From Minisyncoccota bacterium (GTDB taxonomy: Bacteria; Patescibacteriota; Minisyncoccia; Phycocordibacterales; SBAW01): a stretch of 64,000 nucleotides of DNA. Shown in pieces: positions 1 to 64,000 of the stretch. The DNA is taken from positions 649 to 64,648 of the forward strand of contig DATKGU010000001.1 of the NCBI GenBank assembly GCA_035510635.1. Reading direction: 5' to 3'. How positions within the stretch are numbered: the stretch's first letter is position 1; every line of letters begins with the position of its first letter. A model generated the notes under the pieces. The model worked only from the letters and a program-made list of their open reading frames with translations. It was not told the DNA's origin and searched no databases. The translations under genes were made by a program, and so were the position numbers.

Positions 1-524
1 TGCGCGACTTGGCGGCGACACAAATTCTCGAGAAATTTCCTGAGGCGCCTGAACGTAAACCTGACCATAAGGTTGTCGGCCAGTGCGACGATTACCTCAA
101 ACGGTTATTCAGCTATTGCTATGAGCTTGCAAAAAAGTTGAAGCCGTTACATGGGGAGATTGAAGATCTGGGGGTTGAGTTTATGGAACCCCTCGACTTG
201 TTAATGGACATCGCAGCGGGGAAAGAAGACGCTTCGGACTTGTTTACTGAAAAGTTTGGAGGTCTAAGAATAATCAGTTTGCAAGTGATGGCGTTGCGGC
301 TCGGAAAGTTGAGGAAAGACCTCAAGCCAAAACAAGATTATCTTAATTTAATTGCGGCACACATTGTCCCCGAACTTCATCGGCGCATTCCCGATGCCGG
401 CAAATGTTCGCGCGTGGCGGTCACATCTGATTGGTCGGTTATTGCCGTTGAAGACGAGCAATTAAAAGATATATTGCAAAAGGGCCCCGCAAGCGTGTTC
501 GCTATTTTCACACGTAAACATTAG
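1..524 (+). CDS. hypothetical protein (5' end probably outside window; TTG at 9 is only a possible start)
   Basis: Frame is open to position 1. No recognisable motifs. Sits where rpsJ would normally precede rplC but is not S10. Confidence 0.45.
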   Translation, partial: RDLAATQILEKFPEAPERKPDHKVVGQCDDYLKRLFSYCYELAKKLKPLHGEIEDLGVEFMEPLDLLMDIAAGKEDASDLFTEKFGGLRIISLQVMALRLGKLRKDLKPKQDYLNLIAAHIVPELHRRIPDAGKCSRVAVTSDWSVIAVEDEQLKDILQKGPASVFAIFTRKH

Positions 525-534
525 AGTACATGTG

Positions 535-566
535 CCCGTTGCTTTTGGCGGCGGGCTTTTTCTTTT
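535..566 (+). terminator. intrinsic terminator-like hairpin (cccgttgc/gcggcggg, 8 bp) plus T-run
   Basis: Inverted repeat followed by ctttttctttt directly after the stop at 524. Confidence 0.55.
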
Positions 567-567
567 C

Positions 568-596
568 TTGCATAAAAAACAGGGTTGATGTATATT
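568..596 (+). promoter_or_regulatory. sigma70-like promoter TTGCAT-17-TATATT, followed by a leader hairpin plus T-run before rplC
   Basis: Consensus-like -35/-10 hexamers with 17-nt spacing. Downstream gcctg...caggc stem followed by tttttt (598-658), resembling an attenuator. Confidence 0.5.
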
Positions 597-668
597 GCCT
601 GAGACTCTCGAAATAGAGTTGATCCATGTCCCAGGCTTTTTTGGCCAATTGGGGGACCAATAGACAAC

Positions 669-1307
669 ATGAAATTTATCCTTGGAACAAAAGGGAAGAT
701 GACCACCGTATTTACGGAAGACGGCCGCGCTTGTGCAGCGACCGTCATTAATGCTACCCCAGCCGTGGTTACGCAAATCAAAACGAAAGAAAAGGAGGGC
801 TACAACGCGGTGCAGATTGGCGCTATCGACAAAAAAGAGAGCCACACCAACAAGGCACAGCTTGGGCATGCCAAGGGCAAAGCGTTTGCCAATTTTAAAG
901 AATATAAGGAGCGCGGCGGTGCATTGCCAGCAGGAGTTGAGGTTGGTGCAACCATCGACGTCACTGCTTTTGTCGAAGGAGAGAAGGTACAGGTTTCGGC
1001 AATCTCAAAAGGCCGCGGCTTCCAGGGCGTGGTTAAACGCCACGGCTTCCATGGCGGCCCGCGCTCACATGGTCAAAAGCACTCTGAGCGCTCTCCTGGC
1101 TCCATTGGTGGCTCAGGTGGTCGTGCAGGAGGTCGCGTGGCAAAGGGTATGCGCATGGCCGGCCGCATGGGTCAGGACCGCGTTACCGTTCGCAACTTGG
1201 CAGTGCTCCAGGTGCTCCCAGCAACCAACGAGATTGTTATCGCGGGCGCAGTGCCGGGTCGCCGTGGTACGGTTGTCGAGATTCGCGGCGCTGCAGCAAA
1301 GAAATAA
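669..1307 (+). CDS. rplC: 50S ribosomal protein L3
   Basis: Protein matches the L3 family throughout, including the Gly-rich GSIGGSGGRAGGRV region. Confidence 0.95.
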   Translation: MKFILGTKGKMTTVFTEDGRACAATVINATPAVVTQIKTKEKEGYNAVQIGAIDKKESHTNKAQLGHAKGKAFANFKEYKERGGALPAGVEVGATIDVTAFVEGEKVQVSAISKGRGFQGVVKRHGFHGGPRSHGQKHSERSPGSIGGSGGRAGGRVAKGMRMAGRMGQDRVTVRNLAVLQVLPATNEIVIAGAVPGRRGTVVEIRGAAAKK

Positions 1308-1310
1308 TTT

Positions 1311-2018
1311 ATGGCAACTAAAACTACTACAACTAAAAAAAGTAAGCTGGAGGCAACGCTTTTTAACGCGGCTGGCGAACAGGCAGGTACCTTTACTTTG
1401 CCGGAAAATCTCTTTGGCTTGCCGTGGAATGCCGACTTGGTGCATCAGGTGGTGCAGGGCATGCAAGCCAACGCACGCATGGGCAATGCACACACCAAAG
1501 ACCGCGGCGAGGTGCGCGGCGGCGGCCGCAAGCCGTGGCAGCAAAAGGGCACCGGCCGCGCGCGCCAAGGCTCGAGCCGCTCGCCTATCTGGAAGGGAGG
1601 CGGCGTCACACACGGCCCTCGCAATGACAAAGACTACAGCCAAAAAATAAACCGCCAGTCGCGCCAAAAGGCATTGCTCGTGGTGCTCTCGCGCAAGCTC
1701 AAAGACGGCGAAGTTATTTTGATAGACAAACTCAACTTTGCCGCGCCTAAGGCAAAAGAGGCAAAGCTTGTGATAGACGCCTTTGGCAAAATCGGCATGC
1801 GCGCGCTCAAAAAGAAAAATGCTGCTTTGATTGCGCTCCCTGCCATGCACGCGCCGACCTTTAAGAGTTTTGCCAACTTCGGAAACGTCGAGATGATAGA
1901 GGCGCGCAACTTAAACCCGCTCTCGCTCCTCTCGAGCAAGTACCTCGTGTTGGTAGACCCGGCCGCGGCTATTGAGACGCTCTCAAAAAAGCGCGTGGTT
2001 AAAACGGACGCAAAATAA
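1311..2018 (+). CDS. rplD: 50S ribosomal protein L4
   Basis: L4 family signature (GGGRKPWQQKGTGRARQGS), conserved operon position. Confidence 0.95.
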   Translation: MATKTTTTKKSKLEATLFNAAGEQAGTFTLPENLFGLPWNADLVHQVVQGMQANARMGNAHTKDRGEVRGGGRKPWQQKGTGRARQGSSRSPIWKGGGVTHGPRNDKDYSQKINRQSRQKALLVVLSRKLKDGEVILIDKLNFAAPKAKEAKLVIDAFGKIGMRALKKKNAALIALPAMHAPTFKSFANFGNVEMIEARNLNPLSLLSSKYLVLVDPAAAIETLSKKRVVKTDAK

Positions 2019-2021
2019 TAT

Positions 2022-2309
2022 ATGGAAAAGCACTCGGGAAAAATTTTACACTCGCCGCGCATTACCGAAAAAGGCGCATACCTCTCGGGGCATGGAGCCT
2101 ACGTGTTTAATGTTGCAAAGGGCGTCAGCAAAAAAGAGATAGCCAACGCCGTGCACACACTCTACAAAGTAACACCGCGCAAAATTGCAGTGCTCGCGGT
2201 GCCAAGTAAGCAGGTTAAAACACGCAACACCAACCGCACCGGTGCCACCGCCAAGGGTCGCAAGGCGTATGTGTATCTTAAAAAGGGAGAGACCATTGAT
2301 CTGGTATAA
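2022..2309 (+). CDS. rplW: 50S ribosomal protein L23
   Basis: L23-like 95 aa protein between rplD and rplB. Confidence 0.9.
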   Translation: MEKHSGKILHSPRITEKGAYLSGHGAYVFNVAKGVSKKEIANAVHTLYKVTPRKIAVLAVPSKQVKTRNTNRTGATAKGRKAYVYLKKGETIDLV

Positions 2310-2318
2310 AACAATTTT

Positions 2319-3167
2319 ATGAAAAGCTATAAACCATACACCAAGTCGCGCCGCCACATGACAACGGTCTCCTTCCGCAAAGTGTTAACCGCGAGCGAGC
2401 CGCACAAAGCACTCACCTCAGGGAGCAAGCGCGGGTTTGGCCGCAACAACGCGGGCCGCATCACCGTGCGCCATCAGGGCGGCGGACACAAGCGCTTGCT
2501 GCGCGATGTCGACTTTGGCTACAAAAAGCAGGTGCCTGCACGCATCGAAACGGTGGAGTATGACCCAAACCGCTCGGGCTTTATCGGTCTTTTGATTTAC
2601 AAAGATGGCGAGCGCCGCTACGCACTTTTGCCAAAGAGCGCCAAGGTTGGCGACACTATCGAAACTTCTGCCACTGCTGAGGTGAAACCGGGCAACCGCA
2701 TGCCATTGGTAAAAGTCCCAGTGGGTGCTTTTGTTTACAATGTTGAAATTAAACCGGGCAACGGCGGCAAGCTTGGCCGCTCGGCTGGCACACACATCGA
2801 GGTTATCGCACAGGACAACGGCTACACCGACCTCAAGATGCCTTCAAGCGAGGTGCGCAAAGTGCTCGACACCTGCTGGGCAACGCTCGGCGAGGTTTCC
2901 AACGATGAGCATCACCTTGTGGTGATTGGCAAAGCAGGCCGCTCGCGCTGGATGGGTATCCGCCCGACAGTGCGCGGTACCGCGATGAACCCTGTTGACC
3001 ACCCACACGGCGGCGGCGAGGGTAGGCAAGGCCGCGGTTTGCGCCGTGCAAAGAGCGCTTGGGGCAAACCCACAGGCAAAGGTCAAAAGACCCGCACACC
3101 TAAAAAGTATTCCAACCACCTCATTGTGTCTCGTCGCAAAGTGGGCAAGCGCGGAGCACAGCAGTAG
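2319..3167 (+). CDS. rplB: 50S ribosomal protein L2
   Basis: L2 motifs (VEYDPNRSGFIGL, HPHGGGEG). Confidence 0.95.
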   Translation: MKSYKPYTKSRRHMTTVSFRKVLTASEPHKALTSGSKRGFGRNNAGRITVRHQGGGHKRLLRDVDFGYKKQVPARIETVEYDPNRSGFIGLLIYKDGERRYALLPKSAKVGDTIETSATAEVKPGNRMPLVKVPVGAFVYNVEIKPGNGGKLGRSAGTHIEVIAQDNGYTDLKMPSSEVRKVLDTCWATLGEVSNDEHHLVVIGKAGRSRWMGIRPTVRGTAMNPVDHPHGGGEGRQGRGLRRAKSAWGKPTGKGQKTRTPKKYSNHLIVSRRKVGKRGAQQ

Positions 3168-3189
3168 GTTGGGAGAAAAGGGGAGAAGT

Positions 3190-3246
3190 TTGACTATCTA
3201 ATAAGTTTCCTGTAGTATCGAGCAAATCCCGCTTGGCGGGTTTTTG
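3190..3246 (+). promoter_or_regulatory. internal promoter TTGACT-17-TAGTAT plus cccgc/gcggg hairpin with T-run ahead of rpsS
   Basis: Hexamers at 3190-3195 and 3213-3218. Hairpin 3228-3240 followed by ttttt. Same promoter-then-hairpin-U architecture recurs at 568-660 and 17743-17800. Confidence 0.45.
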
Positions 3247-3268
3247 TTTAGAGAAGGGCACCAAAATA

Positions 3269-3628
3269 ATGGCACGATCACTTAAAAAAGGTCCGTACGT
3301 GGACGAGAAGCTCCTCAAGAAGATTGAGGGCAAGAAACCTCAGACAGCTGAGGCTATTAAAACGTGGGCACGTCGCTCGCAGATTGCGCCTGAGATGGTT
3401 GGCTTTACCTTTGGCGTCCACAACGGCAAGACGCACGTTGCCGTGTTGGTAAGCGAGGACATGGTGGGGCACCGCCTCGGCGAGTTTTCTCCAACAAAGA
3501 AGTTCCAGCGCCACGGCGGTAAGATGCAAAAGGAAATGGAGCAAAAGGCTAAAGAAGGCGAGATTGCATCCGCACAGGCTGCTAAAGCTGCCACCGATGC
3601 CAAGACCGCCGCTGCTGCAAAAAAATAA
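3269..3628 (+). CDS. rpsS: 30S ribosomal protein S19 with Lys/Ala-rich C-terminal extension
   Basis: [12 protein letters not shown]... S19 core. ORF track start 3233 is over-extended; the ATG at 3269 gives the canonical N-terminus. Confidence 0.93.
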
Positions 3629-3653
3629 ACTGCATACCCATTCGTAAACTCAT

Positions 3654-4004
3654 ATGACAGACGCAAGCGCAAAACTCAAAAACTATCGCCAGTCGCCCCG
3701 CAAGGTGCGCCTCGTTGCCGACTTGGTGCGCGGTAAAACCGCCGAGCACGCGCTTGCGCTCCTGGCTACGCTCCCTAAGCGTGCATCCGAGGCTATGAGC
3801 AAGCTCATCCTATCGGCTGTAGCCAATGCAAAGCTTCCGGCCAACGAGCTCATCATCTCTACCATCCAGGTCAACAGCGGTATCGTATTTAAGCGCGCAA
3901 TGCCTCGCGCCCGCGGCCGCTCAGCCCCCATCCGCAAAAAAACCAGCGTCGTAACCCTCGGCTTGTCGCGCCGCCCGGCTAAAGTGGCAGCAGCCGCTAA
4001 ATAA
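3654..4004 (+). CDS. rplV: 50S ribosomal protein L22
   Basis: L22 family sequence and operon position. Confidence 0.93.
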   Translation: MTDASAKLKNYRQSPRKVRLVADLVRGKTAEHALALLATLPKRASEAMSKLILSAVANAKLPANELIISTIQVNSGIVFKRAMPRARGRSAPIRKKTSVVTLGLSRRPAKVAAAAK

Positions 4005-4008
4005 TTTT

Positions 4009-4680
4009 ATGTCTAAAGTTGTACATCCATTTGCACACCGCCTTGGCATCCTCCGCGACTGGAGGCATCGTTGGTTTGCCACGGGCCCGCAGTATCAAGC
4101 CTATCTCAAGGCAGACATCCTACTCCGCGAATATTTGCAAAAGGAAATGCGCGGCATGTACATCGGCGGCATCGACATTGAGCGCGGCGCTGGGACACTG
4201 CGCGTTATCCTCAAGACCTCGCGCCCCGGCGTTATCATCGGCCGCTCTGGCGAGGGCTCGCTCAAGCTCAAAAACAAAATCGCTGCATTTCTCAAGAGCA
4301 AAAAACTCGAAGTGCCGGAGATAAAACTCGACATCGAGGAAATCCGCTCGCCTGAGAGCAATGCGGCAATCGTGGCCTACATGGTCGCCGAGAGTTTGGA
4401 AAAGCGCTTGGCGTTTCGCCGCGTGCTCAAGCAAACGATAGAGAAGGTGATGGCCAACCGCGATGTGCTCGGCGTGCGCATCCAGCTTGGTGGCATGCTT
4501 GGCGGCGGCTCTATGTCGCGCACCGAGCAGCTCAAAAAAGGCCGCATCCCGCTCCAAACCTTCCGCTCCGACATCGACTTTGCGCGCGAGAGGGCAAACT
4601 TGCCGCTTGGTGTCATTGGCATCAAGGTGTGGATATACAAAGGCGAGGTCTTTTCCACGCCAAGTGGAAAAGACAAATAA
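4009..4680 (+). CDS. rpsC: 30S ribosomal protein S3
   Basis: KH-domain S3 sequence (GIDIERGAGTLRVILKTSRPGVIIGRSG). Confidence 0.95.
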   Translation: MSKVVHPFAHRLGILRDWRHRWFATGPQYQAYLKADILLREYLQKEMRGMYIGGIDIERGAGTLRVILKTSRPGVIIGRSGEGSLKLKNKIAAFLKSKKLEVPEIKLDIEEIRSPESNAAIVAYMVAESLEKRLAFRRVLKQTIEKVMANRDVLGVRIQLGGMLGGGSMSRTEQLKKGRIPLQTFRSDIDFARERANLPLGVIGIKVWIYKGEVFSTPSGKDK

Positions 4681-4704
4681 AAAAGCGCTGACTATATAAC
4701 TACT

Positions 4705-5127
4705 ATGTTAACTCCTAAGAAAGTAAAATATCGCAAGTGGCACACCATGCGCCGCAATGCCAAAAAGGGCAAGGTGGAAACCCGCGGCATTACGGTGGCC
4801 TTTGGCTCGCACGGCCTTAAAGCTACCACGCATGCACGCATCCGCTCCAACCAGCTCGAGAGCGCCCGCAAGGTGGTGGTGCGCAGTTTGGGTAAAACCG
4901 GCAAGATGTGGACGCGCGTATTTCCTGACAAGCCGTTTACGCAAAAGCCGCCGGAGGTAAAGCTCGGTAAAGGTAAGGGCGACCCGGTAGGGTACGAGGT
5001 TGATGTCTGGCCCGGCCGCATCATCTTTGAGGTAGATGGCGTAACCGATGTGCTTGCAACCAAAGCGCTCGCCAGTGCCGCCAAAAAACTTCCGCTCCAA
5101 GCAAAAGTGGTCGCAAGGCATCAATAA
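4705..5127 (+). CDS. rplP: 50S ribosomal protein L16
   Basis: L16 family (KYRKWHTMRRNAKKGK...). Confidence 0.95.
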   Translation: MLTPKKVKYRKWHTMRRNAKKGKVETRGITVAFGSHGLKATTHARIRSNQLESARKVVVRSLGKTGKMWTRVFPDKPFTQKPPEVKLGKGKGDPVGYEVDVWPGRIIFEVDGVTDVLATKALASAAKKLPLQAKVVARHQ

Positions 5128-5133
5128 AAATAT

Positions 5134-5325
5134 ATGGCAAAGAAAAACGATTTACATAACCACACCGAGGAAGAGCTCAACACGCTTGTTGCCGACAAGC
5201 GCGAGGAGTTGCGCGTCTTGCGTTTTGCCGCTTCTGGGAGTAAAAACAAAAACGTAAAGCTTGGGAGCACGCTCCGCAAACAAATAGCCCGCGCACTTAC
5301 CGCCAAGCGTGCGCTCAAAAAATAA
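5134..5325 (+). CDS. rpmC: 50S ribosomal protein L29
   Basis: 63 aa L29-like protein, conserved position. Confidence 0.9.
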   Translation: MAKKNDLHNHTEEELNTLVADKREELRVLRFAASGSKNKNVKLGSTLRKQIARALTAKRALKK

Positions 5326-5326
5326 T

Positions 5327-5578
5327 ATGGAAACGAAAATCTTAAAAGAAACACATCGCAAGATACTCCGTGGCACGGTGGTGTCCGACAAAATGCAAGA
5401 CACTGCAGTGGTGGCTGTCTCGCGCTATGTGAAGCATCCTAAATACAAAAAGTATCTTAAGATCACCAAAAAGTATCACGTGCATAATCCGGGCAACAAA
5501 GCCAAAGAGGGCGATGTGGTAAGCATCCGCTCGTGCCGCCCCCTTTCCAAGACCAAATCGTTCGAGATTTTATTTTAA
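5327..5578 (+). CDS. rpsQ: 30S ribosomal protein S17
   Basis: S17 OB-fold sequence. ATG at 5327 (METKIL) preferred over the track start 5309. Confidence 0.92.
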   Translation: METKILKETHRKILRGTVVSDKMQDTAVVAVSRYVKHPKYKKYLKITKKYHVHNPGNKAKEGDVVSIRSCRPLSKTKSFEILF

Positions 5579-5584
5579 AACACC

Positions 5585-5965
5585 ATGATCCAAGACCGCT
5601 CACTCGTAGTCATTGCAGATAACTCCGGCGCCAAAATCGGACGCATTTTCAAAATACCCGGCTCCTCACGCAAGCGCTACGCCGAGATAGGCGAGGTGGT
5701 GGTGCTCTCGGTGCAAACCGCCGAGCCGCGCAAGGCTGTTAAGAAAAAAGACGTGCTCAAGGCTGTGGTTGTGCGCCAGCGCAAACCGTTTCGCCGCAAA
5801 GACGGCTCGTATATCCGCTTTGACGAAAACGCGGTGGTCATACTCGATACCGGCGGCAAAGACAAAAAAGAGCCGAAGGCAGGCCGCATCTTTGGCCCGA
5901 TACCGCGCGAGCTCCAGGAGCTTGGCTATCAAACCATCATTTCGCGCGCGCCGGAGGTCGTATAA
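5585..5965 (+). CDS. rplN: 50S ribosomal protein L14
   Basis: L14 family (MIQDRSLVVIADNSGAK...). Confidence 0.95.
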   Translation: MIQDRSLVVIADNSGAKIGRIFKIPGSSRKRYAEIGEVVVLSVQTAEPRKAVKKKDVLKAVVVRQRKPFRRKDGSYIRFDENAVVILDTGGKDKKEPKAGRIFGPIPRELQELGYQTIISRAPEVV

Positions 5966-5972
5966 AAATTGT

Positions 5973-6254
5973 ATGAACACACTGCATATCAAAAAAGGAG
6001 ACAACGTTACCGTTCTCTCCGGTAACGAAAAAGGGAAGAGCGGCAAAGTGCTCGAGACCTACCCCAAGCTCAACATGGTGCTCGTGGAGGGCGTCATGAT
6101 GCGCAAAAAGCACCAGAAGGCGCGCCGCGAGGGTCAAAAGGGTCAAATCATCGACAAACATTTTCCTATCCACGCAAGCAATGTCGCGCTGAGTGGAGCC
6201 AAAAAGAAGACCGCTAAACCGGCAGCCAAAGCGGTAAAAAAGTCAGCAAAATAA
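5973..6254 (+). CDS. rplX: 50S ribosomal protein L24
   Basis: KOW-domain L24 (MNTLHIKKGDNVTVLSGNEKGKSGKV). Track ORF 5769-6254 is an upstream over-extension overlapping rplN. Confidence 0.92.
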   Translation: MNTLHIKKGDNVTVLSGNEKGKSGKVLETYPKLNMVLVEGVMMRKKHQKARREGQKGQIIDKHFPIHASNVALSGAKKKTAKPAAKAVKKSAK

Positions 6255-6263
6255 ACCACTACT

Positions 6264-6818
6264 ATGCCTAAATTAATTCAAGAACAACAGCAAACCGCGT
6301 TTGACGCACTCAAAGGAGAGTTTGGGTGGACCAACCGCATGCAGGTGCCTAAGCTCCAAAAGGTGGTTATCTCCGTGGGCGTAGGCAAAATGGCCAAAGA
6401 CAAAAACAAAGTCGAGTTGGTGGCCGACCGCCTTGCAAAAATTACCGGTCAAAAGCCTGCCGACCGCGGCGCTAAAAAGTCTATCGCAACGTACAAAACA
6501 CGCATCGGCGACAAAATTGGCTACCAAATTACGCTCCGCGGCAAGCGCATGCAAGATTTTCTTAACCGCCTCATCCACATTGCGCTCCCGCGCACCAAAG
6601 ACTTTAAAGGCATCGGGGCGAAAGGCATCGATGCGATGGGCAACTACACGCTCGGCATCAAAGAGCACATCGTCTTCCCCGAGACAGCCGACGAAGACAT
6701 CAAAGACGTCTTTGGCATGGCCGCAACCGTGGTAACGACTGCCAAAAACCCTAAAGAAGCAAAAGCATACCTAACGCACCTCGGTTTTCCGTTTAAGAAG
6801 GACGTTTCGCAAAAATAA
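6264..6818 (+). CDS. rplE: 50S ribosomal protein L5
   Basis: L5 family, conserved position. Confidence 0.95.
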   Translation: MPKLIQEQQQTAFDALKGEFGWTNRMQVPKLQKVVISVGVGKMAKDKNKVELVADRLAKITGQKPADRGAKKSIATYKTRIGDKIGYQITLRGKRMQDFLNRLIHIALPRTKDFKGIGAKGIDAMGNYTLGIKEHIVFPETADEDIKDVFGMAATVVTTAKNPKEAKAYLTHLGFPFKKDVSQK

Positions 6819-6942
6819 CGTTTCGTCCCTTAGTTAAAGGAGATTCTAGATTTCGACTTGGATGGTTGCAGTTGACTCCTGGGGTACCATTTTGGGAGAC
6901 TATTTACATATTCTAGTTAAAAAGTAGGGTCATATAGATTTG

Positions 6943-6971
6943 CCGCCTAGCATTGAGTCAGGCGGCTTTTT
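6943..6971 (+). terminator. intrinsic terminator (gccgcct/aggcggc stem plus ttttt) after rplE
   Basis: 7-bp GC stem, 11-nt loop, T-run. Not expected inside a contiguous spc operon, so it marks an island boundary. Confidence 0.6.
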
Positions 6972-7162
6972 CCATTCCATAGACAATGAGGAGTGTTAAT
7001 TTTTGTTGTCCCCATCCACACCCCAACTCCACCTCGTATTAAAAAGTGGGGTATTATTACTACGGTAGCTCGCATCTTTGAGAGCTATCACGTTCTTACA
7101 ATTGAATATCAGCGAGTAGCCTAAACCATCGAGCGTTCGGTGGCATGGTGAAAGCGAAAAAT

Positions 7163-7262
7163 GTCCAGTTAGACATAAAAAACCCATCATGGGAATGTCT
7201 AACTGGCCGTACCGGGAAACTGGTACGGGAGGTTTCGGCCTCCACCCGTGGTGGGCTTTTTG
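7163..7262 (+). promoter_or_regulatory. structured leader with four consecutive hairpins, the last a terminator-like stem plus T-run 7 nt before the start codon
   Basis: 12-bp perfect stem ccagttagacat/atgtctaactgg (7165-7206), then ccgtacc/ggtacgg, gagg/cctc, ccacc/ggtgg followed by ctttttgctttc and ATG at 7268. Confidence 0.45.
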
Positions 7263-7267
7263 CTTTC

Positions 7268-10200
7268 ATGAATAAATATTTCTTTCGCAATATTTCAATA
7301 AAAATCGTAGCTTCGTGGGCAACCGTTATTTTCGTGTTCGCAACATTACTCTGCTCTCCATCGGCCGCCTTAGCCATTAGCTATACACCGGGCCAAACAC
7401 TCAACCCAGCGTGTACACCCACTGACCCAACCTGTGTAGTTACTTCAACCACCAATCAGGCGGCAATATTTGTCGCCACTTCTACAACGGCTACCTCCAC
7501 TTTTGCAGGCAATGTTTCAGTCTCTGGCAATGTAGCCATCGGCAGCCTATCCGGTATCCTCAAAGCAGTAACCGGTGTTGTAACAACGGCACTTGTTAAC
7601 CTCTCTGGCGATGTCACTGGAATTCTCGGTATCAGTAATGGTGGCACTGGCACTTCAACTTCGCCAACTTACGGAAAAATATTGGTGGGCAATGGCTCGG
7701 GTGGTTACAACCTCATGGCCACTTCATCGCTCGGAATTGTTACTTCATCTGCAGTATATGCGACAAACTACGGCGTTAAATGCGATGGCGTGACCGATGA
7801 CACGGCAGCAATGCAAGCCGCAGCGAATACGGGTCGGGTTGTTATGTATCCGGCCGGCGTGTGTAAGTTCTCGACATTGGTCATCTCATCCGGTGGCATC
7901 ATCGGCGAAGGTGAGATGGTCCTTCCAGGGAGTTCCCCAAATCTTATTCCTGGCGGTACGGTATTGTTGTCGACTGATACAGGAAGTGGAAATACTATTT
8001 CTTATGTAGCCGACTGGAGTACCGGTAACCCCGGCGTATTTCGTAATTTTTCGCTATTGCCAAGCTCGGGTACGGTCCAAAAGTCCGGCGGCGTAGGTAT
8101 TTATATTAGCGGCAATGTCAGCGGCGACGGATATGTAAACAATTATACAGCAGTCGATAATATATTAATCCGTTACTTTCCCACCTCGATATCACTTCAG
8201 GACTCAGCTGCCTGGACTATCTCAAATAGTAATTTTCTTTTCTATAGAGTCGCTGGCATTGCTGCGGGTAACTTAATTGCCCCCGACCAAGGCGACTCTA
8301 GCATTTATGCGACCACTCTTTTCAATGGCAATGGAGGTGAGTGGGCGACAGAAGGTTCCGGAATCCTCCAGACTTCGAGCGGTGGCCTAAAGATTTCGGA
8401 TACAAAATTTAATGGTGGAAAATATGGCTACCAATGGGCGCAAGCAGGGCAGACCTCCGACACGTTGATTTCAAACAGCAGTTTTGAGAATATCTCAACG
8501 GCAGCTGTCGATTTTCAGAATACAATCAATACATCGGGCTCACCTGTCCGTTTTACCAATATAAAAATCACTGGAAATCAGTTTGCCGGCGACAACCGCG
8601 ATATTTATCTGGAGCCTATTTCACAATATTTGGGCTCATCTTATTGGGACAACATTGTTATATCCGGAAATACTTTCTATCTTGCGACTCTCAGCTCCAT
8701 CGAGCTAGACACGGCTCGAGAGTTTACGATCGTCGGGAATACCATAAATGGTAATTACTCTACACCGGTAGGTATTTTGATTGCATCGTCTGATGATGCT
8801 ACAGGATTTGTAGGAGCAAACAATATTTCCGGTGTCGGCACGGCGGTTGTAAACAATAGTGCCACAGTAACCGTCAGTTCCAGCAACAGTGCCGTTGGGG
8901 CTTTTAATGTTTCTGGTACGGGTGCTGCGTATCAGCTCTTTGGAAATACTGCCTTGTTCGCGAGCACCACAAACTCTTCGCTTGCCGTTGGCGCGCCTGA
9001 AGCTGCTGGCTGGATGACCGCATCTTCGTCTCCCCAATGGCGCTCGATTGCTATCGGCGCTGGTGCACTTGCCACTACTCCAATCAACAGTGCAGCAACC
9101 AAAAACATCGCTGTAGGATACAACGCACTCAATGCCAACACTTCGGGTTTTTGGAATACCGCCGTAGGAGATAGTGCGCTTAACTCCAACACCTCCGGCA
9201 TACTCAATGTTGCGACCGGAATGAATGCACTTAATGCTAATACCACTGGTGGCTATAATGTCGCGACTGGCTTTCAAGCTCTCTACACGAACACCACCGG
9301 TAGTGACAATGCAGCGGTAGGGTATAACGTCCTTAATAATAACCTAACCGCTGCAAATACCGTTGCAATAGGTTTTAGTGCGGCAGTAGGTTCGGGCAGC
9401 TATTCAAACCAAGGTGGTGTTTATATTGGTTACCAGGCAGGCGATCAGGTCCAAACGGGCTCCGACTACAACACCATCATCGGTTATAATGCCGGCTACG
9501 CTCTGACTACTGGCGCGCGCAATATTCTTATTGGTCAGTCCACTATTCCGACTTCTTACAATCAGGTCAAAACTGGCTCAAAGAACATATCAATTGGTAA
9601 TGATGTGGCAGTTGCATCTTCAACCGCATCCAACCAACTCGACATTGGCAACTTCATTTATGGAACAGGCTTGAGCGGCACTGGGGCGAGCGTCTCACCC
9701 GCATACATCGGATTCGGTACCACCACCCCATATGCTTCTCTCGAAGTTTGGGGCTCCACCAACACGGGTTCAACCACAGTCTTCTCGGTCGTGAGCAGCG
9801 CCTCCACTACACTCTTCTCCGTTTCTGCAAACGGATACGCCACCCTTCAAAACTCCCTCTACCAAAGCTCAGACCAACGCCTCAAAACTGACATTACTAC
9901 TCTGGATGCATCATCTTCTCTTGCTGCATTGTTAGCACTTACTCCTGTTTCCTATACCCGCATCGACCAGCCTGAGCTTGGTACTAACTTAGGATTCATT
10001 GCCCAACAGGTGCAACAAATCTTCCCTGAACTTGTCTCTACCAGCTCACCAACAGCTCTTACCCCTGACGGTACACTTACACTCAATTACACAGGCCTTA
10101 TTGCTCCGATTGTGAAAGCGATACAAGCGATTGCAAGTGAGATTGTTTCTATTCAAAATACGATTGCGGGGTTTGCCAATAGTTTTACAACCAAACAACT

Positions 10201-10591
10201 TTGTCTTACCGACAGTTCAGGGACAACTTGTTATACTCGTTCTCAGCTTAATGCAGTAGTTGGAAATGCTGCAACGCCCTCCGTCCAAATCAGCACCCCA
10301 ACCACCCCCGTCATCTCAACCACCACCCCTCCCACCATATCTATCCAAGGCCAAAATCCAGCCACCATACACGTCGGCGACACTTACACCGACTTGGGAG
10401 CTCTTGTCACCGACAATCAAGGCCACCGCCTGGGTTACACCACCTACCTCAATGGCACACTGGTATCAACTCTCACGATTGATACAAGCACTACAACAAC
10501 TGACACCATAGACTATGTAGCAACCGACACGTGGGGCAACACAGCAACCTCCACACGCACCGTGATAATTGCCCCAGTCTCTTCCCAGTAA
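7268..10591 (+). CDS. secreted tailspike/tail-fibre-like surface protein (1107 aa): signal peptide, pectate-lyase-like beta-helix, N-x-A-V/I-G repeat region, peptidase S74 intramolecular chaperone domain, C-terminal Ig-like (DUF5011-like) domain
   Basis: N-terminal hydrophobic signal (MNKYFFRNISIKIVASWATVIFVFATLLCSPSAALA). YGVKCDGVTDDTAAMQAAANTG matches the pectate_lyase_3/tailspike hallmark. Long runs of NTAVGYNALNANTSG-type repeats. SDQRLK...GFIAQQVQQIFPELV matches the S74 chaperone-of-endosialidase signature. C-terminal ~230 aa are near-identical to the 27815-30433 paralog. ATG 7268 preferred over track start 7145. Confidence 0.8.
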   Translation: MNKYFFRNISIKIVASWATVIFVFATLLCSPSAALAISYTPGQTLNPACTPTDPTCVVTSTTNQAAIFVATSTTATSTFAGNVSVSGNVAIGSLSGILKAVTGVVTTALVNLSGDVTGILGISNGGTGTSTSPTYGKILVGNGSGGYNLMATSSLGIVTSSAVYATNYGVKCDGVTDDTAAMQAAANTGRVVMYPAGVCKFSTLVISSGGIIGEGEMVLPGSSPNLIPGGTVLLSTDTGSGNTISYVADWSTGNPGVFRNFSLLPSSGTVQKSGGVGIYISGNVSGDGYVNNYTAVDNILIRYFPTSISLQDSAAWTISNSNFLFYRVAGIAAGNLIAPDQGDSSIYATTLFNGNGGEWATEGSGILQTSSGGLKISDTKFNGGKYGYQWAQAGQTSDTLISNSSFENISTAAVDFQNTINTSGSPVRFTNIKITGNQFAGDNRDIYLEPISQYLGSSYWDNIVISGNTFYLATLSSIELDTAREFTIVGNTINGNYSTPVGILIASSDDATGFVGANNISGVGTAVVNNSATVTVSSSNSAVGAFNVSGTGAAYQLFGNTALFASTTNSSLAVGAPEAAGWMTASSSPQWRSIAIGAGALATTPINSAATKNIAVGYNALNANTSGFWNTAVGDSALNSNTSGILNVATGMNALNANTTGGYNVATGFQALYTNTTGSDNAAVGYNVLNNNLTAANTVAIGFSAAVGSGSYSNQGGVYIGYQAGDQVQTGSDYNTIIGYNAGYALTTGARNILIGQSTIPTSYNQVKTGSKNISIGNDVAVASSTASNQLDIGNFIYGTGLSGTGASVSPAYIGFGTTTPYASLEVWGSTNTGSTTVFSVVSSASTTLFSVSANGYATLQNSLYQSSDQRLKTDITTLDASSSLAALLALTPVSYTRIDQPELGTNLGFIAQQVQQIFPELVSTSSPTALTPDGTLTLNYTGLIAPIVKAIQAIASEIVSIQNTIAGFANSFTTKQLCLTDSSGTTCYTRSQLNAVVGNAATPSVQISTPTTPVISTTTPPTISIQGQNPATIHVGDTYTDLGALVTDNQGHRLGYTTYLNGTLVSTLTIDTSTTTTDTIDYVATDTWGNTATSTRTVIIAPVSSQ

Positions 10592-10614
10592 GTGACTTGA
10601 TATATCAAGTCACT
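10591..10614. repeat. perfect 24-nt palindrome agtgacttgatatatcaagtcact at the gene junction
   Basis: Overlaps the stop codon of the preceding gene. Possible hairpin or operator. Confidence 0.5.
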
Positions 10615-10623
10615 ACAAAATCA

Positions 10624-11418
10624 ATGAAAACTTTTGTATTAAGTAGCATCACCTTTCTTGTACTTCTCTCTAGTGCAAGCATTGCTTTGGCCTCCACCGG
10701 CACCATCGACCCCACCAACCACTACGCTTGGAGCGACAACGGAGGCTGGGTCAACTGGTATGCCACTGGAGGGAATGTACAAGTAACAGACACCGCACTC
10801 ACTGGCTACATCTGGTCTGCCGGCTTTGGCTGGATTAACCTTGCTCCTACCAATGGAGGAGTACTTAACACCGGAGGCTACCTCAGTGGCTATGCCTGGG
10901 GAGCCAGCACCGGTTGGATTAGCTTCCTTGGTGTCACCATCGACCAACAGGGCGTCTTCCATGGACACACCGTGGCACAAAACATCTTTGGCACCATGAC
11001 CTTTGACTGTGATAACTGCAAGGTCACCACTACGTGGAGACAGGGAAGCACAAACACAAACACAGGCGGTGGTGGCACAGTGAGTGGCCCTCTTGCGGTG
11101 GGGTATACCAACCCTTCGACAGGCTCATCACAAGCCACCACCTCAACTAAACCTCTGCCTCCAACCCTCATACCCACCTCCAAACCCTCTACCATTCCAC
11201 AACCCACCTCTAAACCACCCTCTTCATCTAAGAGCCCAACCTACACCACTCAAACACCTCTTGTCCCCGTATTTCCAACGAATAATGTAAAAACAAATAC
11301 CAAAGGCGGCAACGCAACCCCACCTTTCACTCCTGCATCTGTTGCTCCAAGCTGCACGTGGTTAACTTGCTGGTGGCAATCAATAATTGGATTCTTTGCA
11401 CGGTTGTTTGGGAGGTAA
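10624..11418 (+). CDS. secreted repeat protein with Pro/Thr-rich linker and C-terminal hydrophobic anchor (264 aa)
   Basis: Signal peptide MKTFVLSSITFLVLLSSASIALA. Three G-W-containing repeats (GWVNWY / GFGWINL / STGWISFLG), a PT-rich stretch, and C-terminal CTWLTCWWQSIIGFFARLFGR. ATG 10624 preferred over 10531. Confidence 0.6.
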   Translation: MKTFVLSSITFLVLLSSASIALASTGTIDPTNHYAWSDNGGWVNWYATGGNVQVTDTALTGYIWSAGFGWINLAPTNGGVLNTGGYLSGYAWGASTGWISFLGVTIDQQGVFHGHTVAQNIFGTMTFDCDNCKVTTTWRQGSTNTNTGGGGTVSGPLAVGYTNPSTGSSQATTSTKPLPPTLIPTSKPSTIPQPTSKPPSSSKSPTYTTQTPLVPVFPTNNVKTNTKGGNATPPFTPASVAPSCTWLTCWWQSIIGFFARLFGR

Positions 11419-11627
11419 ATATCAAAGGGTATCATCACTGAGGAGGAATTTACAGCAAAGAAAAACAATTACTCGGCATTTAAGTTTGGGTGGTCTACCC
11501 ATATACCATTAAAGACCGACCAGCTTGCCTTGTAGAAAGGTTCTCTAGGCGTCTAGGGACGTTTCTGATGATGGAGAACGGTGGGGTATGTGGTTTCCTT
11601 CAACCCGCAATCTAATTCTTCTTCTGT

Positions 11628-11680
11628 GAGGGGATTTTATATTTTTATGCCACAAAAATAGTGGTGTAGTAAATCCCCTC
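11628..11680. repeat. 10-bp inverted repeat gaggggattt / aaatcccctc (33-nt spacer) in the intergenic region
   Basis: Seen directly in sequence. Nearby tgcaggtttatatgcaggt direct repeat at 11717-11740. Confidence 0.4.
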
Positions 11681-11945
11681 CAAAAATGCTTTTGTTCGAG
11701 CCATTTTTATATGGTCATTTTTCATGTATCTGCAGGTTTATATGCAGGTACCTAGAAGTATTTGCAACATTTTTTTGGACAAGTCAAATTGCTGTGCTAC
11801 TGTCGAGGAGTCTTGAAGAAAAAAGTCGAAAACAAGGTTCCTGAGATTGAGCTTGAGTGTACACGAGCTTTCGATCTCCTGTTTAAACTTTTAATCGGCA
11901 CGGACGAAAACGAACAAAAGCCCTTATAAAGTAAAGATAATTGTT

Positions 11946-12131
11946 ATGGATAAAAACTATAAGCATCCGTGGCTCTGTCGCGGGTGTGGGGCGAAGTTGA
12001 AGTGGCCGCTGGTGGTCAAAAGCATTTTTGGAAACGGTTGGGTTTGTTTTGGGTGCCAAGTCAAGGAGTGCATAAACGGTGATTTTATTCGCGGGCACGA
12101 GAGAGGGAAAAACATCCCTCCCCGAACATGA
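11946..12131 (+). CDS. small Cys-rich zinc-ribbon-like protein (61 aa)
   Basis: CRGCGAKLKW...CFGCQVKEC gives two CxxC pairs. First gene of a 3-gene overlapping (translationally coupled) module. Confidence 0.5.
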   Translation: MDKNYKHPWLCRGCGAKLKWPLVVKSIFGNGWVCFGCQVKECINGDFIRGHERGKNIPPRT

Positions 12132-12394
12132 GCGCTGGGCGCGGTGTGCGTTCCAGCTGGCTTGAACACAAATTGGACGAGTTGATGCACGACATCAAAG
12201 CATACGCGGAGGCCCATTCGGAAGCGTGGTGGATTTATAGCACGGACATCGAGATGCAATACGCCGAAGGCGACTACGTACAGTTGTGGGACGAACTTGA
12301 GTGGATGCGGGGCAATGTCAAAAATCCAGCGTTTCGAAATATGTTGACCGAGGCGCTGGAGTTAATAAAAGCAATAAATATCGAGTATGAGTGA
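12128..12394 (+). CDS. hypothetical acidic protein (88 aa)
   Basis: 4-nt start/stop overlap with both neighbours. No recognisable motif. Confidence 0.45.
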   Translation: MSAGRGVRSSWLEHKLDELMHDIKAYAEAHSEAWWIYSTDIEMQYAEGDYVQLWDELEWMRGNVKNPAFRNMLTEALELIKAINIEYE

Positions 12395-13055
12395 TGACTG
12401 CGGAGTGCCGCCACTCTTTCCGGGTTTTAGGCCGGAGGACTTCACAAAGGCGTTCTTCAAATATCCGAGGGTGCTGGAGCAGTACTGGCACGTCATGACG
12501 AACAGCGAGGCCAAGGTGCTCACGTTCCTGCTCCGCATGCTTCCGGGTTTCCAAAAAACACAGGATGCTGTGAGCCTGAGCCAGTTCATGGGTGGCGTCG
12601 GCTCCCACAACAAGGGTACGGGTATCAGTCGCACACAGGTTCGGCGGGCAATCGAAGGTTTAGAGGAAAAAGGGTTCATAATCCGAACGCGCCAGCCAGG
12701 GCGGTCGACGGTGTACCGTCTTCGCTACACCGAAGGATTGGCGGTCGAAACTGTGCCAGTGAAAGAAGCTCCCTTGGAGATTCAACGCCTTATACGGCTC
12801 TTCATGCCGGTCGCCGAGCATCGCGTAGAGACCTACCTACAGGACAGGACGCAGATTAAGGCAATCGAGCGGCTGGTTGAGTACTACGGCGTTGAAAAAG
12901 TTGAGGCCTACATCAACACTCTGCCGACGATTCATGGAAAGCGCTTTATGCCGGTCATCACGTCGCCGGTAGAGCTTGAACAGAAACTGCCGAAGTTGGC
13001 TGACGCTATAAAGCGGCGACGAGGCGAAGAGGGGAACAGTCAAATGCTGTTCTGA
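12387..13055 (+). CDS. winged-helix DNA-binding protein, phage replication-organiser/regulator-like (222 aa)
   Basis: SEAKVLTFLLRM...GISRTQVRRAIEGLEEKGFIIRTR looks like a wHTH. Lies in the phage-like module upstream of the serine recombinase. Confidence 0.5.
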   Translation: MSDDCGVPPLFPGFRPEDFTKAFFKYPRVLEQYWHVMTNSEAKVLTFLLRMLPGFQKTQDAVSLSQFMGGVGSHNKGTGISRTQVRRAIEGLEEKGFIIRTRQPGRSTVYRLRYTEGLAVETVPVKEAPLEIQRLIRLFMPVAEHRVETYLQDRTQIKAIERLVEYYGVEKVEAYINTLPTIHGKRFMPVITSPVELEQKLPKLADAIKRRRGEEGNSQMLF

Positions 13056-13355
13056 CCATGCCCATGCAGGGCACAGCAGCCGGTGCACTGCTTGGGCACA
13101 CACCGGGTACAAAAGTATGCACGCCTACCGTGTCCATGCCACAAACAGAACAATAGTTAATAGAACAATAGAAATTAACAATACTGGTTGAGCTTTTTCT
13201 GGAAAGGAAAAGCTGGAAAAGGAAAGTCGGGCATCATCAGTTTCAGAATGTCCGCACACTGTCCGACTTTTTCTTCGCCAGCAAATGCGCCTGTTCCGCG
13301 TCCAGTAGTTCCAACAGTTTACAACTGCTAACAGCCAATTATTATCAGCCAAATA

Positions 13356-13506
13356 ATGAATGACATCGAAGCACTGCGAGACTACATCATTGCCGACGAG
13401 ATACATCGTATCCAATCGCTGTCACACGAGGAGTTAGTGCGTGAGCTCGTCGAACTCAGTTCTCGGGAGATTGAAAAAATGACTGACTCCCAACTCTTGA
13501 TTAAGT
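13356..13506 (+). CDS. possible small ORF (50 aa) immediately upstream of the recombinase gene
   Basis: ATG 13356 to TAG 13504 (MNDIEALRDYIIADEIHRIQSLSHEELVRELVELSSREIEKMTDSQLLIK). Below the ORF-track length cut-off. Candidate Xis/RDF-like or regulator, speculative. Confidence 0.25.
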
Positions 13507-13527
13507 AGAACCCCCACAAGACCATAA

Positions 13528-15273
13528 ATGAAATTAGATAACTCACAACCTAAAAAAGAACTTCGAGCGGCGATCTACCTTAGAGTGTCGACCTTAGCCC
13601 AGTCCGAGGAGGATGCTTACGGCCTCGATGTGCAGGAGGAAAGAGCTCGTAAGTTTTGCACCTCGCAGGGGTACCTCCTCGATGAAGCTCACCTCTATAC
13701 CGACAAAATTTCCGGAGGTACACGACCGGAGGAACGTGAGGGATTATCCAAACTACTGGCCGCTGCCGAGAGAGGGGAGTTTGACTGCATGCTGGTCTAC
13801 AAAATTGACCGCGTTGCCAGAAACCTAAAAATTTTCCTTGGCATTGTTGAGCAGCTGCTGGCACTTAAACTTATCTTCCGCTCTGTCACTGAGCCAATCG
13901 ACACCTCAACCCCGATCGGGGAGATGGTGATGCAAATTTTGGCAATGTTTGCTCAATTTGAGAGAGGCATGATTCGAGACCGCACTATGAGCGGTCGAAT
14001 ACAAGCTGCCAAACATGGTTCTTGGGTGGGAAGCGTGCCTCCGTATGGGTACATCCTTAATAAAACCACCCGCAGGTTGGAGATTAATCCAAAGGAGGGG
14101 AAAATCGTGAAGCAAATATTTAAGTGGCTGGTGGATGACAAGTTGGCCGTCCACGAAATTGAGCGACGACTAAATGCAATGCAGGTGCCGGCACCATGGT
14201 CGACTAAAATTAGTACCAAAGAAACACAAAACGTTTGGCGCAAGTTCAGTGTAATAAGAGTCTTGGTCAATGAAGTACACACTGGCACCTTTTACTACCG
14301 CAAGTTCCGCAAACCGTTTAATGGCTTGACCAGCATTACTGACCCCAGCCGACTACGGCCGAGAGAGGACTGGATAGAGCAACATTGCGACCCCATTATC
14401 ACGACCGAGATGTACGAAGCGGCAAAGCGTCAACTTACACACAACCGAGAGTTTGCCCGACGCAACCGCAAGCATGAGTACCTATTCTCCAAAATCATCT
14501 ATTGTAGTGGGTGCAAACACAAAATGTTCGGTGGATTCCAGCCCGCTAGGGAAGAGTGGGGATACCAAGGTGGTCGGTACTACCACGGTGTGTATCGTAA
14601 GGACGATGCGCTAGGCAAGACAGCGCGATGCCAGTGGTGCCCCAACTACTCCGAGGCACGGCTTGAGCCGGTATGGGACTGCCTTAAAGATATATTAAAG
14701 AACCCGAAGAACATGACACGGCCTTTGGAGAAATATATACATAAGGAAAAAGACCCCCTGCCGGTCAAGCAGCGGCTTCAGGATATTGATACAGCCTTGG
14801 ATACCATAAGCAGAAAACGTGACCGTGTGGACGCGCTCTATATAAATGAGCAACTGGATGAGCAAAAGTACAAGGCCTATCAGGTCGAGTTCAAGCAAGA
14901 CGAACAGCGGCTTAGGGATGAGCAAACGCACCTCCGACAGACCTTGTTAAGCAAGCGAGAGGTTGCTGACCGCCAGAAAGCGGTGCAGCGCGCATACGAA
15001 CAAGTCAAAGCTCGGCTTGATGCCGTTACCTACGACGAGAAAGCTAAAATCGTCTCATACTTCGTTGAGCGCATCACTCTGCACGCCAAAGAGAACTATG
15101 CGGAGGTGGTGTTCAGATTCTCCAAAGGCACAGACATAGGTACCGTAGCTACCTTGCAAGGAGACAAAGCCTTCCCGCTGGTGCACAAAATCAACACCAT
15201 CCCCGAGAGGGAGCGGAGAGCCACTCTCATGGCAACGAACCCCGAGATGTTCGTGTCGAAGGTGCTGGTGTAA
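13528..15273 (+). CDS. large serine recombinase (phage integrase/transposase-type, 581 aa)
   Basis: N-terminal resolvase catalytic domain (AAIYLRVSTLAQ..., VYKIDRVARN), recombinase domain, Cys-containing zinc-ribbon region (CSGCKHK...CQWC), coiled-coil C-terminus. Confidence 0.9.
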   Translation: MKLDNSQPKKELRAAIYLRVSTLAQSEEDAYGLDVQEERARKFCTSQGYLLDEAHLYTDKISGGTRPEEREGLSKLLAAAERGEFDCMLVYKIDRVARNLKIFLGIVEQLLALKLIFRSVTEPIDTSTPIGEMVMQILAMFAQFERGMIRDRTMSGRIQAAKHGSWVGSVPPYGYILNKTTRRLEINPKEGKIVKQIFKWLVDDKLAVHEIERRLNAMQVPAPWSTKISTKETQNVWRKFSVIRVLVNEVHTGTFYYRKFRKPFNGLTSITDPSRLRPREDWIEQHCDPIITTEMYEAAKRQLTHNREFARRNRKHEYLFSKIIYCSGCKHKMFGGFQPAREEWGYQGGRYYHGVYRKDDALGKTARCQWCPNYSEARLEPVWDCLKDILKNPKNMTRPLEKYIHKEKDPLPVKQRLQDIDTALDTISRKRDRVDALYINEQLDEQKYKAYQVEFKQDEQRLRDEQTHLRQTLLSKREVADRQKAVQRAYEQVKARLDAVTYDEKAKIVSYFVERITLHAKENYAEVVFRFSKGTDIGTVATLQGDKAFPLVHKINTIPERERRATLMATNPEMFVSKVLV

Positions 15274-15285
15274 AAAAGCTGAATT

Positions 15286-15606
15286 TTACTCCGAGTCTTT
15301 CCTCCGCTGAATAGCACGTAGCACCGTAGCGGCTACAAAATCTTTGCGTGCCTCTCCCAATACGGGCAACGCAGCCAGTACAGACGCATTGTTTGTTGGG
15401 AGTAAGTCCACTTTTCCTTCGTTGTAGTTAGTAAGTTGCGTCAGGAACTCATCGAGCCACGATGGTGTTACGGTGAGCACTTCGTCAAAGTCGATTTGGA
15501 TCGCCTCATCAGGATTAAGTTGCGGACGGATAGCATTAAATGCCTCTAGCCCTGCTGGACGAGAAACAAGTACGGAGCCAAATTTTTTAAGTTGAATGGT
15601 TTGCAT
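15286..15606 (-). CDS. STAS-like (DUF4325-type) anti-sigma-antagonist-fold protein (106 aa)
   Basis: Small alpha/beta protein, IDFDEVLTVTPSWLDEFL similar to the SpoIIAA/RsbV phosphorylation loop. Adjacent to and co-oriented with the GHKL ATPase gene. Confidence 0.6.
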   Translation of the reverse strand: MQTIQLKKFGSVLVSRPAGLEAFNAIRPQLNPDEAIQIDFDEVLTVTPSWLDEFLTQLTNYNEGKVDLLPTNNASVLAALPVLGEARKDFVAATVLRAIQRRKDSE

Positions 15607-15618
15607 ATCTAACGTGTC

Positions 15619-16344
15619 TTAAAATAGTATAACAGCATATGTGCCACGGATATTTCCGTCAGTCATCTTAATGTGCATCAATCCGGGGCCGGTAGGGATG
15701 TTAACGAGGCCGATGCCCGAACGGAACAAGAGTCCAATTTCCTTTGACTCTACAACATTGCGGACCACTTTGAGTCCGTTGCCACGCTTCTCCGGGTTTC
15801 TTCCCGAAACAATTTCCGTAAACGCTACCGTTAGAGCATCGACATCGGTAGTAAGATTTGGTCGCACTTGTTGGAGTGTTGCTTTTACGCCACGTCCGCG
15901 GTCTGCAAGAACTATCACCCGCTTTGCAATGTCATATGCATAAAATACACCTGGCACATCAGGCCAGTTACCAACGTTGTGTGCGAAAGAGTTATCGCCA
16001 ATTTCTGCTGCAACCAGTGTGAGGAGCGATGCTAAGTCTTCGGGCATATGCCCCGTTTTCTGCAATTCTATCCCCATCTTAGCCACTCGACTGGTGAAGC
16101 GATCTGGTCGTTCGCAATAATATTCACTTGGAAGTGCTGGCGGTATGGCGCTTGTTGCCCATGCTAATCCAAGCATCTGAAGGTCGAGAGCAAAACTATT
16201 AAGGTCTCGTAGAGCATAATAGCGGTGCTTTCCTCCACTCCGTTCAGCACGAAGCTTCCCGGATTTCTCCCAGTTGCGTAGGGTTTGAACGGATACATTA
16301 AGTATCTTTGCCGCCTCACCTATGCGTACTTTTCCAGTATTCAC
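15619..16344 (-). CDS. excisionase/MerR-type HTH fused to GHKL (anti-sigma-factor-kinase-like) ATPase (241 aa, GTG start)
   Basis: N-terminal IGEAAKILNVSVQTLRNWEKSGKLRAERSGGKHRY resembles HTH_17/excisionase. Bergerat-fold boxes EIGDNSFAH (ExxxNxxxH), ADRGRGV (DxGxG), RGNGLKVV (GxGL). Confidence 0.75.
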   Translation of the reverse strand: MNTGKVRIGEAAKILNVSVQTLRNWEKSGKLRAERSGGKHRYYALRDLNSFALDLQMLGLAWATSAIPPALPSEYYCERPDRFTSRVAKMGIELQKTGHMPEDLASLLTLVAAEIGDNSFAHNVGNWPDVPGVFYAYDIAKRVIVLADRGRGVKATLQQVRPNLTTDVDALTVAFTEIVSGRNPEKRGNGLKVVRNVVESKEIGLLFRSGIGLVNIPTGPGLMHIKMTDGNIRGTYAVILF

Positions 16345-16362
16345 CCTGTCAGATTAGGGTCA

Positions 16363-16396
16363 AAACCTATAAAAGTCAAGATTTGTTTATAGGTTT
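16363..16396. promoter_or_regulatory. palindromic operator AAACCTATAAA-N12-TTTATAGGTTT, 19 nt upstream of the HTH-GHKL gene
   Basis: Perfect 11-bp inverted repeat. Half-site TAGGTTT recurs in a second palindrome and again at 17821-17831. Confidence 0.6.
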
Positions 16397-16426
16397 ATGT
16401 GTAAAACTTACAAAAACAGCCCTTAT

Positions 16427-16451
16427 TGTAGGTTTAACAGGGAAACCTACA
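16427..16451. promoter_or_regulatory. second operator palindrome TGTAGGTTT-N7-AAACCTACA
   Basis: 9-bp inverted repeat sharing the TAGGTTT half-site. Confidence 0.55.
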
Positions 16452-16625
16452 ACCACTGAAATGGCCTTACTATGGGTTCTAAAATTGAGACTTTGGAGGT
16501 CATAATCTTAAAGAGCCGATTCTGTATGGATATTTGTTGGGTTTTGCTATCCTCCTTTCCTAAAAGGAGGAACACAAAAACTCCCAGGGTGTTTTAGCGG
16601 AACAACTGCCAAGAAGTAAAATAAC

Positions 16626-16659
16626 AAAAAAGCTCGGATTTCAATCCGAGCTTTTTTGT
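16626..16659. terminator. bidirectional intrinsic terminator aaaaaagctcggatt tcaa tccgagctttttt
   Basis: 9-bp stem flanked by A-run and T-run. Confidence 0.65.
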
Positions 16660-16695
16660 GATATCGTCTGTGGCGGAACTGTATAGGAGCACCAC

Positions 16696-16908
16696 ATGAG
16701 CGGATATCGAGGCGTCGAGCTTGATTTTGGCGCATATAATTGGCCTCAAAATCGGGTCGAGTTTGACTTGGTGGCGTCGCAAGGCAGCAGATCGGGTTGC
16801 GCCACGACAACACCCCGCACAACCTTTAAGCCCGCGGCGCATGTCACTCCAAGGTTTCGCAAGCGGGACAAGAAGTCCACCAGCGTCGGTAAGAAGAGAA
16901 AGAAATAA
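16696..16908 (+). CDS. possible small basic protein (70 aa)
   Basis: ATG preceded by AGGAG at -8, unlike core genes here that lack SD. C-terminal KR-rich tail. No family recognised. Confidence 0.3.
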   Translation: MSGYRGVELDFGAYNWPQNRVEFDLVASQGSRSGCATTTPRTTFKPAAHVTPRFRKRDKKSTSVGKKRKK

Positions 16909-17096
16909 GGAGAGAGGCCAAAGCGACCCAGGATTATTCCGGTGTCGCTTTTTTAAATGTTGGACCTGCGAGGTCGAACAATTCTCCATATTTTAGAGGG
17001 CTAAAATAACCTTATTAAACAAGGGTCTTGACGACTTGACAAATCTATTGCTTTAACATATAATAGGTAGGAAAGCTCATTCAAAGGAGAGAGCAG

Positions 17097-17600
17097 ATGT
17101 TTCTAAGCTGGAAGTTCAATGAGGAAAAAGAACCTCGTGGGTGGGTTGAAAGGTTCACCAACGGCACTGGTCCTGACACTAAAAAAGAAATACAGCGGAG
17201 ACGACACCTACTTGAAAACGAACGTCCACCGTATCGTGTATACACAGTTGAATGGATGGATACTGATGCAACCATCTGGACTATCGAAAAGTGGTATGTG
17301 AAGGAAGTTACCCTCGCATACATTCTGAAGAAAAATGGTGAGCCTATCACTGGTGGTGGCACCATCCACTTGCCCCGCTTTGTGTATAAATATCCAGATG
17401 GAAAAACGGGTGAGGTGATAATGGAGACATACGCACTTATCCCGTCTTGGTTAGAGATAGAGCCCTTTAAAGGTCAAACCATGATCTGGGGTTTGCGTAC
17501 TGATGGCACTCGCCGCGATGCTGGAAATATATGTGAAAATTTCCTTTGCCAAGAGGTGGCTAAGGACGACAACCTTCACCCTGTTGTGAGATTGGGCTAG
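17097..17600 (+). CDS. hypothetical protein (167 aa)
   Basis: Strong SD (aaggagag) 8 nt upstream. No recognisable motifs. Last gene of the island. Confidence 0.5.
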   Translation: MFLSWKFNEEKEPRGWVERFTNGTGPDTKKEIQRRRHLLENERPPYRVYTVEWMDTDATIWTIEKWYVKEVTLAYILKKNGEPITGGGTIHLPRFVYKYPDGKTGEVIMETYALIPSWLEIEPFKGQTMIWGLRTDGTRRDAGNICENFLCQEVAKDDNLHPVVRLG

Positions 17601-17742
17601 TAGAACACTTGACTGAACTGTAAAGTCTAAATGTAATACAGATCTTTTTCTCTCTTGTCATAACGCCGGAGATTCCGGTATCGGAAATAAAGCCCACCGC
17701 AAGGTAGGGCTTTCGTATTTATGGGGAAGAAGATTATATAGT

Positions 17743-17800
17743 TTGACTTATGGGAGCTAATCGCTTATATTGCTCGTAGCCCTCAAGGGCTCCTTTTTTC
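17743..17800 (+). promoter_or_regulatory. promoter TTGACT-17-TATATT followed by hairpin agccc/gggct plus T-run, upstream of rpsZ
   Basis: Hexamers 17743-17748 and 17766-17771, hairpin 17777-17791 with ccttttttc. An orphan copy of the TTTATAGGTTT half-site lies at 17821-17831. Confidence 0.45.
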
Positions 17801-17891
17801 TAGACGGTGCCGCTTAGTCCTCCTTTATAGGTTTGGGCGAGGCATACCTCCAGAATCATAACCCCGGGGTTACGGGGTGCATCACTCACAT

Positions 17892-18077
17892 ATGGCAAAA
17901 AAGTCTACAGTAGCACGCTCAAACCGCGCACCCAAGTTTAAATCTCGGGTGGTTAATCGTTGCTTCCGCTGTGGTCGCAAGCGCGCCTTTATGCGCGACT
18001 TTGGCATGTGCCGCGCCTGCTTCCGCGAAGCCGCAAATGAAGGATTGATCCCTGGTGTCAGAAAGTCATCTTGGTAA
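17892..18077 (+). CDS. rpsZ: 30S ribosomal protein S14 type Z (zinc-binding, 61 aa)
   Basis: CxxC...CxxC motif (CFRCGRK...CRAC), typical short S14. ATG 17892 preferred over track 17877. Confidence 0.93.
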
Positions 18078-18117
18078 TTCACTAAACCCTACACCCTAAG
18101 ATCTATACCCTAATTAT

Positions 18118-18504
18118 ATGATTACTGACCCTATTGCAGACATGCTGGTACGCATCCAAAACGCCTCGATGGCGGGGAAGGACCGCGTCTCTATGCCGCG
18201 CTCACAGATGAAGCTCGCCATCGCCGAGATACTCAAGCGCGAGGGCTACGTGAGCGAGGTAGACAAAAAATCAAAAAACAACGACCTCTCGCTCATGCTT
18301 TCCTACAAAAACGGCCGCCCGGCGTTTGGCGGATTTAAACGCGTCAGCAAACTCTCCCGCCGCATGTACATGGGCGTGCGCGACATCAAACCGGTTAAGC
18401 GCGGCCATGGTCTTCTGGTGCTCTCGACTCCCGCAGGCATCCTCACAGGCAAAGAGGCGCAGATTAAGCGCGTTGGCGGCGAGGCCCTGTTCGAAATTTG
18501 GTAA
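18118..18504 (+). CDS. rpsH: 30S ribosomal protein S8
   Basis: S8 family (MITDPIADMLVRIQNA...). Confidence 0.95.
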   Translation: MITDPIADMLVRIQNASMAGKDRVSMPRSQMKLAIAEILKREGYVSEVDKKSKNNDLSLMLSYKNGRPAFGGFKRVSKLSRRMYMGVRDIKPVKRGHGLLVLSTPAGILTGKEAQIKRVGGEALFEIW

Positions 18505-18510
18505 ACCATT

Positions 18511-19044
18511 ATGTCACGACTTGCTAAACGACCCATTGCACTGCCCGCTAAAACTGAACTCACGTTCAAGGCTAACGAGCTTTCTGTAAAAGGCCCTAAA
18601 GGTACGCTCACCAAAGCGGGGCACCGCCTCATTGGTATCGAGAACGTGCCGGAGGGTGTGCAGGTATCCACCAAGGCAGACACGCTTGAGGCTCGCGCAC
18701 TTGTGGGCACCTACGCCAGCCACGTGCGCAACATGCTCGAGGGTGTTACCAAAGGTTTTACTAAAAAACTTTTAGTCGAAGGCGTCGGCTACAAGTGGGA
18801 GGTGCAGGGCAAGACGCTCAACCTCGCACTCGGATTTTCTCACCCGGTAAAAATGGACATCCCCGAGGGGCTCACCGTTAAGGCCGAGAAGAACGCCCTC
18901 ATCATTGATGGATTTGATAAAGAGCTTGTCGGACAATTTGCTGCCAACGTGCGTGCACTCAAAAAGCCGGAGCCGTACAAGGGCAAAGGTATCCGCTACG
19001 AGGGCGAGGTCATCCGCCGCAAGCAGGGTAAGAAGGCTGCATAA
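18511..19044 (+). CDS. rplF: 50S ribosomal protein L6
   Basis: L6 family, conserved position. Confidence 0.95.
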   Translation: MSRLAKRPIALPAKTELTFKANELSVKGPKGTLTKAGHRLIGIENVPEGVQVSTKADTLEARALVGTYASHVRNMLEGVTKGFTKKLLVEGVGYKWEVQGKTLNLALGFSHPVKMDIPEGLTVKAEKNALIIDGFDKELVGQFAANVRALKKPEPYKGKGIRYEGEVIRRKQGKKAA

Positions 19045-19053
19045 AGAACCACC

Positions 19054-19419
19054 ATGAAAACTAAAAGCATCACAAATCAGATAAACCGCGAGCGCCGCCA
19101 TGCGCGCATCCGCGCCAAGATTATGGGCACTCCCGAGCGCCCGCGCCTCGCCGTGTTTAAATCAAACCGTTATTTGCACGCGCAGATAATTGACGACACG
19201 CTTGGCAAGACGCTTGTTGCTGGTAGCACCAAAGAGGTAGGCGCTGCAAAAAAAGGCGTCAAAAAAATGGATGCCGCCAAACTGCTTGGTCTCGACTTGG
19301 CAAAGCGCGCCAAGGCGGCGGGTATTGAGACTGTGGTGTTCGACAGGGGAGGCTTTCGTTACACTGGGCGCATTACCACATTGGCCGACGCCGCGCGCGA
19401 GGGCGGTCTCAAATTTTAA
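19054..19419 (+). CDS. rplR: 50S ribosomal protein L18
   Basis: L18 family ([18 protein letters not shown]). Confidence 0.93.
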
Positions 19420-19425
19420 TATCAT

Positions 19426-20046
19426 ATGGATGACATCGAACAAAAAGACGTTATAGCAGAGGCGGCACCGGAGATTGTTGCCGATGTGGCTCTTCCTGTT
19501 GTCGAGGAGGTAGCGCCGGCACCTGCCGACACGCGCCGCGCGCGCCCTGATAGGCGTGGCGGCAAGCCAGGTGAGCGCGGTGGTCGCCGCCCCTCAACCC
19601 GCCGCCCCGAGCGCAAAAGCGAGTTTGACCAGCGCATCATCACGATACGCCGCGTGTCTCGCGTGGTCGCCGGCGGTCGCCGCTTCTCTTTCTCCGTGGC
19701 AATCATCATCGGCAATAAAAAAGGCAGAGTGGGTGTCGGCCTCGGCAAAGCAGGGGACACCACGCTCGCTATCGACAAGGCGGTGCGCAATGCAAAGAAA
19801 AACATGATAACGGTGCCGCTCACCAAAAACTCCTCAATAACGCACGATGTGTCCGCAAAATATTGCGCATCGATTGTCACCATGACACCGGCACGCGGCC
19901 GCGGCTTGGTGGCGGGCTCCTCGGTACGCCCGGTGCTTGAGCTCTGCGGCATCAACGACATCGTTGCCAAGATACACTCGGGCAGCAAAAACGGTCTCAA
20001 CAATGCACGCGCCGCAATTGAGGCACTAAAGACGCTAAAGGCGTAA
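19426..20046 (+). CDS. rpsE: 30S ribosomal protein S5 with ~60 aa acidic/Arg-rich N-terminal extension
   Basis: S5 dsRBD plus C-terminal domain (RRFSFSVAIIIGNKKGRVGVGLGKA). Confidence 0.93.
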   Translation: MDDIEQKDVIAEAAPEIVADVALPVVEEVAPAPADTRRARPDRRGGKPGERGGRRPSTRRPERKSEFDQRIITIRRVSRVVAGGRRFSFSVAIIIGNKKGRVGVGLGKAGDTTLAIDKAVRNAKKNMITVPLTKNSSITHDVSAKYCASIVTMTPARGRGLVAGSSVRPVLELCGINDIVAKIHSGSKNGLNNARAAIEALKTLKA

Positions 20047-20080
20047 ATAGAAATTTTAATTTCTATATATAAAAAAAGAT

Positions 20081-20527
20081 ATGCAACTCCACGATTTAAA
20101 ACGCAAAACAGAAAACAAGTCGCCTAAGCGCGTTGGCCGCGGCGGCGGTCGCGGTAAAACCTCCGGTCGCGGTACCAAGGGTCAAAAGGCGCGCGCGGGT
20201 CACAGCATCATGCCGGCCATCCGCGAGCAGCTCAAAAAGCTCCCTAAGCTCCGGGGCAGGGGCGTGGGCGGTCTCATCACCATCCAAAACAAGCCGCTTG
20301 TCGTTAATCTCTCGAGCCTCGAAACGGCGTTTCTCGCAGGCGATGCAGTCAATCCTAAAACGCTCATCGAGCGCGGCCTTATCCGCACGCGCAAAAACAT
20401 GTCCAAAGCCCCGATTGTTAAAATCCTCGGCGGCGGTGAGCTCACAAAGAAGTTTGTCATCACTGGTTGCAGTGTGTCCGGCAGTGCTCGGGCAAAGATA
20501 GAGCAGGCGGGCGGTTCGGTCGCATAA
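20081..20527 (+). CDS. rplO: 50S ribosomal protein L15
   Basis: L15 family. No rpmD (L30) between rpsE and rplO. Confidence 0.93.
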   Translation: MQLHDLKRKTENKSPKRVGRGGGRGKTSGRGTKGQKARAGHSIMPAIREQLKKLPKLRGRGVGGLITIQNKPLVVNLSSLETAFLAGDAVNPKTLIERGLIRTRKNMSKAPIVKILGGGELTKKFVITGCSVSGSARAKIEQAGGSVA

Positions 20528-20533
20528 CACTTT

Positions 20534-21808
20534 ATGATGAACACCTTTTTCCAAAAATTTGCGTTACTCATCCGTGACGCTCAATTGCGCAACCGCCTCC
20601 TTTTTGTGCTGGGCGCGTTGGCGGTGTTTCGCGTGCTTGCGGCTATCCCGATCCCTGGCGTTAATGCCGCGCAGCTCCAACTCTTTTTTTCTAACAATCA
20701 ATTTTTTGGCCTGCTCAACCTCTTTTCAGGCGGCGGGCTCTCGAGTCTCTCGCTGGTGCTCCTTGGCGTCGGCCCGTACATCACGGCCTCCATCATCATG
20801 CAGCTTCTCACTATTATGGTGCCGAGCTTAAAGCAACTCTACCAAGAGGAGGGTGAGCTTGGCCGCCAAAAGTTTAGCCAATACTCGCGCCTTATTACGC
20901 TCCCCATTGCCGCACTCCAAGGCTTTAGCTTTATTTTGATACTCGAGCGCGAGGGCGTCATTGCCTCGCTCTCGCCTTTTCAGCTTGGGGTTAACATCCT
21001 CGTGGTGGTTGCAGGCTCGATGCTGCTCATGTGGATAGGCGAGCTCATCTCTGAGTTTGGCCTCGGCAACGGCGTGTCGCTCATCATCTTTGCGGGCATT
21101 GTGGCACGCATCCCGCGCACCGCGAGCCAAGCAATATTCTCGTTTAATACTTCGCAGTTGCCGATGTACTTGGCCTTTGCCGTTGCCGCGCTCGCCATCG
21201 TGATGGCTGTGGTGGTGGTCAACGAGGCCGAGCGCCCGGTGCCGGTAACCTACGCTAAGCGCATTCGCGGGATGAAGACCTACGGCGGCCAATCAACCTA
21301 CTTGCCGCTCCGTCTCAACCAAGCAGGCGTTATTCCGATTATCTTTGCGCTTTCGTTTTTGCTTATCCCGCAAATGTTTGCGACGTTCTTCCAAGCATCA
21401 ACCCACGCATGGCTCGCAAATACCTCCTCGTTTATACTCTCGTGGCTCCAAAACCTCGGGTTTTACGGCAGTGTCTACTTTGTGCTCGTCGTATTGTTTA
21501 CTTACTTTTACACCGCGGTTACCTTCGACCCTCACGCCATTGCCGAAAATTTGCAAAAGAACGGCGCGTTTATCCCCGGCGTACGCCCCGGCGGCTCCAC
21601 GCAGGAGTACTTGGGCAAGGTAATCACTCGCATCACGCTCGTAGGCGCACTCTTCCTCGGTATTATCGCCGTGTTGCCGATTGCTATGCAGTCTTTGAGC
21701 GGTATACAGAGCCTCACAATCGGCGGCACCGCACTTCTCATCGTCGTTTCGGTCATTCTCGACCTCGCGCGCCGTGTTGACGCGCAGATATCTATACGCG
21801 AGTATTAA
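20534..21808 (+). CDS. secY: preprotein translocase subunit SecY
   Basis: 10-TM SecY sequence, conserved position. Confidence 0.95.
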   Translation: MMNTFFQKFALLIRDAQLRNRLLFVLGALAVFRVLAAIPIPGVNAAQLQLFFSNNQFFGLLNLFSGGGLSSLSLVLLGVGPYITASIIMQLLTIMVPSLKQLYQEEGELGRQKFSQYSRLITLPIAALQGFSFILILEREGVIASLSPFQLGVNILVVVAGSMLLMWIGELISEFGLGNGVSLIIFAGIVARIPRTASQAIFSFNTSQLPMYLAFAVAALAIVMAVVVVNEAERPVPVTYAKRIRGMKTYGGQSTYLPLRLNQAGVIPIIFALSFLLIPQMFATFFQASTHAWLANTSSFILSWLQNLGFYGSVYFVLVVLFTYFYTAVTFDPHAIAENLQKNGAFIPGVRPGGSTQEYLGKVITRITLVGALFLGIIAVLPIAMQSLSGIQSLTIGGTALLIVVSVILDLARRVDAQISIREY

Positions 21809-21812
21809 GCGC

Positions 21813-22388
21813 ATGGACACGCGCACGTTTCTTATGATGGGGCGGCCCGGCTCGGGCAAAGGCACCCAGGCAAAATTGCTTGCCGACAAAATCGGCGGAG
21901 TGGTGTATTCGTCGGGCAATAGGCTTAGACCGATGAGTCAAACTGACACCCCGTTTGGTCACAAAGCCAAACAGGTTATGGAGAGCGGAGATCTTATGCC
22001 CGAGTGGGCTTCGGAGTTTTTATTTGAGGAAGCGCTTATAGGCTTGCGCGCCGAGGATGGAATTGTGTTTGAAGGTGCGTGTAGGCGCGAATTGGAGGCC
22101 GTAAAATTTCACGAAGTTTCAACATGGCTTGAGCGGCCTTACATTACAATTTATTTAGACGCAAGTGAGACGGTGCTTATGGATAGGCTTCTTAAACGCT
22201 ACACACTCCAAAATCGTCCCGATGATGCAAATTCCGAAGTCATCAAAAACAGATTCGATAAATTTACTAAAAACACGCTCCCAGCAGTAAATCATTTTAA
22301 AAAAGAGGGCACGCTGCTTGCCGTCAACGGCGACCAATCAGTCGAGGCGGTGCATGCCGACGTTCTTAAAGCCCTACATTTATCGTGA
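21813..22388 (+). CDS. adk: adenylate kinase (short form)
   Basis: P-loop GRPGSGKGTQ. ATG 21813 is immediately after the secY stop. Confidence 0.9.
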   Translation: MDTRTFLMMGRPGSGKGTQAKLLADKIGGVVYSSGNRLRPMSQTDTPFGHKAKQVMESGDLMPEWASEFLFEEALIGLRAEDGIVFEGACRRELEAVKFHEVSTWLERPYITIYLDASETVLMDRLLKRYTLQNRPDDANSEVIKNRFDKFTKNTLPAVNHFKKEGTLLAVNGDQSVEAVHADVLKALHLS

Positions 22389-23146
22389 TTTCAAAAACCG
22401 AGAATGAAATAAAAAATTTGCGCACCGGAGGCAAGCTCTTGGCTCGTGTGCTTCGCGAACTTAGCGCGATGGTAGAGCCCGGTATCACGACTGCGTCGCT
22501 GGATATTGCAGCGGAGAAAATAATACGAGAGGGTGGGGGAGTGCCGGCGTTTTTAAACTATCTACCTGAAGGCGGCGCGTATCCTTTCCCTGCAACCTTG
22601 TGCATTTCTCTCAATGATGAGGTGGTGCACGGCATCCCCTCAACTGAAAGGGTATTAAAAAATGGTGATATGATCTCGCTTGATTTAGGCCTCTCGTACA
22701 ACGGTTATTTTGTCGATTCGGCTCGGACACTGTGCGTCGGCGAGGGAGACGCTACTGCGCAAAAACTTATCGAAGCCACTAAAGAGGCAACGATGGCGGG
22801 CATTAAAGCCGCGCGCGTGGGCAATAGGGTGGGCGACATCGGTGCGGCCATCGAGGAGGTGGCAAAAAAATATCATTTTGAGGTGGTAGAAGACTTGGGT
22901 GGCCATGCAGTGGGCAAAGAAGTGCACGAAACGCCGTACATCCCCAACGAGGGCGTACCGGGCACGGGCCCCAAACTCCAGGAGGGTTTGGTGATAGCAA
23001 TCGAGCCGATGCTCGCCGAGGGTAAGGGTGCTATTACGCTCATGGAAGATGAGTGGACCTACCGTATGCGCGACAAAAAACGCTGCGCGCATGTTGAGCA
23101 CACCATCATCATTACCAAGAAAGGTCCCGAGATTTTAACCGCCTAA
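22385..23146 (+). CDS. map: type I methionine aminopeptidase (GTG start overlapping adk stop)
   Basis: MAP family throughout. Confidence 0.92.
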   Translation: MISKTENEIKNLRTGGKLLARVLRELSAMVEPGITTASLDIAAEKIIREGGGVPAFLNYLPEGGAYPFPATLCISLNDEVVHGIPSTERVLKNGDMISLDLGLSYNGYFVDSARTLCVGEGDATAQKLIEATKEATMAGIKAARVGNRVGDIGAAIEEVAKKYHFEVVEDLGGHAVGKEVHETPYIPNEGVPGTGPKLQEGLVIAIEPMLAEGKGAITLMEDEWTYRMRDKKRCAHVEHTIIITKKGPEILTA

Positions 23147-23168
23147 TATTGCAAAATAAGGCTGCTTA

Positions 23169-23768
23169 TTGTACAGTGCGGTCATGATACAACCGAAGGA
23201 GGAGATAACGTATGTAATGATAAAGCCCGACGGCGTACGCAAGGGCCTTATCGGCGAGATTATCAAGCGCATGGAGCAGCGCGACCTTAAGATAATTGCG
23301 CTTGAGATGTTTCAACCTACCTTTAAAGAAATGGACAACCATTATCCCAAGAGTGAGGCGTGGATCCATCGCCTTGGCGAGCGTACCAGCGCTACCTACG
23401 AAAAATACGGACACGATTTAAAGCGCGACTTTGGTACAACCAATTTGGACAAAGTGGGCGCCACCGTACGCAAGTGGCTCATCGACTATATGGTGTCGGC
23501 GCCGCTCGTTAAAATGGTAGTGCAAGGCGTGCACGCGGTAGATATGGTGCGCAAAATTGTCGGCCCTACGATGCCCTCACTTGCCGAGATGGGCACTATC
23601 CGCGGGGATTTTTCTATCGACTCGGCTATTAGCGCCAACATTGAGAAGCGCGCGGTCATGAACTTGGTGCACGCAAGCGAGACACAAGAGGAGGCCAAGC
23701 ACGAAATCAAACACTGGTTTGGTAAAAAAGGCGTATTTAAATACAAAAGGTTTGGTGTTGACGAATAA
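23169..23768 (+). CDS. ndk: nucleoside diphosphate kinase-like protein with insertions
   Basis: YVMIKPDGV, GTIRGDFSIDS, NLVHASE motifs of the NDK fold. Confidence 0.75.
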   Translation: MYSAVMIQPKEEITYVMIKPDGVRKGLIGEIIKRMEQRDLKIIALEMFQPTFKEMDNHYPKSEAWIHRLGERTSATYEKYGHDLKRDFGTTNLDKVGATVRKWLIDYMVSAPLVKMVVQGVHAVDMVRKIVGPTMPSLAEMGTIRGDFSIDSAISANIEKRAVMNLVHASETQEEAKHEIKHWFGKKGVFKYKRFGVDE

Positions 23769-23942
23769 AACAACGGAAGAGTATAATTGGGATAGGACTG
23801 CGGAGGCAAAGTCCTTAAATACACAATCGGGAGCTTGGAGTTGTATAGTCGTAAAGATTACACACAGAGCACCCACCTGGTACTAACCAGGACAAGCTTT
23901 CGGAGTCCCACAAAAAATCTCACCCTAGGGTGAGATTTTTTG
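23758..23942 (+). ncRNA. candidate small RNA: promoter TTGACG-18-TATAAT, ~150-nt structured transcript, intrinsic terminator
   Basis: Hexamers 23758-23763 and 23782-23787. Internal hairpins aggact...agtcct and cctgg...ccagg. Terminator atctcaccc tag ggtgagat plus tttttt at 23912-23942. Confidence 0.35.
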
Positions 23943-24006
23943 TTATAGTGTATAGAGAAAGTAAAATAACAACTTTTTAAACTTATTATTTTACTTTCTC
24001 TAAACC

Positions 24007-25374
24007 ATGCAATCAAAAGTATATTTCTACGGCGCGGCGGGTTCGGTTACGGGCTCTAATTTTTTACTTGATACAGGTGGTTCCAAAACGCTCATCGATT
24101 GCGGGCTCTTTCAAGGCAAAAATGCAGGGGAGGAAAACAATTGGGCCGAGTTTCCATTTGATGCTAAAGCAATACCTGTGCTTGTAAACACGCACGCACA
24201 CATCGACCACATCGGCCGCATCCCGCTTTTGGTAAAACGCGGGTTTAAGGGCCGCATCATCTCAACCGAGGCCACACGTGCGATGTCGTTGCCGCTCCTC
24301 CTCGATTGCATGAGCCTCATCAATCACGACGCCGAGCTGCACGGCAAAGAGCCGCTCTACGACGAGCATGACATCAACGCAGCCATGGCGCTGTGGGAAG
24401 GCATTGCGTATCATCAAAAAATAGATTTGGATGACGGTGTGCAGGTGGAGCTCCTAGACTCGGGGCATATTTTGGGCTCGGCAATGGCAAAGTTTACGCG
24501 CGGGAGTAGCAACATTGTGTTTACCGGTGATTTGGGCGGCGGCAACTCGCCGCTTTTGCCGCCGATAGATGATTTAACCGACGCACAGTATCTGGTGATG
24601 GAGAGCGTCTATGGCAATAAAGTGCGGCCGGAAGGAGAGTCTGCACACACGCGCGACATGCTCGAGAATGTTATCGAGGAGAGCATTGCTCGCGGCGGCA
24701 CGCTGCTTATCCCTGCTTTCTCAACCGAGCGCACGCAAGATTTGCTGTTTGAAATCCGCACGCTCATGGTGGAAAAACGCGTGCCATCCGTGCCGGTATA
24801 TATCGACTCGCCGTTGGCAAAACAGATGACCGAAGCATTTTTGAAATATCCGCAATACTTTAGCGAAGCGCTGCAACAGCGTATTAAAAACGGAGAGAAG
24901 ATTTTTGATTTCCCCGAGATGCACACTGTCGAAGATGATGAAGAGTCACGACATTTGGGGGAGGTAGCTGGACCCAACATTATCCTTGCAGGCTCGGGCA
25001 TGAGCAACGGCGGCCGCGTGATAAACCACGAGCGCCGTATATTGCCCGACAAAAAATCGACGCTCCTTATCGTAGGATATCAAGCGGCGGGGAGCCTCGG
25101 CCGGAGGCTTGTTGAGGGCGCTAAAGAGGTTGTGATACATAAAGAAAAAGTGCCGGTACATTGCCGCGTGGAGGCTATCTACGGCTACTCGGCGCACATG
25201 GACGGCGAGCAATTGGTGGAGTTTGTAAATAAAACAAGGAGCACATTAAAAGAAGTGTTTGTGGTGATGGGCGAGCCTGTTGCCTCGAATACGTTGGTGC
25301 AACGCATCCGTGATTATCTCAGTGTGAAAGCAATAGCGCCCGAAGCGGGGGAGAGCGCTGTTGTTGAGTTTTAG
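24007..25374 (+). CDS. MBL-fold metallo-hydrolase with beta-CASP/RNA-specificity domain (RNase J/CPSF-like)
   Basis: HAHIDHIG metallo-beta-lactamase motif, beta-CASP region, C-terminal RMMBL-like segment. Confidence 0.85.
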   Translation: MQSKVYFYGAAGSVTGSNFLLDTGGSKTLIDCGLFQGKNAGEENNWAEFPFDAKAIPVLVNTHAHIDHIGRIPLLVKRGFKGRIISTEATRAMSLPLLLDCMSLINHDAELHGKEPLYDEHDINAAMALWEGIAYHQKIDLDDGVQVELLDSGHILGSAMAKFTRGSSNIVFTGDLGGGNSPLLPPIDDLTDAQYLVMESVYGNKVRPEGESAHTRDMLENVIEESIARGGTLLIPAFSTERTQDLLFEIRTLMVEKRVPSVPVYIDSPLAKQMTEAFLKYPQYFSEALQQRIKNGEKIFDFPEMHTVEDDEESRHLGEVAGPNIILAGSGMSNGGRVINHERRILPDKKSTLLIVGYQAAGSLGRRLVEGAKEVVIHKEKVPVHCRVEAIYGYSAHMDGEQLVEFVNKTRSTLKEVFVVMGEPVASNTLVQRIRDYLSVKAIAPEAGESAVVEF

Positions 25375-25485
25375 GAATCCTAAGAAAAAGGATTAGGAGG
25401 GGCTCTTGAGCGCGACGGCGCGAAAGCTGAGCAAATTTTTAGCAAAAAATTTGAGTACCCTCAGAATCCTTTTTCTTAGGATTCC
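25374..25485. repeat. perfect 21-bp inverted repeat ggaatcctaagaaaaaggatt / aatcctttttcttaggattcc with 70-nt spacer
   Basis: Exact reverse complements. Each arm is itself a small hairpin (aatcc/ggatt). First arm abuts the MBL stop codon. Confidence 0.8.
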
Positions 25486-25507
25486 TTTTGGTGGTAGTAT
25501 TGAGCAA

Positions 25508-26140
25508 ATGGAAGAAACATCGAACAAGACCGCCACGGTTGACCCAAAAAATTTGCATCTCCACATCAAGCTCGGTGTCTCCGGTGCTGCCGAGACAGGC
25601 CATTGCGGTGTTGATGCATACGACAAAGGTCTTGAGCTTGGTCGTGAGATAGCCAAGCAAGGCGCGGTATGTGTCACGGGCGCCACCACCGGCTTCCCGC
25701 TATGGGCGGCGATGGGTGCAAAATCGGCCGGAGGGTTTGTCATTGGCTTCTCACCTGCAAGCTCCGAGAAGGAACATATCGAGCAATACAACTTGCCGGT
25801 GGAGTACCACGACCTCATCGTGTACACCGGCTTTGGCTATCCGGGCCGCGATCTTATTTTTACACGCTCGGTTGACGGCATGTTTTTTGGATGCGGGCGT
25901 ATAGGCACCATACATGAGTTTACGATTGCGTTTGAGGACAACAAGCCGCTTGGTGTGTATGAGGGCGGATGGCCCACCTCGGAGGAGATAAAAAATATTT
26001 TGGCAAACGGCCACCGCCCCAACGAGCACATCCGCTTTGGCGCCGACCCAAAGGCGTTGGTAGGGGAGATACTCGCATTGATAAAAGAGGACAAAATAAA
26101 CAGAGCCTCGTTTAGGTTCGAAAACCCCGACAACGCTTGA
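25508..26140 (+). CDS. LOG/TIGR00725-like Rossmann-fold nucleotide-binding protein
   Basis: Gly-rich Rossmann signatures (VSGAAETGHCGVD, VTGATTGFP). ATG 25508 preferred over 25406, which lies inside the inverted-repeat spacer. Confidence 0.5.
   Translation: MEETSNKTATVDPKNLHLHIKLGVSGAAETGHCGVDAYDKGLELGREIAKQGAVCVTGATTGFPLWAAMGAKSAGGFVIGFSPASSEKEHIEQYNLPVEYHDLIVYTGFGYPGRDLIFTRSVDGMFFGCGRIGTIHEFTIAFEDNKPLGVYEGGWPTSEEIKNILANGHRPNEHIRFGADPKALVGEILALIKEDKINRASFRFENPDNA
26103..26140 (+). repeat. left direct repeat (att-like), the 3' end of the LOG-like gene
   Basis: agagcctcgtttaggttcgaaaaccccgacaacgcttga, about 29/38 identical to 27447-27485. Both encode ...SFRFENPD-x-A stop. Confidence 0.7.
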
Positions 26141-26299
26141 AATAAGCCCTTGTCTTATCCACAGCAAGACTTGCTAATTCCAGTATTAGGTGTATAATTA
26201 GATTTAGCTATATAGTAATTATAGCCCTATGGAATTAGAGTTTTTTCAATTCTAGTCCAATAGAATTAGAAAAGTGTTAATTCCAGTACATAATTTTAC

Positions 26300-27445
26300 A
26301 TGACAAAAACAAGACCAAAAGGACCTTTTAATCTGCCCAAACTTCCTCCCAAGGTATCCTATGCTGACATTGTTGAGCATATTGCTAAGGCGCACACAGC
26401 ACTCGCCCGTCTTGATGAAATGTTGAAGCATATGGGGAATCTATCTCACCTAGAGAGCACCTTTTTTACTCGCGAAGCAGTGTTGAGTTCTAAAATAGAA
26501 GGGACTCAAGTAACACTTGAAGATGTCCTTAAAGAAGAAGCTGAAGGAAAAAAAGAAGTTAACGAAAATACCGAAAGGCAGCGGGATATTGTTGAAGTTC
26601 TAAACTACAGGAGGGCTCTTCGTCTCGGTCTAAAAATGATTGGGGAAGGGGAGTCCCTTGCTGAAAATAACGTAAAAGAGCTTCACAAAATTCTCTTGCA
26701 ATCTGAAAGAGGAAGGACAAGAGCACCCGGGCAATTTCGTAGAGAGCAAGTATATATAGCACCAAAAGGTACGCCTATGGACGAGGCGCGATATATACCC
26801 CCGAGCCCAAATGATATTTCGGAACTGTATAGCAATTTTGATCGGTATCTCAATACGGAAAATGCTGAGCGAGATCCCCTCGTTCAAATTGCAGTGGCAC
26901 ACTATCAATTTGAAGCTATTCACCCATTTAAAGATGGGAACGGGCGTGTCGGCAGATTATTGATACCCCTTTTTCTCTATAAAAGAAAGATTATTGCTCA
27001 TCCTTTTATTTATATAAGTAAGTACTTTGAGGAACACAGACGTGATTATTACGATTTATTGGCCGACGTAAGCTATGAGAGGGCGTGGACAGCCTGGATA
27101 CGGTTTTTCCTACATGGGCTTTGTGAACAAGCCAATGAAGCTACTGAGCTTGGGAGGGCAATTATCAAATTGCGGGATGAGTACCGGTCTCACTTGGCCG
27201 AGTTACACTCGACCTATGCTTTTAATCTCCTTGATGCAATTTTTGAGAGACCATATTTCACCCCGGTCCTTATAGGCAAATTGGCTCATATTAAGAATCC
27301 CCAAACGGTATTAACGTTGATTGGTAAATTTTTAGAGGCTAAAATTATTACTGACTTAACTCCAAAGAAAAAACGCAATAAAATATATGAATTTCATCAC
27401 CTCACAAAGTTATTGCAAGGAAGAGATAAAAAAGGCTCAGACTAA
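26300..27445 (+). CDS. Fic/DOC family protein (AMPylation or related transferase)
   Basis: Canonical Fic motif HPFKDGNGRVGR. AT-rich gene and upstream region with aattag/aattcc repeats. Confidence 0.9.
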   Translation: MTKTRPKGPFNLPKLPPKVSYADIVEHIAKAHTALARLDEMLKHMGNLSHLESTFFTREAVLSSKIEGTQVTLEDVLKEEAEGKKEVNENTERQRDIVEVLNYRRALRLGLKMIGEGESLAENNVKELHKILLQSERGRTRAPGQFRREQVYIAPKGTPMDEARYIPPSPNDISELYSNFDRYLNTENAERDPLVQIAVAHYQFEAIHPFKDGNGRVGRLLIPLFLYKRKIIAHPFIYISKYFEEHRRDYYDLLADVSYERAWTAWIRFFLHGLCEQANEATELGRAIIKLRDEYRSHLAELHSTYAFNLLDAIFERPYFTPVLIGKLAHIKNPQTVLTLIGKFLEAKIITDLTPKKKRNKIYEFHHLTKLLQGRDKKGSD

Positions 27446-27446
27446 T

Positions 27447-27485
27447 AGAGTCTCGTTCCGCTTCGAAAACCCCGACTCAGCATAA
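27447..27485 (+). repeat. right direct repeat: duplicated, synonymously diverged 3' end of the LOG-like gene
   Basis: agagtctcgttccgcttcgaaaaccccgactcagcataa encodes RVSFRFENPDSA-stop versus RASFRFENPDNA-stop at 26103-26140. Confidence 0.7.
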
Positions 27486-27543
27486 AAAGTTATCCCCACA
27501 CCCCGCGCTTCCACCTCATATATAATGGTACAATGAGTGCATC

Positions 27544-27630
27544 ATGAAATCGCTCCTTGCTGGCCTTACACTTACGGCTTTAGGCTTGGTGCATATGGTG
27601 GCCGGGGGGGGGTCAGCTTGTAGCGTCTGA
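27544..27630 (+). CDS. 28-codon signal-peptide-like ORF containing a G9 homopolymer, out of frame with the downstream surface-protein gene
   Basis: MKSLLAGLTLTALGLVHMVAGGGSACSV-stop. G-run at 27604-27612. Removing one G fuses it in frame to the ORF continuing into 27815-30433. Confidence 0.6.
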   Translation: MKSLLAGLTLTALGLVHMVAGGGSACSV

Positions 27631-27814
27631 TATATCCTCTCTCTTTACTCACGCGCCCTTCGTAGCCTCTGGCGGAGTAGGGCCAACCGTTGCCGTTACA
27701 TCTCCTCAACCTTGGCACGCAAAAGGCACCTCGCAAACTGCCAGTGTATTCAACGCCACGGTAGCTATTGCATCTACTACCCCCACTCAAACTGTTCCAC
27801 CAGTACAAAGCACT

Positions 27815-30433
27815 ATGATATATCATAGTGCGTCCAGTACTCCAACCACTCCTGCTGTTGGACCTACGAGGTCGAACACAACATCCAATTCCTCCTCCAG
27901 CAAACTCACTACCGCCTATGTCACTCATGGTGAGCTTACTGCCGCTATTCAACAAGCTATTGGTACACTCCCTGCAATCACAGGAGGTTCAGGACAATCA
28001 ACCTCTCCCTCAATTCAAGCACAGTTGGATGCCCTACAAAGGGAAGTAGCCCTTACCAACAGCATCAACAACCTTGCGCCCACTAACAATGTGGCACTTA
28101 CTATTTCTAACCCTACTATTACGGGAGGTACTATCTCCAACGCCGCACTCCAAGGAAATACCCTCTCTGCCGGAGCTGCTACCTTAGGAGCTACTACTAT
28201 TGCCGGTGGTCTTACCGCCACCGGTGGTGTCACTTTTGACAGTGCGACGACGACTAACTTCTTCACAACCACTGCAAACTCGACAAATCTTTTCACAGTC
28301 AATGCTACTACAACAAGTACCTATTCGTCACTTTACAATACTTCCAGCCTGGGTAAGGGTTACGAAATTGATGGCGGCACAGTCTTGCAAGCGAGTTCAA
28401 CGCTGTACAATTTGTCTATAGGTCACCATCTTATCGGCCTTGCTCCTTATACTTTAGTTAATAGTAATACTTTCGTTGGCGAAGGGGCGTTTGATGTCAA
28501 TAACGGAAGTACCGACAATACTGCCGTGGGCGCCAATGCACTCAATTCGCTTTCAGGTCCAAGTCCAACTAGCGGCGGAAGCAATTCGGCTTTTGGTCAG
28601 GCATCGCTCTACAAATTGACTAGTGGAGGTAATAATTCCGCTTTCGGTTCGCTTGGCATGTTTAATGCCACAAGTAGCAGCAATAACGTTGCTGTTGGTT
28701 ATGGTGCTCTTTACGGCAACGCGGGAACCGGCGGCACGTATGACGACAATACCGCTATTGGTGTGAATTCTCTTTGGTCGGAGACGACTGGTAGCTACAA
28801 CACCGCTTTGGGATACTCCAGTCTTTATGCAAACACTACAGGAGGTAGTAATGTTGCTGTCGGCGCACCGGCCCTTCAGGCAAACACGACGGGTAGCCAC
28901 AATATTGCGGTAGGGATTGCTCTCCCATCAAATATCAGTGGTTCACAAAATGTCGCTATTGGTGATAATGCATTAAATAATTCTACTGCATCTTCGTACA
29001 ACACCGCCGTCGGCGTTAGTTCTTTGTATTCTGACACAAGCGGTCAGTATAATGTGGGCCAAGGCGTCCAATCTCTAAACTCTAACACGACGGGCAGCAA
29101 CAGTGCAGCCATTGGGTATCAGGCGCTCTATAACAACACTAATAGTGACCAAAATACCGCCATAGGCGCTGGAGCTGGGTACGGCAACGGTTCTTATACG
29201 AGTGGATTGAATGTTCTCATTGGGGTTAATGCAAATCGAAATGCAGCGAACAGTGCGAATTACAACACGTTTGTGGGCTACGCAGCTGGATATAACAATC
29301 AAGCTCAAGGTAATACAGGACTCGGGTATCAGGCTGGCTACGATATCACCACAGGTTATTACAATCTTGTTCTCGGTTATTATCCGACCACTGGAGTCGG
29401 GCTTACAAGTGGAAACAACAATATACTTTTTGGCTATGATGTAAGACCTGTCTCGCGGGGTGGTAGCAATCAGCTCAATATAGGCAATCTCATCTTTGGA
29501 ACTGGATTGGGTTCAGGTACGACTCTCTCAACAGGTAGCCTAGGCATCGGCACCACCTCACCCGCTACACTCCTCGAACTTGGTGGTAGTACTGCTAATC
29601 TCACTATGGATGGTTACAAGAATTGCACAGGCTTTACCTCCAACGCCAACGGCCTCGTGGCTTGCACTGCGTCAGACCAACGGTTGAAACAGGGCATTAC
29701 GCCGCTTGATGCCTCAAGCACTCTATCGGCAATTAACGCACTCACCCCCGTGTCCTTCTTCTGGAGGCCAGAGACAGACAGAGGCACACAACAGCAGTAC
29801 GGTCTCATCGCTCAAGCAGTACAACAAATCTTCCCTAATCTTGTTTCTACGAGCTCACCAACAGACTTAACTCCTGATGGCACGCTTACCGTTAACTACG
29901 ACGGCCTCATTGCGCCGATAATTATTGCAATCCAAACACTCAGCAGGGAAGTTGCTTCCCTTACAGCAACCGTGGCGGGGTTTGCAGAAAGTTTTACGAC
30001 GAAAGTTATTAATTCTCAAAAAGATAATACCCAGCAGCTTTGTATCTCCGACGGTCCCAGTGACTCCAATCCTCTGTGTATTACTAAATCACAACTCGCT
30101 AATATTCTCTCTGGTCAATCATCCCCATCGGTCCAAGTGAGCCAATCAACCACCCCCGTCGTCTCCACCTCAACCCCTCCCACCATCAATATCCAAGGTC
30201 AAAACCCTGCCACCATCCACATCGGCGACACCTACACCGACTTGGGTGCCATAGTCACCGACAACCAAGGCCACAACTTGGGTTACACCACCTACCTTAA
30301 CGGTGTGTTAGTTTCTACACTCAGCATTGATACAAGCACCACAACAACCGACACAATAGACTACGTAGCCACTGACACCTGGGGGAATACGAGTACGTCA
30401 ACCCGAACGGTAGTCATAGAAACAGCAAACTAA
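27815..30433 (+). CDS. tail-fibre-like surface protein paralog (872 aa from ATG 27815): repeat region, peptidase S74 intramolecular chaperone domain, C-terminal Ig-like domain
   Basis: NTAVG/NVAVG-type repeats. SDQRLKQGITPLD...YGLIAQAVQQIFPNLV S74 signature. C-terminal IQGQNPATIHIGDTYTDLGAIVTDNQGH...VATDTWGNT near-identical to 7268-10591. Frame is open upstream to 27584 with no in-frame ATG. Confidence 0.8.
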   Translation: MIYHSASSTPTTPAVGPTRSNTTSNSSSSKLTTAYVTHGELTAAIQQAIGTLPAITGGSGQSTSPSIQAQLDALQREVALTNSINNLAPTNNVALTISNPTITGGTISNAALQGNTLSAGAATLGATTIAGGLTATGGVTFDSATTTNFFTTTANSTNLFTVNATTTSTYSSLYNTSSLGKGYEIDGGTVLQASSTLYNLSIGHHLIGLAPYTLVNSNTFVGEGAFDVNNGSTDNTAVGANALNSLSGPSPTSGGSNSAFGQASLYKLTSGGNNSAFGSLGMFNATSSSNNVAVGYGALYGNAGTGGTYDDNTAIGVNSLWSETTGSYNTALGYSSLYANTTGGSNVAVGAPALQANTTGSHNIAVGIALPSNISGSQNVAIGDNALNNSTASSYNTAVGVSSLYSDTSGQYNVGQGVQSLNSNTTGSNSAAIGYQALYNNTNSDQNTAIGAGAGYGNGSYTSGLNVLIGVNANRNAANSANYNTFVGYAAGYNNQAQGNTGLGYQAGYDITTGYYNLVLGYYPTTGVGLTSGNNNILFGYDVRPVSRGGSNQLNIGNLIFGTGLGSGTTLSTGSLGIGTTSPATLLELGGSTANLTMDGYKNCTGFTSNANGLVACTASDQRLKQGITPLDASSTLSAINALTPVSFFWRPETDRGTQQQYGLIAQAVQQIFPNLVSTSSPTDLTPDGTLTVNYDGLIAPIIIAIQTLSREVASLTATVAGFAESFTTKVINSQKDNTQQLCISDGPSDSNPLCITKSQLANILSGQSSPSVQVSQSTTPVVSTSTPPTINIQGQNPATIHIGDTYTDLGAIVTDNQGHNLGYTTYLNGVLVSTLSIDTSTTTTDTIDYVATDTWGNTSTSTRTVVIETAN

Positions 30434-30437
30434 AATA

Positions 30438-30505
30438 TCAAGGACGGTCCTTGAAAAATCCGTGGTGTTGCCACGGATTTTCAAAAACACGGTTTGTGGT
30501 ATACT
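30438..30505 (+). promoter_or_regulatory. two palindromes (tcaaggac-g-gtccttga; aaaaatccgtgg-N5-ccacggattttt) overlapping a TATACT -10 upstream of hicB
   Basis: Perfect inverted repeats directly after the stop of the surface-protein gene. -10 tatact at 30500-30505 with ATG at 30512, so likely leaderless and autoregulated. Confidence 0.5.
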
Positions 30506-30511
30506 ACCCGC

Positions 30512-30721
30512 ATGTATACAGCTGTGTACGAAAAGGTCCCGCAAGGGTATATTGCATGGCTCGAGGAAATCCCGGGAGTGTTAACGCAGGGCAAAACCAA
30601 GCGCCAAACAGAAGAAAACCTTAAAGACGCGTTTAAAGAGTTTATGCTCGCTCAACGCACGCTCACACACAAAGAAACACGCGGTAAAGACATCACTCGG
30701 GAGCGTTTTGTTTGCGCATAG
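30512..30721 (+). CDS. hicB: HicB-family antitoxin (UPF0150 fold)
   Basis: MYTAVYEKVPQGYIAWLEEIPGVLTQGKTKRQTEENLKDAFKEFML matches the HicB N-terminal domain pattern. Overlaps hicA. Confidence 0.7.
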   Translation: MYTAVYEKVPQGYIAWLEEIPGVLTQGKTKRQTEENLKDAFKEFMLAQRTLTHKETRGKDITRERFVCA

Positions 30722-30726
30722 CAACG

Positions 30727-30921
30727 ATGAAACGCCGTGACTTTGAAAGTCATTTGCAGTTGCACAAATGCGATTTAGTGCGCGAAGGCGCTAAACACTC
30801 GGTGTATAAAAACTTTCAAACAGGGAGCAGTTCAACGGTGCCCCGGCATGCGGAGATTTGGCCGGACATGGTCAAAAAAATCTGTAAACAGCTTGGCATT
30901 CCAGTGCCCAAGGGCAAGTAA
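30727..30921 (+). CDS. hicA: HicA-family mRNA interferase toxin
   Basis: GAKHSVY...TVPRH...ICKQLGI matches HicA/YcfA motifs. Confidence 0.7.
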   Translation: MKRRDFESHLQLHKCDLVREGAKHSVYKNFQTGSSSTVPRHAEIWPDMVKKICKQLGIPVPKGK

Positions 30922-30931
30922 GGCATCTCAA

Positions 30932-30962
30932 TAAAAAACTCCGGCATGTGCCGGAGTTTTTT
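30932..30962. terminator. bidirectional terminator aaaaaactccggcatgtgccggagttttttt
   Basis: Stem ctccggca/tgccggag flanked by A and T runs. Serves hicBA (+) and rplT (-). Confidence 0.7.
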
Positions 30963-30975
30963 TGTTTGAAATTTG

Positions 30976-31329
30976 TTAGGAAACTTTGGAGACTACTCTT
31001 GCAAAGGTCTCGGGGGACTTGGCTGCGAGCTCGGAGAGCATTTTGCGGTTTATAAGGACGCCTTGTTTCTTGAGTGCGCCTATAAACTTGCTGTAGGAGA
31101 GTATACCTTCGCCGACATTGTCGAGACCGGCGTTGATGCGGACGTTCCACAAACGGCGAAAGTCGTTTTTCTTGTCGCGGCGGTGCGCAAAGGCGCTTTT
31201 GCCGGCATGAAAGACCGCCTCTTTTGCCGCGCGCTCCTTTTTGCTGCGGGCAAAGCGATAGCCTTTGACCGTTTTAAGGACATTGCGGCGGCGCTTGAGC
31301 GAATTGACTCCTCCTTTTACTCTGGACAT
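30976..31329 (-). CDS. rplT: 50S ribosomal protein L20
   Basis: L20 family sequence. Confidence 0.93.
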   Translation of the reverse strand: MSRVKGGVNSLKRRRNVLKTVKGYRFARSKKERAAKEAVFHAGKSAFAHRRDKKNDFRRLWNVRINAGLDNVGEGILSYSKFIGALKKQGVLINRKMLSELAAKSPETFARVVSKVS

Positions 31330-31529
31330 AGATTAATTCTTTGACTTTGCAGCCGTTTAAAGCGCTGGGATACTTTGGGGGTAACCTTGTAGTTTTGCGT
31401 GCGGTTGGTGCCCATTTGCGTGCGGCGGCTCTCCTTAGCATTAAAATGGTCTTGACCTGGGCGGCGCGCGGTAAGCTTGCCGTTTTTGCTGATTTTGAGG
31501 CGCTTGGTAAATGATTTGTTGGTTTTCAT
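31317..31529 (-). CDS. rpmI: 50S ribosomal protein L35
   Basis: Basic 70 aa protein between infC and rplT, L35-like. Confidence 0.85.
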   Translation of the reverse strand: MKTNKSFTKRLKISKNGKLTARRPGQDHFNAKESRRTQMGTNRTQNYKVTPKVSQRFKRLQSQRINLCPE

Positions 31530-31566
31530 GGTGTTCTTTTTTATTGTCTTCCTCGCAGGCTCGGAA

Positions 31567-32088
31567 TTACGCTGCTTTCTTTCCTACTTTTTCTATCACC
31601 GTGCTCAAGCCCTTGGGGCTCTTGCTGATAGGCTCGCCCTGCTTAAACTCGGCCGGGATAAGCTTGAGAAACCGCTCGAGCCGCTCCTTTAAAAAGGCAA
31701 ATTCCATGTACTTGTAGCGCCCCCACAAAAAGAGGTCTACTTTAACACGGTGCCCCTCACCGAGCCACTCTGCGGCCCGCTTGGCCTTAAGGGCCATATC
31801 GTTGTCGCCGGTGCCTATTTTTACCTGGACGGACTTCGTTTCGGTGGTGTGCGATTTAGCCTTTATTTCACGGCGTTTCTTCTCCTGCTCGTAGGAGAAT
31901 TTACCATATTCCATGATTTTTGCAACCGGCGGGACGGCGTTGGGCGATATCTCGATAAGGTCGAGGCCGAGCTCTTCGGCGCGCGCCAAAGCATCAGAAA
32001 GGCTTATGACGCCTATATTTTCCCCTTCGGGGCCGATAACGCGCACCTCGGCGGCGCGTATCTGATGATTGATGCGAGTAGTATCCAA
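31567..32088 (-). CDS. infC: translation initiation factor IF-3
   Basis: IF3 N- and C-domain sequence (INHQIRAAEVRVIG...). Confidence 0.92.
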   Translation of the reverse strand: MDTTRINHQIRAAEVRVIGPEGENIGVISLSDALARAEELGLDLIEISPNAVPPVAKIMEYGKFSYEQEKKRREIKAKSHTTETKSVQVKIGTGDNDMALKAKRAAEWLGEGHRVKVDLFLWGRYKYMEFAFLKERLERFLKLIPAEFKQGEPISKSPKGLSTVIEKVGKKAA

Positions 32089-32141
32089 AGCGTTTGTGGG
32101 CTTTAGTATAACACCCTTATCTGTTTTTGGTAAGAGTGTAT

Positions 32142-33284
32142 CTAGTTGTGGTGCAAACCTCTAAGGAGCGCACTGCAGTCGGCTATAAGGTTTAAGATGG
32201 TGGGTTTGTTGGGCAGCGTCTTGTCTTTTGCGATAGTCGTGAGCACCGACACGATGTCGATGAGACAGCTATTGGTTGATTTGACCACAAAAAAGGTAAC
32301 GGTCGAAGTTGCGGTGTTGCCGTAGCTGTCGGTGGCAACAACCGATGCTTTGCTTACGGTGGGCGCCGAGCTAAGCGGAAGCGGCGCAGCCGGATTTATC
32401 ACTGTACCATTAAGCCAATAGACCACATGTGCAATAGGCGACTGGTCGGTAACGGTTGCGGTCAAAAACACCGTGTTGGTTTTAGCATACAAGCTATATT
32501 GGAGCGGAGAGGTGATAGTGACACTCGGCGGTGTTGTATCAACTACGGGCGCCGGCGTGATAGTGAGCGTGCCTGGTACAAAGGTAAATGCGTAGTTGTT
32601 TGCGGAGACCAACGTGCCTGCCGTGCAGGTGATAGGGTAGGTGCCCAGCGTGCTCGCGCTGGTGGCGGTGGTCGTACATTGCGCCGAGCCGGTTACGTCA
32701 TTGGAGCTTGCGGTGTCGGGTGCCACAAAACCGCTCAGCGTTGAGGTAAATGTTGGGAGAGATGCGCCTTGCACCATGCTTTGATTGTCAGCGGTCACGG
32801 TAAGAGAAAAACGCGGCCACTGCCAGGGAATCGTGGTGAGGTCGGGCGAGGTAGTGCCTTGGCCTGTTGTAAGGTAGGTATCAGTTACGAGTGCATCACT
32901 TAACGTTGACCCTGAGTATGCGGCAGCAAAATATGTATCGCCGGGATTTGGTGTGCCAAAAGAGTTGGGGTAAGAGATAAAAGAAAAGTACGGACTCCCT
33001 TGGACAAACCCAACATTAACCTCTGTTGCGTTGCCGATGGTGCCTTTGTAAATGCCAATCACTTTGTAGCTGCCGGTTTGAGGGATGGTGTACGTGCAGG
33101 TGCCGCCGTTTGTTGGCGCGTACGAGCCGCCTACTACAAAAGGCGCGGTGTACGGATCGCACGTGACACTAAACGGGAGAGGAGTTGTCGAAGGATTTGG
33201 AGCGCTTGCAACACTTGCCCATGCCACCGGACTTCCGATAAAGAGTAGTGCAACCAGAGCAACCACATATCCTGTGTATTTCAT
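32142..33284 (-). CDS. secreted protein with C-terminal Ig-like (DUF5011-like) domain
   Basis: Signal peptide MKYTGYVVALVALLFIGSPVAWA. C-terminal VATDSYGNTATSTVTF resembles the VATDTWGNTATSTRTV segment of the tail-fibre-like proteins. Confidence 0.6.
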   Translation of the reverse strand: MKYTGYVVALVALLFIGSPVAWASVASAPNPSTTPLPFSVTCDPYTAPFVVGGSYAPTNGGTCTYTIPQTGSYKVIGIYKGTIGNATEVNVGFVQGSPYFSFISYPNSFGTPNPGDTYFAAAYSGSTLSDALVTDTYLTTGQGTTSPDLTTIPWQWPRFSLTVTADNQSMVQGASLPTFTSTLSGFVAPDTASSNDVTGSAQCTTTATSASTLGTYPITCTAGTLVSANNYAFTFVPGTLTITPAPVVDTTPPSVTITSPLQYSLYAKTNTVFLTATVTDQSPIAHVVYWLNGTVINPAAPLPLSSAPTVSKASVVATDSYGNTATSTVTFFVVKSTNSCLIDIVSVLTTIAKDKTLPNKPTILNLIADCSALLRGLHHN

Positions 33285-33356
33285 ATGATTTTAAGGTACC
33301 ACAAGTGACAATACTATGCGGGCAACTTTTGCACAGGTTCATCCGTAAGATATAGT

Positions 33357-34262
33357 ATGCAGCGATATCTCAGATATCTGGCAGCCGGTTTGACGCTCTC
33401 TGCGAGCTTGCTGGTGTGTCAGCCGGCCTATGCGGCAACGATACCCGGCCAGCAGTTAAACGTGCCGCAAGGCACCGCTTCGCTCAATTGGGCTGGATAC
33501 GTCGCTCAAAACTCAGGCACCTATACGAGCGTAACCGGTACGTGGACTATTCCTGCAGTGCCCGCAAACCCTTCGGGCGCGGCCGACGCCACATGGGTTG
33601 GTATCGGCGGGGTCCAAACGCACGATTTGATACAAGCAGGCACGCAAGCGCTGATAAACAGCAACGGCACCGTTACCTACACTGCGTGGGTTGAAACACT
33701 CCCCGGATACTCTCAAACGGTTTCTCTAGCTGTCGCAAGCGGCGACTCTATCACGGCAACGCTCAGCCAAGTGTCGCAGGATGTTTGGAGTGTTGTTATA
33801 AAAGACAACACCAGCGGGCAGAGTTATAGTGCGACGCTCAATTATGATTCGTCGCTTTCATCGGCCGAGTGGGTGGAGGAGATGGTCAGCAATCAAAACG
33901 GCGCGTTTATATCGCTCGACTCGTTTGGTATGGTCGGATTTACCGGCGCGAGCGCCACGGTTAATGGCACGAGTGAAAATCTTGCGGAGCTTAATGCGCA
34001 GCCGCTCCCGATGGTTAACAGTGCGGGCTCCATATTGGCAAGTGTCTCTGCGCTCGGCAGCGATGGCGCAAGTTTTAGCGTTACGCGCACAAGTGCCTCG
34101 CCAAGCGCGAGCGTGCCGCGCGGCACTGTAGGCCGCTGGCATGTCATACAAACGGCCACCTCAACACCGGGCGCCGACCCCGGCTTTACCTTTGTGCGCC
34201 GCTTGCGTGCGCAGACAGACGGCCGTCATATTGGGTTTAGCTTTGTGCTGATGCGATTTTAA
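33357..34262 (+). CDS. secreted peptidase G1 (eqolisin/scytalidoglutamic peptidase) family protein
   Basis: Signal peptide. NWAGY, WVGIGG, LIQAGTQ (catalytic Gln region), AEWVEEM (catalytic Glu region) conserved blocks. Confidence 0.7.
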   Translation: MQRYLRYLAAGLTLSASLLVCQPAYAATIPGQQLNVPQGTASLNWAGYVAQNSGTYTSVTGTWTIPAVPANPSGAADATWVGIGGVQTHDLIQAGTQALINSNGTVTYTAWVETLPGYSQTVSLAVASGDSITATLSQVSQDVWSVVIKDNTSGQSYSATLNYDSSLSSAEWVEEMVSNQNGAFISLDSFGMVGFTGASATVNGTSENLAELNAQPLPMVNSAGSILASVSALGSDGASFSVTRTSASPSASVPRGTVGRWHVIQTATSTPGADPGFTFVRRLRAQTDGRHIGFSFVLMRF

Positions 34263-34489
34263 AACAAAGAGGGAAGGCCAAACGACAGCAGTGTGGTGAT
34301 AAACATAAAAAATAAAAAAGTGAGTGCGCCGGTTTGAAAGGCCTGTATAAGCGGCTTTCTCTTTTCGGCATAATGGCGCGACATTTCCATGTAGTTGATA
34401 AGAAAAGCCACCAATCCTGCGAGGGTAGAAAAGACCGATCCCCACACCAAGAGGAAGGAAAAGAGCATACCTCTAAGTATTGCACACAT
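34259..34489 (-). CDS. possible small two-TM membrane protein (76 aa)
   Basis: Two hydrophobic helices. Sits in an otherwise gene-free gap. Weak. Confidence 0.3.
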   Translation of the reverse strand: MCAILRGMLFSFLLVWGSVFSTLAGLVAFLINYMEMSRHYAEKRKPLIQAFQTGALTFLFFMFITTLLSFGLPSLF

Positions 34490-34561
34490 TACATGATGTT
34501 TTCATGTGCTCCTGATTAAGTTCGCGCTATACTAGTGTAGTAAAACGCATGTAATTATTAG

Positions 34562-34930
34562 TTGTTTATAAAAATAATGGCAAAAGATATGGACAAAGAG
34601 CACGGCGAGGGGTGCACGTGTGGGTGCCAAAATGGGATGTGCGGATGTCATGGAGGCATGTGCGGAGGCTTGTGGGGTCACTATCACTGGGGCCACATGA
34701 TTATCAAGCTTTTTATCGTATTGTTTATATTTTGGGCGGGCATGCAGTTTGGCGAGCTTAAAGCTGCTGTCGACAACTTTGAGGGCGGCGGCATGGGCTA
34801 CGGTCATAGTTCCTACTATCTCAATGGTGCGCAGGGCGACATGATGGGCGGTCGGACTACGTCTGCGATGCCTGCTCAGGGCGTCACCGTACAAATGATG
34901 CGCGTCGCCACCGACACTCCCCGCCAATAA
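34562..34930 (+). CDS. Cys/His/Met/Gly-rich small membrane protein, putative metal-binding
   Basis: CTCGCQNGMCGCHGGMCGG...HYHWGH followed by a TM helix and GGGMGYGH/MMGG repeats. Sits immediately upstream of the flavin module. Confidence 0.5.
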   Translation: MFIKIMAKDMDKEHGEGCTCGCQNGMCGCHGGMCGGLWGHYHWGHMIIKLFIVLFIFWAGMQFGELKAAVDNFEGGGMGYGHSSYYLNGAQGDMMGGRTTSAMPAQGVTVQMMRVATDTPRQ

Positions 34931-35033
34931 TTTCGTACTGACCTAAATCAAAAAAACACCCGATGCGGGTGTTTTTTTGTTGAATACCTGAAACGATACT
35001 AGGTCTATAGTCGTATATACTTATATCTACGGT

Positions 35034-35618
35034 ATGAAACGGTTTGCCCTTTCGGTGTTGGTGTTTGTGGCCTCTGGGGCCTATGTGGTGTACCAATACA
35101 TGGGAGGCAGCTTTGCGAGTGCCGCTATACCTGCGCCCACCGTGGTTGCTGTACAAACCACACAACCAGTTGCCACCACGCCTGCTACGACAGTCACAAC
35201 GCAGCCAAGTACCCCCACGCAAACAACAACTCCTACTTCAACACAAACGCCAACCCCAACTCAGGTACCAACACCCACTCCTACCCCTGTGGTAACACCA
35301 ACGCCGGCTCCCGTTGTTAAACCCAAGGGTCTATATACAGACGGCACCTATACCGGCAGCACCGCCGATGCCTACTACGGCACCGTGCAAGTGCAGGTCG
35401 TTATCCAAAATGGGAAAATAGTCACGGTAAACTTTTTGCAATATCCGAGCGACCGCCGGACCTCGCAATATATCAACGCACAAGCAATGCCGCAGCTTAA
35501 GAGCGAGGCAATCGCAGCGCAGAGCGCCAACGTAAGCGGCGTCTCGGGTGCATCGGACACGAGCGCGGCTTTTATCCAATCACTTGGCGATGCGCTTACG
35601 CAGGCTAAAAACGCATAA
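35034..35618 (+). CDS. membrane-anchored FMN-binding domain protein (PT-rich linker)
   Basis: YTDGTYTGSTADAYYGTVQVQVVIQNGKIVTV matches FMN_bind (NqrC/RnfG/PplA-like). Confidence 0.75.
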   Translation: MKRFALSVLVFVASGAYVVYQYMGGSFASAAIPAPTVVAVQTTQPVATTPATTVTTQPSTPTQTTTPTSTQTPTPTQVPTPTPTPVVTPTPAPVVKPKGLYTDGTYTGSTADAYYGTVQVQVVIQNGKIVTVNFLQYPSDRRTSQYINAQAMPQLKSEAIAAQSANVSGVSGASDTSAAFIQSLGDALTQAKNA

Positions 35619-35620
35619 CT

Positions 35621-36361
35621 ATGCGAGCTACGCGGATTATCATGGCTATGCCTGTGGTTGTGGAGATAGTCGGCGGCACCGAGGCCGACCTCAACACCGT
35701 GTTTGATTATTTTACAGCGGTCGACGAGCGTTTTAGCGTCTACAAACCGCACAGTGAGATTTCAAAAATTAATCGCGGCGAGCTGCATCTCAAAGATGCA
35801 AGCAAAGAGATGCAAGAAGTGTTTGTGCTTTCCGAAAAGACCCGCGAGGAAAGCGATGGGTATTTTTCTATCACCAAACCAGACGGCACCATTGACCCTT
35901 CGGGGCTGGTGAAAGGCTGGGCGATACAAAATGCCGCGCAATTAATTGAGCACATGGGGTATCACGATTACTACGTAGAAGTTGCCGGCGATATACAAAC
36001 CAAAGGCGTTGACGAAGTGGGCCAGCCGTGGAGCATTGGCATCCGCAATCCATTTAACCGCAACGAAATTGTTAAAGTGCTCTATCCAAAAGGGAAGGGC
36101 GTTGCAACCTCGGGTACCGCTATTAGAGGACAGCATATTTATAATCCGCATGACCTTGCGCAAACCTTTGACGACGTCGTGAGCCTTACGGTTGTGGGGC
36201 CAAATATTTACGAGGCCGATAGGTTTGCCACCGCGGCGTTTGCTATGGGGCGGGGAGGTGTCACGTTTATCGAGCAGCTCCCCGCGTTTGATGGGTATAG
36301 TATTGATAGCAAAGGCATTGCAACCATGACCAGCGGCTTTGAAGCACTCACCACCCTATGA
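35621..36361 (+). CDS. ApbE-family FAD:protein FMN transferase (short form)
   Basis: IDPSGLVKGWA, VATSGT ApbE blocks. Confidence 0.75.
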   Translation: MRATRIIMAMPVVVEIVGGTEADLNTVFDYFTAVDERFSVYKPHSEISKINRGELHLKDASKEMQEVFVLSEKTREESDGYFSITKPDGTIDPSGLVKGWAIQNAAQLIEHMGYHDYYVEVAGDIQTKGVDEVGQPWSIGIRNPFNRNEIVKVLYPKGKGVATSGTAIRGQHIYNPHDLAQTFDDVVSLTVVGPNIYEADRFATAAFAMGRGGVTFIEQLPAFDGYSIDSKGIATMTSGFEALTTL

Positions 36362-37869
36362 ACTTTATAGACAACTTTTTAAATCGCATCACCATGTACC
36401 GCTTGGTGCTGTATTACCTCGTGGGTTTGGTATTGGTTGCGTTTGTGTTTGGATTTTTTGGCATATTGCCCTATGACCCAACGGCTATCGCGTTTTCGAT
36501 GGTGCTTATCTTAGCCGTGTGTTGGGTCACCAACTGGGTGTTTGCGCGCGTGTTTGAAGCGGCCACCAACATTGAGTCGGTATATATTACCGCGCTCATC
36601 TTGGTGCTTATCATCAATCCGGTTATGGCCACCGATCACACCGGCGTCGGATTTCTTATTTTTGCCAGCGTGTGGGCGATGGCGTCAAAATATATTTTTG
36701 CTATCGGTAAAAAACATGTGTTTAATCCGGCTGCGTTTGCCGTGGCGTTGACCGCGCTGGTGTTAAACGAGCCGGCCACGTGGTGGGTAGGAGGCAACTT
36801 GGCGCTGCTGCCGTTTGTGGTAGTGGGCGGCCTGTTGGTGGTGCGCAAAATACAACGCTTTGACCTTGTGGCTAGCTTTGCAGTGGTGTCGCTTGCAACT
36901 ATTGTCGCGACCTCCGGCGGCAACTACACAACGCCCATTACGCAAACGCTCCTCCACTCGTCGTTTTTCTTTTTAGCGTTTGTGATGTTGACCGAGCCGC
37001 TCACCACGCCGCCCAACCGCTGGTTGCGCGTGTTGTACGGCGCGATTGTAGGATTTCTTTTTGCGCCCAACATACACATTGGCGGGTTTTATCTCACACC
37101 AGAGCTGGCGCTTCTCGTAGGCAACATCTTTGCCTACGCGGTGAGCCCCAAAGGGCGCTATATGCTCACCTTGGTTGGCATCGAGCAGATGTCCACCGAC
37201 GTATACGACTTTGTATTTAAAAGCGACCGCAGTTTTATGTTTAAACCGGGGCAATATTTGGAGTGGACGCTTGGGCATCGTTACCCCGACGACCGCGGCA
37301 ACCGGCGATACTTTACTATTGCCTCTGCGCCAAGCGAACAAAACATGCGCCTCGGTGTTAAGTTTTATACGCCGTCGAGCACCTTTAAGCGTGCGCTTGC
37401 CAACATGAAGGTGGGGGAGAAGATATCGGCCTCGCATCTCTCGGGCGGATTTGTGTTGCCAAAAGACGCTACAAAAAAGCTGGTGTTTATTGCAGGAGGC
37501 ATTGGCATCACGCCGTTTCGCAGCATGATCCAATACATGCTCGACAAAAAAGAGCGGCGCAGTGTCGTGTTGCTCTACTCCAACAAAACCGCCGCCGATG
37601 TTGCCTACAAACCTATCTTTGACCGTGCGCAAACAGAGCTTGGAATTAAAACGCTGTATGCCTTGAGCGCCGAAAAAACCCAAGTACCCGGCATGTTTAA
37701 CGGGAGTATTGATGCCGCATTAATTGCCGAGCAGATACCGGATTATAAAGAACGCATGTTTTATCTCTCCGGCCCGCACGGCATGGTAGACGCCTTTAAA
37801 CACACACTTGTCGGCATGGGAGTTTCGCGATTTAAAATTAAAAGTGACTTCTTTCCCGGCCTTGTATAA
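36358..37869 (+). CDS. RnfD/NqrB-like membrane domain fused to FNR-like FAD/NAD(P)-binding oxidoreductase domain
   Basis: HVFNPAAFAVAL and MLTEPLTTP (RnfD/NqrB hallmarks). C-terminal RYFTIAS (RxYS FAD motif) and GGIGITPF NAD(P)-binding motif. Confidence 0.75.
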   Translation: MNFIDNFLNRITMYRLVLYYLVGLVLVAFVFGFFGILPYDPTAIAFSMVLILAVCWVTNWVFARVFEAATNIESVYITALILVLIINPVMATDHTGVGFLIFASVWAMASKYIFAIGKKHVFNPAAFAVALTALVLNEPATWWVGGNLALLPFVVVGGLLVVRKIQRFDLVASFAVVSLATIVATSGGNYTTPITQTLLHSSFFFLAFVMLTEPLTTPPNRWLRVLYGAIVGFLFAPNIHIGGFYLTPELALLVGNIFAYAVSPKGRYMLTLVGIEQMSTDVYDFVFKSDRSFMFKPGQYLEWTLGHRYPDDRGNRRYFTIASAPSEQNMRLGVKFYTPSSTFKRALANMKVGEKISASHLSGGFVLPKDATKKLVFIAGGIGITPFRSMIQYMLDKKERRSVVLLYSNKTAADVAYKPIFDRAQTELGIKTLYALSAEKTQVPGMFNGSIDAALIAEQIPDYKERMFYLSGPHGMVDAFKHTLVGMGVSRFKIKSDFFPGLV

Positions 37870-37972
37870 CCTATGAGCGAGCACAAACTATTTATCGGTA
37901 ATCGCGCCAGCGCCAAAAGTGCGCCGCACGTATACTGATGATGACAGGGGAGATGATAATTAATCACACACT

Positions 37973-38551
37973 ATGAGCCTCTACGAAAAAATAGCCACAG
38001 TCATAATCGTTATATTAGTGTTGATAATGGTTGTCTTTTCATACCACGAGTACAAAGAGCCGGCGCATGAGAGCGCCTCGGGCCCTAACTCGGGCTTTGA
38101 CCAAAGCATTGGTGCCGATTTTATCATTGGCCCGTACAACAGGGTGGTGAGCTCGCAGGTGTCGGGCGGCCTTGAGGATAATTGCACCGAGCTCCAATCT
38201 GTTTTTGTCGGCACACTCCACGATATTAAAGAGCGTCTTGAGCATTTAAAAACCTACACCGGTGTGGAGGATCCGTTTGAGGTTAATGAGGCAACGCTGC
38301 AGCTGTTGTGCAACAAAAATGTAACCCTAACGCTCAGCGACGCGAGCGACAACACGCTCGTGTTGCAAAAAATTCCGTTTGTACGAATGGTCCCGCAAAA
38401 TGGCGAGCAAGATGATATAGGCACCGAGGTGCACATCAATGCCACGCTGGTGCCCAAAGGGGGAGTAGAGCCGAGCCAACCCACAACCTATGGTGATGAA
38501 TTAATCCCCGACCGCTTCCTCGACGTAGCAACCTCGAGCCAAGTGCAGTAA
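37973..38551 (+). CDS. hypothetical N-terminally anchored protein (192 aa)
   Basis: Single N-terminal TM helix, no motifs recognised. Confidence 0.5.
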   Translation: MSLYEKIATVIIVILVLIMVVFSYHEYKEPAHESASGPNSGFDQSIGADFIIGPYNRVVSSQVSGGLEDNCTELQSVFVGTLHDIKERLEHLKTYTGVEDPFEVNEATLQLLCNKNVTLTLSDASDNTLVLQKIPFVRMVPQNGEQDDIGTEVHINATLVPKGGVEPSQPTTYGDELIPDRFLDVATSSQVQ

Positions 38552-38622
38552 TTCTCTGCACCTCATCTCAAAAACAGGCGGGGGCTTGTAGTGTTAAGGG
38601 CTTACCACTAATCCTTTTTTAC

Positions 38623-38847
38623 ATGGCAACCATCATTAATAATCCTCCGAGCGAAACTACGATTGCGCCCGACAGCTCGTCGGGCTGGGCGGTCGCGGTC
38701 ATTATACTTTTAGTAGTCATTGCAGTAGGCGCGTTTGCATGGATACGCTATCACCGCGCAGGTGTAACACCGGCGCCAAGCACCACGGTGCAGGTCAATT
38801 TGCCCAGCGTTGGTTCCAACTCCGGCACCTCCCCCGCAACTCAATAA
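38623..38847 (+). CDS. hypothetical small membrane protein (74 aa)
   Basis: One TM helix. Confidence 0.4.
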   Translation: MATIINNPPSETTIAPDSSSGWAVAVIILLVVIAVGAFAWIRYHRAGVTPAPSTTVQVNLPSVGSNSGTSPATQ

Positions 38848-39283
38848 AGTATTTGCGTTCAACATTACATTACCGAACGCTATCGTAAAAATATAGCAAC
38901 CTAAAATATCAGTAACTGTCAATATTAAGGTGAAGGTATAATACAAAGGTCTGGCACAGAAGTTAGTCACTGGCAGATATACCTACTGGAATTGGCTGGT
39001 AGGGAAGTACGTTAATAATGGTCAATAGGCACTTCAAGAAGTCGTCCGTCAGTGCAAGCGTTTCTGCACTCAGCTGAGCGACTTTGCTTAAGGCAAGCAC
39101 GACCGCCGCAAGGCTTGTAGTGTGAGTCAAGGTAATGTGCATGTTGATTATATAAACTAAGTAAAGTTCACCATTCCTGGCTATCTTTGGGTAGTCTTAT
39201 GACCGTAATAGCCCCGCGCTCCGCCGATGCATTTGCATTAATAAGGACACCAGGAGTCCGAGGAGCCGTGTGGGTATGAACTT
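38848..39283 (+). ncRNA. candidate RT-associated structured noncoding RNA (436-nt AT-rich region with extended -10 ggtataat and multiple hairpins)
   Basis: No ORF of at least 60 aa. TATAAT at about 38935. Hairpins agtgca...tgcact and ttgcttaaggcaagca. Located directly upstream of the RT gene. Confidence 0.4.
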
Positions 39284-40651
39284 ATGACTGAAGAACAAAG
39301 CATCTTACAGCAAACGTGGCTTCAAAAAGAAAGGTTAAATTTGGAACCAAGAAAAGACTATTCGCCAAAGCGGCAATATTTACATTTTGATAAACGCATA
39401 ACCTCGATAGACTCGGAGGTTCTAAAGAAAGTTTGGAATCCTAAAGCGGTAGCATCACATTCTTTTTATCCCTTCCTACGCGCAGTTAAAAGTGCCTATC
39501 TTTATAAACGTATTCCAGGTACCCGTAAACGGGGGTTGTTTAAAAAGAATCGACCTATAGATTATTCAGCGCACATGGATGCGTTAATTTTGTCTTGGTA
39601 CGCTTCCATCTTGTCAGAACTATACGAGCAAAAAGTTCGTGAGTTTGATGTTTCAAAAAATGCAATTGCGTATCGAAAATTGGATGGCAAGAATAACATT
39701 GACTTCGCAAAGGAAGTTTTTGACTTTGTTGGATCACATCCAGATTTTGTAGCCATTGCATTTGACGTAGAAAAATTTTTTGAAAATATAGACCATAAAC
39801 TTCTTAAAACATTATGGAAAGAACTATTAAAAGTTGGCGAACTCCCAGAAGATCATTACGCCGTATTTAAGGAAATAAGTTCCTTTCGATACGTTGATAT
39901 AAAGCAGATGCATAAACTGTTCGACTTTACTTTCAAGGATCAAGGCCGATTAGATAGGATATGTTCAACAAGAGATTTTAGGAATAAGGTTTGCGATGGC
40001 GGTTTTTTGAAGAAAAACCCTCGTGTTAATCAAAAAACTGGTAACTCTGTAGGTATTCCTCAAGGTTCACCGATAAGCTGTGTGATTTCTAACCTATACA
40101 TGCTTCCTTTTGATGCAGTAGTTGCTAAAAGAATACAAGACTTGGGCGGTATGTACAGAAGATATTCGGACGACATAATCATTGTGGTCCCAAGAGAAAA
40201 AGCTGACGAATGTAATTCTTTTGTTCAGAAAGAAGTCGGGAATATTGGCTTAAATATTAATGATTCTAAAACAGAAAAAGTTAAATTTTTGAATGAGGGT
40301 GGGCACATAGTTGCTCGTGACTGGAGTGAAAACGCAATTGCAAAATTACAATATCTAGGAGTTGAGTTTGATGGTGAGAATACTCGATTGCGTCATGCAG
40401 GCCTCGGGCGTTTCCAAAGACGTCGAGTGAGAAGTGTCCGACGTTTATATAATTGGTCAAAGCATAATAAAAAACCAATACCTATAGAGCCTCTAATAAA
40501 GAAATATACCCGTAAAGGAGGAAACAATTACCTATCTTATGCAGATACATCCAAAACTAAGCTCAACTCTAAGTTGATTGGCAAACAGACTTTTGAACCC
40601 CGGGTGGTTAAACAACTGAAAAAACTTCTTCCAAACAAAAAACACCCATGA
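39284..40651 (+). CDS. stand-alone reverse transcriptase (non-intron; retron/Abi/DRT-like)
   Basis: RT blocks FAIAFDVEKFFENIDH (1/2), GIPQGSPISCVISNLYM (4), RYSDDIIIV (YxDD, 5), LNINDSKTEKV (6), LGVEFDG (7). 150-aa N-terminal and basic 100-aa C-terminal extensions. Low GC. Confidence 0.85.
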   Translation: MTEEQSILQQTWLQKERLNLEPRKDYSPKRQYLHFDKRITSIDSEVLKKVWNPKAVASHSFYPFLRAVKSAYLYKRIPGTRKRGLFKKNRPIDYSAHMDALILSWYASILSELYEQKVREFDVSKNAIAYRKLDGKNNIDFAKEVFDFVGSHPDFVAIAFDVEKFFENIDHKLLKTLWKELLKVGELPEDHYAVFKEISSFRYVDIKQMHKLFDFTFKDQGRLDRICSTRDFRNKVCDGGFLKKNPRVNQKTGNSVGIPQGSPISCVISNLYMLPFDAVVAKRIQDLGGMYRRYSDDIIIVVPREKADECNSFVQKEVGNIGLNINDSKTEKVKFLNEGGHIVARDWSENAIAKLQYLGVEFDGENTRLRHAGLGRFQRRRVRSVRRLYNWSKHNKKPIPIEPLIKKYTRKGGNNYLSYADTSKTKLNSKLIGKQTFEPRVVKQLKKLLPNKKHP

Positions 40652-40670
40652 CTGGTGCTTTTTGTTCTGT

Positions 40671-41035
40671 TGGTGGAGATGGCGCGAGTTGAACGCGCGT
40701 GCAATGAAGGTTTGCAGAGAGCTTCTACAAGGTGTAGGACATTTTAGTTTTCTTAGGCTCGGATGTTTAAAATGAGCAAAATCATTTTGAGCCGCAGATT
40801 GCAAGTTTCAACGTGTGGTCGAATCAACCCCACTCGCTATATCCTGTTTTATAACATCCTACATCCGCGATCAGGTCACGCGGAGAAGATGCGAGTTGCT
40901 TAGGCTAATGCGAAAGCGAACTCGTTCGCCGAGAAATACGGCGATGCAACTGACTTTGCAGTTATGGTTACCGGATTTTTAAGAAGTTCCGGACTTCTAC
41001 CTCGCACTCAATGCATGAGCCTCATTGTCTAGGCC
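40671..41035 (-). ncRNA. ssrA: tmRNA (ssrA)
   Basis: tRNA-like ends: 5' GGGGAUG pairs with 3' CAUCUCC giving a G3:U70 Ala identity pair, T-arm cgcgc-GUUCAAC-gcgcg, ACCA-3'. Internal tag ORF ...GCG AAC GAG UUC GCU UUC GCA UUA GCC UAA = ANEFAFALA-stop. Adjacent to smpB. Confidence 0.85.
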
Positions 41036-41049
41036 CGGCATCCCCATAG

Positions 41050-41511
41050 TTATTGATTTTTCAACGTGCGTTGTATGTCGCGTTTCGTGTCCCGCTCTTT
41101 TAAGACAGAGCGCTTGTCGTACTTCTTACGACCTTTGGCTATTGCCACGCGCATCTTTACCTTCGAGCCTTTATTATACACCGTCAAAGGCACTATTGTC
41201 AATCCTTTCTGGCCTTCGGCGTCGGCAAGTTTTTGCAACTCTTTTTTGGTGAGGAGCAGGCGGCGCGTGCGGCCGCTCTCGTACTCCTTTGGCGTGTTGG
41301 CCGGCTGGTAGGGAGGGATGTCCATACCCACAATATAGGCCTCGAGGCCACCGCGCCGCCCGCTCGGGCGCACTATTATATGTGCGCCCTCGAGCTTGCC
41401 GTGTTTGGCGCGGAGCGACTTTACCTCGTGGCCGAGCAACTCTAAGCCCGCCTCAAACTCCTCGAGGGTCTCGTAGTCAAAATGCGCCTTTTTATGCTCA
41501 AGCAAATTCAC
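41050..41511 (-). CDS. smpB: SsrA-binding protein SmpB
   Basis: SmpB family sequence immediately 5' of ssrA. Confidence 0.9.
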   Translation of the reverse strand: MNLLEHKKAHFDYETLEEFEAGLELLGHEVKSLRAKHGKLEGAHIIVRPSGRRGGLEAYIVGMDIPPYQPANTPKEYESGRTRRLLLTKKELQKLADAEGQKGLTIVPLTVYNKGSKVKMRVAIAKGRKKYDKRSVLKERDTKRDIQRTLKNQ

Positions 41512-41542
41512 GTACTGACTATATCACTTTTTTATGTTCCTT

Positions 41543-41570
41543 TTGTCAAAACGCATAAAAATGTTATTAT
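41543..41570 (+). promoter_or_regulatory. promoter TTGTCA-16-TATTAT giving a leaderless ftsH transcript
   Basis: -10 ends 9 nt before the ATG at 41580. Confidence 0.45.
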
Positions 41571-41579
41571 GCGGTATTC

Positions 41580-43538
<1,959 letters not shown>

Positions 43539-43598
43539 TCCCGACCAAAGCGTCGGGATTTTTAAGAAATAAAAATCCCCGGCCTTTCGGCTGGGGAC
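43539..43598. terminator. convergent terminators for ftsH (+) and pyrD (-)
   Basis: tcccgac...gtcggga plus ttttt on the + strand. ccccagcc gaaa ggccgggg plus U-run on the - strand. Confidence 0.6.
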
Positions 43599-43605
43599 GT
43601 TGTTG

Positions 43606-44646
43606 TTACGCCGCGCTTCGCGCGGCAGAGACAAGTGCCGGACCTTGGTATATAAGCCCGGTGTATATCTGCACTAAGTCGGCGCCCTCCTTGAACACCT
43701 CCTCAAACCGTTTTTTACTATTGAGGCCGCCGACAAAGATAATCGGCAGTTTGGTGACTTTGCGTGCAACTTTGAACTTTGCCAGGGTGAGGGGATACAA
43801 CGGATTGCCGCTCAAGCCTCCTGCCTCTTTTGCAACAGGCGAGTGTGGCTCCTTGAGCGGCCGGCTAAGCGTAGTGTTGCCGATAATAAACCCGCTTGCG
43901 CCAGCACCTTCGCAGGCGCCGATTGTTTCCCTAAGCTCGCTTTCGGTAAGGTCGGGCGCGAGTTTTATCAACATCGGTTTTTGCTGTTCGCCCGATTGGC
44001 TGGCAAAGCCGCGCTCGGCCTCAACAAGCTCTCGCACAAAACGTTCGATATACTTGCTGCCTTGGAGTTCGCGCAAACCCGGCGTGTTTGGCGAGCTAAT
44101 ATTAGCAGCGGCATACGCAGCATATCGGCGCAGGCATGTCCACACAAAGATGTAGTCCTGCACCGCGTTTTCGTTGAGCGTTTGTTTCATCTTGCCGAGT
44201 GATACGCCCACGGGGATGGTTAGTCTGCGCTGTTGCTGCTGGAGATTGCTAAGGACGTGATGGACACCTCGGCTGTTGAAGCCCATCCGGTTAATGATTG
44301 CCTGTTCTTGCGGTATGCGAAACAGGCGCGGGCGCTCGTTGCCTTGTTGTACCGCCGGCAACACCGTTCCAACTTCGACAAAACCAAAGCCGAGCGCTTG
44401 GAGCAGCAGCACTATCTCGGCCTCTTTATCGAAGCCGGCGGCAAGCCCCATCCTGTTGGGGAAGGTAATACCAGCCACAGTAGCAGGCCGTGGATTTTTG
44501 TTGGCCTCGAACCACCACGCAACAAGCTTCAATAGAAACGGCTGTGTCTGGATTATTTTTGCCGCTTGTATGGTAAGAGTGTGCGCTTTTTCGGCGTCGT
44601 CTTGCGACAATGCAAAGAGGATTGACCGGACGATACGATACGGCAT
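43606..44646 (-). CDS. pyrD: dihydroorotate dehydrogenase (quinone-type, class 2)
   Basis: GLAAGFDK, GFGFVEVGTV, NRMGFNS, NISSPNTPGLR, GGLSG motifs. Start taken at MPYRIV. Confidence 0.85.
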   Translation of the reverse strand: MPYRIVRSILFALSQDDAEKAHTLTIQAAKIIQTQPFLLKLVAWWFEANKNPRPATVAGITFPNRMGLAAGFDKEAEIVLLLQALGFGFVEVGTVLPAVQQGNERPRLFRIPQEQAIINRMGFNSRGVHHVLSNLQQQQRRLTIPVGVSLGKMKQTLNENAVQDYIFVWTCLRRYAAYAAANISSPNTPGLRELQGSKYIERFVRELVEAERGFASQSGEQQKPMLIKLAPDLTESELRETIGACEGAGASGFIIGNTTLSRPLKEPHSPVAKEAGGLSGNPLYPLTLAKFKVARKVTKLPIIFVGGLNSKKRFEEVFKEGADLVQIYTGLIYQGPALVSAARSAA

Positions 44647-44761
44647 GACGTGTGCCTTTCCTAGCTGTGATGTTAAAAGAAGTTCCACTCGTACATTACA
44701 TGACTTTGTTTAAAAAGAAAAACCCGCTCTTGGAAGAGCGGGGTAGTGGTTGGCACTCGCG

Positions 44762-45907
44762 TTAGCGAGTAAATCTGGTCCACGGATTAGGAAGCCCGAA
44801 GGCGTCGTAGTCGCGGGCGAGATTTTGCGCAACACTGGCGCGGTCGGTGTCGTTGAGCGGTTCCCGACGCGCGATTTTCCATAGCACGGTTTTGTCATAG
44901 TAGCGGATGAGCGAAGCAAGTATATCCATTTCCCGTAGAACGAGTGGAAACTCCGGAAGCGGCATCAATAGGTCTTTGGTGTTGTCGGTCCCAAGGCCTA
45001 CCGGTACTCCGGCGACTAGACACTCGCGCACGGGAGCAACAGGGGGGTGCAGTGGCGCGAGGTGATTACGCATCTGCCGCATTGAAGCGGCAGCATGAGG
45101 ACAACACTCCACCCGCATATTGAGTTCTTTGAGATGGCTTATGATTTCCACTCGCTCATTGTCTTCCTTCCCGTCAATGAGCATGTGCACGGCCGACACG
45201 ATGGGGCGTTCCTCAGGGGGTACGCGCATCGCAAGTGCGCGCACCACATTAATGAGCCGTTGTGTTCCACATTCGCCGGGCGTGTTGGTCTGGTCGACAT
45301 GTACATGGAGCGGCAGTTTGTGTTTAATGGCCAGTTCATATAATAGTGCGATATGGCCCTCAAAGCCGACCGGATGGTCGCCTCTGCCGTCGCGCTCGGG
45401 GAGCGCTACGATAAACTGCGCTTTCGGTGCAAGTTCCTGTAGATGCAACCAACGAGGTTCTTGCCACGTCTTGATGCCAAAGATGGCATAGACTGCGACA
45501 TTAATCGTGATTTTCCCGGCATATTTTTTACGCAACTTAAGTGCCGCGCGAAAAGCTCTTCCGTCGATATCGTCGGAGCAGTCTACGATGAGGAATACTT
45601 GGGACTCTCGAGCTGCCATCTTCAGCTGGATGACGAATTCCATTCGTTTGAATAGTTCTTCGTCTTCATAGGCCGAACTGCGATGCAATACACCTATGGC
45701 ATCTTGTTTGACCCATAGAGGTGCGTCGATATAGATACTGAGACCACCGCTACCTTCCTTGGAGTTGCCATTCGTATAAGTGCCGACACGGTCGCCATGG
45801 ATATGACCTTCTATAAATCCCTCCCCATGCATAACCTGTGACCAAAGCCTTGCGAATGCGAGCGCGTCGCGCTTGCTTCGATTATTCTGTAAAAGAGCGG
45901 TCTTCAT
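44762..45907 (-). CDS. amidohydrolase-superfamily metal-dependent hydrolase (cytosine-deaminase-like)
   Basis: HIHGD and HVHVDQ metal-ligand motifs, C-terminal GLGTDN. Confidence 0.6.
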   Translation of the reverse strand: MKTALLQNNRSKRDALAFARLWSQVMHGEGFIEGHIHGDRVGTYTNGNSKEGSGGLSIYIDAPLWVKQDAIGVLHRSSAYEDEELFKRMEFVIQLKMAARESQVFLIVDCSDDIDGRAFRAALKLRKKYAGKITINVAVYAIFGIKTWQEPRWLHLQELAPKAQFIVALPERDGRGDHPVGFEGHIALLYELAIKHKLPLHVHVDQTNTPGECGTQRLINVVRALAMRVPPEERPIVSAVHMLIDGKEDNERVEIISHLKELNMRVECCPHAAASMRQMRNHLAPLHPPVAPVRECLVAGVPVGLGTDNTKDLLMPLPEFPLVLREMDILASLIRYYDKTVLWKIARREPLNDTDRASVAQNLARDYDAFGLPNPWTRFTR

Positions 45908-45999
45908 CCCTAGGTCCTCCGTTGTGATAAGGGAATGGTGAAGGCAAACTTACGGAAGGGTAGCATAAACGCTTGTATTGCGATAGAGTTTGGCATATT

Positions 46000-46071
46000 G
46001 GGCGCGTAGCTCAGCGGTAGAGCAGCCGTCTTATACACGGCCGGTCCCTGGTTCGATCCCAGGCGCGCCCA
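46000..46071 (+). tRNA. tRNA-Ile, gene-encoded anticodon UAU (reads AUA)
   Basis: Cloverleaf: acceptor GGGCGCG/CGCGCCC, D-arm GCUCAGCGGUAGAGC, anticodon stem GCCGU/ACGGC with loop CUUAUAC, T-arm CCUGG-UUCGAUC-CCAGG, discriminator A. Overall resembles tRNA-Ile2 but has TAT rather than CAT. Confidence 0.8.
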
Positions 46072-46078
46072 CTAAAGT

Positions 46079-48367
46079 TTATTCAAAGTGAGTTTGATTG
46101 GCTCTTGCAAAGAGCTCGTGCTGGAGGAGAGGGTACGCTAGCAGATTTTCGTCTTTTTGGATTATGGCAAGCGCCTCTTTGCGTGCGGCCTCCACAAGCT
46201 TGAGATTTTTTAGCGCTTCCATGCCGATGTCGCTGATGCCCCATTGTTTGCGGCCGGTAAGTTCGCCTGCGCCGCGCTGGAGCAAATCTTGCTCGGCAAG
46301 CTCAAAGCCGTTTTTGGCTGTCACTAATGCTTTGAGCCGTGCAAGTGTGTGCTCGCCGCGGCTCTCGGGGCAGACAAAACAATACGCTTGATGGTTGCTC
46401 CGCACCACGCGCCCGCGCAATTGGTGGAGCTGTGCCAAGCCAAAACGCTCCGCGCCTTCGATAAAAATCATCGTGGCGTTTGGCACGTTGACGCCCACCT
46501 CCACCACCGAGGTGGCCACAAGTATGTCTATCTCGTGATTCGAAAATTTTGCCATCGTTGTATCTTTTTCCTTCGGAGTCATTTTGCTGTGGAGTATGGC
46601 AATCGTGTATTCGGGAAAGATGTCTTTTTTAAGGCGCTTGGCCTCGGCCGTTACCGACTTGGCCATGATGGCAAACGCTTTGTCCGGATCGGGCTCGTCG
46701 ATGCGCGGACAAATCACGTACGCTTGGCGGCCTTCACTCAGCTGCTCGTGCATTTGTGCATACGCTTTTGCGCGCTCGGATGGTTTTACGATTTCGGTGA
46801 TGATGGGTTTGCGGCCCGCGGGCATTTGGTCGAGCAGCGTGAGGTCGAGGTCGCCATACACCGTGAGCGCGAGCGTGCGCGGGATTGGCGTGGCGGTCAT
46901 CGAGAGTAGATGTGGAAGCGGAGTAAGCTCATGACGGACACGCTGTGAGCTGCCAAGGTGGCCGGCAGGAACTTGCTCCGCTTTATTTTTCTTGGCCAAC
47001 TTTTTGCGCTGATTGACGCCAAAGCGGTGCTGCTCGTCGATGATAACGAGCGCGAGGTGTTTAAACTGCACCGACTTTTGTATCAGCGCGTGTGTGCCTA
47101 TCACGACCGGTATCTCGCCGTTGGCCACCCACTTTAAAAGTTGTGCGCGCGATATGGCGGTTGCTTTATTGCGTGCAACTTTGGAGGGAAATTTGTAACA
47201 GCCGCTGCCGGTGATGAGCCCGATGTTGATGGGGAAGTGCTCAAAATATTTTATAAACGACTCAAAGTGCTGCTTGGCCAAAATTTCGGTCGGCGCCATG
47301 TAGGCCACTTGAAGCGTGCCAAACGTTTGACCCTCGGGCCGCGTGCGCACCGCGGCAAAAACGGCCGTGGCTGCCACGGCCGTTTTGCCGCTGCCGACGT
47401 CTCCTTCGAGGAGACGAGACATGGGATGGCCGCCCTGCATGTCGTGCAAAATAGCATCGATTGCGCGGCTTTGCGCCGCGGTTGGCGTAAAAGGGAAGTG
47501 GCTTACAAACTCGGCAACCTCTTGGGGCGGCGCATCAACCGCAAAACTTTTTTCACGCAGCTGCTTCCGCCGCTCTTGGCCGCGCTCGAGCTGTATCATA
47601 AACACTTCCTCAAACGCAAAGCGCTTGCGCGCGGCCACCGAGTCGGCGAGTTTTTGCGGCGTGTGCATCCACACGAGTGCGTGGGCTCGGCTCGGCAAAT
47701 GATAGCGTTTGATAATATCGGGAGGGATAGGGTCCTCAACATTTTCGAGTGCGCCGTCTTTGATAATTTTTGCAACAGCGTGCCGCATCCAAAGCGATGT
47801 CACACCTTTTGTTTCCGGATAGACTGCAAACAGGTCGTTGGGCTTCTCAGAAAAAGGCTCTGAAAAAGTCCTCGGGCCGCGCCCGGCGTCAGACGCCGAG
47901 GCGCTTCCAGACTTTTCCATTTCCTTTTTCTGATTCGCTTCAAACAAACTTTCTTCAGCAATAGAAACTTTTTGCAATTGCGGATTTGCTAAATACAATT
48001 TGCCTGCGCTGCCGCTCACTTTGCCAACCGCGCGCACGCGCGTGCCGTCGATATACATCTTGGCAATGTACGGCTGGTTAAACCACCGGCACTTGACGCG
48101 GCCGCTACTGTCCCGCACGTACCCCTCGCTCACGGGGATGCGGCTCTTCCAACTTTTTTTGGTCTCCATTTTTTCGAGCACACCAATGATGCTCGCCTCC
48201 ATGCCAAGTGTGAGCCCCGCCACGGCCGCCTCGCCGCCGGCTTGCTCGTATCGAAAAGGGAAGTGATACAAAAGGTCGCGCACGGTGGTAATCCCGAGCC
48301 GCGCCAAGGCGGCCTTGTGAGCATCTGCGAGCCGAAACGTGTTGGAGAGGGGATCGGTGAGTCGCAT
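46079..48367 (-). CDS. recG: ATP-dependent DNA helicase RecG
   Basis: Wedge domain, helicase motifs (GDVGSGKT, DEQHRFG), C-terminal TRG region. Contains a low-complexity insertion. Confidence 0.9.
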   Translation of the reverse strand: MRLTDPLSNTFRLADAHKAALARLGITTVRDLLYHFPFRYEQAGGEAAVAGLTLGMEASIIGVLEKMETKKSWKSRIPVSEGYVRDSSGRVKCRWFNQPYIAKMYIDGTRVRAVGKVSGSAGKLYLANPQLQKVSIAEESLFEANQKKEMEKSGSASASDAGRGPRTFSEPFSEKPNDLFAVYPETKGVTSLWMRHAVAKIIKDGALENVEDPIPPDIIKRYHLPSRAHALVWMHTPQKLADSVAARKRFAFEEVFMIQLERGQERRKQLREKSFAVDAPPQEVAEFVSHFPFTPTAAQSRAIDAILHDMQGGHPMSRLLEGDVGSGKTAVAATAVFAAVRTRPEGQTFGTLQVAYMAPTEILAKQHFESFIKYFEHFPINIGLITGSGCYKFPSKVARNKATAISRAQLLKWVANGEIPVVIGTHALIQKSVQFKHLALVIIDEQHRFGVNQRKKLAKKNKAEQVPAGHLGSSQRVRHELTPLPHLLSMTATPIPRTLALTVYGDLDLTLLDQMPAGRKPIITEIVKPSERAKAYAQMHEQLSEGRQAYVICPRIDEPDPDKAFAIMAKSVTAEAKRLKKDIFPEYTIAILHSKMTPKEKDTTMAKFSNHEIDILVATSVVEVGVNVPNATMIFIEGAERFGLAQLHQLRGRVVRSNHQAYCFVCPESRGEHTLARLKALVTAKNGFELAEQDLLQRGAGELTGRKQWGISDIGMEALKNLKLVEAARKEALAIIQKDENLLAYPLLQHELFARANQTHFE

Positions 48368-48415
48368 GTTCTCCTTGAATATACACCGCCTGCGTTAGAG
48401 CGTATACTCATATTC

Positions 48416-49570
48416 ATGACTCAAAAACAAAACGATACCAAAGCTCTTGCTCTCCACAAAAAGCTCCGCGGGAAAATCCGCATCACGCCCGCTCTGCCTA
48501 TCAAAGACCGGGCCACGCTCTCTCTTATATATACGCCGGGGGTCGCGGCTGTTTCAAAGTTTATAACTGGCCCGTCTTCTTATATTGAGCAAGCAAAGCT
48601 TGCTAGAACACACACTATCAAGGGTCGCATGATTGCCGTGATTAGCGACGGCTCATCAGTGCTCGGCCTCGGCAACATCGGCCCCTATGGTGCGCTCCCA
48701 GTGATGGAAGGGAAGGCCGCGCTTTTTAAAACGTTTGCGGATGTCGACGCCTTCCCGCTCGTGCTCGACACGCAACAAGTCGACGAGGTGGTGGAAACCA
48801 TCGTGCGCATCGCGCCTGCGTTTGGCGGGATTAATCTTGAGGATATTAAAGCGCCGGAGTGTTTTGCTATTGAGGCGCGCCTTAAAGAGCGGCTCGACAT
48901 CCCCGTGATGCATGACGACCAGCATGGCACGGCCATTGCGGCGCTTGCGGCGCTCATCAACGCAGCCAAGGTGGTCAAAAAAGATTTTAAAAAATTAAAA
49001 GTGGTTGTCAGTGGTGCAGGCGCGGCCGGCACGGCCATTGCAAAGCTCCTTTTTAAAGCGGGTGTTAAAGATATTATTGTGCTCGACAGCAAAGGTATTA
49101 TCGATGCGTCGCGAGGTGATGCGCACAAAAAAGAACTTGCCGCGTTTACCAACCCGCGCAGTATTGAGGGTGGGCTCACCGATGCGCTGCTTGGTGCCGA
49201 CGCACTCATTGGCGTGTCGGGGCCTAACCTCATGGGTGCCAAAGAGGTGTCGATGATGGCAAAAGGCGCAATTATTTTTGCGATGGCCAACCCCACGCCG
49301 GAGATAACACCCGAGGAGGCGCACAAAGGCGGGGCAGCAGTGGTGGGCACCGGCCGGAGCGACTATCCCAATCAAATCAACAACTCGCTCGTCTTCCCGG
49401 GCGTGTTTCGCGGGGCGCTCGACAACAAAGTGAGCAAAATCACCGATGAGATGAAGCTCAAAGCCGCGCACAACCTTGCCGCGCTGGTCAAAAAGCCCAC
49501 GGCGCAAAAAATAGTACCCGGCGCGTTTGAGAAAGGAGTGGTCGCCGCGGTTGCAAAAGCGATTTGCTAA
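48416..49570 (+). CDS. NAD(P)-dependent malic enzyme (short form)
   Basis: Malic-enzyme N-terminal and NAD-binding domains (LSLIYTPGV, VVSGAGAAGTAI). ATG 48416 preferred over track 48242. Confidence 0.85.
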   Translation: MTQKQNDTKALALHKKLRGKIRITPALPIKDRATLSLIYTPGVAAVSKFITGPSSYIEQAKLARTHTIKGRMIAVISDGSSVLGLGNIGPYGALPVMEGKAALFKTFADVDAFPLVLDTQQVDEVVETIVRIAPAFGGINLEDIKAPECFAIEARLKERLDIPVMHDDQHGTAIAALAALINAAKVVKKDFKKLKVVVSGAGAAGTAIAKLLFKAGVKDIIVLDSKGIIDASRGDAHKKELAAFTNPRSIEGGLTDALLGADALIGVSGPNLMGAKEVSMMAKGAIIFAMANPTPEITPEEAHKGGAAVVGTGRSDYPNQINNSLVFPGVFRGALDNKVSKITDEMKLKAAHNLAALVKKPTAQKIVPGAFEKGVVAAVAKAIC

Positions 49571-50676
49571 AACGAGTCGGTTTGCGGAGAGCCTAAGCCG
49601 GTGACGTAGTCGTAATGCATGCGCGCGTCGCAAAAGTATCCGCACGAACCGTTTGAGCCGCTCGTGATATCGCGGAAATATTTGGCATGCTCGCCGGTGG
49701 ATTTGTCGGCGTAGAGCTGCGCATTGGTAACGCCTGAACCAAGCGCCGCAATGGCAGCCCATTGCGGTGCTCCTGCCGAGGTACCGCCCACAGTGTGCCA
49801 CGCGCCTTTAACATAAATAGGGAAGCCGGTGGATGGGTCGGCATCGTAGGCAACGTCGGGTATGGCGCGCATGCCGCCCGCTTTGGGGATACTGTAATTT
49901 TTTTGAAAGGTTGGCTCTTTTTCGTATGCGCTGATACCGCCGCCACTGCCGCTCCACGCGCTCTCGCTTGCAACACTGCCGTTGTTTGTAAGTGCAAGCG
50001 TTGTGCCTCCAACACCAATAACGTTGGGCGAGCTGGCAGGCCACGACGCACCGGCGCCATTATCGCCGGATGACGCAAAAAACGGCGCGCCGCTCGTGCT
50101 CACAAAATGCGAGTCCATCGAAACCTCCTCGGGAAACTCGGCGCCGCCCCAGCTCATCGAAATTGCGGATGCATTTTTAACGCTTGCCGCGTAGTCAACC
50201 GCTTTAAGCAAGTTGGCGCCGCTTGGCGTGGTTGCCTCGACCACTAAAATTTTTGCTTGCGGCGCGACAGCATGCGCCCACTCGACATCGAGCGAGGTTT
50301 CCATCGCCCAGCCGCTATTGCTTGCAATTGAAGCACTCATCGCGTGTTTGGTAAAACAGCCGTTGGCGGTTGTACATGCGGGCAAGTTAAATGCTTTATC
50401 AAACGCGGCGAGGTCGGCCTCGAGCGTTGCATCGTTGTATGCGCCGACGATAACAATCGTGCCGTGGCCGCCGCTTGCGGGGAGGTTGTATGCTTTTTTA
50501 ATTTGGCCCGGCGTCATGCCAACGGGCGTTTTGCTGGTGCCCCCAAGCGTGTGTATCGGCGGCACGCCTTGGTAATTGCTAAAGTGATACGAAGCCTCTG
50601 CCTCGGTGTAAAAAAGAGCCTCTCCCAAAAACAAGCACGTGATAAAAAATAGACCAAAAGCTGTTACATACTTCAT
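49567..50676 (-). CDS. secreted peptidase S53 (sedolisin/kumamolisin-like) family protein
   Basis: Signal peptide, pro-domain-like AYNDATLEADLAAFDKAFNLP, SSGDNGAG, catalytic GGTSAGAPQWAAI. Confidence 0.7.
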   Translation of the reverse strand: MKYVTAFGLFFITCLFLGEALFYTEAEASYHFSNYQGVPPIHTLGGTSKTPVGMTPGQIKKAYNLPASGGHGTIVIVGAYNDATLEADLAAFDKAFNLPACTTANGCFTKHAMSASIASNSGWAMETSLDVEWAHAVAPQAKILVVEATTPSGANLLKAVDYAASVKNASAISMSWGGAEFPEEVSMDSHFVSTSGAPFFASSGDNGAGASWPASSPNVIGVGGTTLALTNNGSVASESAWSGSGGGISAYEKEPTFQKNYSIPKAGGMRAIPDVAYDADPSTGFPIYVKGAWHTVGGTSAGAPQWAAIAALGSGVTNAQLYADKSTGEHAKYFRDITSGSNGSCGYFCDARMHYDYVTGLGSPQTDSF

Positions 50677-50767
50677 GCGCGCGAGCATACCAAGCCTCCT
50701 CGCGATATGCAATATAAGAAAAATAGAGATTATATTTTTCGGGTTTTAGTTCGAATCTCGGCGGGGT

Positions 50768-51400
50768 CTACAAAACTCCGAGAAGATGCGCCGCGACGAG
50801 TGACAACCACATCCACCCCGCAATGATGGAGAGGCGCTGCATGAGACCGCCGACCGAATTTAGGTGGAGCTTAAACGCGAAGCCGAGGCCGGCGAGCGCG
50901 AAGAACACCACGATCGCTATGGCCGAAATCGCCGAGTACAGAGCCCAACCGGAATCACCGGTGCCGGCAAACAAGTTCGCGAATATGACGCTCGCGGCAA
51001 TCAGTGCGGCGAAGACCGGACCCGAAGCTTGGTCGTGCAGAATGCCGCTGCGCGTGCGCTCAGCGCGGCTTGGCCACGCGAGACCTGTAATATCAGTTAC
51101 AAAGGTTCCCGCTGCTATGAGCCCTAAGCCAAATACGGCCACCAACGTTGGTGGCCACCACGAGTTTCCATATGCTGCGAGTGCTACATGCAGGCCGGGT
51201 ACGTATGCGAGCGCTAGAAAGCCGGTGATAAAGAAATTGGCTCGTTGTATCCAGCCGCGTTCGCCGATGGCAAGTGCACTCACTGGCTGACGAAGAGATT
51301 GGTAGCCGGACCGCAGCATTCCTTCGACCAGGAAGACGATAATAAAGAAAGGTCCTATCAAAACACCGCACCAAATCGATAATGTTGTGGCAGTGAGCAT
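50768..51400 (-). CDS. DUF998-like polytopic membrane protein
   Basis: Six predicted TM helices, no catalytic motifs. Confidence 0.5.
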   Translation of the reverse strand: MLTATTLSIWCGVLIGPFFIIVFLVEGMLRSGYQSLRQPVSALAIGERGWIQRANFFITGFLALAYVPGLHVALAAYGNSWWPPTLVAVFGLGLIAAGTFVTDITGLAWPSRAERTRSGILHDQASGPVFAALIAASVIFANLFAGTGDSGWALYSAISAIAIVVFFALAGLGFAFKLHLNSVGGLMQRLSIIAGWMWLSLVAAHLLGVL

Positions 51401-51545
51401 GCCGTAAGTGTACCAGTTCCCGAAGTGATCTTTTTCAAGAAAAGTTCGGTGTCCCTTCGCCCTATCTAGATTTCCTAAAAACGTGCTGCGTAACTATGCC
51501 TAAGAATAAGGCTCTCGGGTCTGTCCGATACAAAAGTCTTCGGGC

Positions 51546-51694
51546 GGAGAGGGAGGGAATTTCTCCTTCGACTCAAGTATGCCTCGTCAGGCACACTTGG
51601 TCTAGGCACCCCCTCGCTAAATTTTCTGCTGAAAATTTATGCTCCGGCGTTCGAATCCCTCACGTGATGTACTCAAGTACATCACTCCTCTCCG
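51546..51694 (+). other. tRNA-Ser-derived ~149-nt element (inverted, insertion-bearing copy; pseudo-tRNA or att remnant)
   Basis: Same acceptor ends GGAGAGG...CCUCUCC-G-CA as the adjacent tRNA-Ser. Contains GUUCGAAUCCCUC T-loop segment. Interrupted by perfect hairpins (gtgatgtact-caa-agtacatcac; aaattttc-tgct-gaaaattt). Confidence 0.4.
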
Positions 51695-51733
51695 CATAAG
51701 AAAATAACGCCCTACAGGCGTATTTTCAAACTG

Positions 51734-51820
51734 CGGAGAGGGAGGGATTCGAACCCTCGGTCCAGTTCCCCGGACAACAACTTAGCAGGTTGCTCCATTC
51801 GACCGCTCTGGCACCTCTCC
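51734..51820 (-). tRNA. tRNA-Ser (anticodon GCU)
   Basis: Reverse complement reads GGAGAGGUGCCAGAGCGGUCGAAUGGAGCAACCUGCUAAGUUG... with long variable arm, T-arm GAGGG-UUCGAAUC-CCUC, acceptor CCUCUCC, discriminator G. Confidence 0.85.
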
Positions 51821-52031
51821 GTACCAGTTACCTTACACTAATTTTGGCCGTGGCGCACGCTGAAACAACCTGCTTTTTATTTCTGCCGAGGGACTTTAGC
51901 ACCTGCCTTGCGGGCTTCTGAAAGGCCTATCGCTATCGCTTGTTTGCGGCTCTTTACCTTTTTGCCGCGGGCCCATATGTTGTTGCCATATCTCTAAGTA
52001 TGCAGAGGATTAATAAAACTGTGGTGAAGCT

Positions 52032-52706
52032 TTAAAAAATTCCGGGGACCAGATGCCAGCGGACCTTAGTTTTGTACTCCTGGTAGCCCGATAGATTTTG
52101 AGAAAGAAACTTTTCTTCATCTAACAATCGCCACACAAAACCAAGCACGATAAGAACGCAAGGAATGAGGCCCCAATACGAGCCGAGGGCCAACGTCACC
52201 CCAGGGAAATATAGTATTGCGCATGAGTACATTGGATTCCGCACGATTGCATAAGGGCCGGTAGAGATTACCTTTTGTTCCTTGCTGATTTCTACCGTCG
52301 TGGAACCAAAAGAATTTTCTTTGAATACGCGGTATACCGCCCACATGCTCACTATAATAAGCATGTTACCTATGATGGAGAGCCAAGATGGCACGCTCGA
52401 CCAGCCGAAACGGTGGTCAAGCACTGGCATGATATAGGCGGCGACGCAGAGGAGCCCCAAGCACAACACAATGACTTTCTGGAGGGGTCGTTGCTCTGCG
52501 GTTGGGCCGCCCTTCACTCTGCTTTCGAGGAGTATGGGGTCGCTTACTATGTAGAGCGTAAGGAGTGCGCTGGTAACGAACCCTACCGCAAGATAGGTCC
52601 ACGCCTGCCAATAGTGTATGGTCCCCGCTGCTAGAAATAACGCGGCTCCTATGATCACAAAGCCGACCACAAGCATAACCCACATTTTTGTCTTAGGGTT
52701 TTTCAT
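52032..52706 (-). CDS. isoprenylcysteine carboxyl methyltransferase (ICMT)/phospholipid methyltransferase family membrane protein
   Basis: VRNPMY and C-terminal EEKFL...GYQEYKTKVRWHLVPGIF motifs of the ICMT family. Confidence 0.7.
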   Translation of the reverse strand: MKNPKTKMWVMLVVGFVIIGAALFLAAGTIHYWQAWTYLAVGFVTSALLTLYIVSDPILLESRVKGGPTAEQRPLQKVIVLCLGLLCVAAYIMPVLDHRFGWSSVPSWLSIIGNMLIIVSMWAVYRVFKENSFGSTTVEISKEQKVISTGPYAIVRNPMYSCAILYFPGVTLALGSYWGLIPCVLIVLGFVWRLLDEEKFLSQNLSGYQEYKTKVRWHLVPGIF

Positions 52707-52785
52707 GCCCTTACTATACCGCTGTTTTATATTGGCACGTTTCGGCTTTCTTCATCTATTACCGTAAATAATGTATATTTCATAG

Positions 52786-54405
52786 ATGTCCATATTTACG
52801 AATGTTGTCCGCTATGTACGCTCCCTGCCGCTCCAATACTCCGTGGGGGGAGGGGTGCTCATCGTGATTGTCCTCGTCGTTGGAGTCCATCTTATTACCG
52901 GCTCTGCCGCCACTCCGGTGACGCCGCCGCAAATTTCGCACGTCACACTCGCCTCGGTCGCGAGCCTCTCTTCGCAAGCGGGGCCCTTGCCGGTGGTGGG
53001 CACCGTTACCTCGCTCAACCAGGCGAGTATTTTGGCGGAGAGTTCGGGCGAAATAACACTCCTTAATCATCAACTGGGCGACCAAGTAAGCGCCGGCAGT
53101 ATTATTGCCGAGATGGAAAACAGCAGCCAGCAAGCCGCGGTGGTACAGGCGCAGGGCGCCTATGAGGGTGCACAAGCGGCACTTACCAAAGCGCAAGGTT
53201 CGACCGCAGCCAACTCAAGCATCACCTCAACGCAGGCGGCAGGAGCCGCGGCAAATGCGCAAACCTCTGTTACTGCGTCTCTCCACAGCGCGTTTGCGGC
53301 GGCAGATGATGCGGTACATACAAAAGCCGATGCATTATTTAACAACCCGCGCAGCACCTCGCCGACCTTAGTGTCTTTTACGATCCCCGACAGTCAGCTG
53401 GTTACCACGGTTGAGAACGAGCGTTCGACGCTCGACCCGCTCATTGCAAGTATGCAAACCCTCGGCAGTGCAACCAGCACGGCTGATATCGATGCAAGCG
53501 TCACGGCGGCGATCTCAAACGCGCAAACGATAGAGTCGTTTTTAAATGACCTTATTACGGCCATCAACGAAGCGGTGCCAAACCAGTATGAGACGTCGGC
53601 TCAAATCGCAAGCAGCCAAGCAACGCTCTCTGCCGCGCGGAGCGAGGTGGTGGGCGCAGTGTCGAGCCTCACCGCTTCCAAGAGCGCGTACGACAGCGCG
53701 GTGTCCGGCGCGCAAACGGCCACCAACTCTGCCACGGCGGGGACCGGCAGCGACATTGCCACGGCTGAGGCCAATGCAAAGTCGGCGCTTGGCGCACTGC
53801 AAGCGGCCGAGGCCAATCTCGAAAAAACAATTATCCGCTCGCCGATATCGGGCACGATTGTGAGTTTGCCGATTACGCAGGGAGGCTTTGTATCGTCGTT
53901 TGCGCAGGTGGCGCAGGTTTCCAACCCGGGCGCGCTCGAGATTGACACCTATGTCACTGCCGATGATGCCAAAACAATTGCGGTTGGCGGCAAGGCTGTT
54001 ATTAGCGGCACCGTGCAAGGCGTTATTGTTTCGATCGCGCCGGCCATCGACCCGACCACCGGCAAAATTTTGGTAAAAGTCGGCTTGGTGGGGAGCCAAA
54101 GCCAGCTCACCGATGGCGACACGGTGACGCTCACGCTCGCGCGCGCAGTGTCAGCGCCGAGCACCACGGCCGCATCCGCATCATCTGCTTCACTCGTAAT
54201 ACCGATTGTCGCGGCAAAGATAACTCCCACGGGGCCGGTGGTATTTACGGTGAGCTCCTCCACACTTGTGTCGATGCCGATAACGCTCGGTACGATATTG
54301 GGCGACCAGGTCACCGTGCTCAGCGGTTTAACGCCCCAGTCCGACATCGTGACCGATGCGCGCGGGCTTTCCAACGGACAACAAGTGGTCGTGGATACGC
54401 AATAA
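52786..54405 (+). CDS. efflux transporter periplasmic adaptor (HlyD/membrane-fusion family) with long coiled coil
   Basis: N-terminal TM, coiled-coil, beta-barrel and lipoyl-like segments (IIRSPISGTIVSL). Confidence 0.8.
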   Translation: MSIFTNVVRYVRSLPLQYSVGGGVLIVIVLVVGVHLITGSAATPVTPPQISHVTLASVASLSSQAGPLPVVGTVTSLNQASILAESSGEITLLNHQLGDQVSAGSIIAEMENSSQQAAVVQAQGAYEGAQAALTKAQGSTAANSSITSTQAAGAAANAQTSVTASLHSAFAAADDAVHTKADALFNNPRSTSPTLVSFTIPDSQLVTTVENERSTLDPLIASMQTLGSATSTADIDASVTAAISNAQTIESFLNDLITAINEAVPNQYETSAQIASSQATLSAARSEVVGAVSSLTASKSAYDSAVSGAQTATNSATAGTGSDIATAEANAKSALGALQAAEANLEKTIIRSPISGTIVSLPITQGGFVSSFAQVAQVSNPGALEIDTYVTADDAKTIAVGGKAVISGTVQGVIVSIAPAIDPTTGKILVKVGLVGSQSQLTDGDTVTLTLARAVSAPSTTAASASSASLVIPIVAAKITPTGPVVFTVSSSTLVSMPITLGTILGDQVTVLSGLTPQSDIVTDARGLSNGQQVVVDTQ

Positions 54406-54411
54406 CTCTGT

Positions 54412-57400
54412 ATGCTTTGGTTATGGAACTTTTTTCTCGATAAGAAACAGTTTAGCTACGTACTCATAGCGTTTTTGGTAGCGGCCGGTTTTTACGCGCT
54501 CGTACAAATCCCAAAAGAAAACTCGCCGTCTATCGACATCCCCTATGCAGCCGTAACCACTACGCTGCCCGGCGCCTCCTCCGCCGACATGGAGACGCTG
54601 GTCACCAACAAGCTCGAGGCGCAGATTTCCGGCATCAGCAATATCGACACGCTCACCTCCGACTCGGTCGACGGCGTTTCCTCGATTGTGGTGCAATTTA
54701 ACGCCAATGCGGACTCAAACCAATCGCTGCAAGACTTGCGCGACGCGGTCTCGCGCGCGGCGCCCGACCTGCCGTCCGACGCCTCGACGCCTTTGGTGAG
54801 CAAGGTGTCGTTTAACGATTCGCCGGTTATCGTGGTCTCGGTCTCGAGCGAATTGCCGCAAAGCGCTCTCTCACAGCTTGGCACCACGCTCTCCGACGAC
54901 CTCAAAAACGTGCAGGGTGTCTCGGAGGTCGACGTTGCCGGCGTGCCCGCGCGCGAGGTTGATGTTGTGGTTAATCAGCAGGCGCTCACACAATACAAGC
55001 TCAGCCTCGTTGGCGTTATCTCCGCAATTTCGGCGAGCAATGCCGCGCTTCCGGCCGGCGCTATCACGATTGATGGCACTAACTACGACGTCAATTTTAA
55101 AGGCGGCCTCACCGACCCCTCGCAAGTTGAAGGCATTGCAGTGGGTTCCAACAACGGCGTCCCGGTGTATCTGCGTGATATTGCGACAATCTCCGACGGC
55201 CTCGCACCCGCAACAACCTACTCGCGCCTCTCGCTTAATGGTAAACCAAGCAACCAGGCCATTACGCTTTTAGTACATCGGCAGTCGGGCGCGAGCATCA
55301 TTGGCGTTGCAAGTGCGGTAAAAGAGGAGGTCACCGCGCTCCAAAAAACGCAACTGTTACAAGGCGCGCAGGTATTTATATCTCCATCGACCGACCAGAG
55401 CATCCAAATTACCAAACAGCTTGGCGACCTCACGAAGACCGGTTTTGAAACCGTGGCGCTGGTTATCATTGTGCTTCTCATCACGATAGGGTGGCGCGAG
55501 TCGCTCGTGGCAGCCTTGGCCATCCCGCTCTCGTTTCTCATTTCATTTATTGGGCTCTACATCACCGGCAACACCCTCAACTTTATCTCGCTCTTTGCGC
55601 TCATTTTGGCGGTGGGCATTTTAGTCGACTCCGGCATCGTGGTCACCGAGGCCATACACGCGCGCATGCGGATTTATAACAATCCACTGCTCGCCGCGCG
55701 CGCCGCGCTCCATGACTATGCATGGCCCTTGATTGCGGGCACGATGGCAACGGTGGCCGTGTTTGCACCGCTCTTTTTTATCTCCGGCATCATCGGCAAA
55801 TTTATTGCGGGTATTCCGTACACGCTCATCTTTGTGCTCATGGCCTCTATCTTTGTGGCGCTCGGCATCGTGCCCTTAATTGCGGTGCTGTTTACCAAGC
55901 CGCACTCCAACCGTCTTGAGCAAAAACAAGAGGAGTATACCGAGCGGCTCACCTTGTGGTACAAGCAAATGTTGCGCCGCGTGCTCAACCACCGCCGCTA
56001 TCAAAATATATTTTTGTGGACACTTTCCATATTGTTTGTGCTCTCGCTCTCGCTGCCATTTGTCGGGCTCATACAGTCGGTGTTTTTCCCGCAGAGCGAC
56101 GAAGACTATGTATACATCAACATCGAGAAGCCCGAAAACACGAGCCTCGCAGAGACCGACCTCGCCACGCGCGAGGTCGAGGAAATCCTCTATACCGACC
56201 CGGACATTCAATCATTCCAAACAACGGTGGGGCAGAGTTCATCGCTCTCCGGCTCGGGCTCCTCAGGCAGCAATCAGGCAAACATTACGGTAAACCTCTT
56301 TCCCGGGCACAAAAAATCATCAACACAAGTGGGCAACGAGCTCGAGCAAAAACTTGCACCGATTACCGATGCAAACGTCCAGGTCTTGCAATCAAGCAAT
56401 GGTCCCAGCTCTGGCGCGCCTATCCAAATACAGTTTGAGGGCGCCAACCTCGACGAGCTCACCGCGGCAGCCGACAACGGCAAACAATTGCTCGCCACTA
56501 TCCCGCATGTCACCAACATCACTGCCAGCACGCAAAACAACGGCACTGAGTTTGACCTCTCAATTGATAGGGCAAAAGTTGCCGCCGCCGGGCTCTCGAC
56601 ACAAACCATAGCGCAAACGCTGCGCGCCGCGGTGCAAGGCACCAAGGCCACCTCAATCCCCGAGCTCAGCCAAGACATCGACGTGATGGTAAAACTTAAC
56701 CTCAATCCGGCGTACACCGATCCATCGCAGACGACTGTTACCACGCTCGACTCGATTGATAACATCGCGGTTCAAACTCCCTCGGGCGGCTCTGTCCTCC
56801 TCGGGAGCCTTCTCAACAGCAATCTTGGGGCAAGCAGCGCCGACATTGCGCACAAAGATAAAAACCGCATCGAAACCGTCTCGGCCTATCCGGACGACAA
56901 AACTACCACGAGCGCCGTGGTGGCGCAGTTCCAAAAGAGGATAGGGGAGCTCCACTTGCCGGCTGACGTGTCGGTGTCGTATGGCGGCGAAACGCAAGAT
57001 ATCAATCAATCGTTTACCGAAATGTTTGTGGCGCTCATCGCGGGGCTTGTGCTCATGTTTATGATTTTGGTGATTTCGTTTAACTCAATCCGCTACACGC
57101 TCTATCTCTTGCTTATCGTGCCGCTCTCGCTCATCGGCGTGCTCGACGGCCTCGCGCTCACCAACCAGCCGATATCACTCACCTCGCTCCTTGGCGTCAT
57201 CGCGCTCGGCGGCGTCATCATCAACCACGCCATCATCCTCATGGACTCGATGATTCATCATCTGCGCGCCGAGCCCACCAAACCCATCATCGACATCGTG
57301 GTCGACTCGGCCGCAACAAGGCTGCGCCCCATTGTGCTCACCACCGTGACCACGATTGTCGGCATGATCCCGCTCGCGGAGTCTAACGCCAGCTGGGGGC

Positions 57401-57513
57401 CGCTCGCGTTTGCGGTGATGTTTGGCCTCGCGTTTGCAATATGCCTCACGCTGGTCTTGGTACCCGTACTTTTCTTTAGAGCGCCGCACAAAAAAGCGGT
57501 CGAGGAGGCGTAA
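54412..57513 (+). CDS. RND-family efflux transporter permease (AcrB-like)
   Basis: 1033 aa, 12 TM with two large loops, RND signatures. Confidence 0.9.
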   Translation: MLWLWNFFLDKKQFSYVLIAFLVAAGFYALVQIPKENSPSIDIPYAAVTTTLPGASSADMETLVTNKLEAQISGISNIDTLTSDSVDGVSSIVVQFNANADSNQSLQDLRDAVSRAAPDLPSDASTPLVSKVSFNDSPVIVVSVSSELPQSALSQLGTTLSDDLKNVQGVSEVDVAGVPAREVDVVVNQQALTQYKLSLVGVISAISASNAALPAGAITIDGTNYDVNFKGGLTDPSQVEGIAVGSNNGVPVYLRDIATISDGLAPATTYSRLSLNGKPSNQAITLLVHRQSGASIIGVASAVKEEVTALQKTQLLQGAQVFISPSTDQSIQITKQLGDLTKTGFETVALVIIVLLITIGWRESLVAALAIPLSFLISFIGLYITGNTLNFISLFALILAVGILVDSGIVVTEAIHARMRIYNNPLLAARAALHDYAWPLIAGTMATVAVFAPLFFISGIIGKFIAGIPYTLIFVLMASIFVALGIVPLIAVLFTKPHSNRLEQKQEEYTERLTLWYKQMLRRVLNHRRYQNIFLWTLSILFVLSLSLPFVGLIQSVFFPQSDEDYVYINIEKPENTSLAETDLATREVEEILYTDPDIQSFQTTVGQSSSLSGSGSSGSNQANITVNLFPGHKKSSTQVGNELEQKLAPITDANVQVLQSSNGPSSGAPIQIQFEGANLDELTAAADNGKQLLATIPHVTNITASTQNNGTEFDLSIDRAKVAAAGLSTQTIAQTLRAAVQGTKATSIPELSQDIDVMVKLNLNPAYTDPSQTTVTTLDSIDNIAVQTPSGGSVLLGSLLNSNLGASSADIAHKDKNRIETVSAYPDDKTTTSAVVAQFQKRIGELHLPADVSVSYGGETQDINQSFTEMFVALIAGLVLMFMILVISFNSIRYTLYLLLIVPLSLIGVLDGLALTNQPISLTSLLGVIALGGVIINHAIILMDSMIHHLRAEPTKPIIDIVVDSAATRLRPIVLTTVTTIVGMIPLAESNASWGPLAFAVMFGLAFAICLTLVLVPVLFFRAPHKKAVEEA

Positions 57514-57586
57514 GACGCGCTCACTGCGTATATGGAGCGCGCGGATATTTGTGCGATACAATAAGCATGGGTTTATATCGCATGAG

Positions 57587-59116
57587 ATGAAAAAATATAT
57601 CTACATAGGTGCTGGTGCGGTAGTAATCCTTGCCATAGTCGGATACTATGCGTTTGCATCTCATGCACCGCGCTATGCCACGGCCGCGGTTGTGCGCGGC
57701 TCTATCACGCAAGAGGCTTCGGCAAGCGGCAATGTCGAGGCGCCCACCACGATTGACCTCCAGTTTCAAAACAGCGGCAGGCTCGTGTCGCTTGGCGTTG
57801 ATACCGGCGCCAAAGTCTCGGCCGGCGAGGTGTTGGCGCGGCAAGACACCTCTATATTGAGCGCGCAATTAGCGCAAGCGGAGGCCGCGGTTGCAACACA
57901 GCAGGCCAATCTTGCCTCGCTTCTCCAAGGTACGCGCCCCGAGCAACTTGCCGTGCAAGAGACGCAGGTGACAAACGACCAGTCTGCGCTCGCGCAGGCA
58001 AACCAAAGCGTGATAAATGCAATCCAAAACGCGTACACGCAGTCGGACGACGCGGTGCACAATAAGGTAGACCAATTTTTTACCAATCCGCAAACTTCAA
58101 CCCCGCAAGTTTCGTTTACATCGAGCAACTCGCAGTTAATCTCTAATGTCATCGCAGACCGGGAGTCGGCGGGAGGGATGTTTCCCGGTTGGCAAACTGA
58201 GGTGGGCTCGCTCGGCACCTCAACTGACCTCTCCGCCGCCATAAGCGAGGCGCAAACAAATCTCACCTCGGTAACGCAGCTGCTCTCCGACGCCAACGCC
58301 GCGCTTAATAATGCCATTGCCGGGCAGAGCGCGAACCAGGCCAGCATAACCGGTTGGATTGCCAATGTGGCGATTGCGCGCGCCAACCTCAATGCTGCAA
58401 TCTCGGCGCTCACGAGCGCGGTGAGCGCCGAACAAGCTGCCGCCTCGGCGCTCGCCAAAGACCAAAAAAGTCTCGCGCTTGAGCAAGCCGGCTCAACGAG
58501 CGCAACCATTGACTCCCAGCAAGCGCAGGTGGTGCAGGCAGAGGCAAGCGTGTCGGTTATTAAAGCGCAAATCGCTCAAACGGAGCTCGTGTCGCCCATC
58601 GACGGCGTTGTAACCGGTGTGACGGGCTCGGTAGGCGAGACAATTTCGCCGAGCGTCGTGGTCGTTTCCATTCTTCCGACCTCCGCATTGCAGGTTAATG
58701 TAAATCTTTCGGAAGATAACATTGCCGGAGTGGCGGTTGGCCAGCCGGTATCCGTGTCGCTCGACGCGTTCCCGAGCATTGTCTGGCAAGGCACGGTAGC
58801 TAAAATAGACCCAGCCGAAACCATCATCGGTGGCGCGGTGTATTACGAAACTACGGTTATGTTTGATCAGCCCGACGCCCGCATTAAAGCCGGTATGACC
58901 GCCAATGTGCTCATCCAAACGGGCGCTGCCTCGAGTACGCTCATGGTTCCTGCAAGCGCCATACAAACCAACGACACAAGCACGTTTGTCGAACAGTATG
59001 AAAACGGAAACATCACCAATCAAACGGTAACCACGGGCCTCAAAAGCCAAAGCGGCATGGTCGAAATAACGTCCGGCCTCTCGGAGGGAGAGCTTGTGGT
59101 GACGGGTGCGCAGTAA
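57587..59116 (+). CDS. second efflux periplasmic adaptor (HlyD family)
   Basis: Same architecture as 52786-54405. ATG 57587 (MKKYIYIG) preferred over track 57422. Confidence 0.8.
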   Translation: MKKYIYIGAGAVVILAIVGYYAFASHAPRYATAAVVRGSITQEASASGNVEAPTTIDLQFQNSGRLVSLGVDTGAKVSAGEVLARQDTSILSAQLAQAEAAVATQQANLASLLQGTRPEQLAVQETQVTNDQSALAQANQSVINAIQNAYTQSDDAVHNKVDQFFTNPQTSTPQVSFTSSNSQLISNVIADRESAGGMFPGWQTEVGSLGTSTDLSAAISEAQTNLTSVTQLLSDANAALNNAIAGQSANQASITGWIANVAIARANLNAAISALTSAVSAEQAAASALAKDQKSLALEQAGSTSATIDSQQAQVVQAEASVSVIKAQIAQTELVSPIDGVVTGVTGSVGETISPSVVVVSILPTSALQVNVNLSEDNIAGVAVGQPVSVSLDAFPSIVWQGTVAKIDPAETIIGGAVYYETTVMFDQPDARIKAGMTANVLIQTGAASSTLMVPASAIQTNDTSTFVEQYENGNITNQTVTTGLKSQSGMVEITSGLSEGELVVTGAQ

Positions 59117-59123
59117 GAAGGAC

Positions 59124-60344
59124 ATGCACGATCTCTCGACCGCTTTTTTTATCGCCTACAAGTCCGTCACGCGGGGCAACAAGTCGATGCTTGTCCTCAT
59201 GATGCTCATTTTGTGCCTCTCGTTTTTTAGCACGGTGTTTATACCGGGCGTGTTTTCGGGTCTCCTCGATACGATAGTTAATTTGGAAGTTGATACGTAC
59301 ACATCGCACGTTATGATAGGTCCAGAGCAAAGTCCGACGCCCAAACAGTTTATCCAAAACCAAACCGAGTTGCGCGCGGAGCTTGCCACTATCCCCGGCG
59401 TTGTGGGCACTGCGCGCACGTATCTCACCGCCGGCTCCATATCGTACGACCCGGGGCGCAATGGCGTATACAACCGCGTCTCGGCGCAGATCATAGGCGT
59501 CGATCCCTCGGAGTCGCAAAAGATACTTACCGTAAGCCATTTTTTGGTGGCAGGACAGTTTCTCTCTGATGATGATACCGACCAAATACTATTGCCCGCA
59601 GCGGTCGCGGGCGGTTATGGCCTGCCGGAGCCCAACGATCTCGGCGGCGCTAAAGTGGGCGACAAGGTGCAGGTGGTATACGGCAACGGCGTCTCGCGCA
59701 CGTACACGGTCAAGGGCATCACCAACATCTTGTTTGGTCCTGCGCTCACCAACGCATACATCACCGCAAAGGAGGCCGAGTCGGTGCTCTCGACCTACGA
59801 CAGCGCGTCGCAAATACTCGTGCGCACCACAAGCGACAGCAACGCCGATTATATAAAATCGCGCGCAGAGGAATTTGCGCCCAATCTCCATGTGCAAACC
59901 TATCTCGACCTCATCACGGCCATCAAACCTGTCCTCAATGCGTTTACCTACATTGCGCTCATCGTGAGCGTCATCAGCGTGTTGGTGGCGGCTATTACGA
60001 TCTTTGTCATGATATATATCAACGCCGTGGGGAAGCGCCGCCAAATAGGCATACTCAAAGCGATAGGCATCAAAGAGCGCGTTATTGTTTACTCCTATAT
60101 TTTCCAGTCGCTCTTTTATGTCTTGTGCGGCGTGCTGTTGGGGCTCGCGTTTGTCTTTGGTGTTGTGGAGCCGCTCCTCAGCATACATCCTATTGAGTTG
60201 CCGTTCGGGCCGCTCGCGCTTTCCTTTAGTGTCCCGCTTGTGATGGAAAGCATCGCGGGATTTCTTATCGCCGGATTTTTCTCGGGGCTTATCCCGGCGC
60301 GGATGGTTGCCCGCGAAAACATCTTAACCGCCATTTGGGGATAA
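59124..60344 (+). CDS. ABC transporter permease, FtsX/MacB-like
   Basis: N-terminal TM, large extracytoplasmic domain, three C-terminal TMs. Confidence 0.8.
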   Translation: MHDLSTAFFIAYKSVTRGNKSMLVLMMLILCLSFFSTVFIPGVFSGLLDTIVNLEVDTYTSHVMIGPEQSPTPKQFIQNQTELRAELATIPGVVGTARTYLTAGSISYDPGRNGVYNRVSAQIIGVDPSESQKILTVSHFLVAGQFLSDDDTDQILLPAAVAGGYGLPEPNDLGGAKVGDKVQVVYGNGVSRTYTVKGITNILFGPALTNAYITAKEAESVLSTYDSASQILVRTTSDSNADYIKSRAEEFAPNLHVQTYLDLITAIKPVLNAFTYIALIVSVISVLVAAITIFVMIYINAVGKRRQIGILKAIGIKERVIVYSYIFQSLFYVLCGVLLGLAFVFGVVEPLLSIHPIELPFGPLALSFSVPLVMESIAGFLIAGFFSGLIPARMVARENILTAIWG

Positions 60345-60369
60345 TACCTGTGGTGAATGAAATTGAACC

Positions 60370-61041
60370 ATGATTAAGGCCGACAATATAAAAAAAACGT
60401 ATCCGGGAAAAGTCCCAACGCACGCGCTCAAGGGTGTGTCGTTTGAGATAGCCGACGGCGAGTTTATTGCCATCATGGGGCGCAGCGGCTCCGGCAAATC
60501 GACGCTCTTGCATCAGCTCTCGCTTATCGACACGCCCACCGAGGGACGGGTGTTTCTTAACAATCATGACGTGACGCATCTTTCGGATGTTCAAAAAACA
60601 GCCTTCCGCCTCGAGCATTTAGGCTACGTGTTTCAAGAGTATGCGCTTATTGCGGAGTTTAGTGCGCTCGAAAATGTGTACCTGCCTGCAATGGCGCTCG
60701 GGACCGGTGAGGCCGCATATAAAAAACGCGCGGCGGAGCTCTTAACCTTGGTGGGCCTTGGCGAGCGGCTGGAGCATTATCCGCACGAGCTCTCCGGCGG
60801 CGAGCAGCAGCGCGTCGCCATCGCCCGTGCGCTTATCAACGAGCCCGAAATTGTTTTTGCCGACGAACCGACCGCCAACTTGGACACCGCGTCTGCCAAA
60901 ACCGTGCTGGAGCTGTTTAGCAAACTCAACAAAGACCTCAAACAAACCATCGTGATGGTGACGCACGAGGAGGATGATAAAAAATACGTCGACCGCGTTT
61001 TGTGGCTCGAGGACGGGTTGATCGAAAAAATAGAACCCTAG
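60370..61041 (+). CDS. ABC transporter ATP-binding protein (MacB/LolD-like)
   Basis: Walker A GRSGSGKST, signature LSGGEQQR, Walker B IVFADEPT. Confidence 0.92.
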   Translation: MIKADNIKKTYPGKVPTHALKGVSFEIADGEFIAIMGRSGSGKSTLLHQLSLIDTPTEGRVFLNNHDVTHLSDVQKTAFRLEHLGYVFQEYALIAEFSALENVYLPAMALGTGEAAYKKRAAELLTLVGLGERLEHYPHELSGGEQQRVAIARALINEPEIVFADEPTANLDTASAKTVLELFSKLNKDLKQTIVMVTHEEDDKKYVDRVLWLEDGLIEKIEP

Positions 61042-61047
61042 CCTGCG

Positions 61048-62049
61048 TTATAGCGCTACAATATTTTTAGGTTCGCCCTTTTCAAAGCCGGCGATATTTT
61101 CAATAGTGGTGTCGAGGATGCGGCGCACGGCTTCATTAGTGTCAAAGGCAATGTGCGGCGTGATAATTACGCGCGGGTGGTTTATGAGGTAATGATTTTC
61201 GAGCACCACTTTGAGCTCCTCCTCTTTAGGGTGTGGGCCAGAAAGCAGAGCAAGCTCATCGCTCATGTCGCCCTCCTCCTCGAGCACATCAAGCCCGGCG
61301 CCCGCGAGCGTGCCGCTCTTTAATGCGGCAATAATCGCCTCGGTCTCCACCACTGCGCCGCGCGCGGTGTTGATAAGATACGCGCCTTTTTTAATGAGCG
61401 AAATATTTTGCAAGTTTATAAGATGATGCGTGTGCTCGTTGTAGGGGACATGGAGCGTGATGATGTCGGACTCTGCCAAAAGCTCCTCAAGCGTTGCGTA
61501 GCTAAAGTTATTATTTTTTGCGAGCGCTTCATCGCGATGTGCGTCAAACACCACCACGCGCATACCAAAGCCGTTGGCGATTTTTATTGCATACATGCCG
61601 ATGTGTCCGCCTCCGACAATGCCGATGGTCTTGCCTTGCAAATCAAAACCCGTGAGTCGCTCTTGCGAGAAAGAGCCAGTCTCGGATACTTGCTCGTGCG
61701 CCTCGCACACGCGGCGCGAGAGGGCCAAGATGAGCGCAAAGGCAAACTCGGCCACGGTGTTAACGCCGTAAGAGGGGACACTCGCCACCGCAATGCCGCG
61801 CGCTTTGGCCTCGGCAAGGTCGATATGGTCAAAGCCGGTCGAGCGCGTGGCAATGAGTTTGAGTTTTGGATATTTATCAAACACCGCTGCATCCACGTGG
61901 CCGTTAACAAACGTGCAAAGCATCTCAGCCTCGGCGTCGCCCGCGCTGTCTTGCACCGCGCCAAGTGTAAAAACAATATCTAACCCCGGCAGTTTATCTT
62001 TTATATAAGCCTCCTCCCAAGCCTCCTGTCCAAAATATACGAGTTTCAT
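61048..62049 (-). CDS. D-isomer-specific 2-hydroxyacid dehydrogenase (D-lactate dehydrogenase-like)
   Basis: GIVGGGHIG NAD-binding motif, catalytic R/E/H arrangement. Confidence 0.8.
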   Translation of the reverse strand: MKLVYFGQEAWEEAYIKDKLPGLDIVFTLGAVQDSAGDAEAEMLCTFVNGHVDAAVFDKYPKLKLIATRSTGFDHIDLAEAKARGIAVASVPSYGVNTVAEFAFALILALSRRVCEAHEQVSETGSFSQERLTGFDLQGKTIGIVGGGHIGMYAIKIANGFGMRVVVFDAHRDEALAKNNNFSYATLEELLAESDIITLHVPYNEHTHHLINLQNISLIKKGAYLINTARGAVVETEAIIAALKSGTLAGAGLDVLEEEGDMSDELALLSGPHPKEEELKVVLENHYLINHPRVIITPHIAFDTNEAVRRILDTTIENIAGFEKGEPKNIVAL

Positions 62050-62067
62050 AGTTGTATATAGTACACC

Positions 62068-62727
62068 TTACGCATTAACATCCGACTTCACTTGGCGGAC
62101 TTCTTTTTTTAACATTTTGCCTTCTTTGTCTACTTGGTAGAGCACCACCGCGCCAAAGAGCATCTCCACATCGCGCGCCCTCTCGTGCGGTATTGACTCC
62201 ATGTATATGGTGAGCGCGCGCAGCGCATTGCCGTGCGATACCACGAGCACATTGTGTCCCTCCTTGAGCAGCGGCAAAATATGGCTTTTATAAAACGGTA
62301 TGACGCGCTCATAGACCATCTTTAATGTCTCGCCGTTGGGTACTGGGCAATCCCAATTGCGGCGGATATTATCAAACGCTTCTTCGCCTATCTTTTCTTT
62401 CATCTCCCACTTGTCTTTGCCGGTGTAGTCACCGTAGTCGCGCTCGTCGAGTGCGTGCGTATACAGGGCCGGCACACGATATTGCTCGAGCTCGTTTAAC
62501 ATGCACGAGAGCGTCTCGATGGAGCGCACCTGCATCGAGGCAAAGACGTTGTCGATGTGCACTCCTTTAATAAGCGCGCCCATCTCTTTTGATTTTTCAA
62601 ATCCGTACTCGGTGAGGTGCACGTCGCGCGTGCCGGTCCACATGCCTTTTTTGTTCCACTCCGACTCGTGGTGGCGCGCGATGATAAGTGTGCCCATCGG
62701 GCGGCGTGTAAAGAAGGGGATGTTCAT
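62068..62727 (-). CDS. gpmA: 2,3-bisphosphoglycerate-dependent phosphoglycerate mutase
   Basis: RHHESEWN histidine-phosphatase motif, VVSHGNALRAL. Confidence 0.85.
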   Translation of the reverse strand: MNIPFFTRRPMGTLIIARHHESEWNKKGMWTGTRDVHLTEYGFEKSKEMGALIKGVHIDNVFASMQVRSIETLSCMLNELEQYRVPALYTHALDERDYGDYTGKDKWEMKEKIGEEAFDNIRRNWDCPVPNGETLKMVYERVIPFYKSHILPLLKEGHNVLVVSHGNALRALTIYMESIPHERARDVEMLFGAVVLYQVDKEGKMLKKEVRQVKSDVNA

Positions 62728-63521
62728 AGTAAATGAAATGCACGCTCCGTGCGGTGCTTCTCCGCCTCAACCACAACGCGCTCCATCATAGCCACCGCCT
62801 CGACAGGGAAGTGTCCGGATGCCGACTCTTCCGAGAGCATCACTGCGTCGGCGCCGTCCATGATGGCCGCCTCAACGTCGGTCACTTCGGCGCGCGTGGG
62901 AGTGTTGTGCTCGGTCATCGAGAGCATCATTTGCGTTGCAACAATAACCGGCTTGCCTGCGGCATTGGCTTTAGCAACGATTGTTTTTTGTACAAAGGGG
63001 ATGTCCTCAAGCGGCACCTCAGCCCCTAGGTCGCCGCGCGCGACCATCACGCCGTCGGCCGCTCTAATAATTGCATCGAGATTATCCACGGCCACTTTGC
63101 GCTCTATTTTTGCAATTATCTTTTGAGTGCCGCCGTATTTTTTTATTACCTCACGCAAAGCCTCGACATCCTCGGGGCCGCCGACAAACGAGAGCGCAAA
63201 AAACTCCACATTTTCTTTGATGCACACTGCCACCTGGGCTTCTTCTTGCGGCGTTAAGAGCGGGGCAGAGGGATCGTACGTGTGGCCAACCCTCTCGGCA
63301 ATGCGGCGCGCGGGGAGGTCGGCCAAAATAGGTGCACTCCGGCCGCAAGCTGCTGCGCCGGAGCGCGCCGCGTGTATTTGGTTGAGCGCTTCGGCCTCAT
63401 CCGGTATCCACGCAAAGTTGAGCCGTGCAACGTCCATGCCGGCCGCACTCATCGCGCAGAGTATCTCGGTGGTTTTAGAAGAGGGGCCGATAGTGGCAAC
63501 TATTTGTGCGCGCGAGCTCAT
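62724..63521 (-). CDS. pyruvate kinase catalytic barrel domain only (265 aa, lacks the C-terminal domain)
   Basis: IVATIGP, MVARGDLG, ATQMMLSM, MLSEESASGHFP pyruvate-kinase blocks. About 200 aa shorter than a typical pyk. Confidence 0.7.
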   Translation of the reverse strand: MSSRAQIVATIGPSSKTTEILCAMSAAGMDVARLNFAWIPDEAEALNQIHAARSGAAACGRSAPILADLPARRIAERVGHTYDPSAPLLTPQEEAQVAVCIKENVEFFALSFVGGPEDVEALREVIKKYGGTQKIIAKIERKVAVDNLDAIIRAADGVMVARGDLGAEVPLEDIPFVQKTIVAKANAAGKPVIVATQMMLSMTEHNTPTRAEVTDVEAAIMDGADAVMLSEESASGHFPVEAVAMMERVVVEAEKHRTERAFHLL

Positions 63522-63529
63522 ATTTTTTA

Positions 63530-64000
63530 TTATATATTTTTTAATTCTCTCTCAATTTCCATCAATCTATTATATTTGCACACGCGCTCGCCGCGCATCA
63601 GCGAGCCGCTCTTTATAAGGGGGCAGCTGAGCCCCGCCGCGAGGTCGGCAATAAACGTGTCGGTTGTCTCACCCGAGCGATGCGAAGCAAACGGCTTCCA
63701 GCCCTGTTTTTTGGTGAGCGTCACGGCCTCAATAGCCTCGGTGACGGTGCCAATCTGATTGGGTTTAATGAGCACTGCGTTAACGGCATTTTTTTCGATA
63801 GCAGTTTGTATCCTTTTTATATTTGTCACGAGCAAATCATCACCGACGATTGTTGTTTTGCCGCCCATCGCTGCGGTGAGCGATGTAAAACCCTCCCAAT
63901 CATCCTCGGCGAGGCCGTCTTCAATAAGCATGAGAGGGAAGCGAGCTGCCAACTCTTGATACCACGCAATCATCTCACCGTTCGAAAGTGTTTTTTCCTC
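63530..64000 (-). CDS. eno: enolase (3' part; gene continues beyond the window)
   Basis: SHRSGETTDTFIADLAAG...KYNRLMEIEREL C-terminal enolase signature. Frame is open to the window edge. Confidence 0.9.
   Translation of the reverse strand, partial: EEKTLSNGEMIAWYQELAARFPLMLIEDGLAEDDWEGFTSLTAAMGGKTTIVGDDLLVTNIKRIQTAIEKNAVNAVLIKPNQIGTVTEAIEAVTLTKKQGWKPFASHRSGETTDTFIADLAAGLSCPLIKSGSLMRGERVCKYNRLMEIERELKNI

Follow-up and report, generated by a model that had tools for sequence, protein, structure and literature searches.

Single-gene defence systems such as SoFic have a patchy distribution, and how they spread where no mobile element is visible is poorly understood. The gap is greatest in the CPR/Patescibacteria, whose genomes are tiny and in which mobile elements can seldom be recognised. 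SoFic of Shewanella oneidensis (SO_4266, mloA) is catalogued in PADLOC and DefenseFinder, and phage protection and EF-Tu AMPylation are functions established only for the E. coli and Shewanella proteins. Binding of SoFic to its own promoter takes place at most 100 bp from the start codon (bioRxiv 10.64898/2026.07.09.737422), and in E. coli an AS1-like small ORF has been described downstream of the gene (PMC12249575). Literature searches on Fic and SoFic in connection with direct repeats or mobility yielded no description of the pattern reported below.

Among mobile units, CIMEs are integrase-less, att-flanked elements found beside ICEs, as in Streptococcus thermophilus where fda has its 3' end, and integron gene cassettes are single-gene units without a recombinase of their own. 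In fungal mitochondria, as in atp6 of Allomyces, free-standing endonuclease ORFs bring along the 3' end of a foreign gene and push the resident one downstream. Homology-facilitated illegitimate recombination in the laboratory mostly yields insertion with deletion, while a retained overlap, that is, a duplication, is less common. This process, as it occurs during transformation and conjugation, is defined in PMC3240628.

The locus described here lies in a stretch of 64,000 nucleotides from contig DATKGU010000001.1, called the window below. The host is a tiny bacterium of the "candidate phyla radiation" (CPR), and the SLOG gene at the locus is a conserved gene of the housekeeping type. The Fic protein of the window has the same domain order, motifs and full-length fold as SoFic, and its gene has an AT-rich leader of about 150 nt with repeated sites, in line with the promoter binding of SoFic; the identity to the S. 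oneidensis protein is only about 26%, and, unlike in E. coli, the locus is without an AS1-like small downstream ORF. With CIMEs the locus shares direct repeats that include a protein-coding gene's 3' end, the intactness of this gene and the lack of an internal integrase. CIMEs, however, have the fixed att sites of their family at one target, whereas Fic cassettes are flanked by a repeat proper to each locus or by none, their ends are ragged, and neither a cognate ICE nor a cognate integrase was seen. Unlike integron cassettes, they have neither attC nor a platform, they carry their own promoter, and gene ends take the place of attI. The anatomy of Allomyces atp6 is identical (gene, foreign tail, mobile ORF, relic tail), but there the mobile ORF encodes a nuclease, which itself cuts the DNA at the start of the process, and Fic is not known to cut DNA. 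By analogy, homology-facilitated illegitimate recombination would resemble the present case in having one homologous end, another end at microhomology and no enzyme of the element, and it would therefore explain the locus-specific repeats, the ragged ends and the allelic differences.

The SLOG gene and its neighbourhood

The target gene (25508..26140, + strand) encodes an intact SLOG cluster-4/TIGR00725 ('LOG-like') protein of 210 aa (PF18306, E 4e-28), which is 93% identical to P0121. The gene order SecY-adk-map-ndk-betaCASP-SLOG is common to the window and its relatives. In the nearest relatives, L001 and L002 (93% SLOG identity), the SLOG stop is followed within 45 nt by a terminator and rplT. 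The corresponding ancestral right neighbour in the window (30932..31329, − strand) consists of a hairpin terminator (30932–30964) and rplT (30976–31329). Fic is absent from L003 and the P0126 contig too, and the SLOG–rplT interval is variable, being occupied by PurS in L003. No tandem SLOG genes were present among the relatives inspected.

The Fic segment is thus an insertion, and the empty-site alleles that the first-pass annotation had proposed to look for are present in L001, L002, L003 and the P0126 contig. The same annotation expected SLOG to run directly into the sequence after 27486 at such sites; the Fic-less alleles exist, but this sequence is not the ancestral neighbour, because the relatives carry rplT there. 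The extra DNA compared with the relatives extends from 26141 to about 30931 (4.8 kb) and is therefore larger than the 1.3-kb unit first taken for the whole insert. The second block missing from the nearest relatives (27486..30931, + strand) comprises a gene for a Peptidase_S74/Ig-like surface protein (27544–30433), with a frameshift in a G9 run at 27604–27612, and the genes of HicB (30494–30721) and HicA (30712–30921).

Three other assemblies with an identical SLOG protein all carry the cassette, so that a presence/absence polymorphism within the same strain is not available for comparison. Three independent public assemblies are 100% identical over the SLOG/cassette junction and 790 nt of the cassette, and the left junction is therefore not an assembly artefact.

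The repeat pair

A repeat search of the window revealed a direct repeat pair at 26080–26142 and 27425–27487, 63 nt long with 73% identity and a spacing of 1345; its location agrees with that of the 38-bp repeat reported at first, whose length was too short. The exact 15-nt core TTCGAAAACCCCGAC has just two occurrences in the 64-kb window, at 26117 and 27462, even when up to two mismatches are tolerated. The expected number of copies in the window is 0.12, and two copies were reached in 0 of 100 shuffles. In the flank scan, the pair stood 14 sd above the shuffles, so the similarity, which had been put forward as the point to check, is far beyond chance.

Both repeats encode the SLOG tail NR[A/V]SFRFENPD[N/S]A with the stop codon, which is kept across the whole SLOG family, and the shared C-terminal peptide noticed earlier is therefore real. 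The left repeat (26080..26142, + strand; exact core 26117–26131) is the live 3' tail of SLOG, ending in LIKEDKINRASFRFENPDNA and the stop. Its copy is in frame, reads KEDKINRASFRFENPDNA before the stop and represents the genuine 3' end of the SLOG/TIGR00725 gene. The right repeat (27425..27487, + strand; exact core 27462–27476) is an untranslated relic of a SLOG tail allele that ends in KKAQTNRVSFRFENPDSA and a stop; it has no start codon, and it covers the final ~7 codons and the stop of Fic in a different frame. At two otherwise conserved positions the relic has A→V and D→A. The window contains only these two copies and no third SLOG tail. SLOG stays whole because a complete tail, the left repeat, is joined to the gene, which bears out the earlier claim that the insertion regenerates the gene end. 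A programmed +1 shift from the Fic frame to that of the relic was considered and dropped, as the relic and Fic are separate in L004 and other loci.

The Fic gene and its leader

The repeat-bounded segment is about 1.3 kb long and has a G + C content of 39.7%, compared with 52–54% in the neighbouring genes. Fic is its sole gene, in agreement with the first description of an AT-rich insert with a lone Fic gene and a canonical motif. The gene (26300..27445, + strand) encodes a protein of 381 aa that was classified with Pfam, PADLOC, PDB and an AF2 model as a SoFic-type class II Fic AMP-transferase consisting of Fic_N, Fic and a C-terminal winged helix. Pfam detected PF13784 (E 2.5e-23) and PF02661 (E 1e-21). 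The catalytic motif HPFKDGNGRVGR (aa 208–219, nt 26921–26956) fits HxFx(D/E)GNGRxxR, while the inhibitory motif SSKIEG (aa 63–68, nt 26486–26503) fits the class II pattern (S/T)xxxE(G/N) and is invariant among 41 homologues. The PADLOC SoFic HMM matched with E 1e-106, residues 12–373 being aligned with 11–359 of the 361-position model, and the PDB search gave a SoFic match with E 1e-34. The AF2 model (pLDDT 87) superposed over its full length on S. oneidensis SoFic (3zec, 3eqx and 3zcn) with a TM of 0.82–0.86 and an rmsd of 2.7–3.1 Å over 371–380 aligned columns. The NCBIfam equivalog model NF046030 gave 186.5 bits and so missed its cut-off of 550. By these comparisons, the window Fic is a distant member of the SoFic family and no equivalog. 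It is predicted to be a SoFic-type anti-phage defence protein, which would imply defence activity and AMPylation of EF-Tu. No other Fic copy or cassette fragment is present in the window.

The regulatory region of the cassette (26148..26299, + strand) contains a TTATCCACA box (26155–26163), a promoter-like site and four half-sites. The promoter-like site TTGCTA-16-TATAAT at 26171–26198 has 10 of 12 matches and is the best in 25300–31100. The CTAATTCCAGT-type half-sites lie at 26174–26184 and 26277–26287 on the + strand and at 26228–26238 and 26259–26269 on the − strand; they cluster in the leader, while elsewhere in the window weak matches are no more frequent than expected by chance. This promoter/operator block is conserved in nine CPR cassettes and is the sole conserved non-coding part of the cassette, the sequence upstream of it not being conserved. 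To judge from the sequence, the half-sites are probably Fic operators, and Fic most likely represses its own promoter via these CTAATTCCAGT elements.

A TTATCC[A/C]CA box stands downstream of both tail copies, and all nine CPR cassettes have it conserved at their left end. The second box of the locus, TTATCC(C)CA (27490..27498, + strand), begins 4 nt past the relic stop, and behind it comes a promoter-like TATAAT that would serve the next gene. A role of the box as general promoter element was rejected, since the other six boxes of the window are in coding DNA. A role as second att-like site was likewise rejected, as the box is absent downstream of Fic in the repeat-free CPR loci; no second box was found 3' of Fic in L005, L006, L007, L171 and L172. 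In L004, a TATCCAC, possibly there by chance, occurs 62 nt past the relic inside a convergent gene. An Rfam scan of 25200–27900 gave no hits.

Related cassettes at other genes

The same cassette had been suggested as worth seeking in other contexts, and close relatives (72–83% aa) were found behind at least seven other genes; the cassettes of this identity range occupy eight or more different genes. Their hosts are comM (L004, L005), tuf (L006, L172), a 283-aa gene (L007–10), a 101-aa gene (L173) and a gene of a glycosyltransferase cluster; the cassette of L171 lies beside clpP, and others are located elsewhere. Local gene-end repeats flank the cassettes of L004 (LEALQYRERKS and the stop, 35 nt, 83%) and L173 (52+ nt, 87%). 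A flanking repeat is absent in L005, L007, L171 and L172, and in L006 there is no more than a fragment of tuf, far off at 2.9 kb downstream. In other phyla, local gene-end repeats occur at prfC (L088, 130 nt), at the gene of a PHP-like protein (L078), at type III mod/res (L107, L108) and at porG, where the cassette is inverted (L035). Some loci have near-perfect copies (20/20 in L018, 22/23 in L049, 92% in L063). As the flanking repeats copy the local gene end, the repeat has its origin in the target gene, and the cassettes do not share it as an att site.

Gene-end repeats around Fic span Patescibacteria, Verrucomicrobiota, Chloroflexota, Bacteroidota and archaea, and the scar of a live and a relic gene end is reproducible at the window locus and about 20 others. 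All units bounded by repeats measure 1.2–1.65 kb, with Fic as the one full-length gene. The length of the repeat (20–214 nt) and its distance to the Fic stop are both variable. The left end of the cassette is conserved only inward of the promoter box, 10–60 nt from the repeat, and the right end varies from within the Fic stop codon to ~150 nt beyond. Viral contigs, searched for a phage vehicle, contained relatives of at most 41% identity only, and every match of the plasmid search was below 60%. Two Thermus copies that were inspected lie inside a helicase/DUF1156 operon. Genome and metagenome scans with the Fic protein yielded few close relatives, the best at 54% and 67%.

Flanking repeats were present at 13 of 114 Fic loci and at 1 of 321 shifted control intervals (Fisher p 2e-7); the controls are random neighbouring intervals and not other recently acquired single genes, and therefore specificity for SoFic is not implied. 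In 11 coding repeat pairs, the differences were distributed over the three codon positions as 25, 26 and 73, i.e., 59% were in third positions. This is an excess over one third (p 5e-9) and over the ~44% (p 6e-4) that we estimated ourselves for duplication followed by decay. With differences so concentrated, the copies look like two functional alleles, unlike an att core.

In the window, the live and relic tails match at only 29 of 36 nt, and both variants fall inside the diversity of the SLOG cluster of at least 90% identity. As for which of them is resident, the tail DNA of L001 favours the relic (33 of 36 nt, compared with 30 of 36 for the live copy; the counts are small), while the closest protein relative P0243, which has exactly the live tail, favours the latter. 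Sliding identity between the window and L001 in SLOG revealed no clear mosaic break, at an overall identity of 87% that gives little power. In L005 and L172, the cassette follows comM and tuf, respectively, without a relic, as a donor-type arrangement would have it. A donor genome, with the cassette behind SLOG but without the relic, did not come to light.

Origin of the cassette

We give a probability of roughly one half to the reading that the defence cassette came in from a relative, recombination in the conserved gene providing the anchor at one end while the other end was joined illegitimately. The segment 26141–27445 would then be a self-contained cassette, a single Fic gene with its own promoter, sitting within the former last ~40–60 nt of the SLOG gene. 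The donor may have been a related Paceibacterota lineage in which the cassette already stood directly after the SLOG stop. SLOG and the conserved genes upstream would have served as the homologous anchor, and the far end, at the Fic stop, would have been joined illegitimately slightly upstream of the resident stop, with microhomology around A[C/T]TAAT. The route could be homology-facilitated illegitimate recombination or one-ended break-repair, or, equivalently, a single crossover of a circularised fragment with a copy of the tail. Any of these would leave a live and a relic tail without a dedicated integrase or transposase, and later recombination between the tails could precisely delete the cassette. 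As one part of this whole model, and at its odds, the two tails would be different functional alleles and not a site duplicated by a recombinase. Insertions lie beside highly conserved genes (tuf, prfC, typA, comM, SLOG), which would suit a requirement for homology between lineages. The P0243 tail is a reminder that the live tail may be the resident one and the relic the imported one; the simplest one-ended model predicts otherwise. The anchored import also leaves the TTATCC[A/C]CA box after both tails unexplained.

The first-pass annotation had compared the insertion to site-specific integrative elements, "exactly" as these regenerate a gene end, and had implied mobilisation in trans or a decayed element from the lack of an integrase. 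The lack itself holds for the unit and for the 4.8-kb island, where Fic, the S74 protein and HicAB are encoded and no integrase was found; nor was an integrase or transposase detected in the Pfam-tested neighbours of other repeat-bearing loci. The comparison is not supported, given repeats that are local to each gene or absent, a ragged right end and third-position differences, and neither trans mobilisation nor decay found support, as no att is common to the sister cassettes. Features of an integrative element or CIME are present as far as direct repeats with a gene 3' end and an identical core are concerned (63 nt, 15-nt core). The family shares no att core at the same target, it has no defined conserved ends (the right end is unconserved), and there is no recombinase in or adjoining the cassette, as judged from the island and the tested neighbours. 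Other element classes were rejected as well. An IS or transposon would not fit the lack of a transposase ORF and of inverted repeats pairing the ends, nor repeats of 20–214 nt with no fixed length. A diversity-generating retroelement was dismissed because the mismatches concern all four bases in both directions and no RT is encoded in the island, and an integron cassette because there is no attC and no conserved or structured 3' site, while the unit has a strong promoter-like site of its own.

An integrase-less, CIME-like element whose attL and attR carry the SLOG 3' end, moved by a tyrosine or serine recombinase encoded elsewhere, is nevertheless a reading to be weighed, though in our view an unlikely one. 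It would account for the direct repeats with the gene end and exact core, the intact gene and the missing internal integrase, and the TTATCC[A/C]CA box after both copies and in all nine CPR cassettes could be its recombination core. Against this stand sister repeats that are local gene ends or absent, with no att common across loci, the ragged and unconserved right end, the five CPR loci without a second box and the lack of a recombinase in the island or the tested neighbours; moreover, the copies differ chiefly at third codon positions over 30–200 nt, unlike att arms. It is slightly less likely again that a cassette-specific, transposition-like or break-repair process duplicates 20–200 nt of the target at insertion, the downstream copy decaying afterwards, even though the repeats are tied to the Fic family across phyla, the units are uniform in size and gene content, some repeats are near-perfect and the window relic has changed at conserved positions. 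Against it, no characteristic length, no terminal inverted repeats and no conserved right end are seen; the cassette occurs in either orientation relative to its target (L035), and a repeat is missing from many copies. The excess at third positions is above our estimate for duplication with neutral decay (p 6e-4), and in the window L001 is closer to the relic than to the live copy. Fic proteins are not known to cleave DNA or to transfer strands, which also counts against it. If duplication at insertion does take place, the Fic/wHTH protein or the DnaA-box-like site may be involved.

That the relic is what remains of a second SLOG paralogue in tandem, or of an early duplication at the locus, strikes us as very improbable; on this reading most of that copy was deleted, and Fic simply landed between the two. 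Coding-type conservation in both copies and the variable SLOG–rplT interval, with PurS in L003, would agree with it, but no relative inspected has a tandem SLOG, only the last ~20 codons are present, the window has just two tail copies, the relic abuts the Fic stop exactly, and other Fic cassettes are flanked by the same kind of duplication, of the tail alone, at genes unrelated to SLOG. A chance resemblance or an assembly chimera can practically be discounted: the contig is metagenome-assembled and the independent contigs stop short of the right junction, but the repeat is far beyond chance, the left junction is reproduced at 100% in three assemblies together with 790 nt of the cassette, and the same architecture is found in many unrelated contigs.

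Significance

SoFic-type genes with an operator-bearing promoter might, on a wider reading that we consider unlikely, be widespread recombinase-less mobile defence cassettes with a dedicated entry into conserved gene ends. The entry might proceed through a break- or replication-linked event in which the DnaA-box-like TTATCC[A/C]CA or the Fic/winged-helix protein acts as guide, and long duplications of target sequence would result. The roughly 10% of loci with gene-end repeats would then be a footprint of it and the cassettes not passive passengers.

The scar marks a recent acquisition, fixes the insertion point to the base and points to conserved gene ends as landing pads. If it is general, it would allow recent recombinase-independent gene gain to be detected from sequence only, and the flow of defence genes between lineages to be dated and traced. 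If it is specific to SoFic, it would be the mark of an undescribed mobility mechanism.

Repeats and the end of the SLOG gene

The SLOG cluster-4/TIGR00725 gene (25508-26140, 210 aa) of this metagenome-assembled Candidatus Paceibacterota contig (CPR/Patescibacteria) ends in the left of two direct repeats (26080-26142 and 27425-27487; 63 nt, 73% identity, spacing 1345 nt). The first-pass annotation had found both at 26103-26140 and 27447-27485 and understated their length. Their exact core, TTCGAAAACCCCGAC, occurs at only two sites in 64 kb with up to two mismatches allowed, and none of 100 shuffles gave two hits; chance, named there as a refutation, does not account for the similarity. As had also been proposed, both copies encode the SLOG C-terminal tail, conserved across the family as INRASFRFxNxDxA. 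The left copy, ..KEDKINRASFRFENPDNA, is the genuine gene end (live tail). The right copy, ..KKAQTNRVSFRFENPDSA (relic), lies in a frame without a start codon and overlaps the final Fic codons in a different frame. The protein of P0252, a member of the SLOG cluster of at least 90% identity on a 41.8-kb ENA contig, ends in ..LVKEGQNKQSLL, resembling the tail region in a shifted frame; this tail may have been disrupted, possibly through another insertion at the same spot.

The Fic protein and its promoter

The Fic gene (26300-27445) is the only gene between the repeats, where the G + C content is 39.7% versus 52-54% in neighbouring genes, in agreement with the AT-rich insert described initially. 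The protein comprises Fic_N and Fic domains; HPFKDGNGRVGR is its catalytic motif and SSKIEG its class II inhibitory motif. The PADLOC SoFic model aligns with it from end to end (E 1e-106). Superposition of its AlphaFold model (pLDDT 87) on SoFic of S. oneidensis gives a TM of 0.82-0.86 over ~372-380 aligned columns, and the C-terminal winged helix is part of the match. Its score falls under the NCBIfam equivalog threshold, which marks the gene as a distant addition to the already described SoFic family. SoFic works as an abortive-infection defence encoded by a single gene, and both AMPylation of EF-Tu and binding to its own promoter (bioRxiv 10.64898/2026.07.09.737422) have been reported for it.

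Upstream of the Fic ORF lies TTGCTA-16-TATAAT (26171-26198), the closest match to a promoter in the region, and four CTAATTCCAGT-type half-sites cluster around it (26174-26287); further weak matches in the window are at chance level. This block is conserved in nine CPR cassettes, while the sequence to its left differs at every locus, and we infer a putatively autoregulated promoter. A DnaA-box-like site heads the block in 9/9 CPR Fic cassettes. In the window, consensus DnaA boxes follow each tail copy (TTATCCACA, 26155-26163; TTATCCCCA, 27490-27498), starting 14 nt (left) and 4 nt (right) past the tail stop, each directly upstream of a promoter-like site; the remaining six such sites are all within coding DNA.

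Empty sites and additional DNA

In L001 and L002, the closest relatives with available DNA (93% SLOG identity), the SLOG stop codon is followed within 45 nt by a hairpin terminator and convergent rplT. Fic is also absent from locus L003 and the P0126 contig, so the anticipated empty-site alleles exist. The window has rplT only at 30976-31329, and the extra DNA therefore extends from 26141 to ~30931, comprising the Fic cassette, the relic tail and a second block (27486-30931) absent from L001/L002. This block encodes a Peptidase_S74 surface protein and HicB/HicA (30494-30721 and 30712-30921) and fits exactly between the relic stop codon and the terminator hairpin on the rplT side (30932-30964).

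What lies between SLOG and rplT varies: L003 has PurS there. The Peptidase_S74/Ig-like, tail-fibre-like gene (27544-30433) is split near a run of nine G (27604-27612): an ORF with a signal peptide (ATG 27544) ends soon after the run, and the next frame, open already ahead of the run, encodes a body of 872+ aa. Removing one G would fuse the two; the run must be a homopolymer subject to phase variation or else an assembly error. Fic and HicAB share one defence neighbourhood in the window and likewise in the Thermus thermophilus plasmids pVV8 and pAA2-2c (L185/L186), where a 39%-identical Fic gene lies between helicase-related and DUF1156 genes beside HicA/HicB. Between the beta-CASP RNase gene and SLOG, a 114-bp element (25373-25486; 29-nt perfect inverted repeats, 56-nt core) is present in single copy. 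Its core in L001 (1065-1178) is 56/56 identical yet reverse-complemented, with flanking genes merely ~87% identical, and the element is missing in L003; such features resemble those of an invertible DNA switch, or of a palindromic, MITE-like element whose orientation has flipped between strains.

Related cassettes and gene-end repeats

The search for the same cassette elsewhere yielded close Fic homologues (72-83% identity) in quite different contexts: after comM (L004, L005), tuf (L006, L172), a 283-aa gene in a glycosyltransferase cluster (L007-L010) or a 101-aa gene (L173), and before clpP (L171). Imperfect flanking repeats at L004 are copies of the comM end (L[E/L]ALQYRERKS*), and those at L173 of the end of the 101-aa gene. 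Comparable repeats were not found at L005, L007, L171 and L172, and L006 has just a 34-nt tuf fragment 2.9 kb downstream, beyond a larger insert. On its right, the conserved cassette ends anywhere between the inside of the Fic stop codon (window, L107) and ~150 nt past it; no conservation beyond the stop codon was found among the compared cassettes.

More distant Fic loci, drawn from genomes and metagenomes, have imperfect direct repeats on either side of Fic in 13/114 cases versus 1/321 shifted intervals of the same loci (Fisher p = 2e-7), controls that cannot separate a SoFic-specific scar from one shared by recent gene gains in general. Wider brackets came from an additional, seed-based scan. 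These repeats copy the terminal part of a neighbouring gene: the 3' end of prfC (L088, 130 nt), porG (L035, 113 nt, cassette in opposite orientation), a type III methylase gene (L107) or a PHP-like protein gene (L078, 214 nt), or the 5' end of a type III res gene (L108). The repeat-bounded units measure 1.2-1.65 kb. Gene-end repeats around Fic are a general pattern.

Fic genes lie within type III restriction-modification operons at L107 (645-5098; mod, Fic, RhuM/Fic gene) and L108 (150-4384). At L108, the initial 45 nt of the gene with the type III res-subunit domain are present on both sides of Fic, and its upstream gene shares a ..LIKPLIWW tail with L107. SoFic-type genes also stand directly beside translational GTPase genes, namely tuf (L006, 5792/6001; L172), prfC (L088) and typA (L094), and EF-Tu is the reported AMPylation target of SoFic; the adjacency may merely reflect highly conserved genes serving as recombination anchors.

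Origin of the two tails

Across 11 coding repeat pairs, differences by codon position are 25/26/73; counted by codon, 60 differences are synonymous and 47 non-synonymous. Third positions are significantly over-represented relative to an even distribution (p = 5e-9) and to the ~44% estimated for identical duplication followed by decay of one copy (p = 6e-4); most divergence therefore predates the relic state, when both copies were functional gene ends. Judged from these sequences, the two tails are probably alleles brought together, plus some later relic decay, which in the window includes A->V and D->A at conserved positions. The L001 tail DNA is matched at 33/36 positions by the relic and at 30/36 by the live copy (relic versus live, 29/36); both variants are within the diversity of the SLOG cluster of at least 90% identity. 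Since the closest protein relative, P0243, nevertheless has the live tail, either allele may be the resident one.

Mechanism and alternatives

The best fit, to which we assign a probability of roughly 0.5, is arrival of the cassette via recombination without a dedicated enzyme. Donor DNA would come from a relative in which the cassette already neighbours the conserved gene in question, and would pair with the recipient through that gene; its heterologous end would be joined illegitimately a short way before the resident stop codon. In this way the import would supply its own gene end, and the resident end would stay as the relic. The route could be homology-facilitated illegitimate recombination (HFIR, defined in PMC3240628) or one-ended break repair; the same product would result from one crossover with a circular fragment that carries a tail copy. 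Such anchored recombination would account for the locus-specific repeats of variable length, the ragged ends and either orientation of the cassettes, the allelic differences, the repeat-free "donor-type" loci L005 and L172, and the bias towards highly conserved neighbours (tuf, prfC, typA, comM, SLOG). The HFIR/break-repair model does not explain the TTATCC[A/C]CA box after both window tail copies. No donor genome for the window cassette was found, and the identity comparison of SLOG with L001 (87% identity, low power) gave no clear mosaic break.

A site-specific recombinase acting in trans is unlikely. The window anatomy is similar to that of CIMEs (integrase-less att-flanked elements), and the left copy does complete SLOG, as the first-pass annotation emphasised in likening the cassette to site-specific elements; the repeats of sister cassettes, however, derive from local genes or are missing, and no fixed site is shared. 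Neither the integrase, whose absence had been noted, nor a transposase was found in the extra DNA of the window or among the neighbours screened at other loci, and no inverted terminal repeats or attC-like site were found. A fixed-site element was rejected given the different target genes, the locally derived or absent repeats and the varying right boundary, and the site-specific, transposon, DGR and integron classes each fail on tested defining features. A duplicating mechanism specific to the cassette, which would create two identical tails of which one decays, is rather improbable in view of the third-position excess over that expectation. We consider a decayed tandem paralogue very doubtful. 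An artefact is hardly credible, as the SLOG/cassette junction recurs with 100% identity in three independent assemblies made from other sequencing runs.

A closer likeness than CIMEs is offered by fungal mitochondrial endonuclease ORFs, in which a foreign tail, a mobile ORF and a relic tail reportedly occur in this arrangement. The literature searches turned up no account of SoFic or Fic genes lying between duplicated gene ends. The cassette scar would be a recognisable sign that a defence gene has spread independently of recombinases, CPR bacteria being a notable case.

Follow-up and report, generated by a model that had tools for sequence, protein, structure and literature searches.

A candidate poly-G phase-variation switch in the signal-peptide region of a fibre gene from a Minisyncoccota bacterium

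Introduction

In Neisseria pilC, a homo-guanine run is located in the region encoding the signal peptide, and frameshifts at this run lead to RecA-independent on/off switching (PMC5354566). The locus described here resembles pilC in that a G run likewise lies in the putative signal-peptide region of a gene that appears to encode an adhesion-related surface protein. The opa genes of Neisseria form a surface multigene family in which each copy carries a CTCTT pentamer repeat in the leader-peptide region and is switched ON or OFF independently. Further, 5' homopolymers in surface-structure genes, with reversible truncation, have been described for the poly-G/C loci of Campylobacter and Helicobacter and for the 5' poly-A tract of L. 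monocytogenes inlA (PMC8355987, PMC2831843). Within the CPR, a hypervariable repeat gene of a Gracilibacterium, which encodes a putative surface protein, has been discussed in connection with slipped-strand mispairing and phase variation (PMC6851277). In our literature search, this was the one CPR example of an unstable simple sequence in a putative surface protein being considered in terms of phase variation, and phase variation by frame-shifting homopolymers did not come up for CPR.

Most CPR/Patescibacteria have not been cultivated; their cells are ultra-small and are thought to be attached to those of a host. To our knowledge, little has been learned about how their attachment apparatus varies, beyond the diversity-generating retroelements. 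Here, we analyzed a stretch of 64,000 nucleotides from a Minisyncoccota bacterium (hereafter, the window), in which a preliminary description had pointed to a homopolymer that sets the signal peptide of a fibre-like protein out of frame.

Results

The features of the locus, all on the forward (+) strand, are as follows:

27489 to 27517, +: conserved upstream box, GTTATCCCCACACCCCGCGCTTCCACCTC, the 5' edge of a shared expression module
27521 to 27534, +: -10-like hexamers TATAAT (27521-27526) and TACAAT (27529-27534), 9-17 nt upstream of the ATG
27544 to 27630, +: 28-codon ORF from ATG 27544 to the stop TGA at 27628-27630, translation MKSLLAGLTLTALGLVHMVAGGGSACSV
27604 to 27612, +: G9 homopolymer of exactly nine bases, candidate slipped-strand switch
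27613 to 27814, +: segment coding for the mature N-terminus, QLVASDISS...PWHAKGTSQTASVFNATVAIAS..., start-less at 9 G
27810 to 27831, +: perfect 22-nt palindrome, GCACTATGATATATCATAGTGC, containing the annotated start ATG 27815
27815 to 30433, +: 872-aa ORF, the fibre body, HUD02429.1, 'tail fiber domain-containing protein'
29672 to 29845, +: Peptidase_S74 intramolecular-chaperone domain (Pfam PF13884, E = 2.4e-15, 57 bits vs. a cutoff of 22)
30185 to 30415, +: C-terminal bacterial surface Ig-like domain (Pfam PF16403, E = 3.8e-8; translation checked)

The 28-codon ORF consists of a putative Sec-type signal peptide, made up of M-K, a hydrophobic core (SLLAGLTLTALGLVHMV) and the small-residue stretch AGGG, followed by five out-of-frame codons and TGA; the mean hydropathy over residues 1-23 is 1.1-1.9. 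The main frame is open from 27584 to 30433, bounded by a TAG just before (27581-27583) and by its stop at 30431-30433, and its earliest ATG, GTG or TTG is the ATG at 27815, none being found in 27613-27814; the NCBI annotation covers the 872-aa ORF only. The preliminary description had claimed both a signal-like ORF of 28 codons containing the G9 run and a downstream frame open from 27584 but lacking an ATG before 27815, and both claims held at these coordinates. It had also claimed that loss of one G or gain of two would fuse the frames, and this was confirmed in the sequence: G9 minus one G yields a 962-aa fusion (...HMVAGGGQLVASD...) and G9 plus two G a 963-aa fusion. By tract length, the predicted products are thus 962/963 aa for 8 or 11 G, 28 aa for 9 G and, for 10 G, a peptide ending in ...AGGGVSL* with 26 aa before the stop. 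The tract is, in other words, a repeat inside the signal-peptide coding region whose length toggles between a full-length and a truncated frame, two of the features by which a contingency locus is recognized. The codon-usage score agreed with this layout, since the best frame was the signal-peptide frame over 27544-27603 and the main-ORF frame over 27613-27814, the change taking place at the tract.

Orthologues were recovered by an exhaustive HMMER search in which the start-less frame was used as the query. Two of them (P0126 and P0128) begin with MKSLLA.(L/F)TLTALGLAH..AGGGQL(I/V)AS in one frame and are then collinear with the window, while in a more distant full-length protein (P0127) the segment upstream of ATG 27815 aligned internally; segment 27613-27814 is homologous to internal parts of all three. 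Because the orthologues encode the signal peptide and AGGGQL(I/V)AS in a single frame, the fused reading represents a real gene, and the fusion predicted in the preliminary description is exactly the one that P0126 and P0128 carry. The dN/dS ratio of the 27613-27814 frame against the orthologues was 0.11-0.30 (0.24-0.30 for the window vs. the others), values that point to purifying selection on the orphaned segment. The family with such an N-terminus is rare, with eight representatives at E <= 1e-3 among 1.84 billion (HMMER). In a word-index protein search, the N-terminal 457 aa of the fusion did not retrieve the N-terminus orthologues, the results being dominated by adhesin-repeat matches from Bacteroidota and others, and residues 1-195 gave just three matches. 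Among 185,579 species genomes, none matched the exact flanks of the tract when the G count was allowed to vary, so that this set does not contain the source genome or its species with the sequence in question; exact-protein look-ups of the 872-aa ORF and of the neighbouring HicA were likewise negative, and that of the neighbouring Fic retrieved the JGI contig Ga0255350_1011240 only.

These data bear on the possibility that the annotation is right, i.e., that translation starts at ATG 27815 and produces an 872-aa protein without a signal peptide, the 28-codon ORF being unrelated. Both the NCBI and the JGI gene callers choose 27815, and a related gene fragment (L007) starts exactly at this ATG, directly 3' of an unrelated permease gene. 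However, the L007 contig measures 891 bp, its fibre-like part breaks off at a repeated GIGTT motif, and it may be a fragment or a chimera. Further, the 202 nt upstream of 27815 are protein-coding by homology and dN/dS, full-length family members and the paralogue described below carry putative signal peptides, and no Met is present at the 27815 position in three related genes (L003, L005 and L009). AUG 27815 also lies, without a Shine-Dalgarno sequence, inside the palindrome, which as RNA is predicted to form a stable hairpin (-16.6 kcal/mol, z = -6.45) that would bury it; the comparison of Shine-Dalgarno sequences between the two candidate starts was itself uninformative, because most window genes lack one. 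We consider the annotated start to be extremely improbable as the true one.

The palindrome region comprises 24 nt that are identical in L007, where the flanks are 73% identical, and in another related gene (L004) an A-T pair takes the place of the outer G-C pair. An Rfam scan of 27300-27950 detected no known RNA element.

Upstream of the signal peptide, the window contains the motif CACACCCC-N-CCACCTC in just two places, one at this locus and one 5' of the paralogue (7017-7035), whereas shuffled sequences lead one to expect none. The string (A/C)TTATCCCCAC does not vary among the upstream regions of all five orthologous loci and marks the point where homology between loci starts; the box is probably a promoter or a regulatory element. 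The -10-like hexamers may be part of a promoter, but scanning for consensus promoters returned no full sigma-70 site at 27521-27534. The orthologues share a conserved GGTA(C/T)A. Since the hexamers lie 9-17 nt from the ATG, the leader would be very short or absent. In some relatives, a poly-C tract is also present in the putative promoter.

The G9 run by itself is not statistically unusual, as dinucleotide shuffling of the window produced a G9 or C9 run in 15 of 100 trials. It is the sole G or C run of at least 7 within the 64 kb, and in approximately 87 kb from the window and related genomes such runs were confined to this 5' module. The tract encodes Gly-Gly-Gly by GGG, a minor codon that accounts for 12.6% of Gly codons, and GGGGGG was used in none of the 105 Gly-Gly pairs of the window ORFs. 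An uninterrupted run of G8-G10 was found at homologous codons in all five distinct genes compared, with such a run at this site in L003/L008, L004, L005, L006 and L009. The set is limited to five genes from about four organisms and is made up of orthologues and paralogues rather than of strains of a single species. Placement at the frame junction and G8-G10 in every related gene are jointly far beyond chance.

The alleles fell into three phases. The tract is in frame in L003/L008, L005 and L006 (counted as two distinct genes), +1 in the window (G9) and in L004 (G10), and -1 in L009, a second copy in one metagenome-assembled genome (MAG) with more than 1400 open codons downstream; L008 (ON) and L009 (OFF) occupy separate contigs of this MAG, behind different upstream genes. 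The two copies in this MAG (SPRUCE 529, GCA_049997855.1) are on JBEKSG010000012.1 (about 14.1 kb) and on JBEKSG010000007.1 (the G8 locus). Related genes thus differ in ON or OFF tract length with otherwise intact ORFs, although the quality of L004 is doubtful: on its contig, a ClpB-like housekeeping gene is frameshifted at a C4 run and the Flye-style contig name suggests long reads, so that its G10 may be a long-read indel error. L004 was accordingly dropped as strong independent evidence of an OFF state. Among the genes, the signal-peptide DNA is 65-87% identical, six of eight fourfold sites are variable and synonymous change near the run has reached saturation (dS 0.75-2.4); in this small sample, the tract appears to be kept by selection despite synonymous alternatives. 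The comparison across related genomes, which the preliminary description had named as a check, was favourable to its reading, with a homopolymer conserved in five diverged genes, in in-frame, +1 and -1 states.

The main alternative put forward in the preliminary description was a homopolymer miscount, according to which the true tract would have 8 (or 11) G, the gene would be an ordinary in-frame one and the ninth G would be an artefact of sequencing or assembly. This was made less likely by the presence of G9 in two different assemblies, the MAG and the JGI contig Ga0255350_1011240 of metagenome 3300026502; however, the two show 100% identity along 2658 bp and, as they probably go back to one sample, are not independent, and since they may share reads their agreement is weak. 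A near-identical strain contig (L001, 99.25% identity) begins at 29473, past the tract, and all its differences are outside the fibre gene. Long G runs are error-prone, indel errors occur in at least one related assembly (L004) and the gene is otherwise intact, all of which favour a miscount. On the other hand, the window ORFs that were examined showed no sign of a disrupted housekeeping gene, and consensus errors at a 9-mer are uncommon in short-read assemblies, the platform that we assume here. In addition, the other MAG has a -1 copy along with an in-frame copy, for which a second independent error would be needed, and mixed read populations would themselves constitute a signature of phase variation. 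Taken together, a miscount seems unlikely.

We hold a recent and effectively fixed loss-of-function frameshift, i.e., a nascent pseudogene at a mutational hotspot, without switching of an adaptive or reversible kind, to be just as improbable. The present state is indeed out of frame, only the truncated ORF is annotated by NCBI and the second fibre paralogue (7268-10588) could make this copy dispensable. Nevertheless, the window allele retains 949 open codons without a second lesion and L009 its long open frame, the orphaned segment is under apparent purifying selection, and a run that stays uninterrupted amid saturated synonymous sites is unexpected for a mere liability.

Recoding would make the 9-G allele productive via RNA polymerase slippage or ribosomal frameshifting, the tract tuning the level of expression rather than turning it OFF. 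Runs of at least nine identical bases can cause reiterative transcription, which is established mainly for A/T, and the shift needed in the mRNA, -1 nt, is a common slippage product. By contrast, G/C runs slip less than A/T runs, neither a stimulatory structure nor an Rfam element was found near the tract, and the relatives have in-frame, +1 and -1 DNA alleles, whereas a dedicated site would be expected to keep a fixed out-of-frame length. We thus rate recoding as very unlikely.

With regard to the encoded protein, the S74 domain starts with SDQRLK (fused residues 710-715; translation checked), which we take to be the Ser...Lys autocleavage motif of endosialidase-type chaperone domains. The repeats of the fibre body resemble trimeric adhesin heads, judging from the names and matches in the protein search. 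Surface exposure would fit the signal-like N-terminus, the adhesin-type repeats, the S74 domain and the bacterial surface Ig-like domain. The 872-aa ORF shares 49% identity over approximately 600 aa with the paralogue at 7268-10588, which likewise has Peptidase_S74 chaperone and Ig-like domains and, as claimed in the preliminary description, a signal-like N-terminus. This paralogue sits in an insert with a serine recombinase. The N-terminal module is common to proteins with different C-terminal bodies, one of which (P0125) is a NosD/beta-helix protein.

The neighbours of the fibre gene encode a beta-CASP RNase, a SLOG protein, Fic, HicAB and infC/rpmI/rplT. A prophage tail fibre was ruled out for this copy by these cellular neighbours and by scans of viral contigs for the palindrome, the N-terminal motif and the tract, which gave no matches for any of the three. 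Some homologues are named trimeric autotransporter adhesins by JGI; this assignment was rejected, as the Pfam scan showed no YadA-type anchor and the C-terminus is formed by the S74 and Ig-like domains.

Discussion

We propose, with a probability of about 0.65, that the locus is a phase switch working by slipped-strand mispairing at the poly-G tract of the signal-peptide region, in the manner of Neisseria pilC, and that it is currently OFF. Such a reading was put forward in the preliminary description and is supported by the conserved tract, the three phase states and the long intact out-of-frame ORFs; 'candidate' is still the right word for it. The locus would constitute a single gene encoding a Sec signal peptide, a Thr/Ser/Pro-rich linker, adhesin-like repeats, a self-cleaving S74 chaperone and an Ig-like domain. 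With 8 or 11 G, translation from ATG 27544 would read through to the 962/963-aa protein (ON), whereas with 9 G, as assembled, or 10 G it would end at a stop 3-6 codons past the tract (OFF), and the fibre would not be made, or at least not be exported. Replication slippage at the tract would be expected to toggle the gene reversibly, and the population would consist of a mix of fibre-bearing and fibre-less cells. From these sequence data, we infer that switching is reversible and of high frequency, that the fibre serves at the surface or in host attachment, and that initiation at ATG 27815 yields no useful product.

A broader reading, which we regard as doubtful, is that Paceibacterota/Minisyncoccia possess a portable 5' module (GTTATCCCCAC box, -10 region, MKSLLA signal peptide, poly-G and, in some, promoter poly-C) that is placed on several fibre bodies per genome and acts as an independently switching multigene contingency system for host attachment in episymbiotic CPR. 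The palindrome approximately 200 nt downstream would then be a boundary for the exchange of promoter-less fibre cassettes, such as the L007 copy, behind the switch.

If the proposed switch is real, a conserved homopolymer switch on a secreted fibre gene would provide CPR with a simple second mechanism, testable from reads, and the fibre family would represent a host- or phage-exposed structure under fluctuating selection. In practical terms, HUD02429.1 as annotated lacks its true N-terminus, the actual start and the signal peptide having been missed, and automatic pipelines will repeat the truncated annotation at every OFF allele.

Among the known systems, phage tail fibres and endosialidases share with the window protein the S74 domain, which here has an SDxRxK start, and the distal subunit of a phage long tail fibre (6f45) shows weak sequence similarity to it (E = 0.004); the window gene differs in its putative Sec signal peptide, its cellular neighbours and the Ig-like domain after S74. 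In the Gracilibacterium gene, it is the copy number of a 9-mer (PTD) repeat that changes, and the frame is kept, in contrast to a frame-shifting homopolymer switch. In opa, the repeat is a pentanucleotide and the products are outer-membrane beta-barrels, in contrast to the homopolymer and the fibres found here. The systems of Campylobacter, Helicobacter and L. monocytogenes have many tracts per genome, as opposed to one G/C run of at least 7 in 64 kb; for inlA, the frameshifted product is reported to be 8 aa long, and the 28-aa product is its counterpart here. Neisseria pilC belongs to Proteobacteria of human mucosa and encodes a pilus tip adhesin whose switching was demonstrated experimentally, whereas the window locus is a candidate switch, comes from CPR/Paceibacterota in an environmental metagenome and encodes an unrelated S74 fibre. 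Nonetheless, two paralogous copies of pilC can differ in state, as do L008 and L009 here, and the locus most likely represents a known mechanism in a new lineage.

Results

The G tract separates a putative signal peptide from a fibre reading frame

A preliminary description had placed a signal peptide out of frame with a fibre gene at a run of nine G. The elements of that description were all recovered on re-reading:

27544 to 27628-27630, forward strand: signal-peptide ORF of 28 codons, ATG to TGA, encoding MKSLLAGLTLTALGLVHMVAGGGSACSV
27604-27612, forward strand: G run, nine bases
27584 to 30433, forward strand: neighbouring frame, open past TAG 27581-27583, first ATG/GTG/TTG an ATG at 27815 (872 aa)

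The claim that losing one G or gaining two fuses the two parts also held: one G fewer yields a 962-aa protein (...HMVAGGGQLVASD...) and two more yield 963 aa, with matching in-frame N-termini in the related proteins P0126 and P0128, while one G more adds three further codons and then a stop. The best frame by codon-usage score switches precisely at the tract, the sole G or C homopolymer of at least 7 bases across the 64 kb. A G9 or C9 run was present in 15 of 100 dinucleotide shuffles, so the run by itself proves nothing, and its position and conservation carry the weight.

An exhaustive HMMER search with the start-less frame (window 27584-28483) against 1.84 billion representatives yielded only 8 proteins at E <= 1e-3. 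P0126, from a Minisyncoccia MAG, and P0128, from two ENA metagenomes, start MKSLLA(T/A)(L/F)TLTALGLAH..AGGGQLIAS and are then collinear with the window frame through ...PWHASG.SQTAAVFNAT..., the same fusion as in the window minus one G. Further, P0127, a full-length protein of 1121 aa that is more distantly related and has a different signal peptide of its own, aligns internally to the segment 5' of ATG 27815. Judged by these fusions and this alignment, 27613-27814 is coding sequence rather than leader, and the true gene comprises both parts in one frame.

The fibre protein and its genomic context

The 872-aa ORF is HUD02429.1, an NCBI 'tail fiber domain-containing protein' on a 67,680-bp contig in a TPA MAG of 'Candidatus Paceibacterota bacterium'. 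Pfam assigned it a Peptidase_S74 intramolecular-chaperone domain (E = 2.4e-15, beginning SDQRLK) and a C-terminal bacterial surface Ig-like domain, and no membrane anchor domain was found in that scan; its mid-protein repeats resemble the heads of trimeric adhesins. Both domains are shared by the paralogue at 7268-10588, which is 49% identical across ~600 C-terminal residues and unrelated at the N-terminus. The neighbours (beta-CASP RNase, SLOG protein, Fic, HicB/HicA, rplT-rpmI-infC, SecY, adk, map, ndk) are cellular or toxin-antitoxin genes, and three viral-contig scans gave no matches. A prophage tail fibre was thus ruled out for this copy, which by its gene context is a cellular, probably secreted fibre.

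Other features lie beside the two fibre genes or elsewhere in the window:

26080-26142 and 27425-27487: 63-nt direct repeat, 73% identity, either side of the Fic gene (26300-27445)
7118-7243, forward strand: full-length LOOT RNA (Rfam RF03000, 76.7 bits vs gathering score 46.4)
~6820-18500: ~11-kb insert splitting a ribosomal-protein operon between rplE (6264-6818) and rplF (18511-19044)
12387-13055: Phage_rep_O-like gene, in the insert
13528-15273: large serine recombinase, in the insert
15619-16344: MerR/excisionase-like gene, in the insert
40671-41045, reverse strand: tmRNA
46000-46071, forward strand, and 51734-51820, reverse strand: tRNA genes, like the tmRNA ordinary housekeeping RNAs

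After Fic stands a second copy (...RVSFRFENPDSA, then stop) of the SLOG gene's 3' end (...RASFRFENPDNA, then stop), as if Fic had come on an element inserted into the SLOG gene end, and the 5' module of the fibre gene begins 2 nt past the second repeat copy. The ~11-kb insert, which also holds the paralogue, resembles a mobile element that has integrated, or the remains of a prophage. LOOT RNA lies downstream of the shared upstream box (7006-7040) and ahead of the paralogue signal-peptide start (7268); since ATG 7145, which opens a 1148-aa ORF, falls inside this RNA, 7268 is the more likely start.

The tract in related loci

Relatives were collected from the DNA behind the HMMER proteins and by a species-genome scan with a tract-free pattern from the WHA.G.SQTA.VFNA motif.

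Tract state in the window and related loci (OFF, signal peptide out of frame with the fibre body)
Window; Paceibacterota MAG; GCC + G9; +1, OFF
L002/L010; JGI 3300026502; identical to the window across 2658 bp, may share reads with the MAG; +1, OFF
L004; ENA ERZ25039529; G run 10 (GCG + 9); +1, OFF; gene call from the same MIYHS Met
L003/L008; MAG SPRUCE 529, contig 12; G run 9 (GCG + 8); in frame
L005, L006; two different ENA samples; G run 9; in frame
L009; MAG SPRUCE 529, contig 7; G run 8; -1, OFF

In line with the switch first proposed, a run of G8-G10 was kept in related genomes as in-frame, +1 and -1 alleles. Across all loci and the window (~87 kb), no G or C run of at least 7 occurs apart from this tract and a promoter poly-C of the same gene. 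The L009 signal peptide closes at AGGVHS and a stop, the downstream frame staying open for >1400 codons to the locus end; L008 and L009 have promoter and signal peptide in common and different upstream genes. A single genome bin, SPRUCE 529, thus appears from its contigs to carry one copy ON and one OFF.

A homopolymer miscount would make the OFF state of the window gene an artefact, which we consider improbable given the two SPRUCE copies. Some loci do invite caution: in L004 (~7185-7235) a frameshift near a C4 run breaks a ClpB/ClpC-like gene into pieces of 94 aa and 814 aa, which suggests indel errors in the assembly (contig_134799), and the contig name is Flye-style. For these reasons its G10 is weak evidence and may be a long-read error. 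A near-identical strain contig (99.25%) does not extend as far as the tract. At the 3' ends of L005 and L006 the N-terminal module stops after ...YVTKADLPA, where other family members go on ...LTAAIQQAIG, and the L007 fragment (~720-870) departs from the family at a GIGTT motif. Such ends reflect either genuinely truncated or fragmentary copies, or short-read assemblies that broke at repeats of the family.

Signal-peptide DNA identity was 65-87% among five genes, with 6 of 8 conserved fourfold-degenerate sites variable; GGG makes up 12.6% of Gly codons in the long ORFs of the window, and GGGGGG occurs at 0 of 105 Gly-Gly pairs. As the G run stays uninterrupted through such synonymous divergence, the comparison argues, within a small sample of five genes, that it is maintained for itself. 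From the tract to ATG 27815, dN/dS in the ON frame was 0.11-0.30 (dS 0.75-2.4), and pairs with OFF alleles fell in the same range. A recent frameshift fixed without switching, about as improbable as a miscount, would fit the OFF state of the window gene; the kept tract speaks against it. Recoding by slippage would leave the OFF alleles expressed; with in-frame alleles present in relatives, we rate it very improbable.

The 5' module and the annotated start

27489-27517: conserved box GTTATCCCCAC..., start of the 5' module
9-17 nt 5' of ATG 27544: putative -10-like hexamers
L005 138-147, L006 118-127, L003 2947-2954 / L008 5968-5975: promoter poly-C (C10 or C8)
27810-27831, L004 2996-3017, L007 284-305: perfect 22-nt palindrome GCACTATGATATATCATAGTGC, encoding TMIYHS

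Within the window, the GTTATCCCCAC box occurs only here and 5' of the paralogue; among the orthologues it does not vary. The poly-C, which relatives carry between this box and the -10 region, may add a slippage site that acts on transcription; the equivalent window stretch is interrupted (CCCCACACCCC).

The palindrome folds at -16.6 kcal/mol (z = -6.45) with ATG 27815 within its 5' arm. The window and L007 share a stretch of 24 nt here at 100% identity, vs ~73% for flanking coding DNA; L004 keeps the palindrome with A-T in place of the outer G-C pair; and in L007 fibre-gene homology starts exactly there, immediately past the stop codon of an FtsX-like permease gene unrelated to it. Possible roles are a boundary for recombination or cassettes, an operator, or a hairpin that hides the internal AUG.

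That the annotated signal-less protein is correct accords with the NCBI and JGI gene calls; we regard it as the least probable explanation. ATG 27815 lacks a Shine-Dalgarno, as do most genes here, lies within the palindrome hairpin and has no Met at its position in L003, L005 or L009, making it a poor rescue start, and rescue initiation there is unlikely on these features.

Discussion

Of the features that define a contingency locus, the anatomy, the frame logic, the occurrence of ON and OFF alleles in related genes and the conservation of the tract were found, supporting the phase-switch reading of the preliminary description as a candidate. We put the probability of a poly-G phase switch, currently OFF, at about 0.65. 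Slipped-strand mispairing would set the state, with translation from 27544. With 8 or 11 G, the signal peptide would close on Gly-Gly-Gly as its small-residue end, allowing export of the fibre; with 9 or 10 G, translation would halt within six codons. Members of the S74 family aid trimerisation and cleave themselves, and after export this domain would be expected to help trimerisation and then self-cleave at SDQRLK. The portable conserved 5' module and the two copies in opposite states suggest a small contingency gene family in these symbiont-like bacteria.

Among known systems, the opa leader-peptide repeats are one analogue. Campylobacter poly-G contingency genes (PMC8355987) and the inlA 5' poly-A tract (PMC2831843) are others. 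The literature searched contained no account of phase variation by a frame-shifting homopolymer in CPR/Patescibacteria, the nearest CPR case being an in-frame hypervariable 9-mer repeat in Gracilibacterium (PMC6851277). Neisseria pilC comes closest: its homo-guanine tracts likewise lie in the signal-peptide region and give RecA-independent on/off switching (PMC5354566). The fibre gene would represent a classical mechanism in a new lineage.

Follow-up and report, generated by a model that had tools for sequence, protein, structure and literature searches.

The genes B, C and D, together with the conserved gene dn192 downstream of them, likely constitute an NQR/RNF-like, flavinylation-associated module for electron transfer across the membrane in a bacterium of Paceibacteria type (candidate phyla radiation, CPR). 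The genes lie in a stretch of 64,000 nucleotides, hereafter called the window, and encode an FMN_bind protein (B), an ApbE-type flavin transferase without export signal (C), a fusion of an RnfD/NqrB-like membrane domain with an FNR-like domain (D), and a membrane-anchored protein with two invariant cysteines (dn192).

Organization of the locus

The list of open reading frames contains the four same-strand genes that a sequence-only reading of this DNA had placed here (Table 1). Three of them, B, C and D, were confirmed by Pfam and form a tightly packed operon, which does not include the upstream gene A; the conserved fourth gene lies downstream (37973-38551). B and C are separated by 2 nt and C and D overlap by 4 nt, a packing suited to co-translation, and the order and tight spacing of the three genes are kept in most of the 45 related loci that carry a D homologue. 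These loci belong mostly to Patescibacteria and in a few cases to Chloroflexota; a relative from Ktedonobacteraceae (L035) shows 49% identity. VIT1 iron-transporter genes were observed near some of the related loci, a proximity likewise remarked by the authors describing the NQR/RNF-like system. A frameshifted B-C fusion was rejected, given that the two genes lie in different frames and that their spacing differs between relatives.

Table 1. Features of the B-C-D locus and its flanks; positions are those of the window.
Feature	Position	Strand	Basis
Gene A, 117-aa Cys/His-rich single-helix membrane protein (neighbour outside the module)	34577..34930	+	ORF, homologues
Intrinsic-terminator hairpin A7-CACCCG-ATG-CGGGTG-T7, ends the gene A transcript	34949..34979	+	Sequence, folding
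ECF-sigma-type promoter-like motif TGAAAC-N17-CGTA(TA), function inferred	34989..35015	+	Motif search
Gene B, 194-aa FMN_bind protein	35034..35618	+	PF04205, E 8e-8
Flavinylation motif S-G-V-S-G-A-S, B residues 168-174	35535..35555	+	Motif comparison
Gene C, 246-aa minimal leaderless ApbE (FAD:protein FMN transferase)	35621..36361	+	PF02424, E 6e-35
Gene D, fusion protein	36358..37869	+	PF03116 + PF00175
D N-terminal RnfD/NqrB-like membrane domain, residues 1-267	36358..37158	+	PF03116, RnfD/RsxD profiles
D C-terminal FNR-like FAD/NAD(P)H domain, residues 268-503	37159..37869	+	PF00175, Foldseek, motifs
dn192, 192-aa membrane-anchored protein with two invariant Cys	37973..38551	+	Synteny, homologues

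The downstream gene dn192 follows D, directly or past one short ORF, in nine of the closest loci, and it also follows D in three more contigs with differing flanking genes (12 contexts in total). No terminator was found between D and dn192. All 37 homologues of the protein are unnamed, and no match was obtained in Pfam, NCBIfam or the PDB. Judged by gene order and conservation, dn192 is the predicted lineage-specific fourth gene of the module.

Gene A, which the sequence-only reading had counted as a component, is a real and conserved small membrane protein with 16 homologues. Translation probably begins at the ATG at position 34577, with the TTG at 34562 as an alternative start of the ORF. 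The protein carries an invariant C...WGH[HY]HWGH motif (C22 and G34-H35-x-H37-W38-G39-H40 in the 16 homologues), followed by one hydrophobic helix. Between A and B we found a hairpin of 14 bp followed by a T-run (-18.3 kcal/mol, z -3.98), and none of 200 shuffled sequences was equally stable. As the hairpin is symmetric, it could work in both directions; it was missed by the consensus terminator scanner because its A- and T-runs pair together. A weak Rfam match to 'RNAI' at 34873-34980 is merely this hairpin. No A homologue was found in the 45 loci carrying D homologues, and in two relatives (L076 and L078) A and a divergent 76-aa neighbour stand in matching synteny without B-C-D, with IF3 upstream and SmpB-FtsH-RecG downstream; L076 additionally has MBG and Peptidase_A4 genes in this region. 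The terminator, the lack of A in the 45 loci, and the presence of A without B-C-D in the two relatives together place A outside the module.

The same observations bear on the version of the locus proposed by the sequence-only reading, namely a four-gene Listeria-style kit including A, in which C, B and D would take the roles of FmnB, PplA and Ndh2. It is true that an ApbE and an FMN_bind substrate adjoin an NAD(P)H-oxidising membrane protein, and that A is encoded on the same strand and is rich in metal-binding residues. However, the terminator and the separate occurrence of A and B-C-D among relatives argue against this version, and so do the proteins themselves: no Pyr_redox/Ndh2 domain was found in D using Pfam and NCBIfam, B has a single FMN_bind domain and contains no Cys and hence no lipobox, and C lacks a lipoprotein signal. 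Moreover, no quinone, EetA/EetB or ECF flavin-transporter genes were found adjoining the operon, and we regard the four-gene kit as highly improbable.

The ECF-sigma-type motif ends about 19 nt ahead of the ATG of B and is the sole strict match in the 64-kb window, where 0.3 would be expected. In L003, L005 and L009 the same motif recurs at a distance of 43-61 nt ahead of B, and degenerate versions of it were observed in L001, L004, L007 and L034. In 10 other loci, genes for an ECF sigma factor and a putative anti-sigma factor lie directly upstream of B. An ECF sigma gene was not found within the 64-kb window, and an Rfam scan ahead of B gave no riboswitch (e.g. FMN). Transcription of the operon probably starts at an ECF-sigma-type promoter of its own.

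The FMN-binding subunit and its flavin transferase

The B protein starts with MKR and a hydrophobic anchor; a linker of about 68 aa, rich in Pro and Thr (60% P+T), leads to the FMN-binding domain at the C-terminus. Its closest solved relative is 8p2a_A (E 6e-13), with which the flavinylation motif is aligned. The motif, whose presence the sequence-only reading had named as a check, was found in B as SGVSGAS, and its last residue, Ser174 (codon 35553-35555), is the predicted FMN acceptor; in the 8p2a motif D-A-V-S-G-A-T, the residue aligned with it is the Thr. The pattern [DSN..]-x-[VI]-S-G-A-[TS] was present in each of the 39 homologues of B that were examined, with Ser at the first position in the clade of B itself and Asp in many homologues. 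The target motif of ApbE is D-x-x-[ST]-G-A-[ST] with the terminal Ser or Thr as acceptor, and its first Asp is dispensable, the effect of an Asp-to-Ala change being reportedly minor (PMC12052999). Pairwise BLASTP between B and E. coli RsxG gave no significant similarity, and the predicted link of B to NqrC/RnfG holds solely at the level of the Pfam family.

The N-terminus of B homologues reads M-K-R/K-K and is followed by the hydrophobic helix. In 36 of the 39 homologues the N-terminal flank of this helix is more positive than the C-terminal flank, which is uncharged or acidic, and therefore B is predicted to be oriented N-in with its FMN domain outside the cell. A cytoplasmic FMN domain without a flavinylation motif, the case that the sequence-only reading had set against itself, was not what we observed: the charge bias points to an extracytosolic domain and the motif is present. 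Tat-type export of a pre-flavinylated B was set aside, given that the N-termini contain KR or KK and not RR.

The C protein matches ApbE structures in the PDB (E 1e-14). The KGW, GD, ATSG, H172 and EAD..T motifs are at least 90% conserved and H-I-x-N-P is also kept, so that C displays the predicted fold and the conserved FAD/Mg-site motifs of an ApbE. The claim of a compact flavinylation kit, that is, an ApbE next to a motif-bearing FMN_bind substrate, is in this respect confirmed. BLASTP aligned only the C-terminal half of C with E. coli ApbE, and the N-terminus was mapped using MAFFT; compared to the E. coli protein, C has neither the 38-residue lipoprotein leader and linker nor an internal segment of about 50 residues. 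Owing to the missing segment, C is a predicted ApbE and its activity is putative.

The start of C lies six residues before the first conserved M-G-T strand. The ORF cannot be lengthened upstream, as in about 20 of the 33 family members (C and its counterparts in 32 related loci), and the start M-[KR]-x-x-R-[IL]-[IL]-M-G-M-P occurs in 29 of the 32 related loci. A signal peptide, lipobox or hydrophobic leader was found neither on C nor in the 32 related loci. According to the canonical view, an ApbE must be extracytosolic to modify exported targets (PMC12052999). The leaderless C is thus oddly at variance with B, its predicted exported substrate.

This discrepancy could be explained if the FMN domain of B faced the cytoplasm (N-terminus out) and were flavinylated there by C; in that position B would shuttle electrons between the two domains of D, FNR and membrane, or contribute to a cytoplasmic reductase activity, and the system would not be an extracytosolic one. 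Such an arrangement agrees with the lack of an export signal on C throughout the 33 family members, including the about 20 ORFs that are not extendable upstream, and with the synthesis of FAD, the substrate of ApbE, in the cytoplasm. Cytoplasmic ApbEs for cytoplasmic flavoproteins are also known, e.g. the one acting on Klebsiella fumarate reductase (PMC12052999). On the other hand, the helix flanks predict N-in, C-out for 36 of 39 B homologues, a linker with 60% Pro/Thr is typical of exported, wall-spanning proteins, and a published AlphaFold-multimer model places the FMN subunit on the outer face, where it docks (PMC11334425). We therefore consider the inward orientation unlikely and prefer the outward one.

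A broader proposal, which we put forward tentatively and hold to be rather less probable than not, is that the whole NQR/RNF-like family may rely on a minimal ApbE in the cytoplasm. In that case, the NqrC-like subunit would receive its FMN inside and leave the cell with the cofactor attached, or else the outward topology accepted for the system would be wrong. For Paceibacteria, the proposal would further make the module an ECF-sigma-controlled envelope response, with a dedicated Cys-pair ectoprotein as electron acceptor. If this were true, pre-export flavinylation would spare a reduced genome the export of FAD.

The membrane oxidoreductase

The fusion of an RnfD/NqrB-type domain with an FNR-type domain, as claimed by the sequence-only reading, is borne out by the D protein, in which NQR2_RnfD_RnfE (PF03116) was detected at residues 151-260 (E 7e-8; 32.6 bits, cut-off 27.7) and NAD_binding_1 (PF00175) at residues 377-480 (E 8e-16, 59 bits). 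A phmmer search of the PDB with the membrane domain alone yielded SecG noise only, and the family profile and hhalign were used instead. The D family profile matched Azotobacter vinelandii RnfD (8ahx_D) with E 7e-5, and hhalign aligned the membrane domain with E. coli RsxD (probability 92%, E 7e-7). In the MAFFT alignment, the RnfD homology covers the whole membrane domain of D, which lacks a stretch of about 75 RsxD residues including the S-Q-A-T187 loop; a 120-residue deletion suggested by a weak HMM sub-alignment was dropped in favour of the MAFFT result. The flavinylation Thr that might have been expected in the RnfD-like domain is consequently absent, because the loop bearing it is deleted. 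Additionally, [ST]G[AS][ST] was not found in any of 32 D homologues, and the residue at the junction, T141, is variable (T/S/N/G/V/I).

An AF2 model of D built from an alignment of 41 sequences reached pLDDT 79.9 (single-sequence AlphaFold reached only 47) and predicts about 10 helices ahead of an FNR fold. The model and the loop charges suggest that the N-terminus is inside. The predicted inner loops contain on average 10.2 K+R per sequence, compared to 0.8 in the outer ones, and this strong positive-inside bias places the FNR domain in the cytoplasm. The FNR-like domain matches the FAD domain of NqrF (7qu3, E 9e-16), and Foldseek returned flavohaemoglobin, NqrF and FNR domains (E 1e-16 to 1e-13; TM-score at most 0.85 on the target). 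Invariant FAD/NAD(P)H motifs of this domain are R-Y-F-T-I-A-S (317-323), G-G-I-G-I-T-P (380-386) and, at the C-terminus, D-F-F-P-G. Haem, Fe-S or quinone motifs were not evident in D.

The homology of D to the RnfD/NqrB subunits of ion-translocating complexes raises the question of whether D is a remnant or minimal ion pump, i.e. a reduced RNF/NQR core in which the oxidation of NAD(P)H is coupled to the movement of Na+ or H+, or the reverse, with electron delivery to an outside acceptor not being its main purpose. The acidic or polar residues N71, E73, S74, K111 and E213, located in or beside predicted helices, are invariant and would suit this function. However, RnfA/E, NqrD/E, RnfB/C and NqrA genes were found neither in the operon nor in the 45 related loci, and the semicircular electron path of RNF/NQR requires these missing subunits (PMC8238504). 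The strong conservation of the family as a stand-alone two-subunit set also argues against decay, and an ion pump seems to us improbable.

Proposed working of the module

According to the electron-transfer reading that we prefer, NAD(P)H would be oxidised on the bound FAD of the cytoplasmic FNR-like domain of D, and electrons would pass through the membrane via the RnfD/NqrB-like domain, probably on a non-covalent flavin, by analogy with the riboflavin site of NqrB. They would then reach the FMN that C is predicted to link to Ser174 of B through a phosphoester bond. Outside the membrane, the FMN domain would be held on the Pro/Thr-rich tether of about 68 residues, which could let B dock where the flavin loop of RnfD is deleted in D and then reach a distant acceptor. 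The acceptor could be a metal to be taken up (Fe(III) or another), oxygen or an oxidant on the host surface, either of which would be a sink regenerating NAD+, or the Cys-pair ectoprotein dn192.

CPR bacteria are fermentative and are not known to have respiratory chains or quinones. A self-contained module that carries electrons of NAD(P)H to a flavin on the outside would be among the few routes open to them for disposing of reducing power, for reducing iron ahead of its uptake, or for electron exchange with a host cell. The system is widespread, comprising hundreds of sequence clusters, and the locus offers concrete handles in the acceptor Ser174, the leaderless ApbE, the conserved partner ectoprotein and the likely ECF promoter.

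Comparison with known systems

The likeness to FmnB, PplA and Ndh2 suggested by the sequence-only reading stands as a functional analogy only. The flavin-based extracellular electron transfer of Listeria monocytogenes comprises Ndh2, DMK, EetA/B, FmnA, FmnB and PplA, and shares with the proposed working of the B-C-D module the logic of passing electrons from cytosolic NADH to an ApbE-flavinylated FMN_bind protein outside a single-membrane cell. The features of a Listeria-type locus (Ndh2 K03885, the lipoproteins PplA and FmnB, EetA/B and a quinone) are not present here: Ndh2, the quinone step, EetA/B and the flavin exporter all lack a counterpart, PplA is a lipoprotein with two FMN_bind domains whereas B is helix-anchored with one, and FmnB is a lipoprotein whereas C is leaderless and without export signal.

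Canonical RNF and Na+-NQR are encoded by six-subunit operons (RnfABCDGE or NqrABCDEF) with Fe-S subunits and a covalent FMN on RnfD/NqrB. D is homologous to RnfD/RsxD in its membrane domain and similar to the FAD/NADH domain of NqrF in its FNR part, and B belongs, like NqrC/RnfG, to the FMN_bind family and carries their flavinylation motif. The B-C-D locus, however, has only these D-like and G/C-like parts, that is, two of the six subunit types and no Fe-S subunits; the loop with the covalent-FMN Thr is deleted in D, the NADH-binding domain is fused to it directly, and the electron flow would presumably be one-way outward instead of semicircular.

The NOX/ferric-reductase (FRE) family has the same design of a membrane domain and a cytoplasmic FNR-type domain sending electrons outward, and Streptococcus pneumoniae NOX (8qta) was among the Foldseek matches of D. 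Its membrane domain is unrelated, with six helices and two haems, whereas D has about 10 RnfD-like helices, is presumably flavin-based and, unlike NOX/FRE, needs a separate flavinylated partner. The cytoplasmic ApbE of Klebsiella pneumoniae, which serves a soluble fumarate reductase (PMC12052999), has no signal peptide, like C; its substrate is cytoplasmic, whereas B, the sole motif-bearing neighbour of C, is predicted to be exported.

The closest correspondence is to the flavinylation-associated system termed NQR/RNF-like, for which Méheust et al. 2021, eLife (PMC8238504) gave the definition and Huang et al. 2024, mSystems (PMC11334425) a model. The former defines it by a PF03116::PF00175 fusion inside an ApbE/FMN_bind cluster, within five genes of ApbE or FMN_bind and with at least one predicted secreted protein in the cluster, and reports it mainly from Actinobacteria and the CPR; the latter proposes an intimate complex of two subunits, which brings the flavin of the FMN subunit to the outer face of the membrane subunit, and describes the membrane subunit as devoid of the flavinylation Thr conserved in NqrB/RnfD. 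D has PF03116 at its N-terminus and PF00175 at its C-terminus and lacks this Thr, and B and C lie immediately upstream, B with a basic N-terminus and a hydrophobic signal or anchor. The defining fusion, the FMN_bind and ApbE neighbours and the taxa are the same, nothing essential differs, and the match shows that the B-C-D locus is of an already known kind. The sequence-only reading had called the module notable in a streamlined genome; this does not hold, as the architecture is typical of CPR bacteria and Actinobacteria (PMC8238504), and our search with the D membrane domain alone returned 385 clusters (50% identity, E <= 1e-30). As a genomic observation, B-C-D repeats what the two papers already describe and is one more copy of that gene set, here in an ultrasmall CPR bacterium. 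In the consulted sections of these papers, a leaderless ApbE, a downstream Cys-pair ectoprotein and an ECF-sigma link were not found, and the points that we add to the description of the system are an ApbE of the cluster that lacks an export signal in all the related loci, dn192 in the Paceibacteria clade, and the association with ECF sigma factors.

Gene layout and the site of the flavin genes

The sequence-only reading had joined four co-directional ORFs into one flavin-transfer redox module: A (Cys/His-rich membrane protein), B (FMN_bind protein), C (ApbE) and D (RnfD/NqrB-like::FNR-like fusion). The domains proposed for B, C and D were recovered with Pfam, as shown in the table, and in NCBIfam the C-terminal half of D falls among the FNR-type reductase domains of flavohaemoprotein, PaaE and NqrF. 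Only 2 nt separate B from C, whose end overlaps D by 4 nt. The inclusion of A could not be upheld, because of a hairpin directly 3' of this gene (perfect 14-bp stem, A7 and T7 flanks, -18.3 kcal/mol, z -4) and because of its synteny in relatives.

Features of the flavin gene region and of other loci in the window
Feature	Position	Strand	Description
MBG/Big_7 repeat protein	32142-33284	-	Secreted-looking
Peptidase_A4 homologue	33357-34262	+	Scytalidoglutamic-type acid peptidase family
76-aa membrane protein	34259-34489	-	Two helices
A	34562/34577-34930	+	ORF, alternative starts; no Pfam family match
Hairpin	34949-34979		Directly 3' of A
ECF-type motif	34989-35015	+	TGAAAC-N17-CGTATA
B	35034-35618	+	ORF; Pfam FMN_bind, E 8e-8
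C	35621-36361	+	ORF; Pfam ApbE, E 6e-35
D	36358-37869	+	ORF; Pfam NQR2_RnfD_RnfE, E 7e-8 (above gathering score), and NAD_binding_1, E 8e-16
dn192	37973-38551		192-aa Cys-pair ectoprotein
Gene-free stretch	38850-39283		About 430 nt, upstream of DRT2
Reverse transcriptase	39284-40651	+	455 aa; DRT2-type defence, PADLOC Drt2, E 3.7e-130
tmRNA	40671-41045	-	Rfam RF00023, 91 bits, full length
SmpB	41050-41511	-	Beside tmRNA
D-2-hydroxyacid dehydrogenase	61051-62049	-	Lactate-type

A is a genuine gene with 16 homologues; its C...WGH[HY]HWGH motif is invariant, its VQMMRV tail is conserved, and the protein has a single helix. Judged from its sequence, the invariant GH[HY]HWGH and the Cys cluster suggest metal binding. 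None of the 45 loci with a full-length homologue of D yielded a homologue of A. In two relatives (L076 and L078), A and its divergent 76-aa neighbour are flanked by IF3 upstream and SmpB-FtsH-RecG downstream, with no intervening B-C-D. Since A keeps this synteny without the flavin genes, it is a resident neighbour outside the module, and it is the flavin genes that vary, inserted between A on one side and tmRNA/SmpB on the other.

The divergent pair formed by A and the 76-aa membrane-protein gene is kept together in relatives, the 76-aa product at 96-97% identity. The adjoining MBG/Big_7 and Peptidase_A4 genes, located just upstream of the A region, are both kept in the relative L076.

The variable block, bounded by A and tmRNA, holds the flavin module and the DRT2 gene. 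tmRNA genes are well known as hotspots of integration. The DRT2 reverse transcriptase is absent from relatives with the same flanking synteny, and G+C falls to about 0.45 in its region; the gene-free stretch upstream of it could contain the non-coding RNA that serves DRT2 as template. DRT2 in a candidate-phyla-radiation genome is perhaps worth a separate study.

Conserved gene set

The order B-C-D is the rule among the 45 loci; in some of them C is displaced by a few kb or encoded on the opposite strand. The nearest homologues of D (77-88% identity) belong to Adlerbacteria, Kaiserbacteria and Paceibacteria MAGs, and a 'Candidatus Paceibacterota' MAG encodes proteins identical to A (over 77 annotated residues) and to dn192, which makes the organism a member of the candidate phyla radiation (Patescibacteria). 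The membrane domain of D alone recovered 385 clusters at 50% identity (E <= 1e-30); most of them are about 500 aa long and are therefore most likely the same fusion.

In the nine closest loci, D is followed by the gene dn192, either directly or with one short ORF in between, and so it is in 3 further contigs with different flanking genes; no terminator was found between D and dn192. In the dn192 product, an N-terminal helix is joined to an acidic ectodomain, and C71, C113 and L-H-D 82-84 are invariant; no relatives of known function were detected in Pfam, NCBIfam or the PDB.

Near the module, an ABC exporter is encoded in 11 loci, VIT1 iron transporters in 3 loci and also in L082, and a D-2-hydroxyacid dehydrogenase in 8 loci. 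The window also has such a dehydrogenase, located 23 kb from the flavin module and 64% identical to the module-adjoining one of the 8 other loci; it may be linked to NAD+/NADH balance.

In the most distant D-bearing loci (L037, L038, L043 and L045), the FMN_bind gene is replaced by that of a 160-aa protein just upstream of ApbE, with the same layout, the variant motif K-V-S-G-S-S-L-T and no Pfam match. This protein is probably a divergent flavinylation substrate missed by Pfam.

Putative promoter of the flavin operon

The sequence TGAAAC-N17-CGTATA ends about 19 nt ahead of the B ATG and resembles the promoters read by ECF sigma factors such as sigma-W of Bacillus subtilis. No other strict match occurs in the 64 kb, where 0.3 would be expected. 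In L003, L005 and L009 the motif is found again 43-61 nt upstream of B, and degenerate forms were observed upstream of B in 4 more close relatives. This recurrence, together with the ECF sigma and putative membrane anti-sigma pairs encoded directly upstream of B in 10 other loci, suggests that the flavin operon is controlled by an ECF sigma. No ECF sigma gene was found within the 64-kb window.

A flavinylation substrate predicted to be exported and a leaderless ApbE

The flavinylation motif anticipated in the FMN-binding protein was identified in B as S-G-V-S-G-A-S (168-174), which fits D-x-x-[ST]-G-A-[ST] with Ser174 as the predicted acceptor, and some version of it is present in 39/39 B homologues. 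In an alignment with the solved FMN-binding domain 8p2a (E 6e-13), it falls on the flavinylated motif of that structure; ApbE accepts Ser, and the first Asp of the motif is dispensable (PMC12052999). At its N-terminus the B protein has MKR and a hydrophobic helix; the linker behind them is 60% Pro/Thr. Topology prediction places its FMN domain outside, as first supposed, with the N-terminus in and the C-terminus out for 36 of the 39 homologues.

The catalytic-site motifs are conserved in C. E. coli ApbE has a 38-residue lipoprotein leader with linker and, internally, a segment of about 50 residues, neither of which is present in C. The ORF of C cannot be extended upstream, and its first 6 residues lead straight into the strand with which the conserved part of the ApbE fold begins. 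The start M-[KR]-x-x-R-[IL]-[IL]-M-G-M-P is shared by 29 of 32 related loci, a Ktedonobacteraceae locus included, and in none of the 32 does ApbE have a hydrophobic leader.

A canonical ApbE must be extracytoplasmic to serve exported targets, and leaderless ApbEs are known for cytoplasmic substrates only (PMC12052999). Three readings remain. B may be modified before or during export; for ApbE a seven-residue tag can suffice as target (PMC12052999), and with cytoplasmic modification FAD would not have to be exported. Alternatively, the FMN domain of B may actually be cytoplasmic, against its predicted topology, or another export route may be used. In the available text of PMC8238504 and PMC11334425, we found no discussion of a leaderless ApbE facing an exported substrate.

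The membrane subunit and comparison with known systems

In an alignment-based AF2 model of D (pLDDT 79.9), an FNR fold comes after about 10 helices. On the AF2 helix map, K+R per sequence amount to 10.2 in the inner loops versus 0.8 in the outer loops, which places the FNR domain in the cytoplasm. This domain has an invariant FAD motif, RYFTIAS, and an invariant NAD(P)H motif, GGIGITP, and Foldseek matched it to flavohaemoglobin, NqrF and FNR domains (E 1e-16 to 1e-13). For the membrane domain, homology was detected both to RnfD of A. vinelandii (E 7e-5) and to RsxD of E. coli (hhalign probability 92%). Aligned over the whole of RsxD, it shows a single gap of about 75 residues, and what is lost there is the RsxD periplasmic loop with S-Q-A-T187; T187 corresponds to the Thr that carries the covalent FMN in RnfD. 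The pattern [ST]G[AS][ST] was not found in any of 32 D homologues. The flavinylation Thr expected in the RnfD-like domain is thus missing; apart from this point and gene A, the sequence-only reading is for the most part correct.

In Méheust et al. 2021 (PMC8238504), 'NQR/RNF-like' systems are defined as flavinylation-associated clusters encoding a PF03116::PF00175 fusion. The B-C-D module, which has every testable defining feature, is a member of this kind, and its architecture had already been named. The study of Huang et al. 2024 (PMC11334425) describes a two-subunit complex modelled from Ktedonobacter, whose membrane subunit lacks the flavinylation site, and suggests that the empty site is visited by the flavin of the outer subunit. 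No experimental study of an NQR/RNF-like system was found in the literature searched. The module is already described and common in these bacteria, which weakens the view that it is notable; what remains of interest is the leaderless ApbE, the Cys-pair partner with its conservation, and the link to ECF sigma factors.

The module is not a canonical RNF/NQR, because it lacks four subunit types as well as the flavin loop. Nor is it the Listeria extracellular electron-transfer kit, to whose FmnB/PplA/Ndh2 roles it had been likened, because it has no Ndh2 and no lipoproteins. In its presumed mode of action it is the flavin-based analogue of NOX/ferric-reductase enzymes.
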